A stretch of DNA of 63,764 bases from NCBI GenBank assembly GCA_937879845.1, contig CALFML010000356.1:1-63764 (forward strand), in the 5' to 3' direction. Shown in pieces: positions 1 through 63,764 of the stretch. A program made the translations under genes and the position numbers. The DNA is from an uncultured Myxococcales bacterium (GTDB lineage Bacteria > Myxococcota_A > Polyangia > Palsa-1104 > JAEUJZ01). The first letter of the stretch is position 1. Each line of letters begins with the position of its first letter. The notes under the pieces were generated by a model. The model was not told the origin of the DNA. It saw only the letters and a program-made list of their open reading frames with translations, and ran no database searches.

Positions 1-686
1 AGAGCTTCCTGCAGCCGCTGGCGATCATGATGTCGCTGCCGCTGTCGATGATCGGCGTGTTCTTCGCCATGCTGGTGTCGCGCGGGACGATCAACATGAT
101 GACGATGATCGGCATCATCATGCTGATGGGCCTTGTCACCAAGAACGCCATCTTGCTCATCGACAACGCCAACCAGCGCCGGCAAGAGGGCGTGGACCGC
201 GCCGATGCGCTCATCACCGCCGGTGAGATCCGGCTGCGGCCGATCATCATGACGACCCTGGCGATGATCTTCGGCATGGTGCCGCTGGCGCTGGCGCTGG
301 GCGAAGGCTCGGAGTTCCGCGCCCCGATGGCGCGCGCGGTCATCGGCGGCCTGATTAGCTCGACCCTGCTGACCCTGGTGGTGGTGCCGGTGGTGTACAC
401 GTACCTCGATGGCATCGGCACGTTCTTTACCAAGCTTTGGAGCAAGGGTCAGCCGGAAGGCGGCGGGCATCACGTGATGGCGCATGGCTCCGGGCACGCC
501 ACGGACCTGGATCGGCCGGCAAGCTCGCACGCCGCGGGTCACGGCCCGTTGGATCTTCCCGGGGTCGTGACCCATGGTGCGGGCCACGGGCACGGGCACG
601 GGCACGGGCACTCGCACGCGGCCGCGCATGACGGCGGCGGGGGCGCTGATTCCGCGGGCTCTGGCACCGACTCCACCGGGGGTTGA
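1..686 (+). CDS. RND-family efflux permease, C-terminal fragment (5' end outside window) with His/Gly-rich tail
   Basis: Frame is open from the window edge (codon phase of nt 3). Sequence [49 protein letters not shown] is typical of the last TM helices of AcrB-type permeases. The tail reads [15 protein letters not shown]. Stop at 684-686. Confidence 0.85.
582..617 (+). repeat. In-frame hexanucleotide microsatellite: (GGGCAC)x4 perfect plus two degenerate flanking units, encoding [12 protein letters not shown]
   Basis: Read directly: ggccac gggcac gggcac gggcac gggcac tcgcac. Confidence 0.9.
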
Positions 687-792
687 CCGCACCCGCCTGC
701 GCGGTCGCCCCGTAACCCGCCATTCTCGCCCCGTAAATGTGCCGCCGCCGGCCGCAAGCCGGGGTAGTATCGCCTCCTTCAGTGAGGTGATC

Positions 793-1698
793 ATGTCGGC
801 CAAACCCAACCCATCCTCGTCGCCCTCTCGCACCGTGGTCTGCGGCCTCATCCAGATGGCCAACCCGCTCAACGATGAGTCCCGCCCGGTTCCCGAGATC
901 CAAGAGGCGATGTACCAGAAACATCTCCCGCTCATCCACGAGGCGGGAGCGCGCGGCGTCCGCATCCTGTGCCTGCAGGAGATCTTCAACGGCCCCTACT
1001 TCTGCCCCTCGCAGGACCGCCGCTGGTACGACGCCGCCGAGCCGGTGCCCGGCCCCATGGTCGAGCGCCTCGCCCCCATCGCCAAGCAGTACGGCATGGC
1101 CATGGTCGTCCCAGTCTATGAGCGGGCGCTGGCCGGCGTGTATTACAACACCGCCGCGGTGCTCGACCACGATGGGACCTATCTTGGAAAGTACCGCAAG
1201 ATTCACATTCCCCAGACCAGCGGCTTCTGGGAAAAGTACTTCTTCAAGCCGGGCAACCTCGGCTATCCGGTGTTCAAGCTGTCTTCGGGGATCACCATCG
1301 GCGTGTACATCTGCTACGACCGCCACTTCCCCGAAGGGGCGCGGGCCCTGGGTCTGCGCGGCGCCGAGATCGTATTTAATCCCTCGGCCACGGTGGCGGG
1401 GCTGTCGCAGTACCTGTGGAAGCTGGAGCAGCCGGCGCACGCGGTGGCCAACGGCTACTTCATGGGCTGCATCAACCGCGTCGGCACCGAGGGTCCGTGG
1501 AACATCGGCCGGTTCTACGGCTCAAGCTACTTCGTCGATCCGCGCGGCAACTTCCTCTCCGTGGCCAGCGAAGACAAGGACGAGCTCGTGGTCTCTGAGC
1601 TTGATCTGTCGATGATCGAAGAGGTCCGCCGCACCTGGCAGTTCTACCGCGACCGCCGCCCCGAGACCTACGACGACCTCACCGAGCACCTGCCGTAG
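793..1698 (+). CDS. Carbon-nitrogen hydrolase (nitrilase superfamily; beta-ureidopropionase / N-carbamoyl-amidase-like)
   Basis: ATG 793 is preceded by a tgaGGTGa SD; the ORF-track start at 574 runs through the upstream gene's tail. E-K-C triad contexts are LCLQEIF, YRKIHIP and VYICYDRHFPE. The C-terminus reads FYRDRRPETY. Confidence 0.85.
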   Translation: MSAKPNPSSSPSRTVVCGLIQMANPLNDESRPVPEIQEAMYQKHLPLIHEAGARGVRILCLQEIFNGPYFCPSQDRRWYDAAEPVPGPMVERLAPIAKQYGMAMVVPVYERALAGVYYNTAAVLDHDGTYLGKYRKIHIPQTSGFWEKYFFKPGNLGYPVFKLSSGITIGVYICYDRHFPEGARALGLRGAEIVFNPSATVAGLSQYLWKLEQPAHAVANGYFMGCINRVGTEGPWNIGRFYGSSYFVDPRGNFLSVASEDKDELVVSELDLSMIEEVRRTWQFYRDRRPETYDDLTEHLP

Positions 1699-1759
1699 CG
1701 CGTCCTTGAGTCCGTAAGCGGGCGGGCGGCGCGGCCTGCTAAGTGATAGGCCTTGCCGC

Positions 1760-2143
1760 TCAGCGCAGCGGCAGCAGGTTGCTGCAGCGCAGGGCGCGGC
1801 TGACCCGCTGCTGCAGCGCTTGCGGACTCGGCACAGGTTTGCAGACTACGTCACAGGCTCCTAGCTTCATCGCCTGCACCGCCAGCTCTGAGGTGCCAAA
1901 GGCGGTGATGACGATCGCGCTCATGTACGGACAGGCGGCGCGCGTCGCTTTGAGCAGCGCCATGCCGCCTGCGCCGGGCATCTTCAGGTCCGTAATCAGC
2001 AGGTCGTAGCTATGCCGGCGCAGGTTGGCAAACGCCTCCTCGCCGCTTGCCACCGCGGTGACCTCATGATAGACAAGCTCCAAGGTCTCAGCGATGAAGC
2101 TGCGGCAGCCCTCGTCATCGTCCACGACTAGAATCTGTGCCAT
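1760..2143 (-). CDS. Stand-alone CheY-like response-regulator receiver
   Basis: Receiver landmarks MAQILVVDDDE, DLLITDLKMPG, VITAFG and KLGACDVVCKP. Starts 9 nt after the stop of the upstream gene. Confidence 0.85.
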   Translation of the reverse strand: MAQILVVDDDEGCRSFIAETLELVYHEVTAVASGEEAFANLRRHSYDLLITDLKMPGAGGMALLKATRAACPYMSAIVITAFGTSELAVQAMKLGACDVVCKPVPSPQALQQRVSRALRCSNLLPLR

Positions 2144-2152
2144 CGTCGTCCC

Positions 2153-2758
2153 TCACAAAAGCCGCACGAGTCCCGCGGCCAGATCAACTTCTTTGCCCCC
2201 GATGAGCTGCACGATGCGCAGCTCATAGGTGTGGCCGCCGCGGAATCCATCGTCGGCGCTGAGCATCATCTTCATGACGATCCCATCGCCGCGCGGAATC
2301 GTCTCCTGCCACAGCGCCGTCACCACGTGCGTCGCGGGTGCCTGATCCGGATCCTCCGTGTCGCGCAGAATGAACAGCGCATTGCCGGCCGCCGCCTTCT
2401 GCGAAAACGCCGCATTCACCTGCACCGTCCACGGCCACGCGTCCGGATCCAGGCCGCGGCCGGCGTCCGCGGTACGCACCCGCACAAAGCCCGGCGACTC
2501 CAGGGCGGTGATCGGCGCCCCGGCCGCCAGCGCGAGCTGGTACGGCGCGGTCGCGGTGCCGGCCCCCCCAGGGCTTGTACACAGACCGCCGGGCGCGGTG
2601 CAGCGCTCGCCGGCGGGTGCCGGACCCTGGACCCGGATCTGGTGGCGCTCCGATTCGTCTTCCGGTCCGTCGCCCGGCGCCGCGTGCCCGATGGCAGAGG
2701 CCAAGCAAATCGACAGCGGGATCGTCGCTCGCAGCACAGTATTGATTCTGGTCCGCAT
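2153..2758 (-). CDS. Secreted hypothetical protein
   Basis: ATG 2758 with AAGGAGG 6 nt upstream. Signal peptide MRTRINTVLRATIPLSICLASAIGHA. The track start at 2863 is a TTG located upstream of the predicted promoter. Confidence 0.6.
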   Translation of the reverse strand: MRTRINTVLRATIPLSICLASAIGHAAPGDGPEDESERHQIRVQGPAPAGERCTAPGGLCTSPGGAGTATAPYQLALAAGAPITALESPGFVRVRTADAGRGLDPDAWPWTVQVNAAFSQKAAAGNALFILRDTEDPDQAPATHVVTALWQETIPRGDGIVMKMMLSADDGFRGGHTYELRIVQLIGGKEVDLAAGLVRLL

Positions 2759-2842
2759 GGTGCGCCTCCTTAAACCTTCCCAAGACCTGCCTGCAACCAA
2801 GAAGCGGGTCGCGGAGTCTACGCCGCGACTGACTGGACGCAC

Positions 2843-2859
2843 TTGCAACGCACGTACCA
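2843..2859 (-). promoter_or_regulatory. sigma54-type -24/-12 promoter candidate (TGGTAC-N5-TTGCA)
   Basis: Minus strand reads ctttgcTGGTACgtgcgTTGCAagt. GG and GC cores have consensus spacing, with one mismatch (T for C) in the -24 hexamer. About 85 nt upstream of ATG 2758. Confidence 0.5.
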
Positions 2860-2994
2860 GCAAAGGAGCGGCCGCTAGCGGCGCCGGATTGTCTTGGGAT
2901 TACGAGGAGATGGCGAGACGGGAGTCCGCCGGCTCTAGGCCGCGGAGCGCAGGACGTGCGAAATTTTGCCGAAGCAGATGCGGATTCCGCAGTG

Positions 2995-3804
2995 CTACTG
3001 GGCGCGCGTCGCGGCGGTCGCCACGGTCACCCGCCCGAGCGCATCGACCACCGTGGCATGGACGGTGACGGCGCCGGGAGCAAACGGATGCACGACCGGT
3101 CCGGCGGCGCTTTGGGCGATGTAGCCGCCATCGGCGCGCAGGGTGTAGGTGGCGCCGCCGGGAATCGCCAGGGCCACGCTGCCGCCTTTTCGCGCATCGA
3201 TCGCCGCCGGCAGCCGTACGGTAGCCGCGGGGAACGCCGGCGCCCCGGAGACCATCGCGGCGCGCACAAGTGAAGCGATGGCCGCAGCCGACAGACCCGG
3301 CACCGTATCGAGCACGCTCACCGAATAGGCGAGGTTGGACTGCGCCGCCACCACGATCGCCGTTCCCTTGCCGCCGTCATCCGCCCACGCAGTCTCGCCC
3401 AGGGTCGGATCGAGCGCCGGAACCAGCACCGTCGCGACCCCGTGCAGCTCGGCATCGATGTCCTGCCGCGCCGCATCGGCTTCGGCAAACATCGCCAGGT
3501 GGATCAGAACCCGCACGGCGCCGGAGCGCTCGGCGAAGCTCAGCACGATCCCGCCATCGGCCGCGGCGCGATCGCTGCGGGCGCTCAGCTGCAGACCCGG
3601 CAGGACGAGCTTGGCCAGATCGATTCCTGCAATCGCGCCGCGCGCCGGCCGCGCAGCTAGAGGATAGGAAGCGCGAAACGCCGCGTCCACATTCCCCGCC
3701 GCGGGCGGGCTCTTGCTCCCGGCCAGCGCCGCACCGCTTGCCAGAAGTCCACAAGCTCCGGCCAGGGCAACGATGAGCTTTCGCAATTTTGCTTCAGCGC
3801 GCAT
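2995..3804 (-). CDS. Secreted hypothetical protein
   Basis: ATG 3804 gives MRAEAKLRKLIVALAGACGLLASGAALAG (signal or lipoprotein-like). Overlaps the upstream gene's stop by 11 nt. No recognisable domain. Confidence 0.55.
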   Translation of the reverse strand: MRAEAKLRKLIVALAGACGLLASGAALAGSKSPPAAGNVDAAFRASYPLAARPARGAIAGIDLAKLVLPGLQLSARSDRAAADGGIVLSFAERSGAVRVLIHLAMFAEADAARQDIDAELHGVATVLVPALDPTLGETAWADDGGKGTAIVVAAQSNLAYSVSVLDTVPGLSAAAIASLVRAAMVSGAPAFPAATVRLPAAIDARKGGSVALAIPGGATYTLRADGGYIAQSAAGPVVHPFAPGAVTVHATVVDALGRVTVATAATRAQ

Positions 3805-5575
3805 GGGTGAGCTGGTCCTTGTATTGGTAGATCGGAGTTCCGGTTGTAAACGTCGGGGAGAGCCGCGTGAGGTAGTCGTCACCGGTCAGATCCTGCACCA
3901 GCTTGCGGGTCTGCGGCGCGACCTTGGGATCGCCATCGCCGTCGACCGCCAGCGTCGCGTCATCGATCGTCAGCGCCTCATCCGGTGTGGTGACGGAGTG
4001 GTAGCTGAACGAGTAGCGCCCGCTGTCAAACGGCGAGCCGAAGCTCATGGCGCCGATTCCCTGGATGGGATTGAGCATGAAGTTCCAGCCGATGATGGCG
4101 TAGTGGAGCTTGGCGCCGATCATGTTGGCGTACGTGGACAGGATGCTCGCGCAGTCGCTGCAGTTTACGATCTTGCCGCGCGACCTCTCCAGAAACGCCG
4201 CCAGAGAGAACGTCGCGCTCGCCCAGCCGCCGCCGGCATATTTGGTGTAATGGGAGGCGCCGGACTTGCGATCGTAGGTGAGTCCCATCTCTTCATTTAC
4301 GTACTGGACCAGGATGGCCCGCGCCGCCGCGGCATCGCTCGCCTTGCCGGCGATGCGGACCGTCGCTTCATCGACCACCGCGACCCAGGGCAGATCCGGC
4401 GCCGCGGTGCCCTGCTCGTTGCCCAGGACGCCGTAGAAGCGCAGCGTGACCGACTGCTCACTGCCGGGGATGCGGACGTAGCTGCCGCCCTCCGTCTTGG
4501 CTTCGAAGTGCCAGGCCACGGCTTGATCAACGCGGGCAATCGCCGCCACCGGGGATGCGGCAAGGCGCACCGTGGCCTCGCCGCCCTCGGTCACAAGCGC
4601 GTCATCGCTGCCCGGCGTGCCATCGACCACAAGGCGGATCGGCGGGCGGCCGTCCGCCGCAAGTCCGGTCGGCTGCAGCGCCGCCAGCCCCTGGGCGGTC
4701 TTTCCCATCGTGAACACCAGATCCGGCCGCGTACCCAAAAGGAGCGACACCGGAATCGTGTAGCCGCTCTGGCTTACGGCGCCGCTGCCCGGGTCCACCG
4801 GAGGCGTTTCCAGATCGGCCCACGGCTTGTCGGGAAACAGGCGCGGGGTGCCGTCCGGCTGATCCAGATCCGACTCTCCGGTCGCGGCGGCCAGGGAGCT
4901 TGCCGCCATCGTGGCGGGGATCGGGAAGTAGTTGTCGGCGCGGTGCCCGAGCGCGTGGTACATAAGCGGGACTCGCCCGCCGCCATCGCCGTCCTTGACC
5001 CCGATCCGGGTCGCGCCAAGGCGCACGAGATAAAGCGCGGCGGTCGCGCTCTTGCTCTCGCCCGGCGTCTGGCTGGGGCAGCCGACTTCCGCCTTGAGCC
5101 GCACAAGCCCTGTGCTCAGATCCTTCTGCGTGGCCGGCGTAAACTGCAGCGGCACCATGCCGAGCGGCGCCGGTGCGTCCATCAAGGTCGCGATGAGCGT
5201 CCCATCGGCCTTGGCCAGGGTGACGCGCAGCGGATGCGGCCCCTTCTCCCCGCCGCTATCCCCGAGCACGACCGCGAACGGCAGCGGCGCCGACGATCGC
5301 AGCTCGGCGACCGGCAGCGGCAAGTCGAGCTTCGCGCTCGGGTTGCAAGCCACGCTCACCATCGCGAGATCGGGGACCTCGGGCGGCGCGGGCGGCGCGG
5401 CCAGGTCCGCGGCGGCGGGCGCCCCGTCCGGCTCCCCCGGATCCGAGCACGCCCCAAGCGTCCCCACGATCCCGAGCCCAAGACCCAGCGTCAGCCTGAG
5501 CCCGAATGCGGCTGGCCCAGAGGATAGAGATGACCCAGAGGACATAAAAGACCAAGTTGAGAGCTTCCGCGGCAC
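3794..5575 (-). CDS. Lipoprotein with a C-terminal transglutaminase-like (Cys-His-Asp) core
   Basis: GTG 5575 with AAGGAGG 7 nt upstream. Lipobox GTLGAC. C-terminal GKIVNCSDCASILSTYANMIGAKLHYAIIG..SYHSVTT..TIDDAT resembles the papain-like transglutaminase core. The functional call is tentative. Confidence 0.6.
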   Translation of the reverse strand: MPRKLSTWSFMSSGSSLSSGPAAFGLRLTLGLGLGIVGTLGACSDPGEPDGAPAAADLAAPPAPPEVPDLAMVSVACNPSAKLDLPLPVAELRSSAPLPFAVVLGDSGGEKGPHPLRVTLAKADGTLIATLMDAPAPLGMVPLQFTPATQKDLSTGLVRLKAEVGCPSQTPGESKSATAALYLVRLGATRIGVKDGDGGGRVPLMYHALGHRADNYFPIPATMAASSLAAATGESDLDQPDGTPRLFPDKPWADLETPPVDPGSGAVSQSGYTIPVSLLLGTRPDLVFTMGKTAQGLAALQPTGLAADGRPPIRLVVDGTPGSDDALVTEGGEATVRLAASPVAAIARVDQAVAWHFEAKTEGGSYVRIPGSEQSVTLRFYGVLGNEQGTAAPDLPWVAVVDEATVRIAGKASDAAAARAILVQYVNEEMGLTYDRKSGASHYTKYAGGGWASATFSLAAFLERSRGKIVNCSDCASILSTYANMIGAKLHYAIIGWNFMLNPIQGIGAMSFGSPFDSGRYSFSYHSVTTPDEALTIDDATLAVDGDGDPKVAPQTRKLVQDLTGDDYLTRLSPTFTTGTPIYQYKDQLTHAR

Positions 5576-5736
5576 CGGAACGCCTCCTTACAAGCGGGGC
5601 CGCATCGTACCGTCATTTCCCTGATTTAAAAGCGCTTCGTCCGTATATTTGAATATGAATAAGTACAGCCATCGGGCCGCGCCGCGCCGGCTTGTTTGCC
5701 GCGGTCCGCGCCATGCTGCTAGGGTAAAAGATTAAG

Positions 5737-7572
5737 ATGGGTGAGTCGGCAAGGGTCACAAGGTTGCGCGCGCGCTGGCTGCTACTGGGGCTTGGACTTT
5801 CGGGGGCGAGCCTGGGACTTTCCGCGCTGCTCGGGCGCGGGGCGCGGGCGGCGGAGGCGGCGGACGCCGTGCCGCAAGGGGCAACGGTGCGCCTCACGGT
5901 CGATCGGCCGGAGGTCTTTTTAGGGGAGAACGTGCTTGTCCACTTCACCCTGGAGAACACCGGAACCCAGCCGTTTACGATGTCGTTCGGCGGCGACTAT
6001 CGTGGCTCCAGCCGCGCCCTGCGCTTCCGCGTCACCGCGGTGGATGAAAAAGGCCAGGAAGCAGAGGACCCCGATCCCTCTCCCATAAACTTCGGCGGGC
6101 TCGGGGGGACGCGCACGCTCAAGCCGGGAGAGAAGTTTATCGACTCCTTGCCGCTCATGCGCTACCGCCAGATCGAACGGCCGGGGCGCTATACGATCCG
6201 CGCCACCCACGACTTTGGCTGGAAGGAAGGCGCGCGCAAATACCCGGTCGGGCAGACCGCGATCACCTTCCGCATGCCGAGCGCCGCCGACGCCGAGCGG
6301 GTGCTCGCCCAGATGGAGAAGCTGCCCACCGATCCCAACGTATCGGTAGGTGAAAAGTCTCGCGACTACGCCGACTTCAGCTGCCTTGTGCAGCCGGTGT
6401 ATCTGGGACCGCTCGTGCGCCGGGTCAAGACCGGAGCCGCGTACGCCATGCAGGGCCTAGGGCGGATTCCCACGCCCGCGGCCACCGCGGCGCTCATCGA
6501 GCTGGCGGGCGGCGGCGATGCCGGCGTGGCGCGGGCGGCGGCGGAAGCGCTCATCGGGCGGCTGCCTCTGCCGGAAAAAAGACCCGGCGGCGCGCAGTTT
6601 GGCGAGGCGATCCGTGAGCGGCTGGCGGCGCGAGCGTTCGGACCGGCGCTCGTGCCGGCGGTGCATGCGCTCTCCGGCCGCTTGCTCGGGAGCAAGCAGC
6701 GGGCAGAGCTCGGGCTTGGCGCGGCGATGATGCAGGTCGTCGGTGAAAAGGCGGATGCGCCGCGGGTCTTGGCGGCCCTGGAGCGGGCGCTGGAGCTTAT
6801 GATCGAAGAGCGCCGCGATCCTAAGGACAACATCCTCGATCTCCCGGAGCCGCTGCCCGAGCTGCTGCGCGCCATGCTGGCCCTGCGCAAGCGCGGCTTT
6901 GCGCTCGGACAAGATCTGCAAGGGGAGTCGCAGATCTTCCTTTACTTCACCTGGCTGGACGGGGCGCCGCCGCCGCGGCCGCCGCGCTATCAGCAGATCT
7001 TGGAGGCGTTCGGACCCAATGCCCGGTTCCCGGTGCGCGAGGCGGCGCTGCGCTCGATTCCCGATCCGGTGCCGCCGTTTGCGCGAGAGCTCGTCCTGCG
7101 CGGCTTGTCCGATCCCGACCTCGGGGTCAGCCGCGCCGCCTGCGCCGCCGCGCGCCGCTCCGGCGACCGGCGGTTCCTAAAACCGCTCCTAGAGCTCATC
7201 GCCACCGAGCACCACGAGTGGCTGCTGCGCGAGGCGAGCGATGCCGCCCGCGCGCTCGGCGCCGGGGTGGAGCTCCTGACGACTTGGGCCGACCGCCTGG
7301 GCGAGGATCCGATTTACGCCATCGCGCTCGACAGCTTGGAGACCGTGATCGCCGACCTGCCCGGCGGCAGCTCCGGCCGCACCGACTTGACGCGCAGCGA
7401 GCGCTTGGCGTTGCGCGCCGCCTGGAAGGAGTTCCTTTCCCGGCATGCGGCGGCGCTGCGCAGCGGCCACCGCTTCAAGCTCGGCGATCCGAACCTGTCT
7501 CCGGCGCTGTTCGGCCGCGCCCGCAGCTGGGTTCTGCCCAGCGGCAAGAGCTGGCCGGCGGAGACTCCCTAA
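5737..7572 (+). CDS. Secreted protein with an N-terminal beta-sandwich-like region and HEAT/ARM-like repeats
   Basis: ATG 5737. RR-containing signal RLRARWLLLGLGLSGASLGLSALLGRGARAAEA. HEAT-like segments include LGRIPTPAATAALIELAGGGDAGVARAAAEALIGRL and LRGLSDPDLGVSRAACAAARRSGDRRFLKPLLELI. Confidence 0.65.
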   Translation: MGESARVTRLRARWLLLGLGLSGASLGLSALLGRGARAAEAADAVPQGATVRLTVDRPEVFLGENVLVHFTLENTGTQPFTMSFGGDYRGSSRALRFRVTAVDEKGQEAEDPDPSPINFGGLGGTRTLKPGEKFIDSLPLMRYRQIERPGRYTIRATHDFGWKEGARKYPVGQTAITFRMPSAADAERVLAQMEKLPTDPNVSVGEKSRDYADFSCLVQPVYLGPLVRRVKTGAAYAMQGLGRIPTPAATAALIELAGGGDAGVARAAAEALIGRLPLPEKRPGGAQFGEAIRERLAARAFGPALVPAVHALSGRLLGSKQRAELGLGAAMMQVVGEKADAPRVLAALERALELMIEERRDPKDNILDLPEPLPELLRAMLALRKRGFALGQDLQGESQIFLYFTWLDGAPPPRPPRYQQILEAFGPNARFPVREAALRSIPDPVPPFARELVLRGLSDPDLGVSRAACAAARRSGDRRFLKPLLELIATEHHEWLLREASDAARALGAGVELLTTWADRLGEDPIYAIALDSLETVIADLPGGSSGRTDLTRSERLALRAAWKEFLSRHAAALRSGHRFKLGDPNLSPALFGRARSWVLPSGKSWPAETP

Positions 7573-8162
7573 TGCGGCGCCGGCTTGTTCAGCACAAGCT
7601 CTGAGAGCAACACCAGCGCCCGCCGCAGACCGCCGGTGAGCGCGCGCGAGGAGATCGTCGCCCCGGAGACCGCGGTGATGTCGCCTTCCAGCATGAGCGG
7701 ATCCGCTACGGTCTTGCCGACAAACTGCTTGCGGAAGCGGGCATCGGTGACTTCGCTGCCGTAGTTTTCCCGGTACACCATGATCTCCAGCTGCTGCACC
7801 ACCCCTTGCGGCGAGAACTTGATGGCATAGGTAATCGGCATGTACTGTCCCATCGACTCATCGATGAGCGCGTAGCCGTCCAGGGTCTCTCCGGTGAGCG
7901 CGTAATAGAAGACATACCCGTCCTTGGGCAGCGCCGCCCCGAGCTTCTGCGCCAGCTTGCCGCGGACCTCCGGCGTCAGATCGAAGCGGCGATACGTGAC
8001 GCGCTGGCTGGCCGGAAAAAATCGCGCCAGCACGGTCCGCGGCGTGTAATAAGTCTGCCCACTCGCCGACGGCAACGTAATAAAAATCCCAACCAGTACG
8101 AGGACCACGCCGGCCCACGCACGGAGCTGTCCAAGACGCCTGCAACTGGATAGCGGCCTCAT
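7569..8162 (-). CDS. Membrane-anchored FMN-bind domain protein (putative flavinylation substrate)
   Basis: N-terminal TM helix AWAGVVLVLVGIFITL. C-terminal GDITAVSGATISSRALTGG matches the FMN_bind motif seen in NqrC, RnfG and NosR. ATGA overlap with the upstream peroxidase gene. Confidence 0.7.
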   Translation of the reverse strand: MRPLSSCRRLGQLRAWAGVVLVLVGIFITLPSASGQTYYTPRTVLARFFPASQRVTYRRFDLTPEVRGKLAQKLGAALPKDGYVFYYALTGETLDGYALIDESMGQYMPITYAIKFSPQGVVQQLEIMVYRENYGSEVTDARFRKQFVGKTVADPLMLEGDITAVSGATISSRALTGGLRRALVLLSELVLNKPAPH

Positions 8163-9292
8163 TTTTTTCCCGCGACGCCTCCTACCGTAAGACCGCTTGG
8201 CACTGCGTTTGGCGCTACCGGAAGCGTCGATAGATCCGTCAGCCCTTCGCGCAGGAAGGTAAGAAGCGACTGCTTTTCCGCATCGCTGAGAAAAAGAGGT
8301 CCCTGGCGCATCACCGGATCCAGGTTCGGCACCGCATAGCCCTGACCGGGACCGGCGCCCTTGTCATAAAAGTCCACGACCTCTTCCAAGGTAGAGAACG
8401 CGCCGTTGTGCATATACGGAGCGGTGTACGTGATGTTGCGCAGGGTCGGCGCTTTGAAGGCGTGCAAGGTGCTCGGGTCTTCCTCTATTCCGGCGACGCC
8501 GGCCCGTCCGCGGTCGGCGGTCAGGCGGCGGGGGAAGACGCCGCGCTCGGGAACGCCGGTGACCCGGAACTCGGTCTCGGTGAAGCTTGGTCCTTCGGTG
8601 CCGGCGAAGATCGGAACGTAGTGGCAGCGGCTGCAGCGCGCCTTGCCGAAGTACAGGTTGAACCCGGCCACGGCCTCTGCGCTCATCGCGGTGCTGTCGC
8701 CTTGCAGGTAGCGATCGGCCGGCGCGTCGTTGGCGGTGACGCTGCTGATGAAACAGGCGATGGCCCGCTGCAGCGTCGAAGCATCAAGGCCGCCGTAGGC
8801 CTGGGCGAAGCGCTGGCGATAGTCCGGCACCGCGCCCAGCTCCTGCAGCGCCTGCTCGATGGTGTTTCCCATCTCTTTGGGATTCTGAATCGGCTGCAGC
8901 GCCAGATCTTCAGCGCTGCGCGCCCGGCCGTCCCAGAACAGGACATGCTGGAAGCGGATGTTGAAGATGGTAGGCGAGGCCCGCGGCAGATCTCCGCCCG
9001 CCGGATCGGCCAGCGCCGCTCCCACCGGCAGACCGTCGGCCATCGCCAGATGCGGCTTGTGGCAGGTGGCGCACGCCACCTGATGGTTGGCGGACAAGAT
9101 CGGATCGAAGAACAGCAGGCGGCCAAGCTCCAGGCGCTGCGGCGATGGCTGGTTGTCACCGGGCAGCGGGAACGCCGCAAACGGAATGCGGTACAGGTTG
9201 GGACCGGGCGGCGGCGGCGCAACCTGGCCGCAGGCGGCGCTGGCGCCAAGAGCGGCGGCGATAAAGGCGGGCGAGAACCGGTGTGCCGACAT
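8159..9292 (-). CDS. Di-haem cytochrome c peroxidase (CCP/MauG family)
   Basis: Two CxxCH motifs (CATCHKPH and CSRCHYVP) with typical CCP spacing. N-terminal signal or lipobox GASAAC. GAGGGA SD before ATG 9292. Confidence 0.9.
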   Translation of the reverse strand: MSAHRFSPAFIAAALGASAACGQVAPPPPGPNLYRIPFAAFPLPGDNQPSPQRLELGRLLFFDPILSANHQVACATCHKPHLAMADGLPVGAALADPAGGDLPRASPTIFNIRFQHVLFWDGRARSAEDLALQPIQNPKEMGNTIEQALQELGAVPDYRQRFAQAYGGLDASTLQRAIACFISSVTANDAPADRYLQGDSTAMSAEAVAGFNLYFGKARCSRCHYVPIFAGTEGPSFTETEFRVTGVPERGVFPRRLTADRGRAGVAGIEEDPSTLHAFKAPTLRNITYTAPYMHNGAFSTLEEVVDFYDKGAGPGQGYAVPNLDPVMRQGPLFLSDAEKQSLLTFLREGLTDLSTLPVAPNAVPSGLTVGGVAGKK

Positions 9293-9306
9293 GGATTCCC
9301 TCGGGT

Positions 9307-10731
9307 TTAGAACTGATAAGCGAGCGCGAAGTCGAGAAGCTGGGTGCCGCTGTCGATCACCTCGGTATGGCGGTAGGTATAGTCGAACTTGACCGCGACT
9401 TCGAAGATCGGCTTGAACGTGAGTCCGGCGACATAGGCGCTGCGATCGAAGCCGGGCTGCTGCGGCACCGCCAGCTGCGCCTCCGGTACGTCGAGCTGGG
9501 TGCTGGTCCGGTCGTAACGGAAAAACGCCGCGAGCTGCATTCCCGAGCGCAGGTGCAGCGGGTGCAGCAGGTCATAGCCGACCTCGAGGTAGCCGCCCAG
9601 GAGCTGCCGCGCCACCGGACCCGCCGCGGCATTTATGAGCGCAAGGGTCTGATTGAGCTGCGCCGCATCGTGAATGTAGACATAGGAGAGCTGGCCGCGG
9701 GTGACAAATCCCGCCCGCCCGAAGCGCGCATCGAGCGCCGCGATCGTCACGCTCACCCCGCCGAGGTTCGGATCCCCCTGGCTCGCCCCCGCGTAATATC
9801 CCGACAGTCCCAAGTTGGCTCCGAGCAGCGGCGCCCAGTCGAGCCGTCCGGTGAGACCGAAGTCGCGCGTCTTGGGAAGGTTCCCTTGCACCCCGCCGCG
9901 GATTCCGGTCGCGGCAGAGAAGCCCTCGGCGCGCAGTCCGGGCGTGACATACAGCTGGTAGCGCAGGGCGCCCACCGCCCCATAGAAGCCGACCACGAGC
10001 TGCTTCCAGGTGCTCGGGATGATGTAGACATCGACGTCCGGCCGCTCGACCCCGTTAAAGGTCGAGGGCTCATGGAATAGGTTGATGAGGTTTACGGGAA
10101 CGATGGTCATGCCGGCGCGCACGTTGAAGTAGCGCCGGATGGTGAAGTCGATGATCATCTGCTCGACGGCGATCTCGCCGTGTTCTTCGCTGGAGGTGAA
10201 GGCGTGCTCCCACTCGATCTCAGCGAAGTAGCGGATGTGCTCCGTGAAGTTATAGCCGACATAGATGACGGTGCGGCGCAGATCGGCGATCGCCGGCGCC
10301 GAGCGATCGACCGGCAGGTTGAGCGTGACCTCGCCGTAGCCGCCGATCGCCGCGCCGCGCTGACCGGCGGCGCGCGGGTCCAGAGATACGTCGACCTGAA
10401 ACTCGCGCGCCAGGTTGAACAGACTCGACTTGATGGCGCGCTTTGGCTGATCGCCGACCAGATGCGGGGACTGCAGCGGCACGGACTCATGGGAATCCGC
10501 AGACACCGGACTGCTGTTGGTTGCGGCGGGGGGGGATGCGGCGGAGGGCGGGGCGGGGGACGCAGCGGCGGGCGCAGAAGCGGCTTCCGCCTCCGCGGGC
10601 AGCTCGATGACAGGACCGGTCCCTGCGCCGGTCTGCGGTGGAGCCGCAGCCGCGCGCGGCGCCGCAAACCACACGAGGGCCTGGATGACAAAGCTGAGAA
10701 AAAGGAAGGAGGAGCGGGGCAGGTGATCCAA
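9307..10731 (-). CDS. Outer-membrane beta-barrel (porin-like) protein
   Basis: TTG 10731 with AAGGGAG 5 nt upstream. Signal peptide, then a Pro/Ala-rich linker. Alternating beta-strand pattern throughout, and C-terminal ...FALAYQF (aromatic terminus typical of OMPs). Confidence 0.6.
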   Translation of the reverse strand: MDHLPRSSFLFLSFVIQALVWFAAPRAAAAPPQTGAGTGPVIELPAEAEAASAPAAASPAPPSAASPPAATNSSPVSADSHESVPLQSPHLVGDQPKRAIKSSLFNLAREFQVDVSLDPRAAGQRGAAIGGYGEVTLNLPVDRSAPAIADLRRTVIYVGYNFTEHIRYFAEIEWEHAFTSSEEHGEIAVEQMIIDFTIRRYFNVRAGMTIVPVNLINLFHEPSTFNGVERPDVDVYIIPSTWKQLVVGFYGAVGALRYQLYVTPGLRAEGFSAATGIRGGVQGNLPKTRDFGLTGRLDWAPLLGANLGLSGYYAGASQGDPNLGGVSVTIAALDARFGRAGFVTRGQLSYVYIHDAAQLNQTLALINAAAGPVARQLLGGYLEVGYDLLHPLHLRSGMQLAAFFRYDRTSTQLDVPEAQLAVPQQPGFDRSAYVAGLTFKPIFEVAVKFDYTYRHTEVIDSGTQLLDFALAYQF

Positions 10732-10749
10732 GAGACTCCCTTCGAGCGG

Positions 10750-11592
10750 CTAGCTCAGGTTGACCTGGGTGACCGTGAGGCCCAGCGCGGTGGCGACCTG
10801 GGTGAGCGCCCGGCTCAGCTCATCGCACTCTCGCAGGAGCGCCGCCTTATCGGCGATGGCAGCGGCGGAGGCGTGCGCGCGTACCTGCTGCAAGAGGTCG
10901 CGTAAAAGCAGCGTAATGCGCTCATCGAGCGCGGCATCGGAGCCGGCAACAAGCGGCGAAAGGATGGCGTAGACCGCTTGCAGCCCGACGAGGTCATGCT
11001 CGACCGTGAGCAGCTCCGCGCCGGCATAGGGGCTGGCGGAGCCGTCGAACTTGGTGGCGGCAAGTGCGGCCACCGCAGACAGACTCCCGATGAGCGCGGC
11101 CCCGGAGAGCGCGCGACCGTGATCCGGAACCGCGGCGTGTAGAGCCGCCGCGGCATTGGCAAACGTCGCGGTGAGCCGATCCAGCTCGGCCGGCGCGGCG
11201 GGGGTTGGGGCAAAAAGCGCCGTCTCCAGCTGCCGCAGCCCGTCGCGCGCCAGCCCATCATCGAGATGGCCGTCGAGCGTGAAGTCCAGCTCCGCCGCCA
11301 CCACCAGGAACACCGCGAGCCCGCGTTCATAGGCGGCGCGGGCGCGGAGCCAAGACTTTTGCGCCGCCTGCAGGTTCGGCGGGGCGCCCGAGTCCGGAAC
11401 GACCTGGAGCCGCAGCGCGAAGCCGGCCTGCGCCAGCGTGTCGGCTTGCAGGCTCGCGTAGTCGCGCACCGGTCCATCGGCTAGCGCATCCACGAGGGCA
11501 GGGCTGGTGCGGGCATCTACAGCACAGTCTGCTATTCCGACAAGCAGAGCCAACAGTGGGACCCCCAGACGGAGCTGCTTAGGAAGCTTCAT
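10750..11592 (-). CDS. Imelysin-like (peptidase M75 fold) lipoprotein
   Basis: ATG 11592 gives MKLPKQLRLGVPLLALLVGIADC (lipobox). AAQKSWLRARAAYERGLAVF and the two-lobed helical layout resemble imelysin/EfeO-M75 proteins; no HxxE motif is seen. The start is uncertain (TTG 11619 is the alternative). Confidence 0.5.
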   Translation of the reverse strand: MKLPKQLRLGVPLLALLVGIADCAVDARTSPALVDALADGPVRDYASLQADTLAQAGFALRLQVVPDSGAPPNLQAAQKSWLRARAAYERGLAVFLVVAAELDFTLDGHLDDGLARDGLRQLETALFAPTPAAPAELDRLTATFANAAAALHAAVPDHGRALSGAALIGSLSAVAALAATKFDGSASPYAGAELLTVEHDLVGLQAVYAILSPLVAGSDAALDERITLLLRDLLQQVRAHASAAAIADKAALLRECDELSRALTQVATALGLTVTQVNLS

Positions 11593-11737
11593 AGGAGGAT
11601 TGAAAATCACGATCCACAAATTGCGTCAACAAGACCGGCGGGGACCGGCATCGGCTGAGCACGCTGGCCCGGGGCGGCGGCGAACGGGGCTTGTGCCTCG
11701 TCGGCAGCTGGGGCATAACCCTCTTCCAGTCGGCATC

Positions 11738-14446
11738 ATGACCCTGTTTGGTGAAAGTGACCTCAACCCGCCGCAGCTGCAGGCGGTGCATCACGATGGC
11801 GGACCGCTCCTGCTCCTGGCGGGGGCGGGGTCGGGCAAGACGCGCGTCATCACCTACCGCCTTGCCGAGCTCCTGCGCCGCGGCGCCGATCCCGAGCGCA
11901 TCATGGCCGTCACCTTCACCAACAAGGCCGCCGGTGAGCTGCGCGGCCGGACGGAGAAGCTGGTCGAGCAGACCTTCGGCGCCACCGGCTCGGGCGACGC
12001 CGCCGATGCCGACCTGCCGTGGCCGCTGCGCCCGCGGCGGCCGCGGGTGCCGCGCTGGATCGGCACCTTCCACTCCATCGGGGCGCGTCTCCTGCGGCGC
12101 CTCGCCCCGCGCGCCGGGCTGCCCCAGGACTTCGTGATCCTCGACGAAGACGACCAGCTCAAGGTGTGCAAGCAGCTGTGCGAGGAGTTCAAGCTCGACG
12201 AGCTGGCCATGCCGCCGCGCGCCCTCCGCGCCGCCATCGACCGCGCCAAGAACCAGTGCATCCTGCCGGAGACCTACCGCGGTCACGACTACTTCACCGA
12301 TCTGGTCGCCAAGCTGTACGCCCGCTACAAGGCGCGGCTTTTGGAGCTCGGCGCCGCCGACTTCGGCGACCTGCTGCTCTGGCCGGTGGTGCTGTGCGAG
12401 AGCGACCCGGAGGTCCGGCTGGCCCTGAGCAGCCGCTTCCAGCACGTGCTGGTCGATGAGTTCCAAGACGTCAACACGGTGCAATACCGGCTGCTCCTGC
12501 ATCTGGCGGAGCGCAGCCGCAACCTGGTGGTGGTCGGCGACGACGATCAGGCGATCTACGGCTGGCGCGGTGCCAACGTGCGCATCCTGCTCGACTTCGA
12601 GCGCGACTGGCCCGACGCCCAGGTCATCAAGCTGGAGGAGAACTATCGCTCCTCCCAGGTCATCCTCGACGCCGCCCACGCGGTGGTGACGCGCAACCCG
12701 GAGCGCCGGGACAAGCGCCTGTTCACCCGCCGTGAAGGCGGCGAACTCATCCTGTGTCACCAGGCCCAGGACGAGCGGCACGAGGCCGCGTTCGTCGTGC
12801 AGACGCTCCTGCTGCTTCAGGCCGAACAGGGCTACGAGCCCGCCGACTTCGCCATCATCTACCGCACCAACGCCCAGTCGCGGGTGCTCGAAGAGGCGCT
12901 GCGCGCCGTCGATGCGCCGTACACCGTGGTCGGCGGCATGCGCTTTTACGATCGGGCGGAGGTCAAGGACATCCTCGCCTACCTGCGCCTGTGCCAAAAT
13001 CCCGCCGATGAGCTGGCGCTGCGCCGGGTGATCAACGTCCCGGCGCGCGGCATCGGCCCGAGCACCGTCGGCAAGCTCGAAGCGCAGGCGCGCCTTAGCG
13101 GGGTGCCGCTGTGGCAGGCGCTGCAAAATGCCCTGCACGACGAGTCGATCGTCTCCGCCGGACCGCGGCGCAAGCTGCAGACGTTCGCCGACCTCATCGA
13201 GCAGCTGCGCGAGCTCGCCGGCCGTGTCGGCCTCACCGAGCTGGCGCAGCAGGTGGTGCAGCGCTCCGGCTACCTGCACATGCTGCGGCCCGACGATCCC
13301 GAAGATCAGTCGCGCATCGAGAACGTGCAGGAGCTCCTCGGGTCGATCGAAGAGCAGGAGCGCGAGGCGGCGGAGCAGGTGGCGCTGTGGACCGCGGAGC
13401 GTTCAGTGCTGGCAGTACAAGCCGGGCCGGCCGGTCGGCCGGACGCGGCGGCGGGCGAGAGCGGGCTCCTGTTCGAAGACGAGTCGCCGCGGCTGCTTAA
13501 CCTCGGCGACTACCTGACCCGCGTCGCGCTGCAGAGCGGCGAGGAAGTTCCCGGCGCCAGCCGCGGCATTCAGCTCATGACCGCGCACGCCGCCAAGGGC
13601 CTGGAGTTCAAGGTCGTGCTCATCACCGGTCTGGAAGACGGGCTGTTCCCCTCGCTGCGCCCCGGCACCATGGAGAGCGAAGAGGCGGTGCAGCTGCGCT
13701 TGTGCGAGGAGCGGCGCCTGGCCTACGTCGCGCTCACCCGCGCCCGCGAGCGGCTGATCCTGACCCACGCCTACAGCCGTCGCCTCTACGGCGGCCAGCC
13801 GCGCATCGCCCTGCCGAGCCGCTTCCTCTCCGAGATCCCGCCGGAGCTGCTGGACCGCCGCGGCAGCCCCGCCGGAGCGAGCCCGTGGTCCTCCGGGTCG
13901 GGGTACGCGGCCGGCTCCCGCTACCTGCCGCGCAGGTCGGGGTGGCCGCCAAGTTCTGGGGAGTCCGACAGCTCGGACTTGGACATCTCGCAAGACGCCT
14001 ATCCCCCGCCGGCCGCGCCGCGGGCGGTCATCGACGACGGTGAGCTGCGCGTCGAGCGGGACGATGGCAGCGGCTTTGCCGCCGCGGTCTCGCCGTCCGG
14101 GCCGGATGATGTCGCGGCGGCGCTGTTTTCACGCGGGCGGCGGCGGCCCGCACCGGCGCGCGGCCCGCAGCGGATCGGCGAAGTGTTAGGAAACATCCTT
14201 GGCAGCGCCGGCCGCGCCTCCGCGGCGGCGCGCTCCGACGGCCTGCGGGTCGAGTATGAGGACGGCAGCGGCGGCTTCGCCATCGGCCAGACGGTCCGCC
14301 ACCGCCAGCTCGGGCTCGGCCGGGTCGAGGCCATCTCGCCGCAGCACGGCGGGGCGCTGCTCACCGTTCGCTTTGCCAGCGGCGAAAAAAAGACCATCAA
14401 AGCCGGCTTCCTCGAGCCCGTGGCCGACCCATCGTTCGAGTCGTAA
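11738..14446 (+). CDS. UvrD/PcrA/Rep-family SF1 DNA helicase with long linker and C-terminal Tudor-like domain
   Basis: ATG 11738 gives MTLFGESDLNPPQLQAV..AGAGSGKT (Walker A). Further helicase motifs are VDEFQDVN, ENYRSS, MTAHAAKGLEF and YVALTRAR. The C-terminus GQTVRHRQLGLGRVEAI..LTVRFASGEKKTIKAGFLEP resembles the PcrA/UvrD RNAP-interaction domain. Confidence 0.9.
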   Translation: MTLFGESDLNPPQLQAVHHDGGPLLLLAGAGSGKTRVITYRLAELLRRGADPERIMAVTFTNKAAGELRGRTEKLVEQTFGATGSGDAADADLPWPLRPRRPRVPRWIGTFHSIGARLLRRLAPRAGLPQDFVILDEDDQLKVCKQLCEEFKLDELAMPPRALRAAIDRAKNQCILPETYRGHDYFTDLVAKLYARYKARLLELGAADFGDLLLWPVVLCESDPEVRLALSSRFQHVLVDEFQDVNTVQYRLLLHLAERSRNLVVVGDDDQAIYGWRGANVRILLDFERDWPDAQVIKLEENYRSSQVILDAAHAVVTRNPERRDKRLFTRREGGELILCHQAQDERHEAAFVVQTLLLLQAEQGYEPADFAIIYRTNAQSRVLEEALRAVDAPYTVVGGMRFYDRAEVKDILAYLRLCQNPADELALRRVINVPARGIGPSTVGKLEAQARLSGVPLWQALQNALHDESIVSAGPRRKLQTFADLIEQLRELAGRVGLTELAQQVVQRSGYLHMLRPDDPEDQSRIENVQELLGSIEEQEREAAEQVALWTAERSVLAVQAGPAGRPDAAAGESGLLFEDESPRLLNLGDYLTRVALQSGEEVPGASRGIQLMTAHAAKGLEFKVVLITGLEDGLFPSLRPGTMESEEAVQLRLCEERRLAYVALTRARERLILTHAYSRRLYGGQPRIALPSRFLSEIPPELLDRRGSPAGASPWSSGSGYAAGSRYLPRRSGWPPSSGESDSSDLDISQDAYPPPAAPRAVIDDGELRVERDDGSGFAAAVSPSGPDDVAAALFSRGRRRPAPARGPQRIGEVLGNILGSAGRASAAARSDGLRVEYEDGSGGFAIGQTVRHRQLGLGRVEAISPQHGGALLTVRFASGEKKTIKAGFLEPVADPSFES

Positions 14447-14455
14447 GGAGACTAC

Positions 14456-15676
14456 GTGGACGCGGCAGCGCGTACGGAGGGAGCGGGGCGGGTGGCGCGG
14501 GTGCGGGCGCGCGTCCGGGCGTTCATCCGGCTCCTTTTGCGCGAGCACCGCAGTCCCGGCCGGGTCGCGGCCGCCCTGCTCGTCGGGTTTATCATCGGCT
14601 GCACCCCTTTGTTCGGGCTGCAGATATTTCTGTGCATGGGCCTTGCGTGGGCCCTGCGCCTGAACCTGCCGATCATGTACGGGGCCGCCAACATCTCCAT
14701 CCCGCCGCTCGTGCCGCTGCTCGGGTGGGCGTCGGTGGAGCTTGGGACCTATACCGCGACCGGACATTTTCTGGCGCTCCGCCGCGCCGATTTCCACGCC
14801 GCGGCCTTGCCTCGGACGCTGGAGACCTGCTTCTGGGCGTGGCTGCGCGGCGGCGTGCTGCTGGGCGCGGCGCTGGGGGTGGTAATTGGTGGCATCGTCT
14901 ACGTGCTGCTTCGTCTGCGCCGCGGCGCTCCGCTCCGGGAGGAATCCATGGCCATCGCTGAACCCGAGACTGGGCTTGCCGCCCTTGTGCCGGCGGAGCA
15001 GGCGCCGGCGATTGCGGCGGCGCTGTCTGCCGCCGCCCAGCGCTATAGGCGCACGCCGCGCCGCTTCCGCTACTACGCCCTTCTTAAGTACCGCCTGGAT
15101 CCGTGCTACCGCGCCCTATGCGCCCGCATTCCCGTCGGCGCTCACGTGGTCGATCTGGGCTGCGGCTTGGGCATGCTGGCCGTCGCGCTGGCCGAGCTCG
15201 GCGGCGCGCGGCGGACCCTGGGCGTAGACTGGGACGGCGAAAAGATCGCCGCCGGCCAGCAAGCGGCGGCGGACCTGCCGGCGGTGACGCTGCAGCGCGG
15301 CGACCTGCGCCAGCACGAGCTGCCGCCGTGCGACGTCATCACCCTGGTGGACGTGCTGCACTACTACGAGCCGGCGGTGCAGACCCAGGTGCTGCAGCGC
15401 GCCGCTGCCGCCCTGCGCCCCGGCGGCCAGCTGCTCATCCGCGAGACCGATCCGGAGCGCCGCGGCGCGGTGCGGCTCACCCGCTTCATCGAGCGCCTGA
15501 TGGTGCGCCTGGGCTGGAACCGCGGTCCCAACGTCCATTACCGCCCCCTCCCTGAGCTTCACGCCGAGCTCAGAGAGCTGGGCCTTTTCATCTCGCAGCT
15601 CGAGCTCGCCGGAGCGACCCATCCGGGCAACGTCCTTATCTGCGCCCGCAAGCCCGATCCGAACGCCGCTGCCTAG
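14456..15676 (+). CDS. Fusion of DUF2062-like membrane domain and class I SAM-dependent methyltransferase
   Basis: GTG 14456 with AAGGAG 5 nt upstream. The N-terminal half SPGRVAAALLVGFIIGCTPLFGLQIFLCMGLAWALRLNLP is DUF2062-like. The C-terminal half has VVDLGCGLGMLAVALAE (motif I) and ITLVDVLHY. Confidence 0.7.
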   Translation: MDAAARTEGAGRVARVRARVRAFIRLLLREHRSPGRVAAALLVGFIIGCTPLFGLQIFLCMGLAWALRLNLPIMYGAANISIPPLVPLLGWASVELGTYTATGHFLALRRADFHAAALPRTLETCFWAWLRGGVLLGAALGVVIGGIVYVLLRLRRGAPLREESMAIAEPETGLAALVPAEQAPAIAAALSAAAQRYRRTPRRFRYYALLKYRLDPCYRALCARIPVGAHVVDLGCGLGMLAVALAELGGARRTLGVDWDGEKIAAGQQAAADLPAVTLQRGDLRQHELPPCDVITLVDVLHYYEPAVQTQVLQRAAAALRPGGQLLIRETDPERRGAVRLTRFIERLMVRLGWNRGPNVHYRPLPELHAELRELGLFISQLELAGATHPGNVLICARKPDPNAAA

Positions 15677-15695
15677 CCGCACCGACAGTCGCCGC

Positions 15696-15717
15696 GCCGA
15701 TCTAGAGCCGATCTAGA
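15696..15717. repeat. Perfect tandem duplication of an 11-bp unit (gccgatctaga x2) in an intergenic region
   Basis: Read directly at 15696-15706 and 15707-15717. Confidence 0.85.
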
Positions 15718-15771
15718 GCCGCCCGGGCGCTTCCGCTTGACGTCGCGGCAGGACCGCGGTTTGCTCCCGCC

Positions 15772-17226
15772 ATGCAGATCACCGGAAACACGTTTGGTTT
15801 CGCCTCGTTGCGCCGCCGTGCGCGCTTTTCCCGACGGCACAGCTGCGGCCTTGGCGCCGGCGCCGTGCTCGCCGCCGCCCTGCTCAGCGGCACGACCGCG
15901 TCGGCGCAGACGCTGACCTATGGGCCGATCCTGGGCCGCGGCTACACCCCGGATCAGACCATCGTGCGCTGGGGCACCGGCGCCGCGGCCGACGCCACGA
16001 CCGTCGCCTATCGCAAAAAAGGGGCGGCGATGTGGGAGATGAAGACCGGCACCGCGGCGCGCGATCATGAGGTCGTCCTCGCCAGCCTCTCTCCCGGGGA
16101 GACCTACGAGTACGAGGTCCGCAGCCTCACCGGCGCGCCGCAGGGCGCCGCGTTCACGACCTGCCCGCTGCCCGGCCGGCCGATGGACTTCGTGTTCTAC
16201 GGCGACAGCCGCACCGGCTTCGGCACGATGGCCGGGGAGCACGCCAAGGTCGTCGCCCAGCTCACGCTCAAGAGCCCGGAGATGGTCTTCGAGAGCGGCG
16301 ACATCGTTCCCAACGGCACCTACGCGCAGTACCTGAGCGAGTTTTTTCCCGTCGCCAACGCCCTGGTCCGCGGAACGCCGTTCATGGCGGCGCCGGGCAA
16401 CCATGACGCAATCTCCGACCTGGCCAATAACTACGGCCAGGTCTTTCCGTCCCCGCGTCCGGCGGGGGCGGCGTGGCAGTCCTATTACGCCTTCAGCTGC
16501 GGCAACGCGCGGTTCCTCAGCCTCGACAGCAATAAAGTGACCGATGCCGACCAGCTCAAGTTCATAACCGATCAGCTGCAGGCGGCGCGCGACGACGCGA
16601 TGACCGATCACGTCTTCATCTGGCTGCATCACGCCCCGTACTCGGTGGGCAGCCACGGCGACAACAGCACGGTGCAGAGCAAGTGGGTACCTATCTTCAA
16701 CCGCCCCGAGTACAAGGTCACCGCCGTGTTCGCCGGCCACGATCACCTGTACGCGCGCATGGACGACAGCAGCACCGTGGCCTATATCGTCTCGGGCGGG
16801 GCCGGGGCCAACCTCTACTCCGACTCCGGCAGCAGCAAGGCGAAAAAAGTCATCTCCAAGATGGTCTATAACTTCGTCTCCATCCACCTCGCCGGCCGCA
16901 CCATGAGCGCCGTCGCCTACGACGACACCGGCACCGAGATCGACCGCTTCGCCGTCACCAAGTCCGGCACCACCCCCGACGGCGGTGCTACCGACGGCGG
17001 CGTCACCGACGGCGGTGTCACCGACGCCGCGAGCCCGAGCGACAGCAGCGTCCCCGGCCCCGACGGCGGCGTGACATCCGATCTCGCCGCGCCGCCGCCG
17101 CCAAGTGGTGGCTGCACTCAGGCCCGCGGCAGCAGCGGACCCGGTCCCCTGGGACTCGGCGCGCTCCTTGGTCTTGGCGGCCTCCTATCCCTGCGCCGCC
17201 GCCGGTACGCGCTGTCGCGCCGCTGA
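15772..17226 (+). CDS. Secreted calcineurin-like metallophosphoesterase with MYXO-CTERM-type sorting tail
   Basis: RR-type signal RRRARFSRR. Phosphoesterase motifs are YGDSRTG, GDIVPNG, GNHD and GHDHLYAR. A (DGGxT)x3 linker is followed by the tail PPSGGCTQARG..LGLGALLGLGGLLSLRRRR. Confidence 0.8.
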   Translation: MQITGNTFGFASLRRRARFSRRHSCGLGAGAVLAAALLSGTTASAQTLTYGPILGRGYTPDQTIVRWGTGAAADATTVAYRKKGAAMWEMKTGTAARDHEVVLASLSPGETYEYEVRSLTGAPQGAAFTTCPLPGRPMDFVFYGDSRTGFGTMAGEHAKVVAQLTLKSPEMVFESGDIVPNGTYAQYLSEFFPVANALVRGTPFMAAPGNHDAISDLANNYGQVFPSPRPAGAAWQSYYAFSCGNARFLSLDSNKVTDADQLKFITDQLQAARDDAMTDHVFIWLHHAPYSVGSHGDNSTVQSKWVPIFNRPEYKVTAVFAGHDHLYARMDDSSTVAYIVSGGAGANLYSDSGSSKAKKVISKMVYNFVSIHLAGRTMSAVAYDDTGTEIDRFAVTKSGTTPDGGATDGGVTDGGVTDAASPSDSSVPGPDGGVTSDLAAPPPPSGGCTQARGSSGPGPLGLGALLGLGGLLSLRRRRYALSRR

Positions 17227-17459
17227 CCGCCGCCGCCGGCTGCCGCTGCCGGCGCGCTTCGCCGCTTTCCACCCGCCGACTTTCTTCATCGTTGCCAGAC
17301 GTAGTGCCCTCTGAAACCGGATGCCCGCTGCGTCCGGTTGGCGACCCTGCTGCCCCTGTATACCCGACCCTATTTTGTGATAGGGTGGCTACAATGTCCG
17401 CGCTCTGTCCTACGTGATCGCCCGCAGTACGTCCCGAAGCGAAGGAGTCGGTACCACTG

Positions 17460-20312
17460 ATGACGATCTCCACATATGTTCAGGTCGCATGCCTGCGCGG
17501 CAGCCTTGCCGGGAGGGTCTTCGCCTTCATCGACCCGGCGCCGATTCCTCTCCCGCAGCCGCTCCTGCTCGGGCGCAGTCCGGACTGCCATATCTGTTTT
17601 CAGGGCGCGGCGGACACCATGATCTCGCGCCGCCACATGGAAGTGCAGCTCGATGCCGACGGGATCCGCCTCATCGACGCCAGCACCCATGGAACCTTCC
17701 TGCTCCAGACCAAGGAGCGCATCTCCTCCCTGTATATTCCCCGCGGCGCGCAGGCGGTGATCCAGCTTGGGCCCGGGGGGCCGATCTGCCGCGTCGCCGC
17801 GGGCGTCGCGTTCCCCTTTGGCAACTACGCGCTCGTCGCCAAGCTCGGCGAGGGCGGGATGGCCGCGGTGTTCGTGGCGGCCGACAATCGGCTCGACCGG
17901 TTTGTCGTGCTCAAGCTGCTCCGGCCGGAGCTGCGCAAGCTCGACGCGCTGGCGGAGCAGCGCCTGCTCACCGAGGCGCGGATCGTCGCCCAGCTTGAGC
18001 ACAACAACGTAGTCCGGGTCTATGAGCTGGGAGAGCTCGGCGGCGTTCCTTTTATCGCCATGGAGTATCTGCGCGGCATCTCGCTGGGGCAGCTCATCGC
18101 CAAGCTGACGCAGGGGGGCAAGCGGCTCGCGCCGCCGCTGGCCGCCGCGATCATGGCCCAGGTCTGTCTGGGACTGCATGCCGCGCACGAGCTGCCGGCG
18201 CGGGTGGTGCACCGGGACGTCTCCCCCAACAACATCCTTATCACCCGCGACAGCGTCAAGGTGATCGACTTCGGTATCGCCCGCACCAACATGCCGGGTC
18301 CGAGCAAGCCCGTCACCGCGCCCAACATCACCGCCGGCTGTCCGCCGTATATGTCGCCGGAGCAGGTGGCGGCGCCGCAGTCGGTGAGCCGGCTGTCCGA
18401 CATCTTCTCGGCGGCGGCGGTGCTGTATGAGCTGTGCGCCGGAGCGAGCGCGTTTTCGCGCGGCAACATGGTGGCGACGATGGCGGCGGTGCTGACCCAT
18501 GAGCTCCTGCCGCTGCGCAGCGTCTGCGAGCAGGCCTCCGAGTCGCTGGAGCGGCTGCTTCAGCGCGCCCTGTCGAAACACCCGGCGGAGCGGCAGCCGG
18601 CGACCGCGGCCGAGTTTGCGGCGCTGCTCAAGGCGGAGGCGGGGCCGCAGCTGCAGAGCCACGACAGCATCATCAGCGCGATGGAGGAGCTCGGGATCGA
18701 CTTTCAGAGCCTGCCGCCGACGCCGCTCAGCGAAGAGCCGGAGCTGGTCCGCCGCTCGCGGCCGGCGCCGGCCAGAGCCCAGTCGGCCCCCGAGGGCAGC
18801 GAGCCCTTGGCGGCCCGGCGCAGCCTGCCCCGAGCCGGTTCTCCGGGGGCGCAGTCGGCGCTGGGCGGCAGAGTCCAGCCCGATCGGCCGGAGCGCGGCG
18901 CCGCGGTGCCGGCCGCCGAAAGCTTCGCCGACCTGACGGCGGATGCGCAGGAAGAGGGCGGCGAGGGACTTTCGCGTTCGGCCTGGATAAAAGACGGCAG
19001 ACCGGCCGCGCCGCCAGTGGCCGACCCGCTGCAGCAGGCGCTGGCGCAGCTGGAAGGCGGCTGGCTGCAGCTCGATGCGCCGCGTGAGATGAATGTCGGA
19101 CGCGCGTACGTCATCCGCGCCGGCGCGGCGCGGTCCCTTTTGCAGCGCAGCCTGGCGGAGTCGGGCGCGGAACACCGTGCCGTATCGGCGCCGGACTCCG
19201 ACTTCGCCGATGCGGAACAGAGCGATCCGCTGCACCTTGGGCGCTTGCTCCGCCTGGAGCTCTACCCGGACGACGCCGCGGCGTTCACGGTCCGCCGCCT
19301 CTCACCGGAGGAACAGTCGATGCTGCGCAGCGACCTGTCGCAGTGGGACTGGCTGGTGATCCCGCATCGCCCCGGCGACGGCCAAGGCCTGCACCTGACC
19401 GCGACCCACTTTGTCGAGGCGCGCGGCCAGCGGGTGAGCAAGCGCACGCCGCTGCGCTCCCTGCGCCTCAGGGTGCACGCGGCGACGGCGGGAGCCGGGA
19501 TCGTCGGACTGCCGACGACCGTCTTGCGCGGGCTTCTGGAGCAGCTCCTACCCAGCGAGTCCGAGTTCGAGCGCTTCTACTTTGCCCACATTCCGGAGAG
19601 CCACCGGCGGCCTAGTCCCGCCATGGACCGCATGCTGAAGGTCGGGCTGCTGTTGTTTCTGGGCAACGGCGCGCGGATCACCGACAGCCTGCGGCGCCAG
19701 GATCCGCAGGCGGTGGCGCAAGCGGAGGCGCAGGCCCTGACGACCTTGGAGACCAACCTCGATCCGGCGGCCAGCGACTCCATGCTGCCGGTCGTGCTGC
19801 CGGCGCGCGGCGGGGAGCTGGAGCTGCGTTCGGCCCGCATCGCTCGCATTTTCGTCGCCAGCCATGACCTGAACCCGCGTGAACACCGGACGCCGATCGC
19901 GCTGCCGCTCGACTTGGAGGGTCTGGTCGCCGACTTCCGGCGGCCGCTCGTGGCAACGCTGGTCAACCGCATGGTCGAGCTGCGCGTCGCCTCCGAGACC
20001 CTGAAGGCGGGGCGGACCTTCCGCATCTATCCCTCCGATCTGACGACCAACGGGGGACGCAACAGCTATACGCTGCCGCTGCCGTGTCCAGGCAAGCCGC
20101 TTTATGTCGGCCACCATCGCGGTGAGCACCGCACCATCACCGTCGCCAGCAACCTGGCGGATCCGCAGGAAGGAGAGCCGCCGCGGCTGGAGCTCTCCGC
20201 GCTGGGATTGCGGCTGATCTCCGCCGCCGGAACCGACCGCCTCTTTGCCGTCTACAGCATCGAGCCGGATCTCTCCTGCGCCTACGTGGCGTGTTTCACC
20301 GTCAGGCGTTAG
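17460..20312 (+). CDS. FHA domain - Ser/Thr protein kinase with ~560-aa C-terminal extension
   Basis: FHA region: LLLGRSPDCHICF..ISRRHMEV..IDASTHGTFL. Kinase motifs: LGEGGMAAVF, VVLKLL, VVHRDVSPNNILI, VIDFGIA, YMSPEQ. The extension has a disordered linker, a beta-rich module, a helical module (aa ~684-748) and a C-terminal beta module. Confidence 0.85.
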   Translation: MTISTYVQVACLRGSLAGRVFAFIDPAPIPLPQPLLLGRSPDCHICFQGAADTMISRRHMEVQLDADGIRLIDASTHGTFLLQTKERISSLYIPRGAQAVIQLGPGGPICRVAAGVAFPFGNYALVAKLGEGGMAAVFVAADNRLDRFVVLKLLRPELRKLDALAEQRLLTEARIVAQLEHNNVVRVYELGELGGVPFIAMEYLRGISLGQLIAKLTQGGKRLAPPLAAAIMAQVCLGLHAAHELPARVVHRDVSPNNILITRDSVKVIDFGIARTNMPGPSKPVTAPNITAGCPPYMSPEQVAAPQSVSRLSDIFSAAAVLYELCAGASAFSRGNMVATMAAVLTHELLPLRSVCEQASESLERLLQRALSKHPAERQPATAAEFAALLKAEAGPQLQSHDSIISAMEELGIDFQSLPPTPLSEEPELVRRSRPAPARAQSAPEGSEPLAARRSLPRAGSPGAQSALGGRVQPDRPERGAAVPAAESFADLTADAQEEGGEGLSRSAWIKDGRPAAPPVADPLQQALAQLEGGWLQLDAPREMNVGRAYVIRAGAARSLLQRSLAESGAEHRAVSAPDSDFADAEQSDPLHLGRLLRLELYPDDAAAFTVRRLSPEEQSMLRSDLSQWDWLVIPHRPGDGQGLHLTATHFVEARGQRVSKRTPLRSLRLRVHAATAGAGIVGLPTTVLRGLLEQLLPSESEFERFYFAHIPESHRRPSPAMDRMLKVGLLLFLGNGARITDSLRRQDPQAVAQAEAQALTTLETNLDPAASDSMLPVVLPARGGELELRSARIARIFVASHDLNPREHRTPIALPLDLEGLVADFRRPLVATLVNRMVELRVASETLKAGRTFRIYPSDLTTNGGRNSYTLPLPCPGKPLYVGHHRGEHRTITVASNLADPQEGEPPRLELSALGLRLISAAGTDRLFAVYSIEPDLSCAYVACFTVRR

Positions 20313-20334
20313 CAAGATTGAAGGAGCTCTCTGG

Positions 20335-22329
20335 ATGTCCCCTCTAAACAACGCCGCGAGCAACGCCGCAAGCAACGCCGCGAGCATAGAGCAAGTAGGC
20401 GCCAACATCGTCTACCAGATCATGGTGGAGACCCGGCCGAGCGGTTCCTGCGAGCCGCTGGAGATCGGCGCCGGGCGCTTCGCCAAGGTGTATAAAGCGT
20501 GGCAGCGCAGCGACGGTCAGGACATCCGCCAGGTGGCGATCAAGATCCTGCACAACACGGCGACCTACAGCCATCAGGATCTGTTCGACAAAGAGATAGA
20601 GCTTCTCAAAGAGCTCAGCGCCACGGGAAAGTTCAACGGCGTCAGCATCCTCGATGTCGTGCACCTGGGCCCGATGATCATGTGCGGCTGCGGGCAGATC
20701 TACCACCCGCTGTGTCCCAAGTGCGGCAAGCATCCGCTGCAGCGGCAGGAGAGCGACAGCAAGGAATACCCATCGCTGGTCTGTCCCGCCGGCGACTATG
20801 AGGTCTCCGCCAACGACATCGAGATGCAGTACCGGCGGCTCACCAGCGCCCCGGCCAAGCTGTGCTGCCGCGAGGGTCCGCGCGCCACCGAAGGAACGAT
20901 CATAAACTTCATCGATCGTCCGGCCGTGATCATGGAGCTGCAGCAGGTCACGCTCGACGGCGTCGGCGAGCATCGGCGGACGTACTTCGACCAGCGGGCG
21001 CAGCCCTTTCTGACGCCGCCGAGCGGGGATGACACCTCGCGGTTCTCCTATGCGCAGCGGCGGCGGCTGCAGGATCGGGCGCGGCTCCAGCGCGCCATGG
21101 CCCTTGATCGGATGATGCTCATGGTGCAAGTCGCCGAGTCGGTGACCTGGCTGCACCAGGAGATGAGCATCGTCCACAAGGACCTCACGCCCGACAACGT
21201 GATGGTGAACTTCGGCAAGGAGCGGGGGGCGAGCGGCCAGAAGCGCAACCGCGAGCCGATTCGTCTGCAGGACATGCTCAACGACATGGTCACCTACCCG
21301 AGCTTCGGGGTGAAGGTGATCGACTTCGGCCTCGCCGACCGCGGCAAGCTGTCGCACAAGTGGTACGAAGAGCGCGATGTGAATAACGCCGGAGTGGATA
21401 AAGCTCCGTACTTTTCTCCCGAGGCGCTGCAGCGCATCCAGCACCTGCCGCCGCGGACGCAGATCGACGTGTCGCAGAAGCGGCTCCTCATCCCGCAGGA
21501 AGTATGGGCGTCGAACCTCTCAGTGCACGTCGGCGATCTGATTACTTTCCAGTGGGATCAGAACCACCTCCACGATCTTTGCATCATCCGCATCGAGCCC
21601 GGACCCGACCCCGGCACCCGCTACGCCTACTTCGACGGCACGCCGCCGCCGCCGGCCCAGCACCGGCAGATCCAGCTGATCCTGCCGCTCGTTGAAGCGC
21701 ACGATATCTACTCGGTCGGGGCGCTGTTTTATTTCATCATGACCGAGGATCACCAGCAGGTGCAGCGCCTGGCGGGCCTGGTCAACGCCATCCAGACGCG
21801 CCCGTGCGAGCTGACGGCGGAGGCGCTCAAGCGGCGGCACGGCGACGGCTACATCGCCTACCGCGACGCCCTGCCGATTCCCGATCCGTACTGGCGGGAC
21901 CGCGTCATGGAGATCATCCTGCGCGCCATGGTGCGCGGGCGGCCGGAGAGCTACAGCTCCTCCCGCAGCCAGCGCGGTCCGGAGGGCACGTCGGACCTGC
22001 TGTGGGATGCCAAGAAGATCTACCGCGGCCTGCAGGAGACCATCCTCTCCGAGCAGCGCATCCGCCGCCTGCAGATGGCGACCTTGGGGCTGGTGGGGAT
22101 AACGCTCCTCATCACCTGGATCGCCGCCGCTTGGCTCGTCCAGAAGCCGCCGGTATTCCTGATCAATAACGTGGACTGCGCGCGGCCGCACTGTTCGGAG
22201 GTGACGGCGCCGGTCCGGCTCATTCCCAAGACAAACCCCGAAGCCCAGGGTTCCGCATCGTCTCCATCGTCCTCATCCGCCCCATCTGAAGAAGGCGGCA
22301 AGAAGCGCGGCTCACGCAAGCTCTGGTAG
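20335..22329 (+). CDS. Atypical membrane-anchored protein kinase with Zn-ribbon and beta-rich insertions
   Basis: ATG 20335 with GAAGGAG SD. Kinase motifs: IGAGRFAKVY, VAIKIL, IVHKDLTPDNVMV, VIDFGLAD, YFSPEAL, DIYSVGALFY. A CGCG-x7-CPKC cluster lies in an ~80-aa insert after the alphaC/beta4 region. A second ~90-aa insert follows the SPE motif. C-terminal TM helix LGLVGITLLITWIAAAWLV. Confidence 0.75.
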   Translation: MSPLNNAASNAASNAASIEQVGANIVYQIMVETRPSGSCEPLEIGAGRFAKVYKAWQRSDGQDIRQVAIKILHNTATYSHQDLFDKEIELLKELSATGKFNGVSILDVVHLGPMIMCGCGQIYHPLCPKCGKHPLQRQESDSKEYPSLVCPAGDYEVSANDIEMQYRRLTSAPAKLCCREGPRATEGTIINFIDRPAVIMELQQVTLDGVGEHRRTYFDQRAQPFLTPPSGDDTSRFSYAQRRRLQDRARLQRAMALDRMMLMVQVAESVTWLHQEMSIVHKDLTPDNVMVNFGKERGASGQKRNREPIRLQDMLNDMVTYPSFGVKVIDFGLADRGKLSHKWYEERDVNNAGVDKAPYFSPEALQRIQHLPPRTQIDVSQKRLLIPQEVWASNLSVHVGDLITFQWDQNHLHDLCIIRIEPGPDPGTRYAYFDGTPPPPAQHRQIQLILPLVEAHDIYSVGALFYFIMTEDHQQVQRLAGLVNAIQTRPCELTAEALKRRHGDGYIAYRDALPIPDPYWRDRVMEIILRAMVRGRPESYSSSRSQRGPEGTSDLLWDAKKIYRGLQETILSEQRIRRLQMATLGLVGITLLITWIAAAWLVQKPPVFLINNVDCARPHCSEVTAPVRLIPKTNPEAQGSASSPSSSSAPSEEGGKKRGSRKLW

Positions 22330-22558
22330 GTGGCTCGACCAATAGGCGGCGCAAGCCGGCGGCGCTCCCGCATGCGCGCGCCGCAGCGCCGGGGCGCATT
22401 CCTGCACCGACATTCGCCGCAGCCATCGCCGGGCTTTCTGCGGTACACTAAAAGAGGTACTCGCCAGTTATTTGGGCTGACCCGGGGGACAGAGCCTATG
22501 ACGGAGGGGCGAGCCTCCGCCTGATCCATTCCAGTCCGCCGTATCAAAAGGAGAAATT

Positions 22559-23746
22559 ATGTATAAGACCTTTGCAGCGCTAGCCTTGGCATCGCTGACC
22601 GCGCTCGGATGCAGCGGCAACTCCCTTTCCGGCACCGACCCCAATGGTAACGGCAACGACGATGGGGGAAGCGGCAATGGAGACGGCGGCAATGGCAATG
22701 GCGATGGCGGCATCGACCGCGATGCGGCCTGCGGCGATGTGCGGGCCCAGGCCACCCTGGCCAAGTCTCCGGTCGATGTCATCTTCGTGGTCGATAACTC
22801 CGGCAGCATGACGCTGGAGATCCAGTCCGTTGAGAAGAACATCAATCAGAGCTTCGCCGCGATCATCGCCGCAAGTGGTCTGGACTACCGCGTGATCCTC
22901 ATCTCCAACCACGGCTCGGCTTCGGCGGATCAGTCCATCTGCATCAGCGCGCCGCTGGCCTCCAACGCCAGCTGCACGCCGCCGCCGGCCAAGCCCGGCA
23001 ACTCGGCGCGCTTTTATCAGTACAGCCAGGAGATCGCCAGCACCAACTCGCTGGATCTGGTCCTCCAGACCTACGCCAAGGCCGACACCCTGGGCCTGGC
23101 GCCGAGCGGCTGGCAGGCCTGGCTACGTCCCAACGCGGTCAAGACCTTCATCGAAATCACCGATGACAACCAGGGGACAAAGTACACCGCGCAGAGCTTT
23201 GACACGGCCCTTTTGCAGCTTGCTCCGAACCAGTTCGGCACTGCCGCCAAGCGCAACTACACCTTCCACAGCATCGTCGGCGTGCTGGAGAATAACCCCG
23301 CCACCAAGGCCTACGCGCCGACCGATGCGCTCGTGACCACCAAGTGCTCAAGCGCCGTCAACACCGGCGCGGTCTATCAGAACCTGTCGATCCTCACCGG
23401 CGGTCTGCGCTTCCCGGTGTGTCAGACCGCGAGCTACGACGCGGTGTTCAAGACCGTGGCCCAGGGCGTGGTCACCGGCTCGACCCTGGCTTGCGACTTC
23501 GACGTTCCGGCGCCGCCGCCGGGCAAGACCTTCATCCTGACCACCGCCGAGCTGGCCTATACCCCGGGCAACGGCGGCGCGCCCAAGAACTTCAAGCAGG
23601 TTCCGGATCAGACGCAGTGCGCGGCCGACTCGTTCTTCATCTCCAACGGCCGCGTCTATCTGTGCCCGGCCTCCTGCACCACCGTCCAGGCGGATCCGGG
23701 AGCCAAGATCGACCTGCTCCTTGATTGCAACTCGGTCGTCGGCTAA
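22559..23746 (+). CDS. Lipoprotein with von Willebrand factor A (vWA) domain
   Basis: AAGGAG SD before the ATG. Lipobox LTALGC and a G/N/D-rich linker. MIDAS-type DVIFVVDNSGSM. The C-terminal part is Cys-containing. Confidence 0.7.
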   Translation: MYKTFAALALASLTALGCSGNSLSGTDPNGNGNDDGGSGNGDGGNGNGDGGIDRDAACGDVRAQATLAKSPVDVIFVVDNSGSMTLEIQSVEKNINQSFAAIIAASGLDYRVILISNHGSASADQSICISAPLASNASCTPPPAKPGNSARFYQYSQEIASTNSLDLVLQTYAKADTLGLAPSGWQAWLRPNAVKTFIEITDDNQGTKYTAQSFDTALLQLAPNQFGTAAKRNYTFHSIVGVLENNPATKAYAPTDALVTTKCSSAVNTGAVYQNLSILTGGLRFPVCQTASYDAVFKTVAQGVVTGSTLACDFDVPAPPPGKTFILTTAELAYTPGNGGAPKNFKQVPDQTQCAADSFFISNGRVYLCPASCTTVQADPGAKIDLLLDCNSVVG

Positions 23747-24094
23747 CTCGCCCGCGTCTTTGTCGCCGCCGCTCCTCTAAAAACCGGTTCACGACCGGGC
23801 TCCCAATAAGACCCCCACCCATTCCGGCGAATCATTTTCGGGGTTCGCTGGGACGGCTGCGCGTGCGGGAGAATCGCTACAGAATCCAGCGGAAGTCTCT
23901 GTGCTGGAAATACTGAGCTCTCATTACTCTGCGAAATCCCGACGGAAATCCTCGGCTTGTGAAGAAATATTAATCTGTCATTAACCTGCGCCGCGTGATC
24001 GGCGCGGCACATTCACCTATCAGCAGCTCTGGATATCTCTACGTGTCGTCACACATCTGGGAAGCGGCACAGCTTTGTTGGGAGTGATTCGCGA

Positions 24095-27000
24095 ATGCTC
24101 AATCGGCTTATTGATCTCGCTGTCCATCGTCGCCTCGCAACCATGGTGCTCACGGTGGCTTTTGCGGTCTTCGGCATCTTTACCTTCACTAAGCTGAAGA
24201 TCGAGGCGTTTCCCGATGTCACCAACGTCCAGGTGATGGTCATCAGCCTCTACCCCGGCCAGGCGGCGGAAGAGGTCGAAAAGCAGGTGACGATCCCTGT
24301 CGAACGGGCGCTGGTGGGAGTGCCGCGCGTCATCGTCCAGCGCTCGATCACTTCGTTCGGGCTGTCGCAGGTGATCCTGACGTTCGAAGACGATGTCGAG
24401 ATCTACTTCGCCCGCCAGCAGGTCGCCGAGCGGCTCTCCGGTGCCGAGGTCCCCGACTCGGTAAAGCCGACCCTTGGCCCCAACGATACGCCGGTCGGCC
24501 AGATCTTCCAGTACACCTTGGAGAGCGACAGCCACAGCCCATCGGAGCTGCGCAGCTGGCAGGACTACGTGGTGTCGCGCCACCTCATGCGCGCCCCCGG
24601 CGTCGCCGATGTGGTGAGCTTCGGCGGCTTTCAGAAGGAGTATCACATCCTGGCGGATCCGGCAAAGCTGCGCAGCAGCGGGCTTTCGCTCCGCGAGGTG
24701 ATCGCGGCGGTCTCGGAGTCAAACGGCGCAACCTCGGGCGGCTACATCACGCACGGTGAGTCCGAGTTCGTGGTCCGCGGCCGCGGCTATCTCAAGACCT
24801 TGCGCGACATCGAAAACGTCGTCATCCGCTCCCACGCCGGCACGCCGGTACTGGTCCGCAACATCGCCAAGGTCGCAGAGGGCTACACCCCGCGGCGCGG
24901 CGCCGTGGCGCGTCAGGACGACATCGACTCGATCGAGGGAACGATCCTTTTGCGCCGCGGGGAGAATCCCAAAGACGTGCTGCAGGCCGTGCACGAGGTC
25001 GTCGCCCGCGTCAACCGCGATGTCCTGCCCAAGGGGATGCAGATCAAGCCCTTTTACGATCGCACGCAGCTTGTCGACACCACCTTGAAGACGGTCCTGC
25101 GCAACATGGTGGAAGGGGCGGGGCTGGTGACGCTCGTGATCTGGCTGTTCCTGCGCGCCATGTCGGGCTCGTTCGCGGTGGCGGTGACCATGCCGCTGGC
25201 GCTGCTCGCGTCGTTCGTCGGCCTTTACTATGCCGGCGTGCCGGCCAACCTGCTGTCGATGGGCGCGATCGACTTCGGCATCCTGCTCGATGGGGCGGTG
25301 ATCCTGGTGGAGAACGCCTATCGTCATCTCTCCGAGTCCAAGTCGCCGCCGGAGCGGGTGCCGTTCGTGGTCGCCAGCGCCGCCAAGGAAGTGCTGCGGC
25401 CGACGCTGTTTTCGATGTCGATCATCGCCGCGGCGATGATGCCGATCTTCACCCTGGAGCGAGTCGAGGGACGGATCTTCCGCCCGGTGGCCCTCACCTA
25501 CGCCTTCGCCTTGGCCGGGGCGCTGTTCTTCACCCTCACCTGCGTGCCGGCGCTGACGACGATTCTCCTCCAGCGCCACCAGGTGGAAGAGAAGGATCCG
25601 CACTTCCTGGTCGTGCTGCGCCACTACTACCTCAAGGCGCTGCGCGTCGCCTTGCGCTTTCCGGTGTTGACGCCGCTCATCGCGCTCCTGGTCCTGGGCT
25701 GGGCGGTGGCCGTGGTGCCGAGCCTGGGCACGCAGTTTCTTCCCGAGATGAACGAGGGCGACATCCACATCACCGTGACCATGCCGAGCGCCGTGTCGCT
25801 GGGCCGCGGCGCCCAGGTCCTGCGCGATACGCGCCTTAAGATCCTCGAGTTTCAGGAGGTCAAGGACGTGCTGTCGGAGCAGGGGCACCCCGAAGACGGA
25901 ACCGATGACGAAGCGCCGAATCAGTCCGAGATGTTCGTCATCATGAAGCCGGAGAGTCAGTGGAAGACCGGGCGTAAGAAGGAACAGATTGTCGATGCGA
26001 TGCGCGCTGCGCTGTCGCAGCGGCCGGGTGTTGTCTATAACTTCAGCCAGCCGATCAAGGACCGCGTGGAGGAGTCGATCTCCGGCATCCGCGGCCAGAT
26101 CGTCGTCAAGATCTACGGCGAAGATCTGCACCTCATGCACGAAAAGCTGGAGGAGGTGCGCAAGGTCCTTATCACCACGCGCGGGGCCCGCGATGTCGAG
26201 ATCTACCGCGCCGGAACCGCCCAGCACATCGTCGCCGAGGTCGACCGCGAGGCCACCGCCCGCTACGGCCTGTCGGTGCGCGATGTCGAAGACGTGATCG
26301 AGAGCGGCTTTGGCGGCAAGGTCGCGACCTCGATGTGGGAAGGCGAGCGCAAGGTGGATGTGCGCATCAAGCTTCCCACCCCCGGCCAGGGCGACACGTT
26401 CGCGGTCGGCCGGCTGGAGGTTCCTGCTGACAAGACGCGACTGCCGCTGTCGGCCCTGGCCAACGTCCGGGTGGACAAGGGCCGCACCCAGATCAACCGC
26501 GAGCAGGGCGGCCGGTTCCTAGCCGTCAAGACCAACATCGAAGGCCGCGACATGGGAACCTTCGTCGAAGAGGCGCAGCGCCGGGTGCAGAGCGAGGTCC
26601 ACCTGCCGGACGGCTACTACCTGACCTGGGGCGGCGAGTTCGAGAACCAGCGGCGCGCCATGCGGCGGCTGCTCATCATCGTGCCTATTTCGGTGGCGCT
26701 CATCTTCGTGCTCTTGTACATGGCGTTCGGTGCGGCGCTGCCGGCGCTGGTGGTGCTGCTCGACGTGCCGTTTGCGACCGTCGGCGGCGTGTTCGCGCTG
26801 TACCTCACCCACACCGTGCTCTCGGTGTCCGCCGCCGTGGGCTTTATCACCCTGTTCGGGGTCGCGGTGATGGACGGGGTGCTGCTCATCACCTACGTCC
26901 GCCAGGCGCGGGCCAAGACGCCGGGGAGCGAGGAGGCGATCCTGCAGGCGGTGTCGCAGCGGCTGCGGCCGGTGCTGATGACGGCTCTGCTCGCATCGCT

Positions 27001-27199
27001 CGGACTCTTGCCGGCGGCCTTATCGCACGCCATCGGCTCGGACACGCAGCGGCCGTTCGCCATCGTCATCATCGGCGGACTGTTTTCGTCCACCCTGCTC
27101 ACCATGCTGCTCCTGCCGACCCTGTACGAGCTGTTCGAGAACTGGTTTGGCAGCGGCCGCATGCAGCGGCGGGCGGCTCGGCTTGGGGGGGCGCAATGA
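24095..27199 (+). CDS. Heavy-metal efflux RND permease (CzcA/CusA family)
   Basis: 1034 aa. N-terminus MLNRLIDLAVHRRLATMVL..FPDVTNVQVMV. Twelve-TM RND layout with HME-type sequence throughout. Confidence 0.9.
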   Translation: MLNRLIDLAVHRRLATMVLTVAFAVFGIFTFTKLKIEAFPDVTNVQVMVISLYPGQAAEEVEKQVTIPVERALVGVPRVIVQRSITSFGLSQVILTFEDDVEIYFARQQVAERLSGAEVPDSVKPTLGPNDTPVGQIFQYTLESDSHSPSELRSWQDYVVSRHLMRAPGVADVVSFGGFQKEYHILADPAKLRSSGLSLREVIAAVSESNGATSGGYITHGESEFVVRGRGYLKTLRDIENVVIRSHAGTPVLVRNIAKVAEGYTPRRGAVARQDDIDSIEGTILLRRGENPKDVLQAVHEVVARVNRDVLPKGMQIKPFYDRTQLVDTTLKTVLRNMVEGAGLVTLVIWLFLRAMSGSFAVAVTMPLALLASFVGLYYAGVPANLLSMGAIDFGILLDGAVILVENAYRHLSESKSPPERVPFVVASAAKEVLRPTLFSMSIIAAAMMPIFTLERVEGRIFRPVALTYAFALAGALFFTLTCVPALTTILLQRHQVEEKDPHFLVVLRHYYLKALRVALRFPVLTPLIALLVLGWAVAVVPSLGTQFLPEMNEGDIHITVTMPSAVSLGRGAQVLRDTRLKILEFQEVKDVLSEQGHPEDGTDDEAPNQSEMFVIMKPESQWKTGRKKEQIVDAMRAALSQRPGVVYNFSQPIKDRVEESISGIRGQIVVKIYGEDLHLMHEKLEEVRKVLITTRGARDVEIYRAGTAQHIVAEVDREATARYGLSVRDVEDVIESGFGGKVATSMWEGERKVDVRIKLPTPGQGDTFAVGRLEVPADKTRLPLSALANVRVDKGRTQINREQGGRFLAVKTNIEGRDMGTFVEEAQRRVQSEVHLPDGYYLTWGGEFENQRRAMRRLLIIVPISVALIFVLLYMAFGAALPALVVLLDVPFATVGGVFALYLTHTVLSVSAAVGFITLFGVAVMDGVLLITYVRQARAKTPGSEEAILQAVSQRLRPVLMTALLASLGLLPAALSHAIGSDTQRPFAIVIIGGLFSSTLLTMLLLPTLYELFENWFGSGRMQRRAARLGGAQ

Positions 27200-28503
27200 C
27201 CACCTTGCAAACGAAGCTGCGCTGGCTGTTCCTATTAGGCGTTCTGTGGTGCGGGCCGGCGATGGCCGACCCCGCTGCAGGCGGTGAGCCGCTGACCATG
27301 GCGCAAGCGGTGGCCACGGCGCTTACGCACAACCGCGATGTGATCGCGGCGCGGCTCGACATCGAGACCGCCCAGTACGACCGCATCGCCGCCAGCGTGT
27401 ATCCTAACCCCGTCCTCTCCTACAACCTGGGCAACATCGTTCTCGGCGATGCCAACCCGCAGTATCCGCCGATCCCGCAGCCCGGACCGTTTGGTCAGAC
27501 GCAGCACAACATCAGCATCAGCGAAGTGATCGATGTCTGGGCCAAGCGCACCGCCCGCATGCGCGCGGCGGAGCAGGGAATCGCCGCCAAGCGGCTGCAG
27601 GTCGAAGACGCCCTGCGGGAGGTCGTGTATCAAGTGCGCAGCGGCTTTCTCGATGTGCTGCGGGCGCAAGACGGCCGCGAGCTGTCGCATGAGACCAACG
27701 GGCGCTACGCCGAGACCGTACGCATCACCCGCTCGCGCTTTGCCGCGGGCGACATCTCGCAGAACGAGCTGCGCAAGATCGAGCTGGAGAGCCTGCGCTA
27801 TCAGACCGCGATGATCGATGCCGACAGCGAGTACGATCTGGCGCGGCACAAGCTCGCCGTCCTCATGGGTCTTGGCAGCGCCGATGCCTTGCCGCAGGCG
27901 GTGGCCTATGCGCCGGCGCGCGGCGCGGCGGAGGGCGTGTCGGTGCTGCTGGAGCGCGCGGCGCAGCAGCGGCCCGACTTTCTTGCGGCCCGGCAGTCGC
28001 GCTTAGCGGCGGCCGCCACTTTGAACTCGGCCAAGCGCGAAGCGCTGCCTGATATTTCGCTGAGCATAAACTATACGCACAGCGAGTTTACCGCCTCCGG
28101 AGATAACCCCAACTCCCTGGGACTTGGGATCTCCCTGCCGGTGCCGCTTTTTGACCGCAACCAGGCCAACATCGGCCGGGCGCGGGTCGATGAGCGGCGG
28201 GCCGATAACTCGATCGAGCGGGTGTGGCTGCAGGTGCAGCAAGAAGTGACGGGCGCGGCGCGGCGGGTCGCCCGGTCGCAGCAGCTCCTAGAGGCGTTCG
28301 AAGCCGGCGGCATGGCGGAGCGCGCCGAAGCCGCCCTGCGGGTGGCCGAGCGCTCCTATCAAGCCGGTGCGGCGTCGCTGTTGGAGCTTCTGGAAGCGCA
28401 GCGCACCCACCTTGATACCAAAGCTTCGTATCTGCGCGCCCAACATGAGTACCGGCAGAGCCTCATCGAGGTCTCGCACGCCGTGGCAGGAGAGGTGAAG
28501 TGA
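27196..28503 (+). CDS. TolC-like outer-membrane efflux factor (CzcC-like)
   Basis: ATGA overlap with the permease gene. Signal peptide, then two OEP-type repeats with coiled-coil segments. Confidence 0.85.
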   Translation: MTTLQTKLRWLFLLGVLWCGPAMADPAAGGEPLTMAQAVATALTHNRDVIAARLDIETAQYDRIAASVYPNPVLSYNLGNIVLGDANPQYPPIPQPGPFGQTQHNISISEVIDVWAKRTARMRAAEQGIAAKRLQVEDALREVVYQVRSGFLDVLRAQDGRELSHETNGRYAETVRITRSRFAAGDISQNELRKIELESLRYQTAMIDADSEYDLARHKLAVLMGLGSADALPQAVAYAPARGAAEGVSVLLERAAQQRPDFLAARQSRLAAAATLNSAKREALPDISLSINYTHSEFTASGDNPNSLGLGISLPVPLFDRNQANIGRARVDERRADNSIERVWLQVQQEVTGAARRVARSQQLLEAFEAGGMAERAEAALRVAERSYQAGAASLLELLEAQRTHLDTKASYLRAQHEYRQSLIEVSHAVAGEVK

Positions 28504-29636
28504 TGCGGACTGCAAAAATTCTTTCGGATTTGCTCTGGGGTTTTTGTCTGGCTCTGCTTATTCCGACCGCGGCGTGTCAGCATGCGCAGAGTGAAGGGCC
28601 GGCGGAAGGCGAAGCCCGGCCGTCGCGGCGGCTGGAGCCGGGCAGTCCGCGGCTCAAGTACGTCAAGATCGAGACGGTGCAGGAGGCGACCGCGGCGGCG
28701 CTGGTCAGCCTCACCGGGCGCATCGGCTTCAATGAGGACCGCACCCAGCGCGTCGCTTCGCCGATCGACGGCCGCGTCACGGCGCTCCTGGTGCAGCCGG
28801 GCGACAAGGTCAAGGTCGGCCAGCCGCTCATTGAGCTTAGCTCTCCGACCGTGGGCCCGCTGCAGGCCGATGCGCTCAAGGCGGCGCAGGACCTGGCCCT
28901 GGCGCAAAAGTCCGGCGAGCGCGGACGCAAGCTGATGGCCGATGGGGCGATCTCGACCAAGGAGCTCTATCAGATCGAGGCCGACCTGCGCAAAGCGACC
29001 TCGGATGTGGCGCGGACCACGGCGCAGCTGCGGGCGCTCGGCATCTCGGCTACGGAGCCGGCGGTGGCGGTGTCGCTGCGGGCGCGAATAGACGGCACGG
29101 TGGTCGAGCGCCCGGCGCTGGTCGGCCAGGAGCTGCGCGCCGATGCGGGCGCGGCCCTTGTGACGATTACCGATCTCTCCACGGTGTGGGTACTGGCCGA
29201 TGCCTACGAGCAGGATCTGACCTTGGTGCAAGTGGGCGCGCGCGTAAACGTACACGTACCGGCCTACCCCAGCGAGTCCTTTGCCGGCAAGGTCGTCCAC
29301 ATCCACGACACCGTGGATCCAGAGACGCGCACGGTCAAGGTCCGCTGCCTGCTGGAGAATCCGGGCGGACGCCTCAAGCCGGAGATGTTCGCCAAGGTGG
29401 AGCTGAGCAGTTCAGAGGGTCCCAAAGCCATCGTCATTCCGACCATGGCGGTGCTCAACGACGGCGATCAGAGCATCGTTCTTGTCGTCGGTGAAGACCA
29501 AGCCTTCAAGTCAGCGAAAGTCCAAGTCGGCCCGGAGCACCTGGGGATGGTGCGGGTCCTGTCGGGATTGAAACCCGGACAGCAGATTGTCACCCAAGGG
29601 GCGCTGTTCCTGCAGCGCGAGCAGGCGACTCCTTAA
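28500..29636 (+). CDS. RND periplasmic adaptor (membrane fusion protein, HlyD/CzcB family)
   Basis: GTG 28500 or ATG 28503 overlaps the upstream stop. Lipoyl-like GRVTALLVQPGDKVKVGQPLIELSSP plus hairpin and beta-barrel segments. Confidence 0.85.
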   Translation: MMRTAKILSDLLWGFCLALLIPTAACQHAQSEGPAEGEARPSRRLEPGSPRLKYVKIETVQEATAAALVSLTGRIGFNEDRTQRVASPIDGRVTALLVQPGDKVKVGQPLIELSSPTVGPLQADALKAAQDLALAQKSGERGRKLMADGAISTKELYQIEADLRKATSDVARTTAQLRALGISATEPAVAVSLRARIDGTVVERPALVGQELRADAGAALVTITDLSTVWVLADAYEQDLTLVQVGARVNVHVPAYPSESFAGKVVHIHDTVDPETRTVKVRCLLENPGGRLKPEMFAKVELSSSEGPKAIVIPTMAVLNDGDQSIVLVVGEDQAFKSAKVQVGPEHLGMVRVLSGLKPGQQIVTQGALFLQREQATP

Positions 29637-29855
29637 AAACCTCAGCCAGCTCAAGCCGCGGCGTCATCGCCTATTCCGTAGCGAAGCACGTCAAGGTCAC
29701 GTCGACCCCGAGATCAGATAAGACTGAATAACACCAGCAGCTCTACTGCGATAAGACAGGTAGGAAGGAATCGTTTCCTCGCGGGTCTTGGCGGTACCTG
29801 ACAGCAGTACATATCGTGCGGAAGGTAGGGGGGCGAGACGGGGCAGTCAAGTAAG

Positions 29856-29902
29856 GCGGGCTGGCGTCCTTAGGAGGGTTTGTGCGGCGGACGCCAGCCC
29901 GC
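29856..29902 (-). terminator. Strong hairpin (14-bp perfect stem, 19-nt loop) 20 nt after the M4 protease stop codon
   Basis: gcgggctggcgtcc (29856-29869) pairs perfectly with ggacgccagcccgc (29889-29902). On the minus strand it is followed by cttactt. Confidence 0.55.
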
Positions 29903-29921
29903 GCGGGGGAGCGGGGAGAGG

Positions 29922-32459
29922 CTACTGCGTGATCGTCAGGGCCGCGTCATCGACGAAGAAGCTCGTGGCCAGGAGCGCATCCTCAACGCCCTTGAAGTGG
30001 ACGCGGATGGTCTTGCCCTTGTAGGCCGCAAGGTCGAACGTCTTCTGCGAGTAGGCGCCGGCATCGACGTTGCTGTACGTTCCCAGGGTTCCCAGCACGG
30101 TGCCGGCGGAGTCCTGCACCGTCACCGTCAGCTTGTCATACACCTTGGTGCCGGTCTCCTTGGTCTCGATGGCGAGCCAGAAGGACAGCTTGGCGCTGCA
30201 GGCGGTGGCCGGGATGGCTACCTGCTGGTACATCGTATCGGTGTGCGTCCGGCCGTAGCCGTTCATCCAGCCGACCCACGCGCCGCTGTGGGCGTTGGTG
30301 GCGTCGTTGTTGTCGATGACGCCGCCGCTGGTCGTCCAGCCGGTGTCGCCGGCTTCGAAGTCGGCGTTGGTGAGGAGCTGGCTGGTCGTGGTGCAGCTGC
30401 CGGTCATGTTGCTGACCGTCACGCTCACCGCGGCCGAGGTGCCGACGTTGCCGGCCGCATCGTAGGCCTTGCTGGTCAGCGCGTAGGTGCCGTTGGCCAC
30501 GGTGGCGGAGTTCCACGAAAGCGCGTAGGGGGCGGAGGTGTCGCTGCCGATGAGCGTGGTGCCGGCGTAGAACTCGACCTTGGCGACCGCGATGTTGTCG
30601 CTGGCGTTGGCGGTCACGTTGACGGTGCCGGTGAGCGTGGTGCCGGCGGCCGGTGCGGTGAGCGAGGTGGTCGGCGCGGTGGTGTCGGTGCCGCCGCCGC
30701 CGTGCGCCTTGCCGACGTTGATGGCGGCAAAGGCGTTCTCGACCGCCGCGTACTCATCGCTCGTCGCGCCGTACAGATCCGTGGCCGCGGCAAGGAACGC
30801 GGTGCGGGCCGCGGCGTAGTTGGTGCTCGAGGTCATCTTGACGGTCAAGGCGCGGAAGGCGATGCGCGCGGCCTTGTCGTTGGTGATGCCGGTCATGCCG
30901 GCCGGCATGTACGAGCTATACGCATCGTCGGTGGCGACGCTGCTCGAGCCCTGGCTGAGGAAGTAGAAGGCGCGGTTCATCGGACCGCTTGAGTAGTGGA
31001 CATCGAGTCCGCCGACCGAGGTCGACCAGGCGTTGGGGCTCGCCCCGTCCTTGCTCGGCTTTATCATGAAGCGCAGCGGGGTGGTCGAGAGCTGATCGCC
31101 GATGAGCCAGTTGCCGCCGGTGTTGCCGATGGTGGAGCCGCTGCCGCCGCGCGAGTAGAACTCGACCATGGTGCCGTTGATGTCGGACATCGACTCGTTC
31201 AAGCCGCCCGACTCGCCGCTGTAGGTGAGGTTGGCGGTGCGCGAGGTCACGCCGTGCGTCATCTCATGGCCGGCGACGTCGATGCTGGTCAGCACCTTGA
31301 AGGCGCTGCCGTCGCCGTAGGTCATGCAGAAGCAGGTGTCGTCCCAGAACGCGTTGTCGTAGTTCTTGCTGTAGTGGACGCGGTTGTATGTCGCCTTGCC
31401 CGCGCCGTCGATGCCGTTGCGGCCGTGGACCTTGGAGTAATAGTCGAAGGTCTGCTCCGTGCCGTAGTGCGCATCGACGCCGGCGGTCTGGCCGTTGTCA
31501 TTGGTAGTGGAGCCGCCCGAGGTGTAGTTCTTGCCGTCGCCCCAGGTGTTGTCCGGATCGCTGAAGATGGTGCCGGTGCCGCTCGTGCCGTGGTTCAGGT
31601 TGTAGGTGGCGATGTTCATCGACCGCGCGATGTCGCGCAGCTCGAAGCCGCCGGTGATGCTGTTGGTGCCAAGCTGCACCGTCGCGCCGCTGTACTCGGA
31701 GTTGCCGGTGCCGGTCGCCGCGGTGGTGAGCAGCGTGTTCCACTTCTTGAGGATGGTGCCGTCGTGCGCGCTTATGATGTAGTCGGTGTGCCGGGTCTCT
31801 TGCGCCCCGTTTTCCAGCGCCGTGCGGACGTAGTAGGCCAGCGTGTAGCGATCGACCACGCGCTCGATGTCCTCGGCGTTGAGCTCGCCGCCGCTGCCGC
31901 GCAGGAGGGTGGCGCGCGGGTGCTCGCTGATCTCGGGATAGACGATAAGCTCGACGCTCGGCGTGCCGGCGTAGGGGCCGCGCGGCTTCAGATCGGCGTG
32001 CGTGATGCTGAGGATCTGGCTCGGGCTCAGGGTCGGAACGGTGGACAGGTTGGCCGCCGCCTTGAGCGTGTGAATGACCGAGCGCGGCTCGCTCTGCGGG
32101 GACAGCTCGACGATTCCCTCGCTCTCCCAGATGCGTACGCCGCGGTAGGTCTGGTCAAAGCGCAGGTGGGTCAGTCCGAACTCATCGACCACGGCGCTGC
32201 GCGCCTGGAAGTTGTGGTCGGCGCTGAGGTTGAGGCTCGTGCGCAGCGCCAAAAGGTGCTCGCTGCCGCGCTGGATGAACGAGGCCATCCGCGGATCGCT
32301 GCGCAGCGACTCCGCAGCCTTCTCGATCGAGTTGTCTTGCGGGTCCTCCACGTCCTTTTGCGGGGTGCAGCCTTGTGCAAGCAGGAACGCCGCCGCTGCG
32401 GTCAGCGGCAGAGTCAGATCGCGATGGATGCGCGTGATGAACGAGAGCGTCTTTTTCAT
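29922..32459 (-). CDS. Secreted M4 (thermolysin-like) zinc metalloprotease with C-terminal Ig-like and carbohydrate-binding-like domains
   Basis: Lipobox or signal LLAQGC. FTP/PepSY-like propeptide. Catalytic motifs VAGHEMTHGV (HExxH) and GGLNESMSD. The C-terminus carries tandem beta domains. Confidence 0.9.
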   Translation of the reverse strand: MKKTLSFITRIHRDLTLPLTAAAAFLLAQGCTPQKDVEDPQDNSIEKAAESLRSDPRMASFIQRGSEHLLALRTSLNLSADHNFQARSAVVDEFGLTHLRFDQTYRGVRIWESEGIVELSPQSEPRSVIHTLKAAANLSTVPTLSPSQILSITHADLKPRGPYAGTPSVELIVYPEISEHPRATLLRGSGGELNAEDIERVVDRYTLAYYVRTALENGAQETRHTDYIISAHDGTILKKWNTLLTTAATGTGNSEYSGATVQLGTNSITGGFELRDIARSMNIATYNLNHGTSGTGTIFSDPDNTWGDGKNYTSGGSTTNDNGQTAGVDAHYGTEQTFDYYSKVHGRNGIDGAGKATYNRVHYSKNYDNAFWDDTCFCMTYGDGSAFKVLTSIDVAGHEMTHGVTSRTANLTYSGESGGLNESMSDINGTMVEFYSRGGSGSTIGNTGGNWLIGDQLSTTPLRFMIKPSKDGASPNAWSTSVGGLDVHYSSGPMNRAFYFLSQGSSSVATDDAYSSYMPAGMTGITNDKAARIAFRALTVKMTSSTNYAAARTAFLAAATDLYGATSDEYAAVENAFAAINVGKAHGGGGTDTTAPTTSLTAPAAGTTLTGTVNVTANASDNIAVAKVEFYAGTTLIGSDTSAPYALSWNSATVANGTYALTSKAYDAAGNVGTSAAVSVTVSNMTGSCTTTSQLLTNADFEAGDTGWTTSGGVIDNNDATNAHSGAWVGWMNGYGRTHTDTMYQQVAIPATACSAKLSFWLAIETKETGTKVYDKLTVTVQDSAGTVLGTLGTYSNVDAGAYSQKTFDLAAYKGKTIRVHFKGVEDALLATSFFVDDAALTITQ

Positions 32460-32547
32460 CTGGTTTCCTTTTCCCGTTGCGCCAGCTCGACAAGGAGTGA
32501 CGGCAGTTCGCCTAAGAGCGTGAGATAGCTTTGGGAATAGGCCCTAG

Positions 32548-32563
32548 AGCAAATTTTGCGCCA
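32548..32563 (-). promoter_or_regulatory. sigma54-type -24/-12 promoter candidate (TGGCGC-N5-TTGCT)
   Basis: Minus strand reads gcTGGCGCaaaatTTGCTct, with one mismatch to TGGCAC-N5-TTGCW. About 90 nt upstream of ATG 32459 of the M4 protease gene. Confidence 0.55.
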
Positions 32564-32583
32564 GCTGCGGGAGCTGACCGGAA

Positions 32584-32952
32584 CTAGCGCGAGCGAAAAA
32601 TCCGCTCGTCGGTGCGCGCCTCGCGGGAGGAAAAAGGAGGCCGTGCTGCGGGGTCTGTGCTCCCAGCAATGGCCGACTTTCTGACCCCGGGCGGGGGGGA
32701 CGCCCCCAGGGGGGAGCCGCGAGCTTGCAGCCCGGGAGCTACAAAAAAGGAGGCGCTGACGATTGACTCGGTTTTTAGACCGCAGCGGGATGATTCATCG
32801 CTGGCTTTGAACTCAAAGGGGTAGCTCACGCGCAGCTCGCCGCCGTCATCGGGAGCTGGGAACTGGGCGGCGTACAAGGTCTCTTGCAGGCACTCCTTCA
32901 TCCCGGCATCGGTGATGGTGCTGGCGGCGGCGTCGATCGTGCTTGCGGTCAC
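32584..32952 (-). pseudogene. Possible remnant of a TonB-C/AgmX-PglI-like C-terminal domain gene
   Basis: Only the first ~48 codons look protein-like (..DAGMKECLQETLYAAQFPAPDDGGELRVSYPFEF); the rest is low-complexity. The frame is open upstream but has no ATG or GTG and runs into the start of the 33071 gene. Confidence 0.25.
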
Positions 32953-33070
32953 CGGGCCGCCGATGCCGGTATATGCCGCCCCCGCGCAAAGTGTTGGCGG
33001 AAACCGAGCCGACGGCGCGACAGCGCTCTCCTTGCTTTTGCCCGCCGCGGCAATTCTATAGATTGAAGAA

Positions 33071-33463
33071 ATGAACCCTTGGCTTGCGCGGCTGCGCCAC
33101 GATTTGTTAAAGCCCGCCCTGTGGTGCGTGCGCGACCTGCGCGACAGCGGACGCCTGGATGATGCGGCGCCGCTCGACGCGGCGGATCGGCGCGCGCTGC
33201 GCCGCAGCTTGCTGGAGCTTTACGACGGCGAAGGGCGCCGCGTCACCGCCGCGGTCTTATGGCGCGAGCTGCGCGCCGACAGCGATGCCGCCGCCGCGGC
33301 GCTCGATGCCTTCGAGACTGCGGTCGCCGCGGCGGAGGCGGCGGCGGTCGCCGACCTTGCGGCGGGCGACCGGGATGCAGGCAGTCGGCCTTCTCTGCTC
33401 CTCGCCGCGGTGCTGCGCCTGGAGTCAGCATTCTTATTGCTTGCGCAAGAGATAGATAGGTAA
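33071..33463 (+). CDS. Small helical protein with H-box-like N-terminus (hypothetical)
   Basis: ATG 33071, high third-position G+C, stop 7 nt before the activator gene. WLARLRHDLLKPALW resembles a histidine-kinase H-box. Confidence 0.55.
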   Translation: MNPWLARLRHDLLKPALWCVRDLRDSGRLDDAAPLDAADRRALRRSLLELYDGEGRRVTAAVLWRELRADSDAAAAALDAFETAVAAAEAAAVADLAAGDRDAGSRPSLLLAAVLRLESAFLLLAQEIDR

Positions 33464-33469
33464 AGACCC

Positions 33470-35239
33470 ATGCCGCGCCTCCTCGTCATCGACGATCGCG
33501 ATCACACCATCGAGATGTGCCACCGCCACCTCGATCGGTTCGACTATCTCACCCGCTGCGACCGCCGCGTGCCGTGCCAGGTGTGCGAGGAGCGCGACCG
33601 CGGCTGCCCCCTCAAGTGCGCCCATGACTACGGCGAGGCGGCGGAGGTGCTGGCGCGCAGCGATGCGCTGCCGGATCTGGTCGTGCTCGACCTGCACTTC
33701 GCGGTGCCGGAGGAGCGGCTGTTACCGGAGGACAAGAGCCACCTGCCGACCGAGCCGCCGGCCCGGCGGCGCGAGCTGGAGCTCCTGCGCCGCCGCCAGG
33801 GCCTGCTCATCTTGGAGCGCCTGCGCCATGAGTACCCGACCCTGCCGGTCGTCCTTCTGACTACCACCGACACCGAGCTGCCGCAGCGCCCGCCGAGCGA
33901 TCCCCTGGTCTACTTCTGCGAGAACGAGATCGTCGACAGCCGCACCCTGGCCGGCGAGATCACGCGCGCCCTGGCGCTGCACCACCAGGCGCAGGAGGGA
34001 CCGATCTTTTGGGGCCAGAGCCGGCCGATGGCGGAGCTGCGCGGCGCGCTCACCACCCTTTCGCGCTCGCCGCTGCCGGTGCTCTTGCAGGGGGAGACCG
34101 GAACCGGCAAAAGCTACCTCGCCGAGCACTTCATCCACCCGCGCTCCGGCACCAAGGGCCCGCTCATCATCACCGATCTCAGCACGATTCCGCCGGCGCT
34201 GCTGGCCGGCCACCTGTTCGGCTCGCGGCGCGGCTCCTACACCGGCGCGGTCGAGGATCACGCCGGCGTGTTCGAGCAGGCGCACGGCGGCACGCTTCTA
34301 TTAGATGAGATAGCGAATCTCGATCTGGACATGCAGCGCCAGCTGCTCCTGGTCATCGAGCGCGGCCAGGTGACGCGGCTCGGCGAGGTGCGGCCGCGGC
34401 CGGCGGTGGTAAAGCTCGTGGCGGCGACCAACCAGGATCTGGCGGTGCTCGTGCAAAAAGGCCGCTTCCGCGCCGACCTTTATATGCGGCTAAATCCCGC
34501 CACCCGGCTGTGGGTGCCACCGCTGCGCGAGCGGCGCGAGGATCTGCCGGAGCTGTTCCGCTACGCCCTGCTCAAGGCCCTGCAGAGCGAGGCGCTGCGG
34601 CCGCTGTTGCGCGATTTCCTCGCCCGATTTCCCACGCCGGAGGACTTTCGCGAAGACAACAGCGTGGTGGTCTTCGGCAAGCCCGACGTGCGGCTGGCAC
34701 GACGCGACGCCTTTACGATCTTTTTGAGCCGGCGCAGCCTGGCGCAGCTTGGCGCCTACGACTGGCCCGGCAACCAGCGCGAGCTCAAGATGCTGGCGAC
34801 CAGCGCCGTGGTCTTCACCCTGGTCGAGCACCTCGACAGCGCGGCGACGGCGGGCAGCAAGTCGGCGGCCGCGGCGCGGGCGCCGGCGATCCTGGCGATT
34901 TCCGACAAGCGCATCGAGCACCTGCTCGGGCAGAACCTGGCGCTCAATGCGGCGGCGGGCGGCACCGAACAAAGATCCGCGGCAGAGCCGACGGCCGCGG
35001 CGGAGCTTGGCCAAGAGGGGGCGCAGGTTACGGTCCAGGTTCGCCCCGGGCCGAGCTTCGTCAAGATCTCGACCGACGTCGAGCGGCAGTACTTCCGCGC
35101 GCTGTTCGCGGCCACCGGTGGCGATCTCGAACTGATGGCGAAAAAGCTCCTGGGTCCGGACGGGGCGGCGCGGCAGGTGCATCTGCGCCTCAACCAGCTA
35201 GGCCTGAGCCTGCGTGAGCTGCGGGGAGCGCGCTCATGA
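33470..35239 (+). CDS. sigma54-dependent transcriptional activator (NtrC-family EBP) with atypical receiver-like N-terminal domain
   Basis: AAA+ motifs: GETGTGKS, GSYTGA (in place of GAFTGA), GGTLLLDEI, RADLYMRL, PLRERREDL. C-terminal Fis-type HTH. The N-terminus has LLVIDD..LVVLDLHF..VVLLTT with a Cys cluster and an insert. Confidence 0.9.
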   Translation: MPRLLVIDDRDHTIEMCHRHLDRFDYLTRCDRRVPCQVCEERDRGCPLKCAHDYGEAAEVLARSDALPDLVVLDLHFAVPEERLLPEDKSHLPTEPPARRRELELLRRRQGLLILERLRHEYPTLPVVLLTTTDTELPQRPPSDPLVYFCENEIVDSRTLAGEITRALALHHQAQEGPIFWGQSRPMAELRGALTTLSRSPLPVLLQGETGTGKSYLAEHFIHPRSGTKGPLIITDLSTIPPALLAGHLFGSRRGSYTGAVEDHAGVFEQAHGGTLLLDEIANLDLDMQRQLLLVIERGQVTRLGEVRPRPAVVKLVAATNQDLAVLVQKGRFRADLYMRLNPATRLWVPPLRERREDLPELFRYALLKALQSEALRPLLRDFLARFPTPEDFREDNSVVVFGKPDVRLARRDAFTIFLSRRSLAQLGAYDWPGNQRELKMLATSAVVFTLVEHLDSAATAGSKSAAAARAPAILAISDKRIEHLLGQNLALNAAAGGTEQRSAAEPTAAAELGQEGAQVTVQVRPGPSFVKISTDVERQYFRALFAATGGDLELMAKKLLGPDGAARQVHLRLNQLGLSLRELRGARS

Positions 35240-38200
35240 TCGCTGCTTTGAGTCTGCTGCTCTTGGCGGCGGGCCTGCCCGCACCGCCGCCGACTGCCGC
35301 GACAGCTGCGCCGTCCGCGTCGCGGAGCGTCCGCGCCGGCCGCCGCCCTGCGGTCGGCCCGTCGGCGCTGCAGGCGACCGCGCAGCTTTTGGAGCAAGCG
35401 CTCAAAGACAGCCCGGACGACCTTGATACGATAAACCAGCTGGCCCAGGTGCTGGCGCAGCTCGGCCGCCGGGCGGAGTCGCAGGCTCTGTATCGCCGCG
35501 CCATCGCTCAGGCGCCGGACAACTGGCTGGCCTATGCGCGCCTGGCGGAGCTTTTGACCCAAGATCCGCGCCGCTGGGAACAGCGCGGCGAGGTCGGGGC
35601 CCTGCTCAAGACGGGACTCTTGCGCACCACGGAGGATGTCGAAGGCCACCTGCGTCTCCTCATCAGCACCGCCAACTTCGAGCGCGCGGTCGGCCAGACG
35701 CAGGCGGCGCGGGCGCGTCTGCAGGTGCTGGAGACGGCGGCGCTGCCGGCCGCGGTGCGCAAGCAGGTGCTGGATCTTTTAGATGACATCCAGAGCGATG
35801 AACAGCAGAGCGCCCTGCGCGACTGGCCGGAGCCGCCGATACCGCCAGGGCTAAGAGGCCAGCTGCTCATCGCCGAGCAGTCCTTGCGCGACGGCGATGC
35901 CCAGTCCGCGCTGCGCGATGTCGATGCGCTGCTGCGCGCTGGGGCGAGCTGGCGCGCCCCGCGCTGGCTGCGCGCGCGGGCGCTGGAGGCGCTCGGCCGC
36001 TTCGACGATGCGGAGCGCGAGCTGACCATTTTATTGCAGCTGTCGCCGTCGCACGCGGCGGCGTGGCGGGAGCTTGGCATCCTGCTGGCGGCGCACGGCG
36101 GGGCCCTCGATGCCGGACGGAGCGATGAGGCGCTGCGGCACGCGCTGGCGCTGGAGCCGGGCTACTTCGATCTGTGGCTCCTGCGGGCGCAAGTTTCCCT
36201 GCGGCGCGGGGATCTGGCGGCGGCCCAGAGCGCGCTGCAGCGCTACCTGCGCGAGGCGCTGGAGCAGGCGCCGCAGAAGCTCCACGATCTGGAAGTGCGC
36301 CGGCTGCTGCACGCGGTCAAGGGGCAGCCGGATACCGCGCAGCAGCCGGCCCGCCTCGGACGTAGCGCCGCGGTACCTTCGGCCAAGGCGCAGGAGCTCT
36401 ATCACCAGGCCAAGGACTGGCTCAAGAGCGGCGATCCCGTCGGGCTGGCCCCCGATCTTTTGGCCGCGGCGCTGCAGGACTCTCCGGGCTTTATCGATGC
36501 CGCAGTCACCACGTACGCGCTGACCGGACAGGTACCGCCGGCGACCGTGGCCGCGCTGTGGCAAGACGGGGAGGCGCTGCTGGAACTCGGGCGTCAGCTG
36601 CGCGCCCTTGTGAGTACGGCGGAGACGCGGCAGGCGCTGCGGCCGTGGCTCGATCGCGCCATCGCGCTCGGCAACCAGGCGGCGTACTTTGAGCGCGGCG
36701 CGCTCTTGATTGAAGACAATAAGCCCGCAGAGGGGCTTTCCGACCTGCGCGCCTATGTCGCGGCGGCGGCTTCGCCGGTGGCGCTGGACGAGGCGCGGGT
36801 GCTGCTCACGGCGGTGGACAGTCCGGGGGCGGAGGAGGCCGTGCTGACGCGCGCCCGCAGCCTGCTTCTTTCGGACAAGCCGCAGGAGGCGATTGCGGCG
36901 CTGGGCGGCGTGTGCCGGGACGGGGAGGGCGGCGCGGTCGGGGCGCCGCGGCTGCTCATGCTCGGGGTGGTGCATGAGTGGGCGGGCGAGCTTGCGGCGG
37001 CGGTGGAGTGCTACCGGCTGGCCCTGCGCCACGGGGCTGCCGCCGCGTCCTTGCCGCGCCTGGCCGGGGTTGCGGCGCGGGCGCCGCTGCCGCTTACCGC
37101 GCAGCTCGAACCGGAGCTGAAGCAAGCCGCGGCGCAGGAGGTAAACGCCCCGAGCGCTCACTTCGCCCTGGCCCGGTTGGCGCTCTCGCGCGGTGCGACC
37201 GAGCCGGCGCTCGCCCGCATCGACAGCTTCCTGCGCGAAGCGCCGCTGCAGGATCCAAGCCGCGGCGCGGCGCTGTTCATCCGCGGCCAGATCACCGCGG
37301 AGCGGGCGCGCCTGCAGCACAAGGTGCAAGTCCGCCGCTTCACGATCGGCGCGCTGATCCTTTTGGCGCTCGGCGGCGTGCTGGTGTGGCTGCTGCGCGG
37401 CCGCACGCTGGCCCGCGCCCTGGTGCGGCGGCCTGCGCTTTTTCCAGAGCTGGCGCGAACCATCGGCCAGCTCCGGCACGATGTCCTCAAGCACCGCACG
37501 AGCGCCCTGGGCCTGCTCGCCGGCGACCCCGGGCGCGTGGACGAGCTGCATGAGCAGGTGCAGCACATGCTCTGGGAACCCGAGCGCGCCTCCAGCCTTA
37601 TCGCCGCCGCCTATGCCCGGCTGCAGACTGCGGCGCGGGCGCACGGCGTGCTGCTGCGGCCGCTCCACCGCGAGCCGATCTTCGGCCCGCTCGTGCGCGA
37701 TCTGCGCCGCGCCGAGTCGCTGCTGCGGGCAGAGCGCCTGACGCCGGCCGCCCTTACGCGCCTGCGCCGGGTGGATGAGCGCTTGCGCGAGCTGCACTCC
37801 GAGCGGCTCGGCTCCCTGCTGCGCCTGGGGCCGCGCACCCGCGTCGATGCGCTGCTGATTACGGCGTGGATCCGCGATGTCGAAGCGGAGCTGCGCCTGC
37901 GCATGCAGCCGTGGATCTCGCCGGTGCTCCTTCTAGAGGGGCTGGACCTGGAGTTCCCGGTGGAACGGCAGGCGCTCATGACGCTGTTTGTAAACCTTTT
38001 GCGCAATGCCCAGGCCGCGGTGGCGAGCGAGCCCGAAGCCGCCAGCCCGCCGAGCGTGCTGGTGCGCGTCGGCGAAGAGCGCGACGCCCTGGGCCGCCGC
38101 CTGCTGCTGCTCCTGGTCGGCGACTCGGCGACGCACGAGCTGACCCTGGAGACCGTCGAGCGGCGTGAGAGCGGACGCGGGCTCGCCATCCTGCGCGATC

Positions 38201-38286
38201 TCGTGCACGAGTGGCGCGGGCACCTCATCGTCCGAGCGGAGAGTCCGCCTTTGATAAAAGGAGTGGGGGCATGCTTCCCGACCTGA
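35236..38286 (+). CDS. Periplasmic TPR-repeat sensor with one TM helix and a cytoplasmic GHKL (histidine-kinase-like) ATPase
   Basis: ATGA overlap with the EBP gene. Signal peptide followed by ~700 aa of TPR-like repeats. TM helix FTIGALILLALGGVLVWLL. H-box-like IGQLRHDVLKH, N-box LFVNLLRNAQAAV and G2-like SGRGLAILRDLV. Confidence 0.75.
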   Translation: MIAALSLLLLAAGLPAPPPTAATAAPSASRSVRAGRRPAVGPSALQATAQLLEQALKDSPDDLDTINQLAQVLAQLGRRAESQALYRRAIAQAPDNWLAYARLAELLTQDPRRWEQRGEVGALLKTGLLRTTEDVEGHLRLLISTANFERAVGQTQAARARLQVLETAALPAAVRKQVLDLLDDIQSDEQQSALRDWPEPPIPPGLRGQLLIAEQSLRDGDAQSALRDVDALLRAGASWRAPRWLRARALEALGRFDDAERELTILLQLSPSHAAAWRELGILLAAHGGALDAGRSDEALRHALALEPGYFDLWLLRAQVSLRRGDLAAAQSALQRYLREALEQAPQKLHDLEVRRLLHAVKGQPDTAQQPARLGRSAAVPSAKAQELYHQAKDWLKSGDPVGLAPDLLAAALQDSPGFIDAAVTTYALTGQVPPATVAALWQDGEALLELGRQLRALVSTAETRQALRPWLDRAIALGNQAAYFERGALLIEDNKPAEGLSDLRAYVAAAASPVALDEARVLLTAVDSPGAEEAVLTRARSLLLSDKPQEAIAALGGVCRDGEGGAVGAPRLLMLGVVHEWAGELAAAVECYRLALRHGAAAASLPRLAGVAARAPLPLTAQLEPELKQAAAQEVNAPSAHFALARLALSRGATEPALARIDSFLREAPLQDPSRGAALFIRGQITAERARLQHKVQVRRFTIGALILLALGGVLVWLLRGRTLARALVRRPALFPELARTIGQLRHDVLKHRTSALGLLAGDPGRVDELHEQVQHMLWEPERASSLIAAAYARLQTAARAHGVLLRPLHREPIFGPLVRDLRRAESLLRAERLTPAALTRLRRVDERLRELHSERLGSLLRLGPRTRVDALLITAWIRDVEAELRLRMQPWISPVLLLEGLDLEFPVERQALMTLFVNLLRNAQAAVASEPEAASPPSVLVRVGEERDALGRRLLLLLVGDSATHELTLETVERRESGRGLAILRDLVHEWRGHLIVRAESPPLIKGVGACFPT

Positions 38287-38762
38287 AGCCGCCGCTGCCG
38301 ATCTGGATCGTCTGTGAGGACGGCACCGAGTACCTGGACCGCTTCGCGCGATTTCTCGGGGAGCGGTTCTCTTTTGTCGCCGCGCTCGATGGACCGGCGC
38401 TCGTCGCCATGCTGGCAGAGCCGGCGGGGGCGCGGGCCAGCGGCGTGCTGCTCGACCTCGATTTTCGCCGCACGCCGTCGGAGCGGCTGGTCGATGAGCA
38501 GGGCCGCTCGGGCCAGGTGCTGGGGGAGCAGCAGCGGCGCCGGCTGACCGGCCCGCAGGGGATCCTGATCCTGCGCTTGTTGCGCGCCCACGGCTCCCGC
38601 CTGCCGGTGCTCCTGTGCGCCGATCTCGACGACGCCGCCCAGACCGCCTACCTGGAGCGCACCCTGGCGCCGCTGACCATCGTGCCGAGCCACGAGGGCC
38701 TGCGCGAGATCGCCGCCCGCATGCAGGCGATGAGTCAAGGCTCCGCCGCCCCGCCGAAGTAA
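38271..38762 (+). CDS. Stand-alone receiver-like protein with insertion after the putative acceptor Asp
   Basis: ATG 38271 (AAAGGAG SD) lies inside the last 16 nt of the kinase gene. IWIVCED..GVLLDLDF..[insert RRTPSERLVDEQGRSGQVLGEQQRRRLTGPQGILILRLLR]..LPVLLCAD. Confidence 0.6.
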   Translation: MLPDLKPPLPIWIVCEDGTEYLDRFARFLGERFSFVAALDGPALVAMLAEPAGARASGVLLDLDFRRTPSERLVDEQGRSGQVLGEQQRRRLTGPQGILILRLLRAHGSRLPVLLCADLDDAAQTAYLERTLAPLTIVPSHEGLREIAARMQAMSQGSAAPPK

Positions 38763-38778
38763 CCGCTTTCGACCGTTT

Positions 38779-38794
38779 GTAGAGGCTCCTCTAC
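38779..38794. promoter_or_regulatory. Palindrome GTAGAGG-ct-CCTCTAC, candidate activator-binding site (or weak hairpin)
   Basis: 7-bp perfect arms read directly. The centre lies ~90 nt upstream of the -12 element at 38878-38879. Confidence 0.35.
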
Positions 38795-38863
38795 GTTCTG
38801 CATAATAAGTAGCTCCGCAACGCCGCTGCCGCCGCAATCCCGAGTGAAGCCGCGGCGTTGGCT

Positions 38864-38880
38864 CTGGCCCGCGCGATGCA
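38864..38880 (+). promoter_or_regulatory. sigma54-type -24/-12 promoter candidate (TGGCCC-N5-ATGCA)
   Basis: cTGGCCCgcgcgATGCA has GG and GC cores at consensus spacing and two non-core mismatches. It lies 32 nt upstream of ATG 38912, with GGAAAGGAG SD in between. Confidence 0.5.
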
Positions 38881-38911
38881 ATGACCGGCGCGCAGGAAAG
38901 GAGCCTTTGCA

Positions 38912-40165
38912 ATGCGTTATCTAGAACCCGTACGGTCTTTCTTCAAGCGTCTCGGCTATGTCCTTTTGGCGACTCCCTGGGCGGTGGTCCTGGGGCTCAT
39001 CGAGATCTTGCGCAGCGAGCGCGGACGGCGGCTGCTCGCCGGTCTGAGTCTGCTTGGACTTCTGGCCGCGGCGGGGCTTGCCCACCCGGTGCGCACCATC
39101 ATGCCGGGCGAAGTCGGGGTGCGCTATAACCGCATCACCGGCACCATGACCGAGGTGCGGGAGGGCTGGGTCCTGCTCTTGCCGGGCCTGCAGGAGCTGC
39201 ACCGCTACTCCCTGCGCGATCAGGTCTACCGCCCGACCCGCAGCGCCCGCGCCGCCGGCGAATCTCCCTACCAGTCGGTCGAGGGCCTGTCGCTCGGCGT
39301 CGATGTGTCGGTGCGCTACGCCCTCGATCCGAGCCGCATTCCCGCCGTGGCGCGCAAGCTGCCTACCGATATCGGGGTGCAGCTCGTCGAGCCGGTCGTG
39401 GATGGGGTGCTGCACCGGACGTTCGCCAAGCACACCGTGCGCGAGATCTTCTCCACCCACCGCGCCGACATCCAGAAGTCGCTCACCGAGGAGCTCGGCG
39501 GACTCCTTTTGCCCGACGGGGTGATCGTGCGCGCGGTCTTTTTGGGCAGCGTCGATCTTCCCACCGAGTACAAAAACGGGCTGGAAGCGCTCCTTTCAGA
39601 GGAGCTGCACGCGGAGAAGATGCGCTACACGCTGGAGCTCAAGGAGAAGAAGGTCAAGGAGTCGGAGCTTGACGCCGAAGCGCAGAAGGTCCAGCGCGAA
39701 AAGTCCGCCGAAGCCGCCGGCCGCGAGGAGGTGATCGCCGCCAAGGCCAAGGCGGAGGCGATGCAGCACATCCTGCCGTTCAAAGAGCGCGAGATCGAGC
39801 AGAAGCGCCTGGAAGCGGAAGCGCAGAAAGTCCAGCGGCTCAAGCACGCCGAAGGCGAGGCGGAGGCGCGGCGCATCGAGTCGGCCGGCGAGGCGGAGGC
39901 GCGGCGCAAGCTCGCCGAGTCCGATGCCTACCGCGCCGAGGTGCTGGGCAAGGCCAACAGCGAGCAGCTGGCGCGCGAGTCGGCGCTCATCGCCAAGAAC
40001 CCGCTGCTCATCCAAAAGACGCTGGCCGATAAGCTGTCGGACAAGATCCAGGTCATCATCGCGCCGCCGACCGCGGGCGGGTTCTTCGCCGGGTCGCTGC
40101 TCGGACAGGGCAAGCCGGAGGCGGCGCGCGATGACAACAAGCGCGCCGGCGCGGAGGAGGAATAA
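38912..40165 (+). CDS. SPFH/band-7 (prohibitin/HflK-like) membrane protein with long E/A/K-rich coiled coil
   Basis: N-terminal TM segments. SPFH core: PGEVGVRYNRITG..LLLPGLQELHRYSLRDQVY..LSLGVDVSVRYALDP. Followed by a coiled-coil region rich in EAxxK repeats. Confidence 0.85.
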   Translation: MRYLEPVRSFFKRLGYVLLATPWAVVLGLIEILRSERGRRLLAGLSLLGLLAAAGLAHPVRTIMPGEVGVRYNRITGTMTEVREGWVLLLPGLQELHRYSLRDQVYRPTRSARAAGESPYQSVEGLSLGVDVSVRYALDPSRIPAVARKLPTDIGVQLVEPVVDGVLHRTFAKHTVREIFSTHRADIQKSLTEELGGLLLPDGVIVRAVFLGSVDLPTEYKNGLEALLSEELHAEKMRYTLELKEKKVKESELDAEAQKVQREKSAEAAGREEVIAAKAKAEAMQHILPFKEREIEQKRLEAEAQKVQRLKHAEGEAEARRIESAGEAEARRKLAESDAYRAEVLGKANSEQLARESALIAKNPLLIQKTLADKLSDKIQVIIAPPTAGGFFAGSLLGQGKPEAARDDNKRAGAEEE

Positions 40166-40167
40166 AG

Positions 40168-41688
40168 ATGTTGCCGCTCCTTTTGCTCTGTGCGCTGGTC
40201 GTCGAGGATCAAACGGCCCTGCGCGCCGCCCCGCAGGAGAGCACGCCGCGTCAGGCGGTGCTGTGGCGCGGCGACTGGCTGGAGGTGCGAGGGGAGCGCG
40301 CCGGTTATCTCCATGTCTATGACCACCGGCATGAGCGGCCCGGCTATGTGCGTCCCTCCCAAGTCCGGACCTATCCGCTGGAAGAAGCGAGCGCCCCGGC
40401 GCTGCACGCGGTGATCGATTTTCTCCGCGATACGCCGGGGGCGGAGTCGCTCGGCATCGGCTACGCGGCGCTGTACCTGCGGACGGCGCCGGCGGCCGCG
40501 GTGGGAAGCGAGGTGTTCGCCGCCCTGGGGCAGTTCGCCGAGCGGCTCGGGCGGCGGGCCTCGGCGCGGCGGGCCGGCGCGGGGCGGGAGGACGCGGCGC
40601 TGGCTGCCCACCTGGAGGTCGCGCAGAGCTACGGCGTAAAGTTTGTAAGCACGGAGCGCAAGGAGCACACCCAGGTCTGTTACGACGGCGAGGCGTTCCG
40701 CCGCGTCCTGGCGCTGCCGGCGCCGCCGGTGCAAAAGGCGCGGGCGGCGCTCTACCTCACCCACCCCGACTGCGTCCCGCCCGAGCTTGGACCGAGCGAC
40801 CGCCAGCTCGTGCAGGAGTGGGCGGTCACGGTGCTTGCGCGCGTCGATCCGGCGGCGGTGCCGGCGGCGCTCGGCAATCGCCTGCGGCTGCGGCGGGCGG
40901 CGGCGCTGGCGGAGCTTGTGTTTCACTATGCCCGCAAGGGCGACATGGTTCGCGCCGCGGCGCACAGCGAGCAGGCGGTGCGCGAGCTGGCTCTGGTCAA
41001 CCGGCCGGAGTTATATGAGGAAGACGGCGCTTGGTACGACGCGGTGGCGGTGCGTGTCGGCACCGCGCGCTGGGCGGCGGAGCCGGTGCGCCCGCCGCGC
41101 GGCCCGGCGGCGCTGACGCTGGAGACCCAGCCCGGCCAGCCCGGCGAGACCTGCGTGTCCCTTTTCGAGCGCCGGCCGGGCGCGGGCAAAGGCGAGGAGA
41201 AAAAGGAGCTGCTGCGCAAGTGCACCTACGGCCTGGTCTGGAACCAGTCGCTGCGCATCGCCCCGCGCGGCCAGGCTCTGGTCGTCGCGGTGCAGCCGTT
41301 GCCGAGCTGGAACGAGCTGTGGGTCTTCCATAAAGACGACGCTCCCGCGCAGACCGCAGAAGCGACCAAAGAAGCGACCAAAGAAGCGGCCAAAGCGGGA
41401 TCCACAGACAGCCCGGACGCCGGCCCCGGCTGGCGGCTTGACACGCTGTCCCCTGCGACCGTGGACCCGTACCTCGGCAACATCGAGCTCGCCGGCTTTA
41501 CTCCCGACGGCGCCCGCCTGCTCGTGGCCCGCGAGGCCGAGGTCCAAGGGACGATCCGGCGCGAGTTCCAGGTCGTGCGGCTGTCCACCCTGAGCGTCGA
41601 AACCCAGGCGCGCAGCGCCGACCGGCTGGCGGCCTTCCGCAGCTGGCAGTCTGCCGATTGGCAGAGCCGCACCCTCGCTCTCCGCTAA
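40168..41688 (+). CDS. Secreted hypothetical protein with N-terminal SH3b-like segment
   Basis: ATG lies 3 nt after the SPFH stop, with GGAGGAGGAA SD. Signal peptide. AVLWRGDWLEVRGERAGYLHVYDHRHERPGYVRPSQV is SH3-like. In-frame (EATK)x3 12-bp repeat at 41359-41394. Confidence 0.6.
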   Translation: MLPLLLLCALVVEDQTALRAAPQESTPRQAVLWRGDWLEVRGERAGYLHVYDHRHERPGYVRPSQVRTYPLEEASAPALHAVIDFLRDTPGAESLGIGYAALYLRTAPAAAVGSEVFAALGQFAERLGRRASARRAGAGREDAALAAHLEVAQSYGVKFVSTERKEHTQVCYDGEAFRRVLALPAPPVQKARAALYLTHPDCVPPELGPSDRQLVQEWAVTVLARVDPAAVPAALGNRLRLRRAAALAELVFHYARKGDMVRAAAHSEQAVRELALVNRPELYEEDGAWYDAVAVRVGTARWAAEPVRPPRGPAALTLETQPGQPGETCVSLFERRPGAGKGEEKKELLRKCTYGLVWNQSLRIAPRGQALVVAVQPLPSWNELWVFHKDDAPAQTAEATKEATKEAAKAGSTDSPDAGPGWRLDTLSPATVDPYLGNIELAGFTPDGARLLVAREAEVQGTIRREFQVVRLSTLSVETQARSADRLAAFRSWQSADWQSRTLALR

Positions 41689-41803
41689 CGCCCGCGGCCG
41701 CGGGAAAATACTCCTTTGTTTATCCCGACATCCCTCCGGTACGACCCCCACCGCGGCTACCTGCCGATACGGAACGTGGTAGTCTGGCTGCCCAGAGGTC
41801 GCC

Positions 41804-42964
41804 ATGAATCCCGCCGCCGCACCTGTCCGGCCCGACTCCGCCCCGCCTCCCGTGGTCGCTTGGTATGTATGGAGCACCGTCCTGTCCGTGGCCTGCGCCA
41901 TCTTCGGGGTGCAGTGGGACATCGCCTGGCACCGCTCGATCGGCCGCGATACGTTCTGGTCGCCGCCGCATATGATGATCTATCTGGGCGCGGTGCTGGC
42001 GGGGCTGTCGTGCGGCTACCAGATCCTGACGATGACATTTGGCCGTAGCGAAGGGGCGCTTTGCACCGTGCGCATCTGGGGTTTCCGCGGACCGCTCGGG
42101 GCCTTCATCACCGCCTGGGGCGGCATCGCCATGCTCGCGTCGGCGCCGTTTGACAACTGGTGGCACGACACCTACGGGCTCGATGTCAAGATCATGAGCC
42201 CGCCGCACGCGGTCTTGGCGCTGGGACTTTTGGGCCTGCAGCTCGGGGCGCTGATCTTCCTCTGCGGCCTGATGAACCGCGCCCGCGGGCAGACGCAGCG
42301 GCTGCTCCGGCTCCTTTTTCTGTTCATCGGCGGCTTCATCCTGATCGGACTTCTGACCTTCCAGATGGAGTTTATCCGCCGCACCGTGCAGCACAGCGGG
42401 TTTTTCTACCGCACCGTGGCGACCTGCGTCCCGCTTATCCTGATGGGAGTCGGGCGCGCCTCCGGCCACCGCTTCGGCGCGACGATCATCACCGCGTTTT
42501 ACACCATAGAGATGACGCTTATCATTTGGCTGTTTCCGCTGGTTCCGGCGACGCCCAAGCTCGGCCCGGTGTACCAGCAGGTCACCCATCTGATTCCGCC
42601 CGGCTTCCCTCTTTTGCTGATCGCTCCGGCGCTGGTCATGGATCTCATGGCGGCGCGTTTGGCGACCCGGCCGCTGCTGCTACAGAGCCTGGTCCAGGCG
42701 GCGTGCTTTCTTTTCGTCTTCGGTCTTGTGCAGTGGCCGTTCGCGGAGTTTCTGCTCTCTCCCGCTTCACGCACCTGGGTGTTCGGCACGCACTACGTAA
42801 GCTACAGCTCACGCAGCTTTTCTCCGGAGGTGCGGAACGTATTTTTCGATATGGACGGCCAGCTCGGATTGGTCCGCCAGCTTGGGTTGGCGGCGGTGCT
42901 CGCGGTGCTGAGCACTCGGCTCGGGCTGGCGGCGGCGGCTTTTCTGCGCGGGCTGCGGAGGTGA
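41804..42964 (+). CDS. Polytopic membrane protein with duplicated W-H...SPPH motifs (hypothetical)
   Basis: About 10 hydrophobic segments. WDIAWHRSIGRDTFWSPPH and DNWWHDTYGLDVKIMSPPH are repeated motifs. Confidence 0.65.
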   Translation: MNPAAAPVRPDSAPPPVVAWYVWSTVLSVACAIFGVQWDIAWHRSIGRDTFWSPPHMMIYLGAVLAGLSCGYQILTMTFGRSEGALCTVRIWGFRGPLGAFITAWGGIAMLASAPFDNWWHDTYGLDVKIMSPPHAVLALGLLGLQLGALIFLCGLMNRARGQTQRLLRLLFLFIGGFILIGLLTFQMEFIRRTVQHSGFFYRTVATCVPLILMGVGRASGHRFGATIITAFYTIEMTLIIWLFPLVPATPKLGPVYQQVTHLIPPGFPLLLIAPALVMDLMAARLATRPLLLQSLVQAACFLFVFGLVQWPFAEFLLSPASRTWVFGTHYVSYSSRSFSPEVRNVFFDMDGQLGLVRQLGLAAVLAVLSTRLGLAAAAFLRGLRR

Positions 42965-42966
42965 CC

Positions 42967-44457
42967 ATGCGCGGGCACTTTTTCGTATCGCTGCTGGTCG
43001 TTCTGGGGCTGCTGTTTGGGCGCGGCTCCGTTGCCTCTGCGCATGTCGGCAGCCCGGATGTCTTTTACGAAGGGGACGCCGGCCCCTACAAGCTGTACGT
43101 CACCATCCGTCCGCCCGAGGTAATTCCCGGCGTCGCCGACATCCAGATCCGCGCGGCGCAGGATGATCTCACCGAGCTGCGCATCGTGCCGCTGCCGCTA
43201 AGCGGCGACGGCGCAGTCTTCGCCCCGACCCCGGATCAGGCCGCGCGCCTAGTCGCCGACCCGCAGACCTTCACCGGCCACCTGTGGATGATGACCGCCG
43301 GCTCTTGGCAGGTGCGCATCCTCGCCGACGGGCGGCGCGGCAAGGGCGAGCTGGCGGTGCCGGTGCCGACGCTGCCGCAGCGCACGGCGGGCATGCAGAC
43401 GGCGCTTTCCGTGGTGCTGTTCGCGCTGCTGCTCATCCTGGTCGGGGGCCTGCTCAGCATCATCGGCGCCAGCAGCGGGGAGGCGCAGCTGACCCCGGGC
43501 GAAGCGGTGACGGCGGACATCGTGCGGCGGCGGCGGCGGGCGCAGCTTGTGGCGGCGCTGATTCTGGGACTCCTGCTTCTCGGCGGGGCGCGGTGGTGGC
43601 AGACCGAGGCGCGGCGCGCGGCGGAGAATGTCTATCGGCCGCTGCAGATGACCGCGGCGGTGCAGGACGGGCGGCTGGAGCTGCGGCTGCGCAGCTCGGG
43701 CTGGCAGGAGCAGCGGCTTGATGATCTCCTGCCGGATCACGATCACCTGATGCACCTTTTCATGCTCCGCGTTCCGGAGTTCGAGCAGATCTTCCATCTC
43801 CACCCGAGCGAGCGTGCGGAGGGCGTCTTCACCGTGTCTCTGCCCGCCGCTCCGGCCGGCCGCTACAAGCTGTACGCCGACGTCGTGCATGCCACCGGCG
43901 TCCCGGAGACCCTGGTGGCGGAGCTGACCCTGCCGGACGCGCTTGCCGGAACCCCTCTGGCCGGAGATGACGCGGCGGGTCAGGCCCCGCCGCTTTCGCA
44001 GGCCGATCCGCAGCGCGCGGCCTCGCCGCTTGCCGACGGTGCGCGCATGGTCTGGCAGCGCGAGCCGGGCGAGCTTGTGGCGCGGGCTCCGGGCGTGTTC
44101 CGTTTCCGGGTTGAAGACGCGAGCGGCCAGCCGGCGACCGATCTGCAGCTGTACATGGGAATGCTCGGCCACGCCGCGTTCGTAAAGCGCGACGGCAGCG
44201 TCTTCGCGCATGTCCACCCCTCGGGCTCGGTACCGATGGCGGCTTTATCGCTGACCGCTTCCGCGGCGGCGCCGGCGCACCACCATCAGGCGGGCCAGCT
44301 CCCGGCCGAGGTCGGCTTCCCCTACGGCTTCCCAAGCCCGGGCGACTACCGCATCTTCATCCAGATCAAGCGCCAAGGCCGCATCGAGACCGGCGTCTTC
44401 GATGCCCATGTGTCCGCTTCCAGCTCTGCTTCAACCAGCTCCGCTTTTAGAAGATAG
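42967..44457 (+). CDS. Secreted/membrane-anchored His-rich protein, putative metal-binding
   Basis: ATG 42967 lies 3 nt after the upstream stop; the track ORF from 42160 is an out-of-frame high-GC artefact upstream. The signal ...GSVASA|HVGSP would leave an N-terminal His. Two central TM helices. His motifs: PDHDHLMHLF, FHLHPSE, FAHVHPSG, PAHHHQ. Confidence 0.6.
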   Translation: MRGHFFVSLLVVLGLLFGRGSVASAHVGSPDVFYEGDAGPYKLYVTIRPPEVIPGVADIQIRAAQDDLTELRIVPLPLSGDGAVFAPTPDQAARLVADPQTFTGHLWMMTAGSWQVRILADGRRGKGELAVPVPTLPQRTAGMQTALSVVLFALLLILVGGLLSIIGASSGEAQLTPGEAVTADIVRRRRRAQLVAALILGLLLLGGARWWQTEARRAAENVYRPLQMTAAVQDGRLELRLRSSGWQEQRLDDLLPDHDHLMHLFMLRVPEFEQIFHLHPSERAEGVFTVSLPAAPAGRYKLYADVVHATGVPETLVAELTLPDALAGTPLAGDDAAGQAPPLSQADPQRAASPLADGARMVWQREPGELVARAPGVFRFRVEDASGQPATDLQLYMGMLGHAAFVKRDGSVFAHVHPSGSVPMAALSLTASAAAPAHHHQAGQLPAEVGFPYGFPSPGDYRIFIQIKRQGRIETGVFDAHVSASSSASTSSAFRR

Positions 44458-44569
44458 ATTCCCAAGCAGACAGGAGCAGTGAATCACCCTCCTCATCCGT
44501 GATCGCGGCTCGCCGCCGCGCTTAGTCATGCTAGGGTGGGCGCGGACCCATACGAGCTAGGAGTCTCCC

Positions 44570-44974
44570 ATGACCGCACAAGTTTCGTCCTCGGCAGAGC
44601 CGAGCAAAGCGATGCTCTGGACCGGAAGGATCCTGAGCCTGATTCCCACCCTGATGCTGCTGTTTAGCGCCTCCATGAAGCTCATGCACGGCCCCCAGGT
44701 GGTGGAGGGATTTGCCAAGTTTGGCTACGCCGAAAAAGTGATCACTCCCCTTGGCGTGGTCGAGGTTCTCTGCGCCCTTTTGTACGCGATTCCGCAGACC
44801 AGCGTCCTTGGCGCCATCCTCTGCACGGGATATCTCGGCGGAGCCATCGCGACCCACGTACGCGCCGGCGAGGGCTTCGCCCCAGCGCTGATTCTGGGCG
44901 TGATCGTGTGGGCCGGGCTGTTCCTGCGCGAGCGCCGGCTGCAGGCGCTGCTGCCCCTGCGGCGGATGGCGTAG
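44570..44974 (+). CDS. DoxX-like small membrane protein
   Basis: TAGGAG SD. Four hydrophobic helices. GRILSLIPTLMLLFSASMKL..PLGVVEVLCALLYAIPQTSVLGAILCTGYLGGAIATH. Confidence 0.7.
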   Translation: MTAQVSSSAEPSKAMLWTGRILSLIPTLMLLFSASMKLMHGPQVVEGFAKFGYAEKVITPLGVVEVLCALLYAIPQTSVLGAILCTGYLGGAIATHVRAGEGFAPALILGVIVWAGLFLRERRLQALLPLRRMA

Positions 44975-44998
44975 GAGCAGCGTAGAGGGACTGCTATG

Positions 44999-45119
44999 GA
45001 CACCTAACAAAACCGTAGCGAGGATGCTCAGCCGCGGTACCTGGCGCGCGGAGCGGCCTTGTGGCCGTGAGCACGGCAGGTGCCGTGGATGGGCACCGCA
45101 GTAGGTTTTGTTAGGTGTT
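44999..45119. repeat. Long-range inverted repeat (15/16 bp arms) enclosing ~90 nt with internal hairpins, between convergent genes
   Basis: gacacctaacaaaacc (44999-45014) versus ggttttgttaggtgt (45104-45118). Internal stems are gccgtg/cacggc and ggtgcc/ggcacc. The right arm abuts the lipase stop codon (45120-45122). Confidence 0.7.
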
Positions 45120-46586
45120 CTAAGGCGTGCCGCGGCACTTGACCGGTGCCGCGAGCTGGCAGGAGTGCGCGGCGTCGGCGGTCTTGCCGGCGAAGCGATC
45201 ACGGACGAAGTCGACGATTTCCGGCAGCGCCCACGTGGTCGCCTTGGTGTGGCTGGCGCCGGCGCACTCCAGAAATTGCATCGCCATCCCTTGCTGGCAC
45301 AGCATGGTGAAGCTGCGCTGCTCGGTCGGCGGATCGACCAGAGTATCGGACTCGCCCAGCACGAACAGGACATCGTAGCCGGGCGACTTGGGAGCAAGGC
45401 GCTTGACGGACGTGGTGGTGAGCCCGTTTTCCGCCACCATGCACCCCCACGGCACGAGCGCGCGCAGACCGTCGGGGACCGCCGCCGCATCGAGCAGCGT
45501 CTTTGCGAACACTTCCTTCAGGTCCTTGTCCTTGAACGAGCTGCCGGGGTTGCAGGTCGACGCCAGCTCGGCCGGAATGTCCTTGTCGAGCGGCGAGACG
45601 AACACGCCCGCGAGCTGGTCGCGGACGCCGTACCAGTCGCTGGCGGCGCCAAAGAACGCCGCCATGTTGGCGCTGGCCGGGACCTTGGCGGTGAGCGCCC
45701 GCGTCCCTTCGCCGATGAGATCGGCGGGCGGCACGGTGGCGACCACGCCCACGTGCTGCAGCTCCTGCGCGTAGTAAGGGGCCAGGCGGTCCACCCACAG
45801 CGCCGCGTGCCCCCCTTGCGAGCCGCCGACCGTGGCAAAGCGCATGGACGTGCACAGCGGGGCGGGGTTTTGCGCCAGCAGCTTGCCGGCAGCGCGCACC
45901 GCATCCAAGGAGGCGAGCGCGGTCGGCTGGCCGACCAAGTACGGATGAAGAAATCCCGTCGGCTCGCCTAGACCGCGCAAGCCGATGTAGTCGGGAGCCA
46001 CGACGACGTAGCCAAGCGATGCGAACGCGGCGACAAGCGGCCGCGCATCGGTGGTATTGGAAGGGGCGCAGCTATCGGTAAATCCGGCCGTGCCGTGCAG
46101 GACCAGGAGCACATCGATGCTGCTCTTGGCGGCCAGATCGGAAGGATAGGCGACGAGCGCCGTGGCCGTGAGCGCGCGCCCGCGATCCTGAGTCTTATAG
46201 CTTATCTGATCCAGATCGACCTCGTGCACCGGACCTTGCGGCGTGACATGGCTGAGCGCCAAGAGCACGCCCAGGGCGTCGGCGGTGAAGTGATCATGCA
46301 GGCCTTTTTCCACGACATCGCCGAGCGTCTTGTCGCTGCGCCATGCGAAAGCGGGAACGCCGCAGTGGGCGGCGGCGCCGGCCAGCTGCATGGTCTCCGC
46401 CGACTGGCCGACAAGCGGCGGGCGCAGCGGGCAGACCTCGCCGGGGCCGGCATCTTCTACAGGGGGCGGCAGATCAGCAGGGGCGGAGGTGCAGCTCATC
46501 GCCGCCCAAAAGGGCAGCGATGCCGCGATAAGGAATCGGGCGCGGGTACGGGTAGGCATGGTGGCGGGCAGTATAGAGGGGACCAT
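45120..46586 (-). CDS. Secreted alpha/beta-hydrolase, LIP (secretory lipase) family-like
   Basis: Lipobox-like FWAAMSC. Nucleophile elbow VGGSQGGHAALWV followed by YAQEL. The start could be 46586 or 46559. Confidence 0.65.
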   Translation of the reverse strand: MVPSILPATMPTRTRARFLIAASLPFWAAMSCTSAPADLPPPVEDAGPGEVCPLRPPLVGQSAETMQLAGAAAHCGVPAFAWRSDKTLGDVVEKGLHDHFTADALGVLLALSHVTPQGPVHEVDLDQISYKTQDRGRALTATALVAYPSDLAAKSSIDVLLVLHGTAGFTDSCAPSNTTDARPLVAAFASLGYVVVAPDYIGLRGLGEPTGFLHPYLVGQPTALASLDAVRAAGKLLAQNPAPLCTSMRFATVGGSQGGHAALWVDRLAPYYAQELQHVGVVATVPPADLIGEGTRALTAKVPASANMAAFFGAASDWYGVRDQLAGVFVSPLDKDIPAELASTCNPGSSFKDKDLKEVFAKTLLDAAAVPDGLRALVPWGCMVAENGLTTTSVKRLAPKSPGYDVLFVLGESDTLVDPPTEQRSFTMLCQQGMAMQFLECAGASHTKATTWALPEIVDFVRDRFAGKTADAAHSCQLAAPVKCRGTP

Positions 46587-46619
46587 GCCCCCGCACGACA
46601 GAAATGGTCGCGAGCGTTC

Positions 46620-47435
46620 TTACGGGACCGGTATGGTGCCGCAGATGAAATCGCTGACGGTGGTCGGCCGGGTCATCGGGACCGTGCAGGTATCGACGGC
46701 GCAGCGGCCGCTCAGGCACTGCGGATCGGAGGTGCAGGGCTGGCCACCGGCCTGGGGCAGACCGCAGATGCCGCTCGATAGACAGACCAAGGCGGTGCCG
46801 CACGGGGCGGTGGCGCTGCAGGCGTCGTTGAGGGCGCCGGCCAGCAGATTCGACTTGCAGACCCCGGTGCCGCCGATATCGCACGAGCTGCCGGGCATGC
46901 AGCGCACCGTGCCGTCGCAGGCATCGCCGACGTTGAGCGTGCGCCGGCACCGCGACTGCGGCGGCTTGAGGCTGCTGTCGAGCGCGCAGTACGTGTTTGG
47001 CGCGCAGTAGTCGGTCGTCTGGCTGCACGCCACGCCCAGGGGCAGGGCGCCTTGGAGGATGCCGACGCAGGCGCGCGCCGCGGGCGTGGGATCGATGGTG
47101 GCCACATACTGGGTGCAGTTGACGTAGAGCGCCGCGCTGGCGTCCAGACACGCGCGCCCCTGGTCCGGGTTGTAGGTGACAAGTCCCTGGGTCAGCGCGA
47201 ACTCGGTGTTCTTGATCGAGTTATTGAAAGTCGCATCGGCAGAGGTCGAGCAGCGCCGGCCGCAGCAGCGGAAGCTGCGCTCGCAGCTAAGCTGGGCGCT
47301 CTGGCGCGCGTAGTCCCGGTAGGACGCAGGCGTGTCGGCGCCGCAGCCCAGAAGCGACATGAACAGCACCGGAGCGGCGGCCCAGGCGCCGGCCAAGCGA
47401 CGCGGCTCAGTGCGAGGAGTGGGTGACTTCATCAA
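46620..47435 (-). CDS. Cys-rich lipoprotein (myxobacterial Cys-rich repeat type)
   Basis: ATGA overlap with the upstream gene. Lipobox SLLGC. More than 25 Cys arranged in G..C....C..G..C-type repeats. Confidence 0.65.
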   Translation of the reverse strand: MMKSPTPRTEPRRLAGAWAAAPVLFMSLLGCGADTPASYRDYARQSAQLSCERSFRCCGRRCSTSADATFNNSIKNTEFALTQGLVTYNPDQGRACLDASAALYVNCTQYVATIDPTPAARACVGILQGALPLGVACSQTTDYCAPNTYCALDSSLKPPQSRCRRTLNVGDACDGTVRCMPGSSCDIGGTGVCKSNLLAGALNDACSATAPCGTALVCLSSGICGLPQAGGQPCTSDPQCLSGRCAVDTCTVPMTRPTTVSDFICGTIPVP

Positions 47436-48247
47436 AATACTCCCATTGCGCCAAAGTTTAAGAAGAACGCCGTGGTTCCCCGCTGGTTGGTCTGATTCCC
47501 AGAGGGGTTATCGATAAACGTAAACAGGTGGTCGCCGGAGATTCCGGTGAGCAGGTTGAACGCCAGCTGCGGCAGCGCCCAGAACCGCAGACCGGGAGCG
47601 ATGCGGTACTGCAGGTAGAACGTGGACTGGTTGTCCACCACCTGCTGCTCCACCGGCAGCTCCGGCTCCTGATAACTCCGGGCGACGATGGAGCCGAGCC
47701 CGACCTGAAGTGCGCCCAGGAACTCGATGCGCTGATCGCTGCTGCGCAGAATCGCCACCTGGGCGCCCGGCGAAAACACGAAGCCGGTGTTGGAGACGAC
47801 GCCGCGGGCGGTGTTGCGGCCGTCGCTATAGATCGTCTCGGTATCGAAGCTGGAGATATCAAATCCCAACCCGAAGACCCAGCGATTGAGCTTGTAGCCG
47901 CCAAAGACGCCGCCCTGCAGGGGGGTCTGCGATGGGGTGTTGCTGCCATCTGCAGCGATCATAAAAAGCCGGGCGGAAAAGTTACAGAGCAGCGCGAATC
48001 CGCGGTCGCGCTGCCGGGTTAGAAGCGGCGCGGCGACTGGTGGTGGCGGCGCCGGACGCAGGGCGGCGGGCGCCGGCTCGGAGTCGGGTTCGACCGCGGG
48101 CGCGGCCGCGGGCAGGGCCGCGGGCAGAGCCGCTCCCGGCGCCGTGGGCGGGGGCGTGTCGGCGTGAGCGAGAAGCGGCGCGCCGCCCAAAAAGGATGCC
48201 AGGCAAAGACCCCAGCGGACCGCACACGCACTAGAATATCCGGACAT
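47432..48247 (-). CDS. Small outer-membrane beta-barrel-like protein
   Basis: ATG 48247 with GAGGAGG 8 nt upstream; the track start at 48271 is a TTG. Signal peptide, Pro/Ala-rich linker, amphipathic beta strands and C-terminal ...NFGAMGVF. Confidence 0.55.
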   Translation of the reverse strand: MSGYSSACAVRWGLCLASFLGGAPLLAHADTPPPTAPGAALPAALPAAAPAVEPDSEPAPAALRPAPPPPVAAPLLTRQRDRGFALLCNFSARLFMIAADGSNTPSQTPLQGGVFGGYKLNRWVFGLGFDISSFDTETIYSDGRNTARGVVSNTGFVFSPGAQVAILRSSDQRIEFLGALQVGLGSIVARSYQEPELPVEQQVVDNQSTFYLQYRIAPGLRFWALPQLAFNLLTGISGDHLFTFIDNPSGNQTNQRGTTAFFLNFGAMGVF

Positions 48248-48260
48248 AGCAGGAACCTCC

Positions 48261-50777
48261 TCAATCGCCAAGACCCAGAGCCCTGCGCCGTGAGCGCCGC
48301 AATAGCGCCAGCATGCAGAGCGTAATCAACGCGGCGGCGGCGGCGGCCGGGGGAGAGCCGCGCATCGCTGCCAGCTCGCAGCCGACCGCCTGAGAGCTGC
48401 CGCCCGACGGCGCGTACGAAAGCGGCACGTCCGAGGTGCAGACGTTGGCGCGGCAGCTGCCAAAGGCGCACGGCATGCCTTCTCCGACCCCGTTGTCGGT
48501 CGGGCACTGCGGCCCGGCGCCGTCGCAGGACTCGGCAACGTCGCACTCATTGGCTTGGGCTCGGCACACCCGGCCGGCCGGCATCACGCGGCAGGTGCCG
48601 TTGACGCTGGCGCCGGCGCTGACGCTGCAGGCCTGACAGTCGGACTGGCTGTTGCCGCCGCAGGCGGTGTCGCAGCAGACGCCATCGACGCAGAAGTTGG
48701 TCGCGCACTCGCCCGCGGAGAGACAGCTTACGCCCTGCAGCTTGCCGCTGCGGCAGGTGCTGTTGATGCAGATGTTGCTGACGCACTGGGCCGGCGTGGC
48801 GCACGGATCGCCGGTCGACAGGCCGCGGAAAAAGACATACGCCGCCCCGCGCCGGGAGAACGACTCGGTGCGCAGCGGCACGCCGGTGACGATGGTGTCG
48901 CCGGAGATGGAGGCGGCCGCGCCGAGCTGATCGCCGGCAACGGCGTCCGCCGCGGTAAGCTTCATCTGCTGCGTCCAGGTGGTCCCGCTGCGCGTCCAGG
49001 CGTAGGCCGCTCCCGAATCGGTCCCTCCGAGCGCGGTGTCGGCAAACGGTGAGCCCACGACCGCGGTATCGGTGGCGATCGACACGGCGGAACCGAAAAG
49101 ATCGCCCGCGGCGCCGTCGGCCGCGATGAGCTTCTGCTGCGGCGCCCACGCCGTGCCGCTGCGCAGATAGACATAGGCCGCGCCGGCGTTGCTGCCGCCC
49201 GCGGTGTCGGCCTGCGGCGAACCTACCACCGCCGTATCAATGGAGATGGCCACCGCGCTTCCGAACAGATCCGTGGTGAGTCCGTCCGCTGCTCCAAGCT
49301 GCATCTGCTGCGCCCACGTAACGCCGCTGCGCAGAAACACATAGGCCGAGCCCGCGTCGACACCACCGGCCGTCGTATCATCGCGCGGCGCGCCGACGAC
49401 CGCCGTGTTTCCCGACAGCGCCACCGCGCTGCCAAAGGCGTCGGCGGCAAGCGCATCGCCGGCCACAAGCCGCTGCTGCTGCGCCCAGGTCGTGCCGGTG
49501 CGGAAAAATACGTAAGCGGCGCCGGCATCGGTCTGACCCGTCAGATCCACGCCCGGGGCGCCGATGACCACCGTATCCACGTCCACGGCGATGCTGCGGC
49601 CCAGATAGTCATTGGTCAGCGCACCGGTGACCGTGAGCCGCGCCTGCTCCGTCCAGGTCGTACCGCTGCGTACGTAGACGTAGGCCTGGCCGGCGTTTGT
49701 CGCACCGGCGAAGTGGTTCGGCGCGCCGATGACCGCCGTGTCGCCGGAGATTCCTACCGCGTAGCCGAACTGGTCGTTCGAATTGTAGTCGCTGGCGAGC
49801 AAGCGCTGCTGCTGCGTCCACTGGCCGCCGGCGCGGACGAACACATAGGCCGCGCCCTGATTCGTCGAGAAGTAGTCATGAAGCGGATCGCCGATGATTG
49901 CGGTATCGCCGGCGATCGCCACGCTGCTGCCCAAGGTGTCGCCGGCTATGCCGTCGCTTGAAAGAAGCTTCATCTGCTGCGACCAGATGAGCGGATCCAC
50001 CGTCACCGGATATTGCGCCGCGCGGTCATCGACGCGGATCGCCAGCTGCCGTCCGTGCAGAGAAAGCTCGGCCGGCAGCCGCTTGTGCGCCGCGTCGTAG
50101 GCATACAGATCCGAGTATGAAAGCCGCACTTGGCCGGCGGCGTTGCGCAGCTCCAGCCGCTGTCCCGCGGCCGCGTCCGTATCGCGCAAAAGCGTCGGCG
50201 TCAGATCGGTGTCCCACTCCAGGTTGAACACCAGTCCGGAGGCGGCGCGGCACGGCGGCGTGTTGACAGTGAAGCCTTGCTCAAGTCCTAAAGGACCGTT
50301 GACATACCACTCCGTGAGTCCGGCGCGGGCGTATTCGATGCGGTTTTGGGAGGAGCGCGGCACGGTGGCGGTGCTGCGCTGCGGCGCCTCGGGACAGCCG
50401 TAGCTTTGCAGCGCCCAAGAGGCGCGGAAGTCCGCCGCGCCCTCTGCGGAAGTGAGCCGAATGCCCGCCGCATCGGAGTGTGCGGCCAGCTTCTGCCGCG
50501 GGTTTGCAGCCCTGCCGGAGGGCGCCACCGCATATGCGGTGCTCGTCGCCGCATCGCTCTGCACGGCGGCGATATAAGCAGCGCGCAGGCCGCTTTCCAC
50601 CGGGGTGTCGGTACGCGCCGCGCTCTGGTCGGCCTGGCTCGTCATCACGGCGGCGCTTTTAAGCGGTCCGCTACCCGCGTAAGCGCTGCCGCAGGTGCAA
50701 AAAAGCGGCACGAGCGCCCACGCGAGATGGGACTTCCGAGATGGCGCGACCGATATAGGCGACGGGTAAGACAGCAT
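48261..50777 (-). CDS. Secreted FG-GAP (integrin-alpha-like) repeat protein with Cys-rich repeats and MYXO-CTERM-type tail
   Basis: ATG 50777 with AGGAGG 8 nt upstream. About 8 repeats of the type LGxSVAIxGDTAVxGxP...GAAYVF. Cys-rich C-terminal region, then tail GGSSQAVGCELA..LITLCMLALLRRSRRR. Confidence 0.8.
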   Translation of the reverse strand: MLSYPSPISVAPSRKSHLAWALVPLFCTCGSAYAGSGPLKSAAVMTSQADQSAARTDTPVESGLRAAYIAAVQSDAATSTAYAVAPSGRAANPRQKLAAHSDAAGIRLTSAEGAADFRASWALQSYGCPEAPQRSTATVPRSSQNRIEYARAGLTEWYVNGPLGLEQGFTVNTPPCRAASGLVFNLEWDTDLTPTLLRDTDAAAGQRLELRNAAGQVRLSYSDLYAYDAAHKRLPAELSLHGRQLAIRVDDRAAQYPVTVDPLIWSQQMKLLSSDGIAGDTLGSSVAIAGDTAIIGDPLHDYFSTNQGAAYVFVRAGGQWTQQQRLLASDYNSNDQFGYAVGISGDTAVIGAPNHFAGATNAGQAYVYVRSGTTWTEQARLTVTGALTNDYLGRSIAVDVDTVVIGAPGVDLTGQTDAGAAYVFFRTGTTWAQQQRLVAGDALAADAFGSAVALSGNTAVVGAPRDDTTAGGVDAGSAYVFLRSGVTWAQQMQLGAADGLTTDLFGSAVAISIDTAVVGSPQADTAGGSNAGAAYVYLRSGTAWAPQQKLIAADGAAGDLFGSAVSIATDTAVVGSPFADTALGGTDSGAAYAWTRSGTTWTQQMKLTAADAVAGDQLGAAASISGDTIVTGVPLRTESFSRRGAAYVFFRGLSTGDPCATPAQCVSNICINSTCRSGKLQGVSCLSAGECATNFCVDGVCCDTACGGNSQSDCQACSVSAGASVNGTCRVMPAGRVCRAQANECDVAESCDGAGPQCPTDNGVGEGMPCAFGSCRANVCTSDVPLSYAPSGGSSQAVGCELAAMRGSPPAAAAAALITLCMLALLRRSRRRALGLGD

Positions 50778-50922
50778 CAAGACACCCTCCTATGGCAAGT
50801 GATCGGGCGCCGCCCTTCCGGTGCGATGAAGCTCGTTCCGGATTCCCAGCTCGTGATGCGGAAGTGAATCGTATTCCGGAGTGGGTGCATGGAGGACCTG
50901 GGAGCGACCCTGCGCTGATTGA

Positions 50923-50938
50923 AGCAAGCGTCTTGCCA
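50923..50938 (-). promoter_or_regulatory. sigma54-type -24/-12 promoter candidate (TGGCAA-N5-TTGCT)
   Basis: Minus strand reads aTGGCAAgacgcTTGCTtca, with one mismatch to consensus. About 145 nt upstream of ATG 50777. Confidence 0.55.
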
Positions 50939-51129
50939 TCTATGCAGACTGCCGATGCGATGCCGCTGCAGCACCGCTGCGACAAAAACTCACCCCGCCG
51001 CCCGCCGGTCCCATGGGCCTGGAATCGGCGCAGAGCCCCCTAACTATAGAGGATGCCGGCTTTTTGTCGGGCATACAAGCCCAAGCTGCGGCGGCTTTTT
51101 GACCGCTGCGAACTTTCTGCCGACCGGGT

Positions 51130-51146
51130 ACATGTCCCGGACATGT
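51130..51146. promoter_or_regulatory. Perfect 17-bp palindrome ACATGTCC-C-GGACATGT (candidate operator)
   Basis: Read directly. Lies in the 590-bp non-coding gap between the divergent FG-GAP operon and the hybrid kinase gene. Confidence 0.4.
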
Positions 51147-51167
51147 TCTTGCGGATCGGGATTACCC

Positions 51168-51196
51168 GGAAGGCGACCTGGAAGGCGACCTGGAAG
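51168..51196. repeat. 12-bp tandem repeat ggaaggcgacct x2.4
   Basis: Read directly: 51168-51179, 51180-51191, then a partial unit ggaag. Confidence 0.85.
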
Positions 51197-51371
51197 ATTC
51201 CCTGCGGATGATTGCCCTTGTCGCGCCGCCCGCCTGGCCGTTCCGCCGCGGCGAGAGCGCAGGGAAAAATCAGGCAGCGTCTATTAAATGCGGCGCCGCC
51301 GGGCGGCCGGAAGACGAAAGAAGGTTGCATGAAAGGAAGGCCAGCGGCATGATCAGCCTCGAGGCAGAGGG

Positions 51372-53894
51372 ATGGCGGCAAGAGCAGACGAAGAAGCGGC
51401 GTTTTCCGGCCTGGGCCGGCAAAGCCCTTTGGCTGAGTCTGCTTTTCAGGGACGAAGCGAAGACGCCCGTACCTGGCTGGCGGCGATTGTCGAGTCCTCC
51501 GAAGACGCCATCGTCAGCAAGACGCTCGACGGGACGATCCTGTCGTGGAATGCCGGCGCGGAGCGGGTCTTCGGCTATACCCAGAAAGAGGCCGTCGGCC
51601 AGCCCATCACCTTGATCATTCCGAAGGAGCTGTGGGAGGAAGAGCGGCTCATCCTATCGCGTCTGCGCCGCGGCGAGCGCATCGAGCAGTTTGAGACCGT
51701 GCGCGTGTCCAAGACCGGGCGCCGGCTGGAGATTTCCCTGACAGTCTCCCCGGTTCGCAATGGCGAGGGACAGATTATCGGCGCGGCCAAGGTGGCCCGC
51801 GACATCACGGCGCGCAAGCGCGCGGAAGCCGCCCTGCGGCAGAGCGAGGGCCGGCTGCGCTTCCTGGCTGAGCTGGCGACGGTCACCCAGTCGCTGCGCG
51901 AGCCGACCGCGGTGATGACGGCCGCCGCCCGCATGCTGGCCGAGCAGCTCCGCGTCGATCGCTGCGCCTATGCCGAGATCGAAGACGAGAGCGTCTTTAT
52001 GATCACCGGCGATCACCCCATCGGCGTCCCGAGCATCGTCGGCCGCTGGCCGGTGGCCGCCTTCGGCGCGGAGTGCGTCCGGTGCCTGCGGGAGAAGCTG
52101 CCCTACGTCGTCTGCGACGTGGACTCCGATCCGCATATCACCGCGGCCGACCGGCCGGCCTATCGCGCCACGGCCATCCAGGCGGTCATCTGCGTGCCGC
52201 TGCATAAAGACGACAAGCTCATCGCCGCTCTGGCGGTGCATAAGAGCGAGGCGCGGCAGTGGACGGAGGCGGAGGTGCAGCTGGTGCAGACCGTCGGCGA
52301 CCGCTGCTGGGAAACCCTGGAGCGGCTGCGCGTCACGCGCTCTCTGGAAGAGAGCCGGGCGAGCTACCGGCATGCGGCGCAGACCGCGGCGCAGGCCGCT
52401 TCTGCCAACGCCAAGTTCCGGGCGTTTTTCGAGCAAGGGACAAACTTCGCCGGCGTCCTTTCGCTCGACGGCACGGTCATCGAGGCGAACCGGTTCTGTC
52501 TGGAGGCCTGCGGGTTTACCCGCGAAGAGGTCATCGGCCGGCCGTTCTGGGAGTGCGGCTGGTGGAACCGGTCGGCGGCGCTCATGGCGGTGATCCGCGG
52601 CGCCAGCGCGCAGGCGGCGTCCGGCCAGCAGTTCCGGACCGAGACGCCCTATTTCATCGCCGATGGCAGCGAGCGGATCATGGATCTCATCATGGCGCCG
52701 GTGATCGATCCGGCCGGGCAGGTCCTGTTCGTTGCGGCGACCGGCAGCGATATGACGCAGCGGCGGCAGATGGAAGACTCGCTGCGCGCCTCCGATCGCA
52801 AAAAGGATGAGTTCATTGCGCTTCTGGCGCATGAGCTGCGCAATCCCCTGGCTCCCATCCGCAACGGACTCCAGGTGCTGCGGCTGGCCGGCGGCGATGT
52901 CAAAGCGGCCGATCGCGCGCTGCAGATGATGGAGCGGCAGCTGTCGCACATGGTGCGGCTCATCGATGAGCTTCTTGATATCTCGCGCATCAACCGCCGC
53001 AAGATGGAGCTGCGCCGCGCCCGCGTGACGCTCGGCGAGGTCATAAGCAGCGCCATCGAGACCGCCCGGCCGCTCATCGATGCCGAGGGCCACACCCTGA
53101 CCGTCGCGCTGCCGCCCGGAGCGATTTATCTCGATGCCGACCTGACCCGGCTCGCCCAGGTGTTCAGCAACCTTTTGACCAACAGCGCCAAGTACACAAG
53201 ACCCGGTGGCCACATCTGGCTGACCGCGGTGCCGCAGAACAGCGAAGTGGCGGTGTCGGTGCAGGATACCGGGATCGGCATTCCGGCCGAGTCGCTGGCC
53301 ACCATCTTCGATATGTTCGCGCAGCTTGATCGGTCCATCGAGCGCTCGACCGGTGGGCTCGGGATCGGGCTGGCCTTGGTCAAAGGACTGGTCGAGATGC
53401 ACGGCGGCACAGTGACGGCGCAGAGCGGCGGCGCCGGCCAGGGCAGCACGTTCACGGTCACTTTACCGGTCATTCATACGGAGGAGCCAGTGGCCGCGCC
53501 GCCCGCTGAAAACCTGCAAGCTGCGGCTTTGCCGCGCCGGCGGATCCTGGTCGTGGACGACAACCGCGATGGCGCCGAGAGCCTGGCGATGATGCTGGAG
53601 CTGCTCAATAACGACGTACAGATTGCGTACGACGGCGTGGAAGCGGTGCATCAGGCCGAGCTGTTTCGGCCGCACCTTATCCTCATGGACATCGGCATGC
53701 CGCGGCTCAACGGCTATGAGGCGACGCGCCGCATCCGCCAAGAGCCGTGGGGACGCAACATCACCATCATCGCGCTGACCGGCTGGGGCCAAGAGGTCGA
53801 TCGCGCGCGGTCGCAGGAAGCGGGGTGCAACGGCCACCTGGTCAAGCCGATGAACCGCGCCGACCTGCAGAAGCTGCTCGAACAGGACTTTTAG
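51372..53894 (+). CDS. Hybrid sensor histidine kinase (PAS-GAF-PAS-HisKA-HATPase-receiver)
   Basis: PAS region WLAAIVESSEDAIVSKTLDGTILSWN. H-box FIALLAHELRNPLAPI. N-box FSNLLTNSAKYT. G-boxes QDTGIGI and GGLGIGLALV. Receiver ILVVDDN..LILMDIGMP..IIALTG..LVKP. Confidence 0.9.
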   Translation: MAARADEEAAFSGLGRQSPLAESAFQGRSEDARTWLAAIVESSEDAIVSKTLDGTILSWNAGAERVFGYTQKEAVGQPITLIIPKELWEEERLILSRLRRGERIEQFETVRVSKTGRRLEISLTVSPVRNGEGQIIGAAKVARDITARKRAEAALRQSEGRLRFLAELATVTQSLREPTAVMTAAARMLAEQLRVDRCAYAEIEDESVFMITGDHPIGVPSIVGRWPVAAFGAECVRCLREKLPYVVCDVDSDPHITAADRPAYRATAIQAVICVPLHKDDKLIAALAVHKSEARQWTEAEVQLVQTVGDRCWETLERLRVTRSLEESRASYRHAAQTAAQAASANAKFRAFFEQGTNFAGVLSLDGTVIEANRFCLEACGFTREEVIGRPFWECGWWNRSAALMAVIRGASAQAASGQQFRTETPYFIADGSERIMDLIMAPVIDPAGQVLFVAATGSDMTQRRQMEDSLRASDRKKDEFIALLAHELRNPLAPIRNGLQVLRLAGGDVKAADRALQMMERQLSHMVRLIDELLDISRINRRKMELRRARVTLGEVISSAIETARPLIDAEGHTLTVALPPGAIYLDADLTRLAQVFSNLLTNSAKYTRPGGHIWLTAVPQNSEVAVSVQDTGIGIPAESLATIFDMFAQLDRSIERSTGGLGIGLALVKGLVEMHGGTVTAQSGGAGQGSTFTVTLPVIHTEEPVAAPPAENLQAAALPRRRILVVDDNRDGAESLAMMLELLNNDVQIAYDGVEAVHQAELFRPHLILMDIGMPRLNGYEATRRIRQEPWGRNITIIALTGWGQEVDRARSQEAGCNGHLVKPMNRADLQKLLEQDF

Positions 53895-53972
53895 GAGCCC
53901 GCGCTGTCGCCGCAAGCCGCTTCCGGAGACGCCCAGGAATCCCGTGAGACGGCTGCCGTACGCTACGCGGAG

Positions 53973-55145
53973 GTGGACATCCTCCGCGGCGCCGCCCTTT
54001 TGGGGGTGCTGCTGGTCAACCTGCTCATCGCGTTTCGCGTGCCGCTGCTCCAGCACCTGGTCGACTTTCACACCCACCCCGGCCGACTGAACCAGATCGT
54101 CGATCTGCTGCTGGGAATTTTCGTCGAAGAGAAAGCGATTACGATCTTCTCGACCCTGTTCGGGGTCAGCATGGCTATCCAGTGGGAGCGGTGCCAGGGG
54201 CGCGGCGCAAGCTATGTCCGATTGGGGGTGCGCCGGCTGCTCGCGCTTTTCGGCCTGGGGATCTTCCACCTGGTCTTTATCTGGAACGGCGACATCCTCA
54301 CCGAGTACGCCCTGGTGGGTCTTTTGATTCTGCCGACGCTCTGGCTGCCGCGGCGGGTCGTCGGCGGTCTCGCCGCCGCTTTTCTTGTTTTGCCCGTACT
54401 GCCGCTGCGCCTGCCGCTGCCGCAGCTTGATTGGGAGCGCTTGCACGACCACGTAGCGACCGCGACGCGCATCTATGCCAGCGCCCGATACGGCGAGCTC
54501 TGGGCGTTCCGCCAACATGAGACCCGCTACGTAATCATTCCGCTGCTGAGCCAGATCCTGCCGCGGACGATCGGGCTGATGCTGCTCGGTCAGTACCTTT
54601 GGCGCGCCGATATCCTGCGCCAGCCGACGCGCCATCGCCCTTTGTTGCGCTGGGTCGCGTGGCTGGGCATTCCGCTTTCAGTCCTTGTGAACCTTGGCCA
54701 GGTGGTTGCGGCCTATGCGCATCGTTCATTCGGCGCTTTCACCGGACTCCTAGATGCCTTGAGCACCCTTCCGCTTTCGCTCGGGTACGCGGCGGCGCTG
54801 CTCCTGGGGCTGCAGCGGCCGGTGCTGCGGCGGATCCTTTTGCCGCTCGAAGCCGTCGGCCGGATGGCGCTCAGCTGCTACCTTTGCCAGTCGCTGGTCT
54901 GGGGCTTTGTGTTCTATAGCTACGGGCTGGGGCTGTTTGGCCGGCTCGGCTCGGCGGTCACGGCGCCGCTCGGGCTGGCGCTGTACGCGGCGCAGCTTGG
55001 CGGCAGTCGGCTTTGGCTGCGGCGCTATCAGCTCGGTCCGGTCGAGTGGCTATGGCGCGCGGCGACGTACGGCAGATTCCCCAAGCTGCGCCGCGCCGCG
55101 CCCCCGGCGCAATTCGCCCGCCCGGATTCAGACGCTCCTCCCTAG
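53973..55145 (+). CDS. DUF418/YeiB-like polytopic membrane protein
   Basis: GTG 53973. DILRGAALLGVLLVNL is the typical family N-terminus. Multiple TM helices and C-terminal GPVEWLWR. Confidence 0.65.
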   Translation: MDILRGAALLGVLLVNLLIAFRVPLLQHLVDFHTHPGRLNQIVDLLLGIFVEEKAITIFSTLFGVSMAIQWERCQGRGASYVRLGVRRLLALFGLGIFHLVFIWNGDILTEYALVGLLILPTLWLPRRVVGGLAAAFLVLPVLPLRLPLPQLDWERLHDHVATATRIYASARYGELWAFRQHETRYVIIPLLSQILPRTIGLMLLGQYLWRADILRQPTRHRPLLRWVAWLGIPLSVLVNLGQVVAAYAHRSFGAFTGLLDALSTLPLSLGYAAALLLGLQRPVLRRILLPLEAVGRMALSCYLCQSLVWGFVFYSYGLGLFGRLGSAVTAPLGLALYAAQLGGSRLWLRRYQLGPVEWLWRAATYGRFPKLRRAAPPAQFARPDSDAPP

Positions 55146-55233
55146 CCGCTTCCGCAGTCTTTCCGGCGGCGGCCGCGGCGCGCAGATTTTCGACGGAGAC
55201 CGCAGGCGGTTTGAGAACCCTGCGGCCGCAGAC

Positions 55234-56793
55234 TCAGGCTTTGGCTTCGCCGTTGCGGCCTTCCAGGGGGATTCCCAAGCTGCGCAGGGTGGAGGCGATG
55301 GAGTCGCGAGTGGCCTCCGCGCCAAAGCCCCACAGGACCAGCGCCAGGTAGTCCACCCACAGGTCGGCGCCGAAGGTCAGGTTCTTGGCGTAGATCTCAT
55401 TGAACCCGCTGCCGGCGAGCAGGCCCAGGGCGATGGCGTAGCTGCCAAGGACAAACCAGCGCAGACGGCTGCGTGCCTCTGCCGCTTGTCCGGGGGCATG
55501 CCACTCCAGGTGGGAATCGGGAATCGGCTCCACGCCGGGGGCAGGGTGCGACTCCAAGGCCGCCGTGCGGACTCCCTTACTCTGCCCGCCGCCGCCGGCC
55601 GCGGACTGTTTCAGCTTGTCGGTAAACTCTTTGAGCGCTTGGTCGATGTCGCTGTTCAGGGCGGCGGTGTCGGCGGCTTCCGGCCGCAGGTCCTCAAGGC
55701 GCGCCCGCAGGTCGCCGCACAGCAGCGTAAAGGTGGTCTCAAGCTCCGGCACGAGCAGCGGCCGCAGGCTCTCCAGCGTCTGCAGCTTGGCATCGAGGCG
55801 CTGGTAGTCGGCAAGGCGGGCGGTGAGCCGCTGCGTCGCCTCGCGCATCGCCTGCGGCGCCGGCTCGGACGGAGCATTGGCGATAAGGTCGCTGAGCGTG
55901 CTGCGCATCCCCTGCAGGTAGCGGCTGTGTGAGGCCCGCGCCGCCAAGCTCTCTTCCAGCCGTCCGAGATAAGCAATCTGGTAAATCCACCCGAGCCGTC
56001 CGGCGATCCACTTGCGGAGCAGCGCGTCGGCCTCGTCCAGCTTGGCGCGCGCCTCCTCCCAGCGTTCGGACTGCAGGCACAGCTCGACATCGATGAGCGA
56101 AGTCAGGATGCGCGCTTTGAAGGGGTTTTGAATCAGCCGGCCGGTCGCAAGTCCCGGATGCGGCGGCTCGGTGCTGGTCGCCAAGACCGGCGTCAGCGCG
56201 TCGGCGTCGGCCTCGCTCTGGTTGCGCGGGATGCCGCTTGCCAGTGCGCGATCGCGCTGGACAAACTGGCGCAGGAGCTCCATCCGCACCACCACCTGAT
56301 CGCGCGGCCGGCCGCGCCCGCGGTAGGCCGACAGCCCCATGCTCGCGAGCACGCCGCCGATGAGCACCAACAGCGGCAGCACCGGCGAGTGCCGCACCGA
56401 AATCTTGAGCGGCAGCTTGAGCTCCCCGCCTTGATAGGTGAACGGCAGGGCGCCGCTGTACTCGCCCGCGGCGACGCCGCTCAGGTTGATGGTGAGCACG
56501 AACGTCACGGTCTTGGGCGGCGGCAGCTCGTCCGCAAGGTCGGTCGGCGCCGGCGCGGCCTTGATGAGCTGCACCGGCAGGGCGCCGCCCTGGCGCTCCG
56601 AGATGAGCTCCATCGGCTGCGCGCGCAGGCTGAGCACGTCCTCATTGAGCCGGAGCTGGATGGTGCGCGTGACCGTGTCGCCGCTCTTGGCCTGGATCGT
56701 CAGCTGCTCGGGCCGCAGCTCGATCGGCGCGGCGTACACGGGCGCGCAAAGGGCGCACAACAGCCCCAAGACCGACAGGAGACAATTTTTCAT
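55234..56793 (-). CDS. Hypothetical secreted/membrane protein
   Basis: ATG 56793, 21 nt after the GH57 stop. Signal peptide, beta-sandwich-like N-domain, TM helix, helical middle region and C-terminal TM helices. No recognisable family. Confidence 0.6.
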   Translation of the reverse strand: MKNCLLSVLGLLCALCAPVYAAPIELRPEQLTIQAKSGDTVTRTIQLRLNEDVLSLRAQPMELISERQGGALPVQLIKAAPAPTDLADELPPPKTVTFVLTINLSGVAAGEYSGALPFTYQGGELKLPLKISVRHSPVLPLLVLIGGVLASMGLSAYRGRGRPRDQVVVRMELLRQFVQRDRALASGIPRNQSEADADALTPVLATSTEPPHPGLATGRLIQNPFKARILTSLIDVELCLQSERWEEARAKLDEADALLRKWIAGRLGWIYQIAYLGRLEESLAARASHSRYLQGMRSTLSDLIANAPSEPAPQAMREATQRLTARLADYQRLDAKLQTLESLRPLLVPELETTFTLLCGDLRARLEDLRPEAADTAALNSDIDQALKEFTDKLKQSAAGGGGQSKGVRTAALESHPAPGVEPIPDSHLEWHAPGQAAEARSRLRWFVLGSYAIALGLLAGSGFNEIYAKNLTFGADLWVDYLALVLWGFGAEATRDSIASTLRSLGIPLEGRNGEAKA

Positions 56794-56814
56794 GGCGACT
56801 CGCGACGGAAAGAA

Positions 56815-58494
56815 TCAGCCAGCGTAGACCTTGTAGTCGAGGTCAGGAAAGATATTGTCGCGTGACTCGAGATCGGTCAGCCACTCGCTGTCGATGGTGT
56901 CGGACTCGATCTCGCGGGCCAGGCGGTGGAAGCGGCTGAGGTGGCTCTTGACCCGATCGGTGGCGTAGCGCACCGCCGTGCCGGTCTTCATGATGAAGGC
57001 CCAGTCGGAGGACTGCGCCAGAAGGAGCTCGCGCATGAGCTGGTTGAGCGCCCGGCGGCACAGGTCCGAAGGGCTCGGATGGGCGCGGGCCAGCTCGCAC
57101 ATCTTGGTCTCGGCGTGATGGACGTGGCGGTAGATCCAGTCGTTGCTGCTGTCGATCCACACCGCGGAGTAGCCGCCCTCGCCCCACGACGACGGGGCCG
57201 GCTCGCAGACGGCGTTTACCGGGAAGTCGGCGAGGTAGTCGGCGGCGGTGCGCAGCTGCACGACGCTGCTCGGCTGGGCGCACAGGCGCAGCACCTCGCG
57301 CAGAAACTCCGGTCCTTCAAACCACCAGTGGCCGAACAGCTCCGCATCGTAGGGCGACACGACGATCGGGTTTCGGTCCATGCGCTGGGCGAGCCACAGG
57401 AGCTGCTGCTCGCGCTTGTGGACGAAGTCGGTGGCGTGCTCGCGCGCCCGCTTGAGCGCGGCCTCCGGATCGTACAGCTCCTTATCGGCGAGATCGACGC
57501 GCGGTCCGGTCACGCGGTGGTACTTGTAGCCGGTGTGCACGCGGATGCCGTCGGGGTGGATGTACTCGGCAATCTCCGCAAGCGGCCGGTCAAAGCCGAT
57601 GTCGCGGTAGAAGTCGCGGTAGACGCCGTCGCCGGGATAGCCCTCGGAGGCCGACCACACCTGCTTGGACGACAGGAGGTCGCGGCCGAGCGCGGCGACT
57701 CCGGCGCGGGTGAAGATCGGCGCATGCAGCCCGAGCGGCGGCCGCGGCCGGGCGTAGGTCAGCCCGTGCGCATCGAGGAAGAAGTAGCGCAGATCGAGCT
57801 CGGCGAGCAGCTTATCGATGCCTTCGACGAAGCCGCACTCGGGCAGCCAGATGCCGCGCGGGAAGCGGCCGAAGCAGTCGCGGTAGTGGCGCACCGCCAC
57901 GAGTAGCTGGGCGCGCTGGGCCGCCGGCTCGTGCAGGACCGGCAGGTAGGCGTGGGTGGCGCAGCTTGTGAGGATGTCGAGGATGCCGGCGTCTTGCAGG
58001 CCGGCGTAGGCGGCGACAAGATCCCCCTGCAGGTCATCATAAAGAGCGAGCAGCTCGGTGAAGCGGGCAAGGTAGAACTCTGCCAGACGACGCAAGGCCG
58101 GCTGCGCCTGGTTGCGCCGCACCTCTTCTTCGCCCAGACGACACAGGCGGGACACGTAGTCGCGGTAGCGCTCACGTAGCAGCCCATCGCGCAGCATCGA
58201 ACACAGCGGCGGCGACAGCGACATGGTGAGCCGCACCGGGGGCCGGGGCCGCGGCGGCTTGGGAATAAGCTCGCGCGCCGCGCCGATCGGCCCGATGGCA
58301 AGGGCCGCGTCGGCCGGCGGCAAAGAGCGGTCCAGCGCCTCACGCAGCACCTGATAAAGGGGCAGGTAGGTCGCGGTAATCGCCTCGTAGAGCCAGTTCT
58401 CCTCGAGGAAATAGCGATGCTCGGGATGGCGGACAAACGGCAGGTGGGCATGCAGCACCAGCGCCAGGAGGCCGCGCTGTCTCGGCACTTCCAT
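56815..58494 (-). CDS. Glycoside hydrolase family 57 enzyme (1,4-alpha-glucan branching enzyme-like, with DUF1957-type C-terminus)
   Basis: N-terminal LVLHAHLPFVRHPE..FLEENWLYEAITATYLPL is typical of GH57. Start and stop overlap (TGATG) with the upstream gene. Confidence 0.85.
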   Translation of the reverse strand: MEVPRQRGLLALVLHAHLPFVRHPEHRYFLEENWLYEAITATYLPLYQVLREALDRSLPPADAALAIGPIGAARELIPKPPRPRPPVRLTMSLSPPLCSMLRDGLLRERYRDYVSRLCRLGEEEVRRNQAQPALRRLAEFYLARFTELLALYDDLQGDLVAAYAGLQDAGILDILTSCATHAYLPVLHEPAAQRAQLLVAVRHYRDCFGRFPRGIWLPECGFVEGIDKLLAELDLRYFFLDAHGLTYARPRPPLGLHAPIFTRAGVAALGRDLLSSKQVWSASEGYPGDGVYRDFYRDIGFDRPLAEIAEYIHPDGIRVHTGYKYHRVTGPRVDLADKELYDPEAALKRAREHATDFVHKREQQLLWLAQRMDRNPIVVSPYDAELFGHWWFEGPEFLREVLRLCAQPSSVVQLRTAADYLADFPVNAVCEPAPSSWGEGGYSAVWIDSSNDWIYRHVHHAETKMCELARAHPSPSDLCRRALNQLMRELLLAQSSDWAFIMKTGTAVRYATDRVKSHLSRFHRLAREIESDTIDSEWLTDLESRDNIFPDLDYKVYAG

Positions 58495-59483
58495 CAGCCA
58501 AGTCCCCCGGAGCCGTTGCCAAGGGGCAGCGCCTGCGGCGCCTCTGTCTCAGTCCGCAGCTGCGCCGGCTCGCTGCTCGCGATCGTCGGCTCGCTGCCCG
58601 GCGGCGTGGGCTCAGCCGGCGGAAACTGCGCCGCTTGCTCGGCTTCGTGGCTGGCGGGGCTTTGGGGATTGGCCGGACGCGCCTGTTCTTCGTGCGGCAC
58701 GGGCGGCGCGACGGCGACGATGCGCTCGCGCTTGTGGCCCTGGCTGCGCGGCGGCAGCACGTGCAGCCACTCGACCGAGGTCTGGGCGGCTGCCTGCTGC
58801 GGCGGCATGCGCACGAGCGCCGAGTGGGCGATCGGCGCGAAGTATCCTTCGACGCTCAGCAAGCCGACGGCGGCGCGCACGAGGGCTCCCGGCCGCGGCG
58901 CCTCCAGATACTTGCGGCCATGGTGGTGCGGCAGCGGCACATCGCGCAGCTCGCGCGTCTCGCGCCCGGCGTGGCCCGCCGCGGCTCCGGCCGGTGCGGT
59001 CGTAAGGGTGGTAAAAAGTCGCAGCACCAGCCGGGCCCCGGCCCCCGAAGGCCCAAGCTGCTCGCGCGCCGTGGCTTCCCCGCCGCCAGTCACTTCCCAG
59101 TAGACGAAGTACCACTGCGGGTCTTTGGTCAGGATTCCGACCTCGTCCTTGCCGTAGGTCTCGGGCAGCTCGCACAAGTCGAGCATCTGCGCCGGCTCGT
59201 GCGCGGAGCCGCCGCTGGCCGGCTTGGCGCGGCGCGGCCGCTCGCGATCGGGGCGGGGCACGGCGCCAAGCTCCTCCGGCAGCGGCTCGTGGCGCTGGTG
59301 CGGCTCGGCGGCGGCGACTTTGTGGTCGGGCTTGTGGGCCGGCTGCTGCTCGGATCGCGCGGCCGTTGGCTCTACGCCGTCGCTGTGACCGTTCTGCAGG
59401 CGGGCCTTTGCGGGCTGGCGGGCATGATCATCCGCGCCGTGGTCTTGGCTCGGCGGACCGCTGCTGCCGTGCAGGCCGCTCAC
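58494..59483 (-). CDS. DUF4912-like protein
   Basis: GTG 59483 overlaps the ribF stop (GTGA). LPETYGKDEVGILTKDPQWYFVYWEV matches the DUF4912 signature commonly found next to GH57 genes. Long disordered N- and C-terminal regions. Confidence 0.6.
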   Translation of the reverse strand: MSGLHGSSGPPSQDHGADDHARQPAKARLQNGHSDGVEPTAARSEQQPAHKPDHKVAAAEPHQRHEPLPEELGAVPRPDRERPRRAKPASGGSAHEPAQMLDLCELPETYGKDEVGILTKDPQWYFVYWEVTGGGEATAREQLGPSGAGARLVLRLFTTLTTAPAGAAAGHAGRETRELRDVPLPHHHGRKYLEAPRPGALVRAAVGLLSVEGYFAPIAHSALVRMPPQQAAAQTSVEWLHVLPPRSQGHKRERIVAVAPPVPHEEQARPANPQSPASHEAEQAAQFPPAEPTPPGSEPTIASSEPAQLRTETEAPQALPLGNGSGGLG

Positions 59484-60667
59484 TTTTGCACCCCCAAGCG
59501 GCTCTTGACCACGGCGATGTCCTTACCAATCTGGTCTACTAGCGCCGCGACGGACGGGAATTTCTGCTCGGCGCGCACCCGCGAGACGAAGCGTAGGCGC
59601 AGGGTCTGCCCATATAAGGAAGGGAGCGGCGGCTCATCTGGGCGGGTGATCAAGTGCGCCTCGATAGTGATCGGCGACGCTGACGATACCGGCAACACGG
59701 GCGAGACGGATGGATCTGGGTGGGGCACCGGGGAGTCTCCGCGACTACTTGTGAATGTTGGATTATATCCGACATTCACAGCGGCGGGACAACACAGACG
59801 TATCCGACGGAGATCGGCAATAAACGGGACCGCTCCGGCCATTTGGCCCGGTTCGAGCGCGGGCAGTTGCTGGGCGTTTGGACCTTTGATGCCGGTCACC
59901 GGGGTTTCGGCTTCAAGCAGCTCGGCCCAGGCGGCATAGACCCCTACGGCGGGCAGCGCTTCGCTTGTGCAGCGCAGGTTGGCCGTCGGCACCCCGATCG
60001 AGCGGCCGCGGCCGGCGCCGTGCACGACCTCGCCTTCGAGCTCCGGGTCATGGCCAAGGAGCAGCGCTGCCCGCTCCGGCTGTCCGGCCTTGAGCGCCTG
60101 CCGCACCAGCGTCGAGGAACACAGGAGCGCCTCGTCGCTGCTCGGCTCGGGTACGGTGACCGGCGGCACCACGCTGACCGCCGCCCCGCCGCGCCCGAGG
60201 AACTCGCCCAGCACCTGGGTGTTGCCGCTGCGGCCGCGGCCGAAGGTGAAGTCGTAGCCGACCACCACCGCGCTGGCCCCGAGGCCCGCCCCGTCCGCAT
60301 CGAGCAGAATCTGCGCGACGAACTCCTCCGGCGTGAGCTGGCTGAACCGGCGGTCGAAGGGTTCCTCGATCAGGGCATCGACCCCTTGCTGCGCCAAGAG
60401 CTCCCGCTTTCGCTCCACGGATGAGATGAGCGGCGGCGCCAGGTGCGGCGCCAGCACCCGCGCCGGGTGCGGCGAAAACGTCAGCACGAGCAGCGATCCC
60501 CGCCCCCCGCCTGTCCCCGCCGCCGACTCGAGCAGCTCATGCGCCCGCCGCAGGAGCGCCTTGTGGCCGCGATGCACCCCGTCGAAGTTGCCGATGACGA
60601 CCACCCGCGGCGGCGGGAGCTGCGCCTTGGCGAGCGACATCAGGCGGTGGCTGGACAGGACGAGCAT
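59480..60667 (-). CDS. ribF: Bifunctional riboflavin kinase / FAD synthetase, with two insertions in the kinase domain
   Basis: VVVIGNFDGVHRGHKALL, LTFSPHP, GYDFTFG, GRSIGVPTANL, VNVGYNPTF and LYGQTLRLRF..VRAEQKF. At 395 aa it is longer than the canonical ~310 aa. Confidence 0.9.
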   Translation of the reverse strand: MLVLSSHRLMSLAKAQLPPPRVVVIGNFDGVHRGHKALLRRAHELLESAAGTGGGRGSLLVLTFSPHPARVLAPHLAPPLISSVERKRELLAQQGVDALIEEPFDRRFSQLTPEEFVAQILLDADGAGLGASAVVVGYDFTFGRGRSGNTQVLGEFLGRGGAAVSVVPPVTVPEPSSDEALLCSSTLVRQALKAGQPERAALLLGHDPELEGEVVHGAGRGRSIGVPTANLRCTSEALPAVGVYAAWAELLEAETPVTGIKGPNAQQLPALEPGQMAGAVPFIADLRRIRLCCPAAVNVGYNPTFTSSRGDSPVPHPDPSVSPVLPVSSASPITIEAHLITRPDEPPLPSLYGQTLRLRFVSRVRAEQKFPSVAALVDQIGKDIAVVKSRLGVQK

Positions 60668-60929
60668 TGGGCTTTCTCAGAGGGGGGAACCTTGGGCGCA
60701 CCTATAACGCGCGACCCGGATTTCGTCAATCCCCGCGACCCGGCAAGTACCGACGACGACTTGCTTTCTTGGCGCGGGTCACGAAGTCGAATAAAGGAGG
60801 CCTCATGGTATGCAAAAATAATAGGGAGCCGCCACCCGGTTTCCCAGGTTTCTTAAGCAGCGAAGCGATGCGATGCCGGTGGTTGGTCGTTGTTCCTGGT
60901 CGCTCGCTCATAGTAAGTTCCTGCCGCCG

Positions 60930-63515
60930 ATGACGACCTTGCGCAAAGGACCAAGTCCCCTCAGCCAGACCGACGAGGTCTGGAATCTTTTATACCGGTT
61001 CCTGCGTCACTGGCCGCTGGTGGTCGTGGTGAGCCTCATCGGCGTCGCCGGCGGCTACCTGTACGGCCAGCGCTACCGCCCGGTGTTCCACAGCGAGGCC
61101 CAGGTCCGCGTCGGCGATGAGCTCGATGCCCGCAGCGTGCCGGGGCAGCGCGAGGACTCGTCGGAGATGATGGATCTGCCCGACAACCTCGCCACCGCCT
61201 TCCGGGCGCGGGTGCTGGTCGACGCCAAGCTCAAGCCGATGGTGGCAGAGCTTATGCGCCGGCCGGCGCTGTCGCACCTCGCGGAGCTGGCCACCACCGA
61301 CGGTCAGGAAGAGCTCATCGATCACATAAAGCGGCTGGCCCAGGTCGATGCCGTGACCCGCCGCGTGTACCGCATAAGCTACGACGCCAAGGATCCCGAT
61401 CTGGCGCAGCAGGTGGTGCAGGGCATGGCGGAGATCGGCGTCGCCGACGTCATCGCCCAGCGCAACCAGTCGGCGGAGCGGGCGCGCATCTTCCTCACGA
61501 GCGAAACCGATCGCGCCCGCCAGCGCATGATCGACGCCGAGACCGAGGTGGTGCAGTTTGTCCAGAGCCACCCCAAGCTGCTCGTGACCATGTCGGGGGC
61601 GGACCGCAGCAAGCTCGGGCTGCAGGCGGCGGACAAGCTGCTGGTGAGCGCCCGCTCGCGCAAGTCGCCGCCGCCGCTCAAGGCGCTGGAGGCGAGCAGC
61701 TCGCCGCAGGTGCAGGCGCTGCTGGCCGAACGGGCGCAGCAGGAGGCCACCGTGGCGCAGGTCGAGGCGGCGCAGCGCTTCGATCCGCTGCAGCAGAAGC
61801 TCGGCGAGATCGACCGGCTGCAGCAGCAGCTCGCCGACCTCAAGACCCAGCACTACACCCCCGAGTACCCCGAATACCGCCGCATCGCCGGTGAGATGGA
61901 GCGGGTGCAGAAAGAGCTGCGCGAGGTGCGCGGGCGCCGCGATCCCAAGGTCGCCGAGGAAATGATGGCGATGGATGCGGCCAAGTCGAAGATCGCCGCG
62001 ATCGATAAGGAAGTGGCGAGCCTGCGCCGCCGCGCCCTCGGCGGCGGATCGGCGCTGGCCGCCGATGATCAGGTGCTGTCGGCGGAGGCGGTCTACGCCC
62101 GTCTTTACCGTGAGCTGGAGACCGCCCGCGCCGCCTATGAGAAGCTGCGTGAGCGCGAGCTGGACGCGCAGATCAACGAGCAGCTGGCCAAGGTCAAGGG
62201 CAACCCGGCCGCCCGCGTCGAGGATCCGGCGACCCGGCCCGGCGGGCCGCGCGGGGTCAGCCGCAAGATGATGATCGCGCTGTGCGTCGCCCTCGGGCTG
62301 CTGGCCGGGATCCTCGCCGGGGCGGGCCGGGCGCTGACCGATCCGCGCATCTATACGGTGTTCGATCTGTCGCGCAGCAGCCGGCTGCCGGTGCTCGGGC
62401 GGCTGCCGCCCAGCGATCAGGCGGCGGGCTGGACGGCGCTCGATCTGCCGGAGGTCGTGCTGCCGCCGCCGGAGAGTCCGCCGGCGGTGACGCGCGGCTA
62501 CGAAGGACGCATCGTCTGGCCGCGGCCGGTCTTGACCCTGCCGTCGTCCTCGTCCGTCGCCAAGCTGCCGGCGCAGGCTTCGGTGCTGTCGGCGATGAGC
62601 GCGGCGTCCTCCAGCGACTCGACGGCCAGCCGCAAGTCGCCGAGCCGCAAGTCGCCGCCGAGCCGCAAGACCCCGCCGAGCGGCGAGTACCTGATCGTCC
62701 CGCGCGAGCCGCCCTCGGGCGCGTCGTCTTCGCCGGCGCCGGTGAGCACGGCCCTTATTCCGAGCAACCAAGCCTCGCAGGAGTCGGCGATCGTCAAGTG
62801 GCGGGCCGCGGCGTCGCAGAAGAGCGGGGCGCTGCACCTGTCGGGGCTCGGCTATCAGGTCCGGCTGGGCGAGCTGCCCAAGCCGCCGCCGCCGCACCTC
62901 GTGCTGCTCAGCGCTCCCGACGGTGAACGGGCGGAGCAGTACCGCCTCCTGCGCCTGCGCCTGCAGGAGCAGGGCGACCCGCGGGTGATGGTGATCACCA
63001 GCAGCCGCCCCGGCGAAGGCAAGACCCTGTGCAGCGTCAACTTGGCGCTCGCCTACGCCGAGGGCGGGGGTCCCAAGGTCGTCCTGGTCGATACCCACAT
63101 GAACTCGGCGCAGCTGTCCGCCTTGCTAGGGGTGCCGGCGCCGGGCCGCGGCGCGGCCGATGAGGCGCTTGAGCACAACGACTTGCGCAGCGGCTCGCCG
63201 GAGGTCTGGCAGTACAGCCCGAACCTGTTCCTGGTGCCGGCCTCGGCGCTTGGCAACAAGGCCCAGCGCACGGCGATCCTGAGCTCGCCCGAGTTCGCCG
63301 GCCTGCTCGCCGATCTGCGCGAGGCCTTCGACTACGTGATCATCGACGTGCCGGCGATCAGCGAAGCCGCCGACGCCAAGCTCGTCCTGCGGCATGCCGA
63401 CGCCGGGATTTTACTTGTGCGGGCGCAAAAGACCACAAGCAGCGTCGTCAGCACCGCGCTCGACCGCATCGGCCGCAACACCGTGAGCGGCACCGTCCTC
63501 AACGTCTTTAACTGA
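60930..63515 (+). CDS. Polysaccharide co-polymerase (Wzz-like) fused to a BY-kinase-type P-loop ATPase (Wzc/GumC/EpsB-like)
   Basis: ATG 60930. TM1 WPLVVVVSLIGVAGGYLYG, long coiled coil, TM2 MMIALCVALGLLAGILAG. Walker A ITSSRPGEGKT and Walker B YVIIDVPA. A Pro/Ser-rich insert precedes the ATPase domain. Confidence 0.8.
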   Translation: MTTLRKGPSPLSQTDEVWNLLYRFLRHWPLVVVVSLIGVAGGYLYGQRYRPVFHSEAQVRVGDELDARSVPGQREDSSEMMDLPDNLATAFRARVLVDAKLKPMVAELMRRPALSHLAELATTDGQEELIDHIKRLAQVDAVTRRVYRISYDAKDPDLAQQVVQGMAEIGVADVIAQRNQSAERARIFLTSETDRARQRMIDAETEVVQFVQSHPKLLVTMSGADRSKLGLQAADKLLVSARSRKSPPPLKALEASSSPQVQALLAERAQQEATVAQVEAAQRFDPLQQKLGEIDRLQQQLADLKTQHYTPEYPEYRRIAGEMERVQKELREVRGRRDPKVAEEMMAMDAAKSKIAAIDKEVASLRRRALGGGSALAADDQVLSAEAVYARLYRELETARAAYEKLRERELDAQINEQLAKVKGNPAARVEDPATRPGGPRGVSRKMMIALCVALGLLAGILAGAGRALTDPRIYTVFDLSRSSRLPVLGRLPPSDQAAGWTALDLPEVVLPPPESPPAVTRGYEGRIVWPRPVLTLPSSSSVAKLPAQASVLSAMSAASSSDSTASRKSPSRKSPPSRKTPPSGEYLIVPREPPSGASSSPAPVSTALIPSNQASQESAIVKWRAAASQKSGALHLSGLGYQVRLGELPKPPPPHLVLLSAPDGERAEQYRLLRLRLQEQGDPRVMVITSSRPGEGKTLCSVNLALAYAEGGGPKVVLVDTHMNSAQLSALLGVPAPGRGAADEALEHNDLRSGSPEVWQYSPNLFLVPASALGNKAQRTAILSSPEFAGLLADLREAFDYVIIDVPAISEAADAKLVLRHADAGILLVRAQKTTSSVVSTALDRIGRNTVSGTVLNVFN

Positions 63516-63598
63516 GCGTACGTCAGCCTGGTCGGGTGCCGCGTGCTCGCGCTGGGGCGGGGGCCGCAGCCATGCTAACGTACATAACCGTGATGTCC

Positions 63599-63764
63599 AT
63601 GCGGAAGATGCTCTCTGGTCCCTGGCTCCCGCTATCGGGCCTGGCCTTATCGATGATGCTTGGTCCGGCTGCCGCGCAGACGCCGCCGCCGGCAGCGGCC
63701 GGCCCGCCGCCCGCCGCCAAGCCGCCCGCCGCCGCGGTCCCGGCTGCGCCTGCGGTCAAGCAGA
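63599..63764 (+). CDS. 5' fragment of a secreted protein (continues beyond the window)
   Basis: ATG 63599 (alternatives 63572 and 63593) is open to the window end. MRKMLSGPWLPLSGLALSMMLGPAAAQ is a signal peptide, followed by a Pro/Ala-rich stretch. Its position after the Wzc-like gene hints at a polysaccharide-export partner; that is speculation. Confidence 0.4.
   Translation, partial: MRKMLSGPWLPLSGLALSMMLGPAAAQTPPPAAAGPPPAAKPPAAAVPAAPAVKQ

Follow-up and report, generated by a model that had tools for sequence, protein, structure and literature searches.

What kind of signalling system is encoded by four tightly packed genes of an uncultured Myxococcales bacterium, and which genes does it control? 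The question was raised by positions 33071-38762 of the window, the whole stretch of 63,764 nucleotides that was analysed, in which the initial annotation had seen a translationally coupled sensory cassette of a small helical protein (P1), a sigma-54 enhancer-binding protein (the activator), a TPR sensor kinase and a stand-alone receiver-like protein (P4). When the ORFs and motifs were located, the four co-directional genes, their overlaps and the quoted motifs were all found as described (Table 1). P1 and the activator gene are separated by a 6-nt gap (33463 versus 33470), the activator and kinase genes share an ATGA overlap (35236-35239), and the kinase and P4 genes overlap by 16 nt, the P4 start at ATG 38271 being backed by the MLP start of P4 homologues.

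Table 1. Features of the four-gene cassette and the adjoining operon (nucleotide positions in the window; residues where so marked)
Feature	Position	Strand	Basis or remark
TTCTATAGAT element, TAnAAT-type -10-like hexamer	33054-33063	+	last base of hexamer 7 nt before P1 ATG
P1, 130 aa	33071-33463	+	ORF
P1 H-box-like motif WLARLRHDLLKP	33080-33115	+	N-terminal; contains His10
Sigma-54 enhancer-binding protein (activator), 589 aa	33470-35239	+	ORF
Atypical receiver	activator aa 1-175	+	Response_reg only 15 bits, below cut-off
C30-x5-C36-x2-C39-x6-C46-x3-C50-x-H52	33557-33625	+	22-aa insert between beta2 and alpha2
Insert of ~34 aa after Asp74 (LDLHF, then AVPEERLLPEDK...RRRQG)	33701-33802	+	common to P4
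AAA+ core	activator aa 182-343	+	Sigma54_activat 2e-48
GSYTGA	34232-34249	+	motif location
Degenerate Fis-like C-terminus	35078-35212	+	HTH_8 only E 0.045-0.1, in orthologues
TPR sensor kinase, 1016 aa	35236-38286	+	ORF
N-terminal hydrophobic segment	kinase residues 1-19	+	hydropathy
Periplasmic TPR region, ~680 aa	Pfam TPR matches between residues ~45 and ~600	+	
Single TM helix	residues 702-720; 37339-37395	+	hydropathy
Conserved PALFPE..LRHDVLKHR	37432-37497	+	contains His748, codon 37477-37479
Degenerate GHKL	N box 37984-38022; G1 Asp 38110-38130; G2 38167-38193	+	
P4, stand-alone atypical receiver, 163 aa	38271-38762	+	ORF
Inverted repeat GTAGAGG-CT-CCTCTAC	38779-38794	.	~70 bp upstream of sigma-54 promoter
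Sigma-54-type promoter TGGCCCGCGCGATGCA (GG-N10-GC)	38865-38880	+	31 nt before SPFH start codon
SPFH/Band-7 membrane protein	38912-40165	+	Band_7 2e-19
506-aa protein	40168-41688	+	always after SPFH gene

The order P1, activator, TPR kinase, P4 is kept outside this genome, in 46 of the 47 informative related loci (those with enough upstream DNA, from distinct MAG species), and the related loci belong throughout to MAGs of uncultured Polyangia/Myxococcales. Overlaps of stop and start codons are seen again at related loci, and P1 is missing at one (L007). The 130-aa ORF is itself conserved, with 22 close homologues and distant ones at other loci. Since P4 has 594 homologues and the gene order is so widely kept, the cassette is not a product of chance, and sequence comparison indicates that it is a real, conserved four-gene signalling unit of uncultured soil myxobacteria. 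A hexamer of the TAGAAT/TATAAT/TAGAT type lies 6-8 nt 5' of the P1 start in most loci inspected, and a scan for consensus sigma-70 sites upstream of P1 gave no full promoter; the TTCTATAGAT element is possibly a leaderless transcript signal or an operator.

The initial annotation had divided the kinase into TPRs, one TM helix and a GHKL ATPase. The TPRs and the TM helix were found in this copy, in which neither HATPase_c nor HisKA was detected by Pfam, even at E<=1; the GHKL assignment is thus drawn from the homologues, 31 of 33 of which contain HATPase_c, and from the structure model. Just one Asp is left of the G1 box, and the kinase has a short ATP lid. A Pro-rich linker separates the TM helix from a five-helix region; the invariant R-H-D motif lies on the first helix of the cytoplasmic part, ahead of the degenerate GHKL domain. 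With the AF2 model (pLDDT 94), Foldseek retrieved the DHp-CA regions of ZraS, the best structural match, and of HK853, CpxA and CckA, as well as mitochondrial PDK/BCK. In the kinase family R19, H20, D235 and G254 are invariant and N192 and N196 nearly so (numbering of the 288-aa cytoplasmic query, window 37420-38283). As modelled, the cytoplasmic part is a histidine-kinase-like fold.

P4 belongs to no Pfam family by profile search, and its AF2 model (pLDDT 93.9) has the beta-alpha x5 topology of a CheY-like receiver; nearly all of the top 50 Foldseek matches were receiver domains (TM(target) ~0.8), with PhoP, CpxR and YycF at the top. This agrees with the earlier view of P4 as a receiver-like protein with an insert like that of the activator, and both receiver families keep P-x-E-R-L..E and R..L...QG without variation. 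The insert had been drawn too wide, however: the segment QG[LI]LIL..LR....LPV aligns to PhoP as ordinary alpha3-beta4, and the true insert comprises ~30 aa from the acceptor Asp to QG (aa 63-97 in P4, after beta3). The acidic pocket of P4 is formed by E16, D17 and D62, which are invariant, together with D64, across 40 P4 sequences. In the activator the acceptor is D74, in LDLHF; DD and LDLHF are kept in 41 close orthologues, the only variation being L[LM]DVRF in distant ones, and sequence comparison identified this domain as a paralogue of P4. Sequences and the P4 model together indicate that the two are paralogous CheY-fold domains that have kept an acidic phospho-acceptor pocket. The remainder of the activator has an intact AAA+ core (Walker A GETGTGKS, Walker B LLLDEI; best-scoring models of the RtcR/PspF type) with GSYTGA in place of GAFTGA, as first reported, and GAYTGA or GSYTGA is present in 43 of 44 relatives.

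The conserved Lys is absent from both receiver-like domains, as seen in the alignment of the activator and after beta5 of P4, and P4 also lacks Thr/Ser, having Ala117 where Thr is expected. Missing Lys and Thr are common features of phosphorylation-independent receivers, and it could be that pseudo-receivers here use the Arg-rich insert, the acidic pocket and the metal cluster to bind proteins or ligands, while the GHKL protein is not a histidine autokinase but an ATP-dependent switch or a Ser/Thr kinase of the PDK/BCK or anti-sigma kind. The reduced G1 box and short ATP lid would suit such a protein, the Foldseek matches to PDK/BCK nearly equal those to histidine kinases, and locus L076 has a Hanks-type kinase gene, after a P1::activator fusion, instead of the TPR kinase. 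However, we consider this explanation improbable: the acidic triad is invariant in the P4 and activator receiver families, the invariant His is followed by Asp/Glu as in HisKA H-boxes, and pseudo-receivers usually lose such residues. The ALR survey (PMC4395418) offers a point of comparison for pseudo-receivers.

Profile and PDB sequence searches gave no Pfam or PDB match for P1, and the HisKA, Hpt and SPOB_a profiles matched neither P1 nor the kinase helix. The LRHD[LV]LK motif that P1 had been said to share with the kinase is real, the His of RHD[LV]LK being invariant in both families, along with L5, R7, D11, W18 and D22 beside H10 in P1 homologues. By hhalign, the match between the two proteins is limited to this 15-residue motif (probability 46%). 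The motif also occurs in distant cassettes, as 'RLRHDLGKY' and 'IRHEILKH' in L078 and as 'LLHDVGKY' in L077, which has no adjacent TPR kinase, and one distant relative (P0286) is a P1::activator fusion.

The best reading of these parts, which we hold tentatively and at slightly less than even likelihood, is a relay of the His-Asp(-His-Asp) type that drives an SPFH operon with an envelope-related role. The TPR domain would sense an envelope or periplasmic cue and the kinase would autophosphorylate at His748, after which the phosphate would follow a Spo0-like path from the kinase His to Asp62 of P4, His10 of P1 and Asp74 of the activator. The matched receiver inserts would serve as docking sites for the matched His motifs, and the missing Lys might be replaced by a basic residue near the acceptor, with His76 of the activator and Arg66/Arg67 of P4 as candidates. 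The histidine-kinase-like fold, the receiver fold of P4, the two intact acidic pockets, the second invariant-His protein, the conservation of the unit, the P0286 fusion, the intact AAA+ core of the activator and the recurrent sigma-54 promoter described below support this reading. It is weakened by the missing Lys and Thr, by the lack of matches to the HisKA, Hpt and SPOB_a profiles, by the resemblance of the five-helix unit to the Ser kinases PDK/BCK, and by the departures at L076, L077 and L007. The branched or multi-step phosphorelay that was originally proposed is partly supported: it fits the parts list, folds, pockets and conservation, but the receivers have no canonical Lys; phosphotransfer, like metal binding, is what we infer from sequence. 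Alternatively, the kinase could phosphorylate Asp74 directly in an ordinary two-step system with the same sigma-54 SPFH output, P4 acting as a competing phosphate sink or allosteric partner and P1 as an H-box mimic, not a phosphocarrier, whose docking on the receivers or on the ATP-binding domain would make it an inhibitor, pseudo-substrate or scaffold. Kinase and activator pairs of the NtrB/NtrC type normally work in two steps, and the shortness of the shared motif, the lack of an Hpt or DHp profile match for P1 and the otherwise complete cassette of L007 would agree with this; the P1::activator fusion is also compatible with a regulatory partner. It is nevertheless doubtful, because His10 and Asp11 of P1 are invariant over deep divergence, distant cassettes included, which a mere docking helix would not need, and because kinase His, free receiver, second His protein and output receiver form the exact four-station set of a relay.

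A possible metal or redox input had also been suggested, through a Cys cluster in the activator receiver that began at C17 (codon at 33518). The core from C30 to H52 is kept in 40 of 44 orthologues, but C17 is not conserved (Val in L001 and L004). Aligned with P4, the activator shows the cluster as inserted sequence. In distant relatives it reads C-x5-C-x2-C-x6-C-LTHAH or the whole insert is missing, and the absence of the insert from related activators marks it, at the sequence level, as a lineage-specific accessory. If it binds metal, its predicted position beside the active site, on one side of the fold, could let it gate phospho-acceptance, or it may be purely structural. A redox- or Fe-S-based second input gating the activator would be in line with four invariant Cys, a Cys/His position and a His within 23 residues, with the probable location of the insert, which receiver topology and the P4 alignment place in the beta2-alpha2 loop and on the side of the fold that bears the active site, and with the precedent of OrpR, a sigma-54 activator with Fe-S sensing (PMC8359166). 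Such an input is rather unlikely, however, since the CxxC...CxxxC/H spacing is typical for small zinc knuckles and some related cassettes, L078 among them, are complete but for this insert; a structural zinc site is just as conceivable for the cluster.

The output promoter in front of the SPFH/DUF2914 operon is new here and was overlooked in the first reading. An equivalent element, CGGCACG-N4-CTGCA, was found in 25 of 28 loci with a divergent arrangement, in three more with a relaxed consensus and in L037, against a background of 0.13 sites per kb with both strands counted. In most lineages it precedes an adjoining operon of DUF2914, SPFH/Band-7 and a ~500-aa protein. The SPFH protein of the window has two N-terminal hydrophobic segments and a long C-terminal coiled-coil-like region, and is 61-63% identical to the cassette-adjoining SPFH proteins of L001/L004 and 49-65% across other loci. 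The 506-aa protein, for which Pfam, NCBIfam and PADLOC gave no family, is 46-48% identical to its L001/L004 counterparts and 45-50% at most other loci, with higher values on short partial matches. The inverted repeat is a candidate activator binding site that is not kept in L037. From this arrangement the SPFH gene is likely to be a target of the cassette, although the best explanation is weakened by the GSYTGA subclade, in which the SPFH operon is non-adjacent in four loci with full flanks.

Profile, structure and literature searches placed the cassette in no characterised family, and the earlier statement that it matches no named two-component variant still stood after Pfam, NCBIfam, PADLOC, PDB sequence and literature searches. 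In the Bacillus subtilis relay KinA/Spo0F/Spo0B/Spo0A, too, a sensor kinase is joined by a single-domain receiver, a small His protein and a receiver-bearing output regulator, and in both systems the His surroundings of the small helical protein resemble a kinase H-box. However, no sequence relationship was detected by profile or PDB searches, and the cassette differs in its sigma-54 AAA+ output, its 30-aa receiver insert and lack of Lys and its single overlapping gene cluster; its relay order is putative. NtrB/NtrC and ZraS/ZraR share the receiver-AAA+-HTH activator with a Sigma54_activat core, the GG-N10-GC target promoter and, in ZraS, the nearest kinase structure, whereas the cassette has an activator receiver that scores below the Pfam cut-off and contains both a Cys cluster and an insert, GAYTGA/GSYTGA for GAFTGA, a degenerate HTH, a kinase with a five-helix unit and without HisKA or HAMP, and two extra components. 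RedCDEF of Myxococcus xanthus is reportedly a four-component myxobacterial His-Asp operon whose products include two or more His- and Asp-bearing proteins; its domain families and output differ from those of the cassette. PDK/BCK also have a helical bundle followed by GHKL (Foldseek E ~1e-5) but are soluble Ser kinases, and the TM-scores are low (0.3-0.4); in the cassette kinase, by contrast, a His-Asp motif is invariant, and receivers accompany the protein. Clustered Cys with possible metal or redox sensing occur in the transcription regulators OrpR (PMC8359166), NifA, FNR and WhiB; here the cluster lies inside a receiver fold with other spacing, and no homology was found. As in Psp (PspF/PspA) and other sigma-54 envelope regulons, the activator gene lies beside a divergently oriented operon for membrane stress or scaffolding, and a 'bacterial exterior' theme has been described for sigma-54 (PMC3162934), but the target is SPFH/Band-7 and unknown proteins rather than PspA, and control is by receivers and a kinase rather than by PspA binding. 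The cassette is therefore an undescribed two-component signalling variant and not a new kind of system. Judging from its sequence context, it most likely switches on the neighbouring SPFH operon through sigma-54: the phosphorylated activator would assemble and open the promoter of that operon, and the membrane would be remodelled or protected.

The four-gene cassette is solidly real and conserved. The four co-directional open reading frames are exactly as the initial annotation had described them, and the 6-nt gap between the genes for P1 (a small protein with an H-box-like motif) and the sigma-54 activator, the ATGA overlap between the genes for the activator and the TPR kinase, and the 16-nt overlap between the genes for the kinase and P4 (a stand-alone atypical receiver) were all seen in the sequence, as was every quoted motif at its position. 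The ATG at 38271 is backed as the start of P4, because P4 homologues begin with MLP. Scanning GTDB with a single genome for each species yielded 69 loci, all from uncultured Polyangia, Myxococcales or 'Deltaproteobacteria' MAGs; since the scan relied on two peptide patterns, this taxonomic range is a lower bound. Mapping of the window's proteins onto these loci and onto six from metagenomes showed P1, activator, TPR kinase and P4 in that order in 46 loci, which are all those with enough upstream DNA except L007, and overlapping gene junctions were seen again in related loci. The objection that the gene order might not be kept outside this genome therefore fails. L007 alone has enough upstream DNA and yet lacks P1, and a tandem repeat (GRVTVGS-type units, 4400-4800) stands before its activator in place of P1.

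Features of the cassette and its surroundings in the window
Feature	Position	Strand	Remarks
M4 thermolysin-like peptidase gene	29922-32459	-	
Sigma-54-like site TGGCGCAAAATTTGCT	32548-32563	-	~90 bp upstream of M4 peptidase gene
ORF with C-terminus-like start	32584-32952	-	No Pfam match
TAnAAT-type hexamer	33054-33063		
P1	33071-33463	+	130 aa; ORF
Activator	33470-35239	+	589 aa; ORF
Kinase	35236-38286	+	1016 aa; ORF
P4	38271-38762	+	163 aa; ORF
Inverted repeat GTAGAGG-CT-CCTCTAC	38779-38794		Perfect; between P4 stop and sigma-54 promoter
GG-N10-GC element TGGCCCGCGCGATGCA	38865-38880		Before SPFH gene
SPFH/Band-7 gene	38912-40165		Directly downstream of cassette; Band_7 PF01145 2.1e-19, 70.7 bits against a cut-off of 23.6
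Multi-pass membrane protein	41804-42964		386 aa; downstream of 506-aa gene

The receiver-like character that had been proposed for P4 was borne out by structure prediction. An AlphaFold (AF2) model built from a 40-sequence alignment (pLDDT 93.9) has the (beta-alpha)5 flavodoxin-like fold, with the five beta-alpha units in receiver order and with residues 63-95 as an additional segment following beta3. Of the 50 best Foldseek matches in the PDB, almost all were receiver domains or full-length response regulators, the best being the receivers of PhoP, CpxR and YycF (probability 1.00, TM(target) ~0.8). At the sequence level, P4 had no match to Pfam Response_reg (PF00072) at E<=1, and PDB sequence searches with a P4 profile gave nothing significant, the weak alignment to PhoP helping with the register only. 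The P4 family is tight, with 594 matches to proteins of ~150 aa that are typically 55-65% identical, show no Pfam domain and, where named, are mostly 'hypothetical'. Its acidic pocket is kept, E16, D17 and D62 being invariant in 40 sequences together with D64. The other catalytic positions, placed by the weak profile alignment to PhoP and by the strand ends of the model, are altered: the conserved Thr/Ser position at the end of beta4 is an invariant Ala117, and the canonical Lys after beta5 is absent, its position being taken by Pro139-Ser140.

The N-terminal domain of the activator aligns with P4 (27-33% identity by tblastn) and on these grounds is a P4 paralogue, probably receiver-like, with a Response_reg score of 15.1 bits that is below the Pfam cut-off of 30.2. 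D8, D9 and D74 of its acidic pocket are conserved in 44 relatives and the beta4 Thr is kept (LLTTTD); the canonical Lys after beta5 is again missing, with Cys-Glu-Asn there. An exhaustive HMMER search with this domain against 1.84 billion representatives recovered only 96 proteins. An insert after the acceptor Asp is indeed common to the activator and P4, P-x-E-R-L..E and R..L...QG occurring in both families. Its extent had been overdrawn, because the stretch QG[IL]LIL..LR....LPV aligns to the ordinary alpha3-beta4 region of PhoP and is thus core fold rather than insert. Two positions beyond the acceptor, the activators have His (His or Arg in distant relatives) and P4 has Asp, followed by Phe-Arg-Arg; the residues at and after this position are candidate stand-ins for the absent Lys.

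The AAA+ core of the activator is normal (Sigma54_activat PF00158 at 2e-48, with GETGTGKS as Walker A and LLLDEI as Walker B), and GSYTGA does replace GAFTGA in the window protein. Among 44 relatives, this loop reads GAYTGA in 33, GSYTGA in 10 and GSFSGA in 1, the variants of the sigma-54 contact loop retaining the aromatic residue and TGA. For the C-terminal Fis-type HTH, no HTH_8 match was obtained in the window activator and two orthologues gave weak matches limited to the first 26 positions of the profile (E 0.045-0.1); judged from these sequences, the HTH appears degenerate. PADLOC found no defence system, the only matches being those of the AAA+ core to RtcR/PspF models. The Cys cluster is a 22-aa insertion relative to P4, between beta2 and alpha2. 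As first described it was only partly upheld: 40 of 44 orthologues keep C30, C36, C39, C46, C50 and H52, but C17 is not conserved. One group of distant relatives has C-x5-C-x2-C-x6-C-LTHAH, in which one Cys is exchanged for His, and a second lacks the Cys insert wholly and retains the insert after the Asp. Since distant relatives vary or lose it, the cluster is a lineage-specific accessory, and it is probably a metal site, either zinc or iron-sulfur. There is an Fe-S precedent among sigma-54 activators in OrpR, although its sensing is based on a PAS domain (PMC8359166). None of the searches assigned the insert, the Cys cluster, P1 or P4 to any family already characterised.

The topology claimed for the kinase was recovered by hydropathy and Pfam, with hydrophobic residues 1-19, a single TM helix at 702-720 and TPR matches between them; a conserved Pro-rich linker (PALFPE) lies between the TM helix and the His helix. 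The assignment of a GHKL ATPase held in part: of 33 proteins homologous to the cytoplasmic part, 31 matched HATPase_c (best 2e-6), several homologues are annotated in their sources as histidine kinases or ATP-binding proteins, and the model is CA-like, but Pfam matched only TPRs in the window copy, with no HATPase_c or HisKA-family match. The AlphaFold model of residues 729-1016 (pLDDT 94.1) consists of five helices followed by an alpha/beta domain, and Foldseek matched it to the DHp-CA structures of ZraS, HK853, CpxA, KinB and CckA at E ~1e-6 to 1e-5, the fold also matching the CA domains of ZraS, HK853 and CckA. A PDB sequence search with a profile of the cytoplasmic domain gave nothing significant. 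A DHp of the HisKA type was not found, either as a HisKA-family profile match or in the model, in which there are five helices and not a hairpin. The first helix carries R-H-D, which is invariant or nearly so, as are the Asn residues of the N box, the single Asp to which the G1 box is cut down, and GRGL of G2. The evidence from the family and the model suggests that this cytoplasmic part is kinase-like. The model matched the Ser kinases PDK/BCK almost equally well, with TM-scores of only 0.3-0.45 for both groups, and a module that is independent of phosphorylation, with a PDK-like or switch-type GHKL protein, would accommodate this; with an R-H-D/E motif that is invariant and has HisKA-like spacing, and with acidic pockets kept in both receivers, we consider such a module quite improbable.

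For P1, 22 close homologues were found, and more distant ones can be recognised in each cassette; its residues L5, R7, H10, D11, W18 and D22 are invariant. Its H-D-L-x-x-P spacing resembles that of a HisKA H-box. P1 had no match among Pfam or PDB sequences; 20 members of its family gave only noise against Pfam at E<=10, without an Hpt or SPOB_a match, and the PDB sequence search found no Hpt or Spo0B-like match. The His motif that had been noticed in both P1 and the kinase was recovered by profile-profile alignment, which covers a 15-residue motif at a probability of 46%. A wider paralogy between P1 and the helical region of the kinase is not supported, as hhalign aligns the 15-residue motif only. 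In the distant relative P0286 (727 aa, a clean ORF), a P1-like N-terminus ('LSHLRHDLIKH') is fused to the activator; P0243, P0249, P0262 and P0270 were rejected as fusions, being frameshifted low-quality translations.

Distant cassettes retain a trio of these components in arrangements that differ among L078, L077 and L076. L078 has a P1-like gene, an activator without the Cys cluster, a TPR kinase ('IRHEILKH') and a receiver. In L077 (1838-5111), the order is a receiver-like gene (145 aa), a P1-like gene (108 aa, 'LLHDVGKY'), an activator and a MotA/ExbB-family gene, with no TPR kinase adjoining. In L076 (7194-9814), the 727-aa fusion of a P1-like domain to the sigma-54 activator has a GSFSGA loop, and the overlapping next gene encodes a Hanks-type Ser/Thr kinase in place of the TPR kinase.

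The cassette works in the manner of a two-component phosphorelay that ends in a sigma-54 activator, and a literature search for it found no description. It differs from the standard families in lacking the Lys in either receiver, the Thr in P4 and a HisKA domain, in its degenerate G1 box and apparently degenerate HTH, and in profile scores below threshold. With the parts, folds, catalytic-type residues, common His motif, common insert, fusion and promoter established, a Spo0-like His-Asp-His-Asp relay might, by analogy, explain the module, a tentative reading to which we give slightly less than an even chance. Phosphate would pass from the TPR kinase to P4, then to P1 and finally to the activator, and the receiver inserts, themselves a matched pair, would serve as docking sites for the matched His motifs. 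A two-step system, with P4 acting as a sink and P1 mimicking an H-box, would be consistent with the similarity of P1 to the kinase over 15 residues only and with its fusion to an activator; given the invariant His of P1, we regard it as somewhat unlikely. A further proposal, that this is a new phosphotransfer subclass in which a basic residue of the insert region replaces the Lys, P1 is a minimal His-phosphocarrier unrelated to Hpt or Spo0B, and the Cys/His metal cluster, lying on the active-site face, directly gates phospho-acceptance by the activator through redox or metal, is in our estimate unlikely.

An SPFH operon as the output is an addition to the original observation. The SPFH gene of the window is followed by a 506-aa gene of no described family, and in most other loci homologues of the SPFH and ~500-aa genes lie divergently upstream of P1, often after a DUF2914 gene of 123 aa; in five loci DUF2914 is present but no SPFH gene was detected. 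The window has no DUF2914 that could be found, and this gene is an optional member of the operon. The 386-aa membrane protein of the window has no Pfam/NCBIfam match and no counterpart beside the cassette in any other locus. CGGCACG-N4-CTGCA is present in the short intergenic region, on the operon strand, in 25 of 28 divergent loci, and three further divergent loci match a relaxed sigma-54 promoter consensus; this stands against a background of 0.13 sites per kb, both strands counted, over 1 Mb of loci. In the two loci with a tandem arrangement, a GG-N10-GC element precedes the SPFH gene (TGGCCCGCGCGATGCA in the window and TGGCCGGCGGCTTGCT in L037). The position and conservation of this promoter, called, like the binding sites, by consensus, point to the adjacent activator as the one that drives the SPFH operon. 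Comparison of the window with L037 for a common upstream activator site gave no shared motif, and the inverted repeat between P4 and the promoter is neither terminator-like nor conserved in L037.

The link between activator and SPFH operon is frequent and not universal, because four loci with full flanks in the window's GSYTGA subclade have no adjoining SPFH operon. In L043, L060 and L066 (L074 partly), the cassette is flanked by a gene of ~790 aa and a convergent one of ~1010 aa; from their N-terminal sequences, we guess the two to be MutS2-like and TreY-like. Neither an SPFH nor a DUF2914 gene was found within 5-10 kb there, and the target operon of this subclade must therefore be elsewhere.

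Upstream of P1, a TAnAAT-type hexamer is found 6-8 nt before the start in most inspected loci, with the variants TTCTATAGAAT, TTCTGTAGAAT and TCTATATAAT, which hints at P1 being transcribed without a leader, or at an operator. Divergent loci have a second motif, ATCTATG-TTTTA, ~20 bp beyond the hexamer, between P1 and the sigma-54 promoter. Scans for sigma-70 promoters and terminators around the P1 start and after P4 gave nothing. Five loci of one subclade (L036, L043, L054, L061 and L072) carry the sigma-54-like motif CGGC[GA][CT]GCC[CT]TCTGCA on the minus strand, 128 nt into P1, which may be mere coding conservation. As for the M4 peptidase gene, the sigma-54-like site ahead of it was rejected as being at chance level, 5 sites being found window-wide and 4.95 expected; the closest relative, L073, has other sequence there, the end of a co-directional ORF. 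The start of the window ORF in this region resembles a protein C-terminus (..KECLQETLYAAQFPAPDDGGELRVSYPFEF), and the ORF may be what is left of a gene after a rearrangement by which the SPFH operon came to lie downstream of P4 in this lineage.

It has been reported that sigma-54 regulons are associated with the cell exterior (PMC3162934). This association, the periplasmic TPR sensor and the SPFH scaffold output together give the system an envelope or membrane theme. The system is found in uncultured Polyangia of soils, a group that is widespread; because its kinase and activator receiver are too divergent for standard profiles, routine annotation misses it as a whole, and half of the six conserved proteins of the window, namely P1, P4 and the ~500-aa partner, are in no described family. 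The parts of the cassette are small and soluble enough for in-vitro testing. If the relay model is true, the cassette would contain a receiver subclass that functions without the canonical Lys and a new small His carrier, and it would have a defined sigma-54 output, the SPFH membrane-scaffold operon, by which periplasmic TPR sensing would be linked to membrane organisation.
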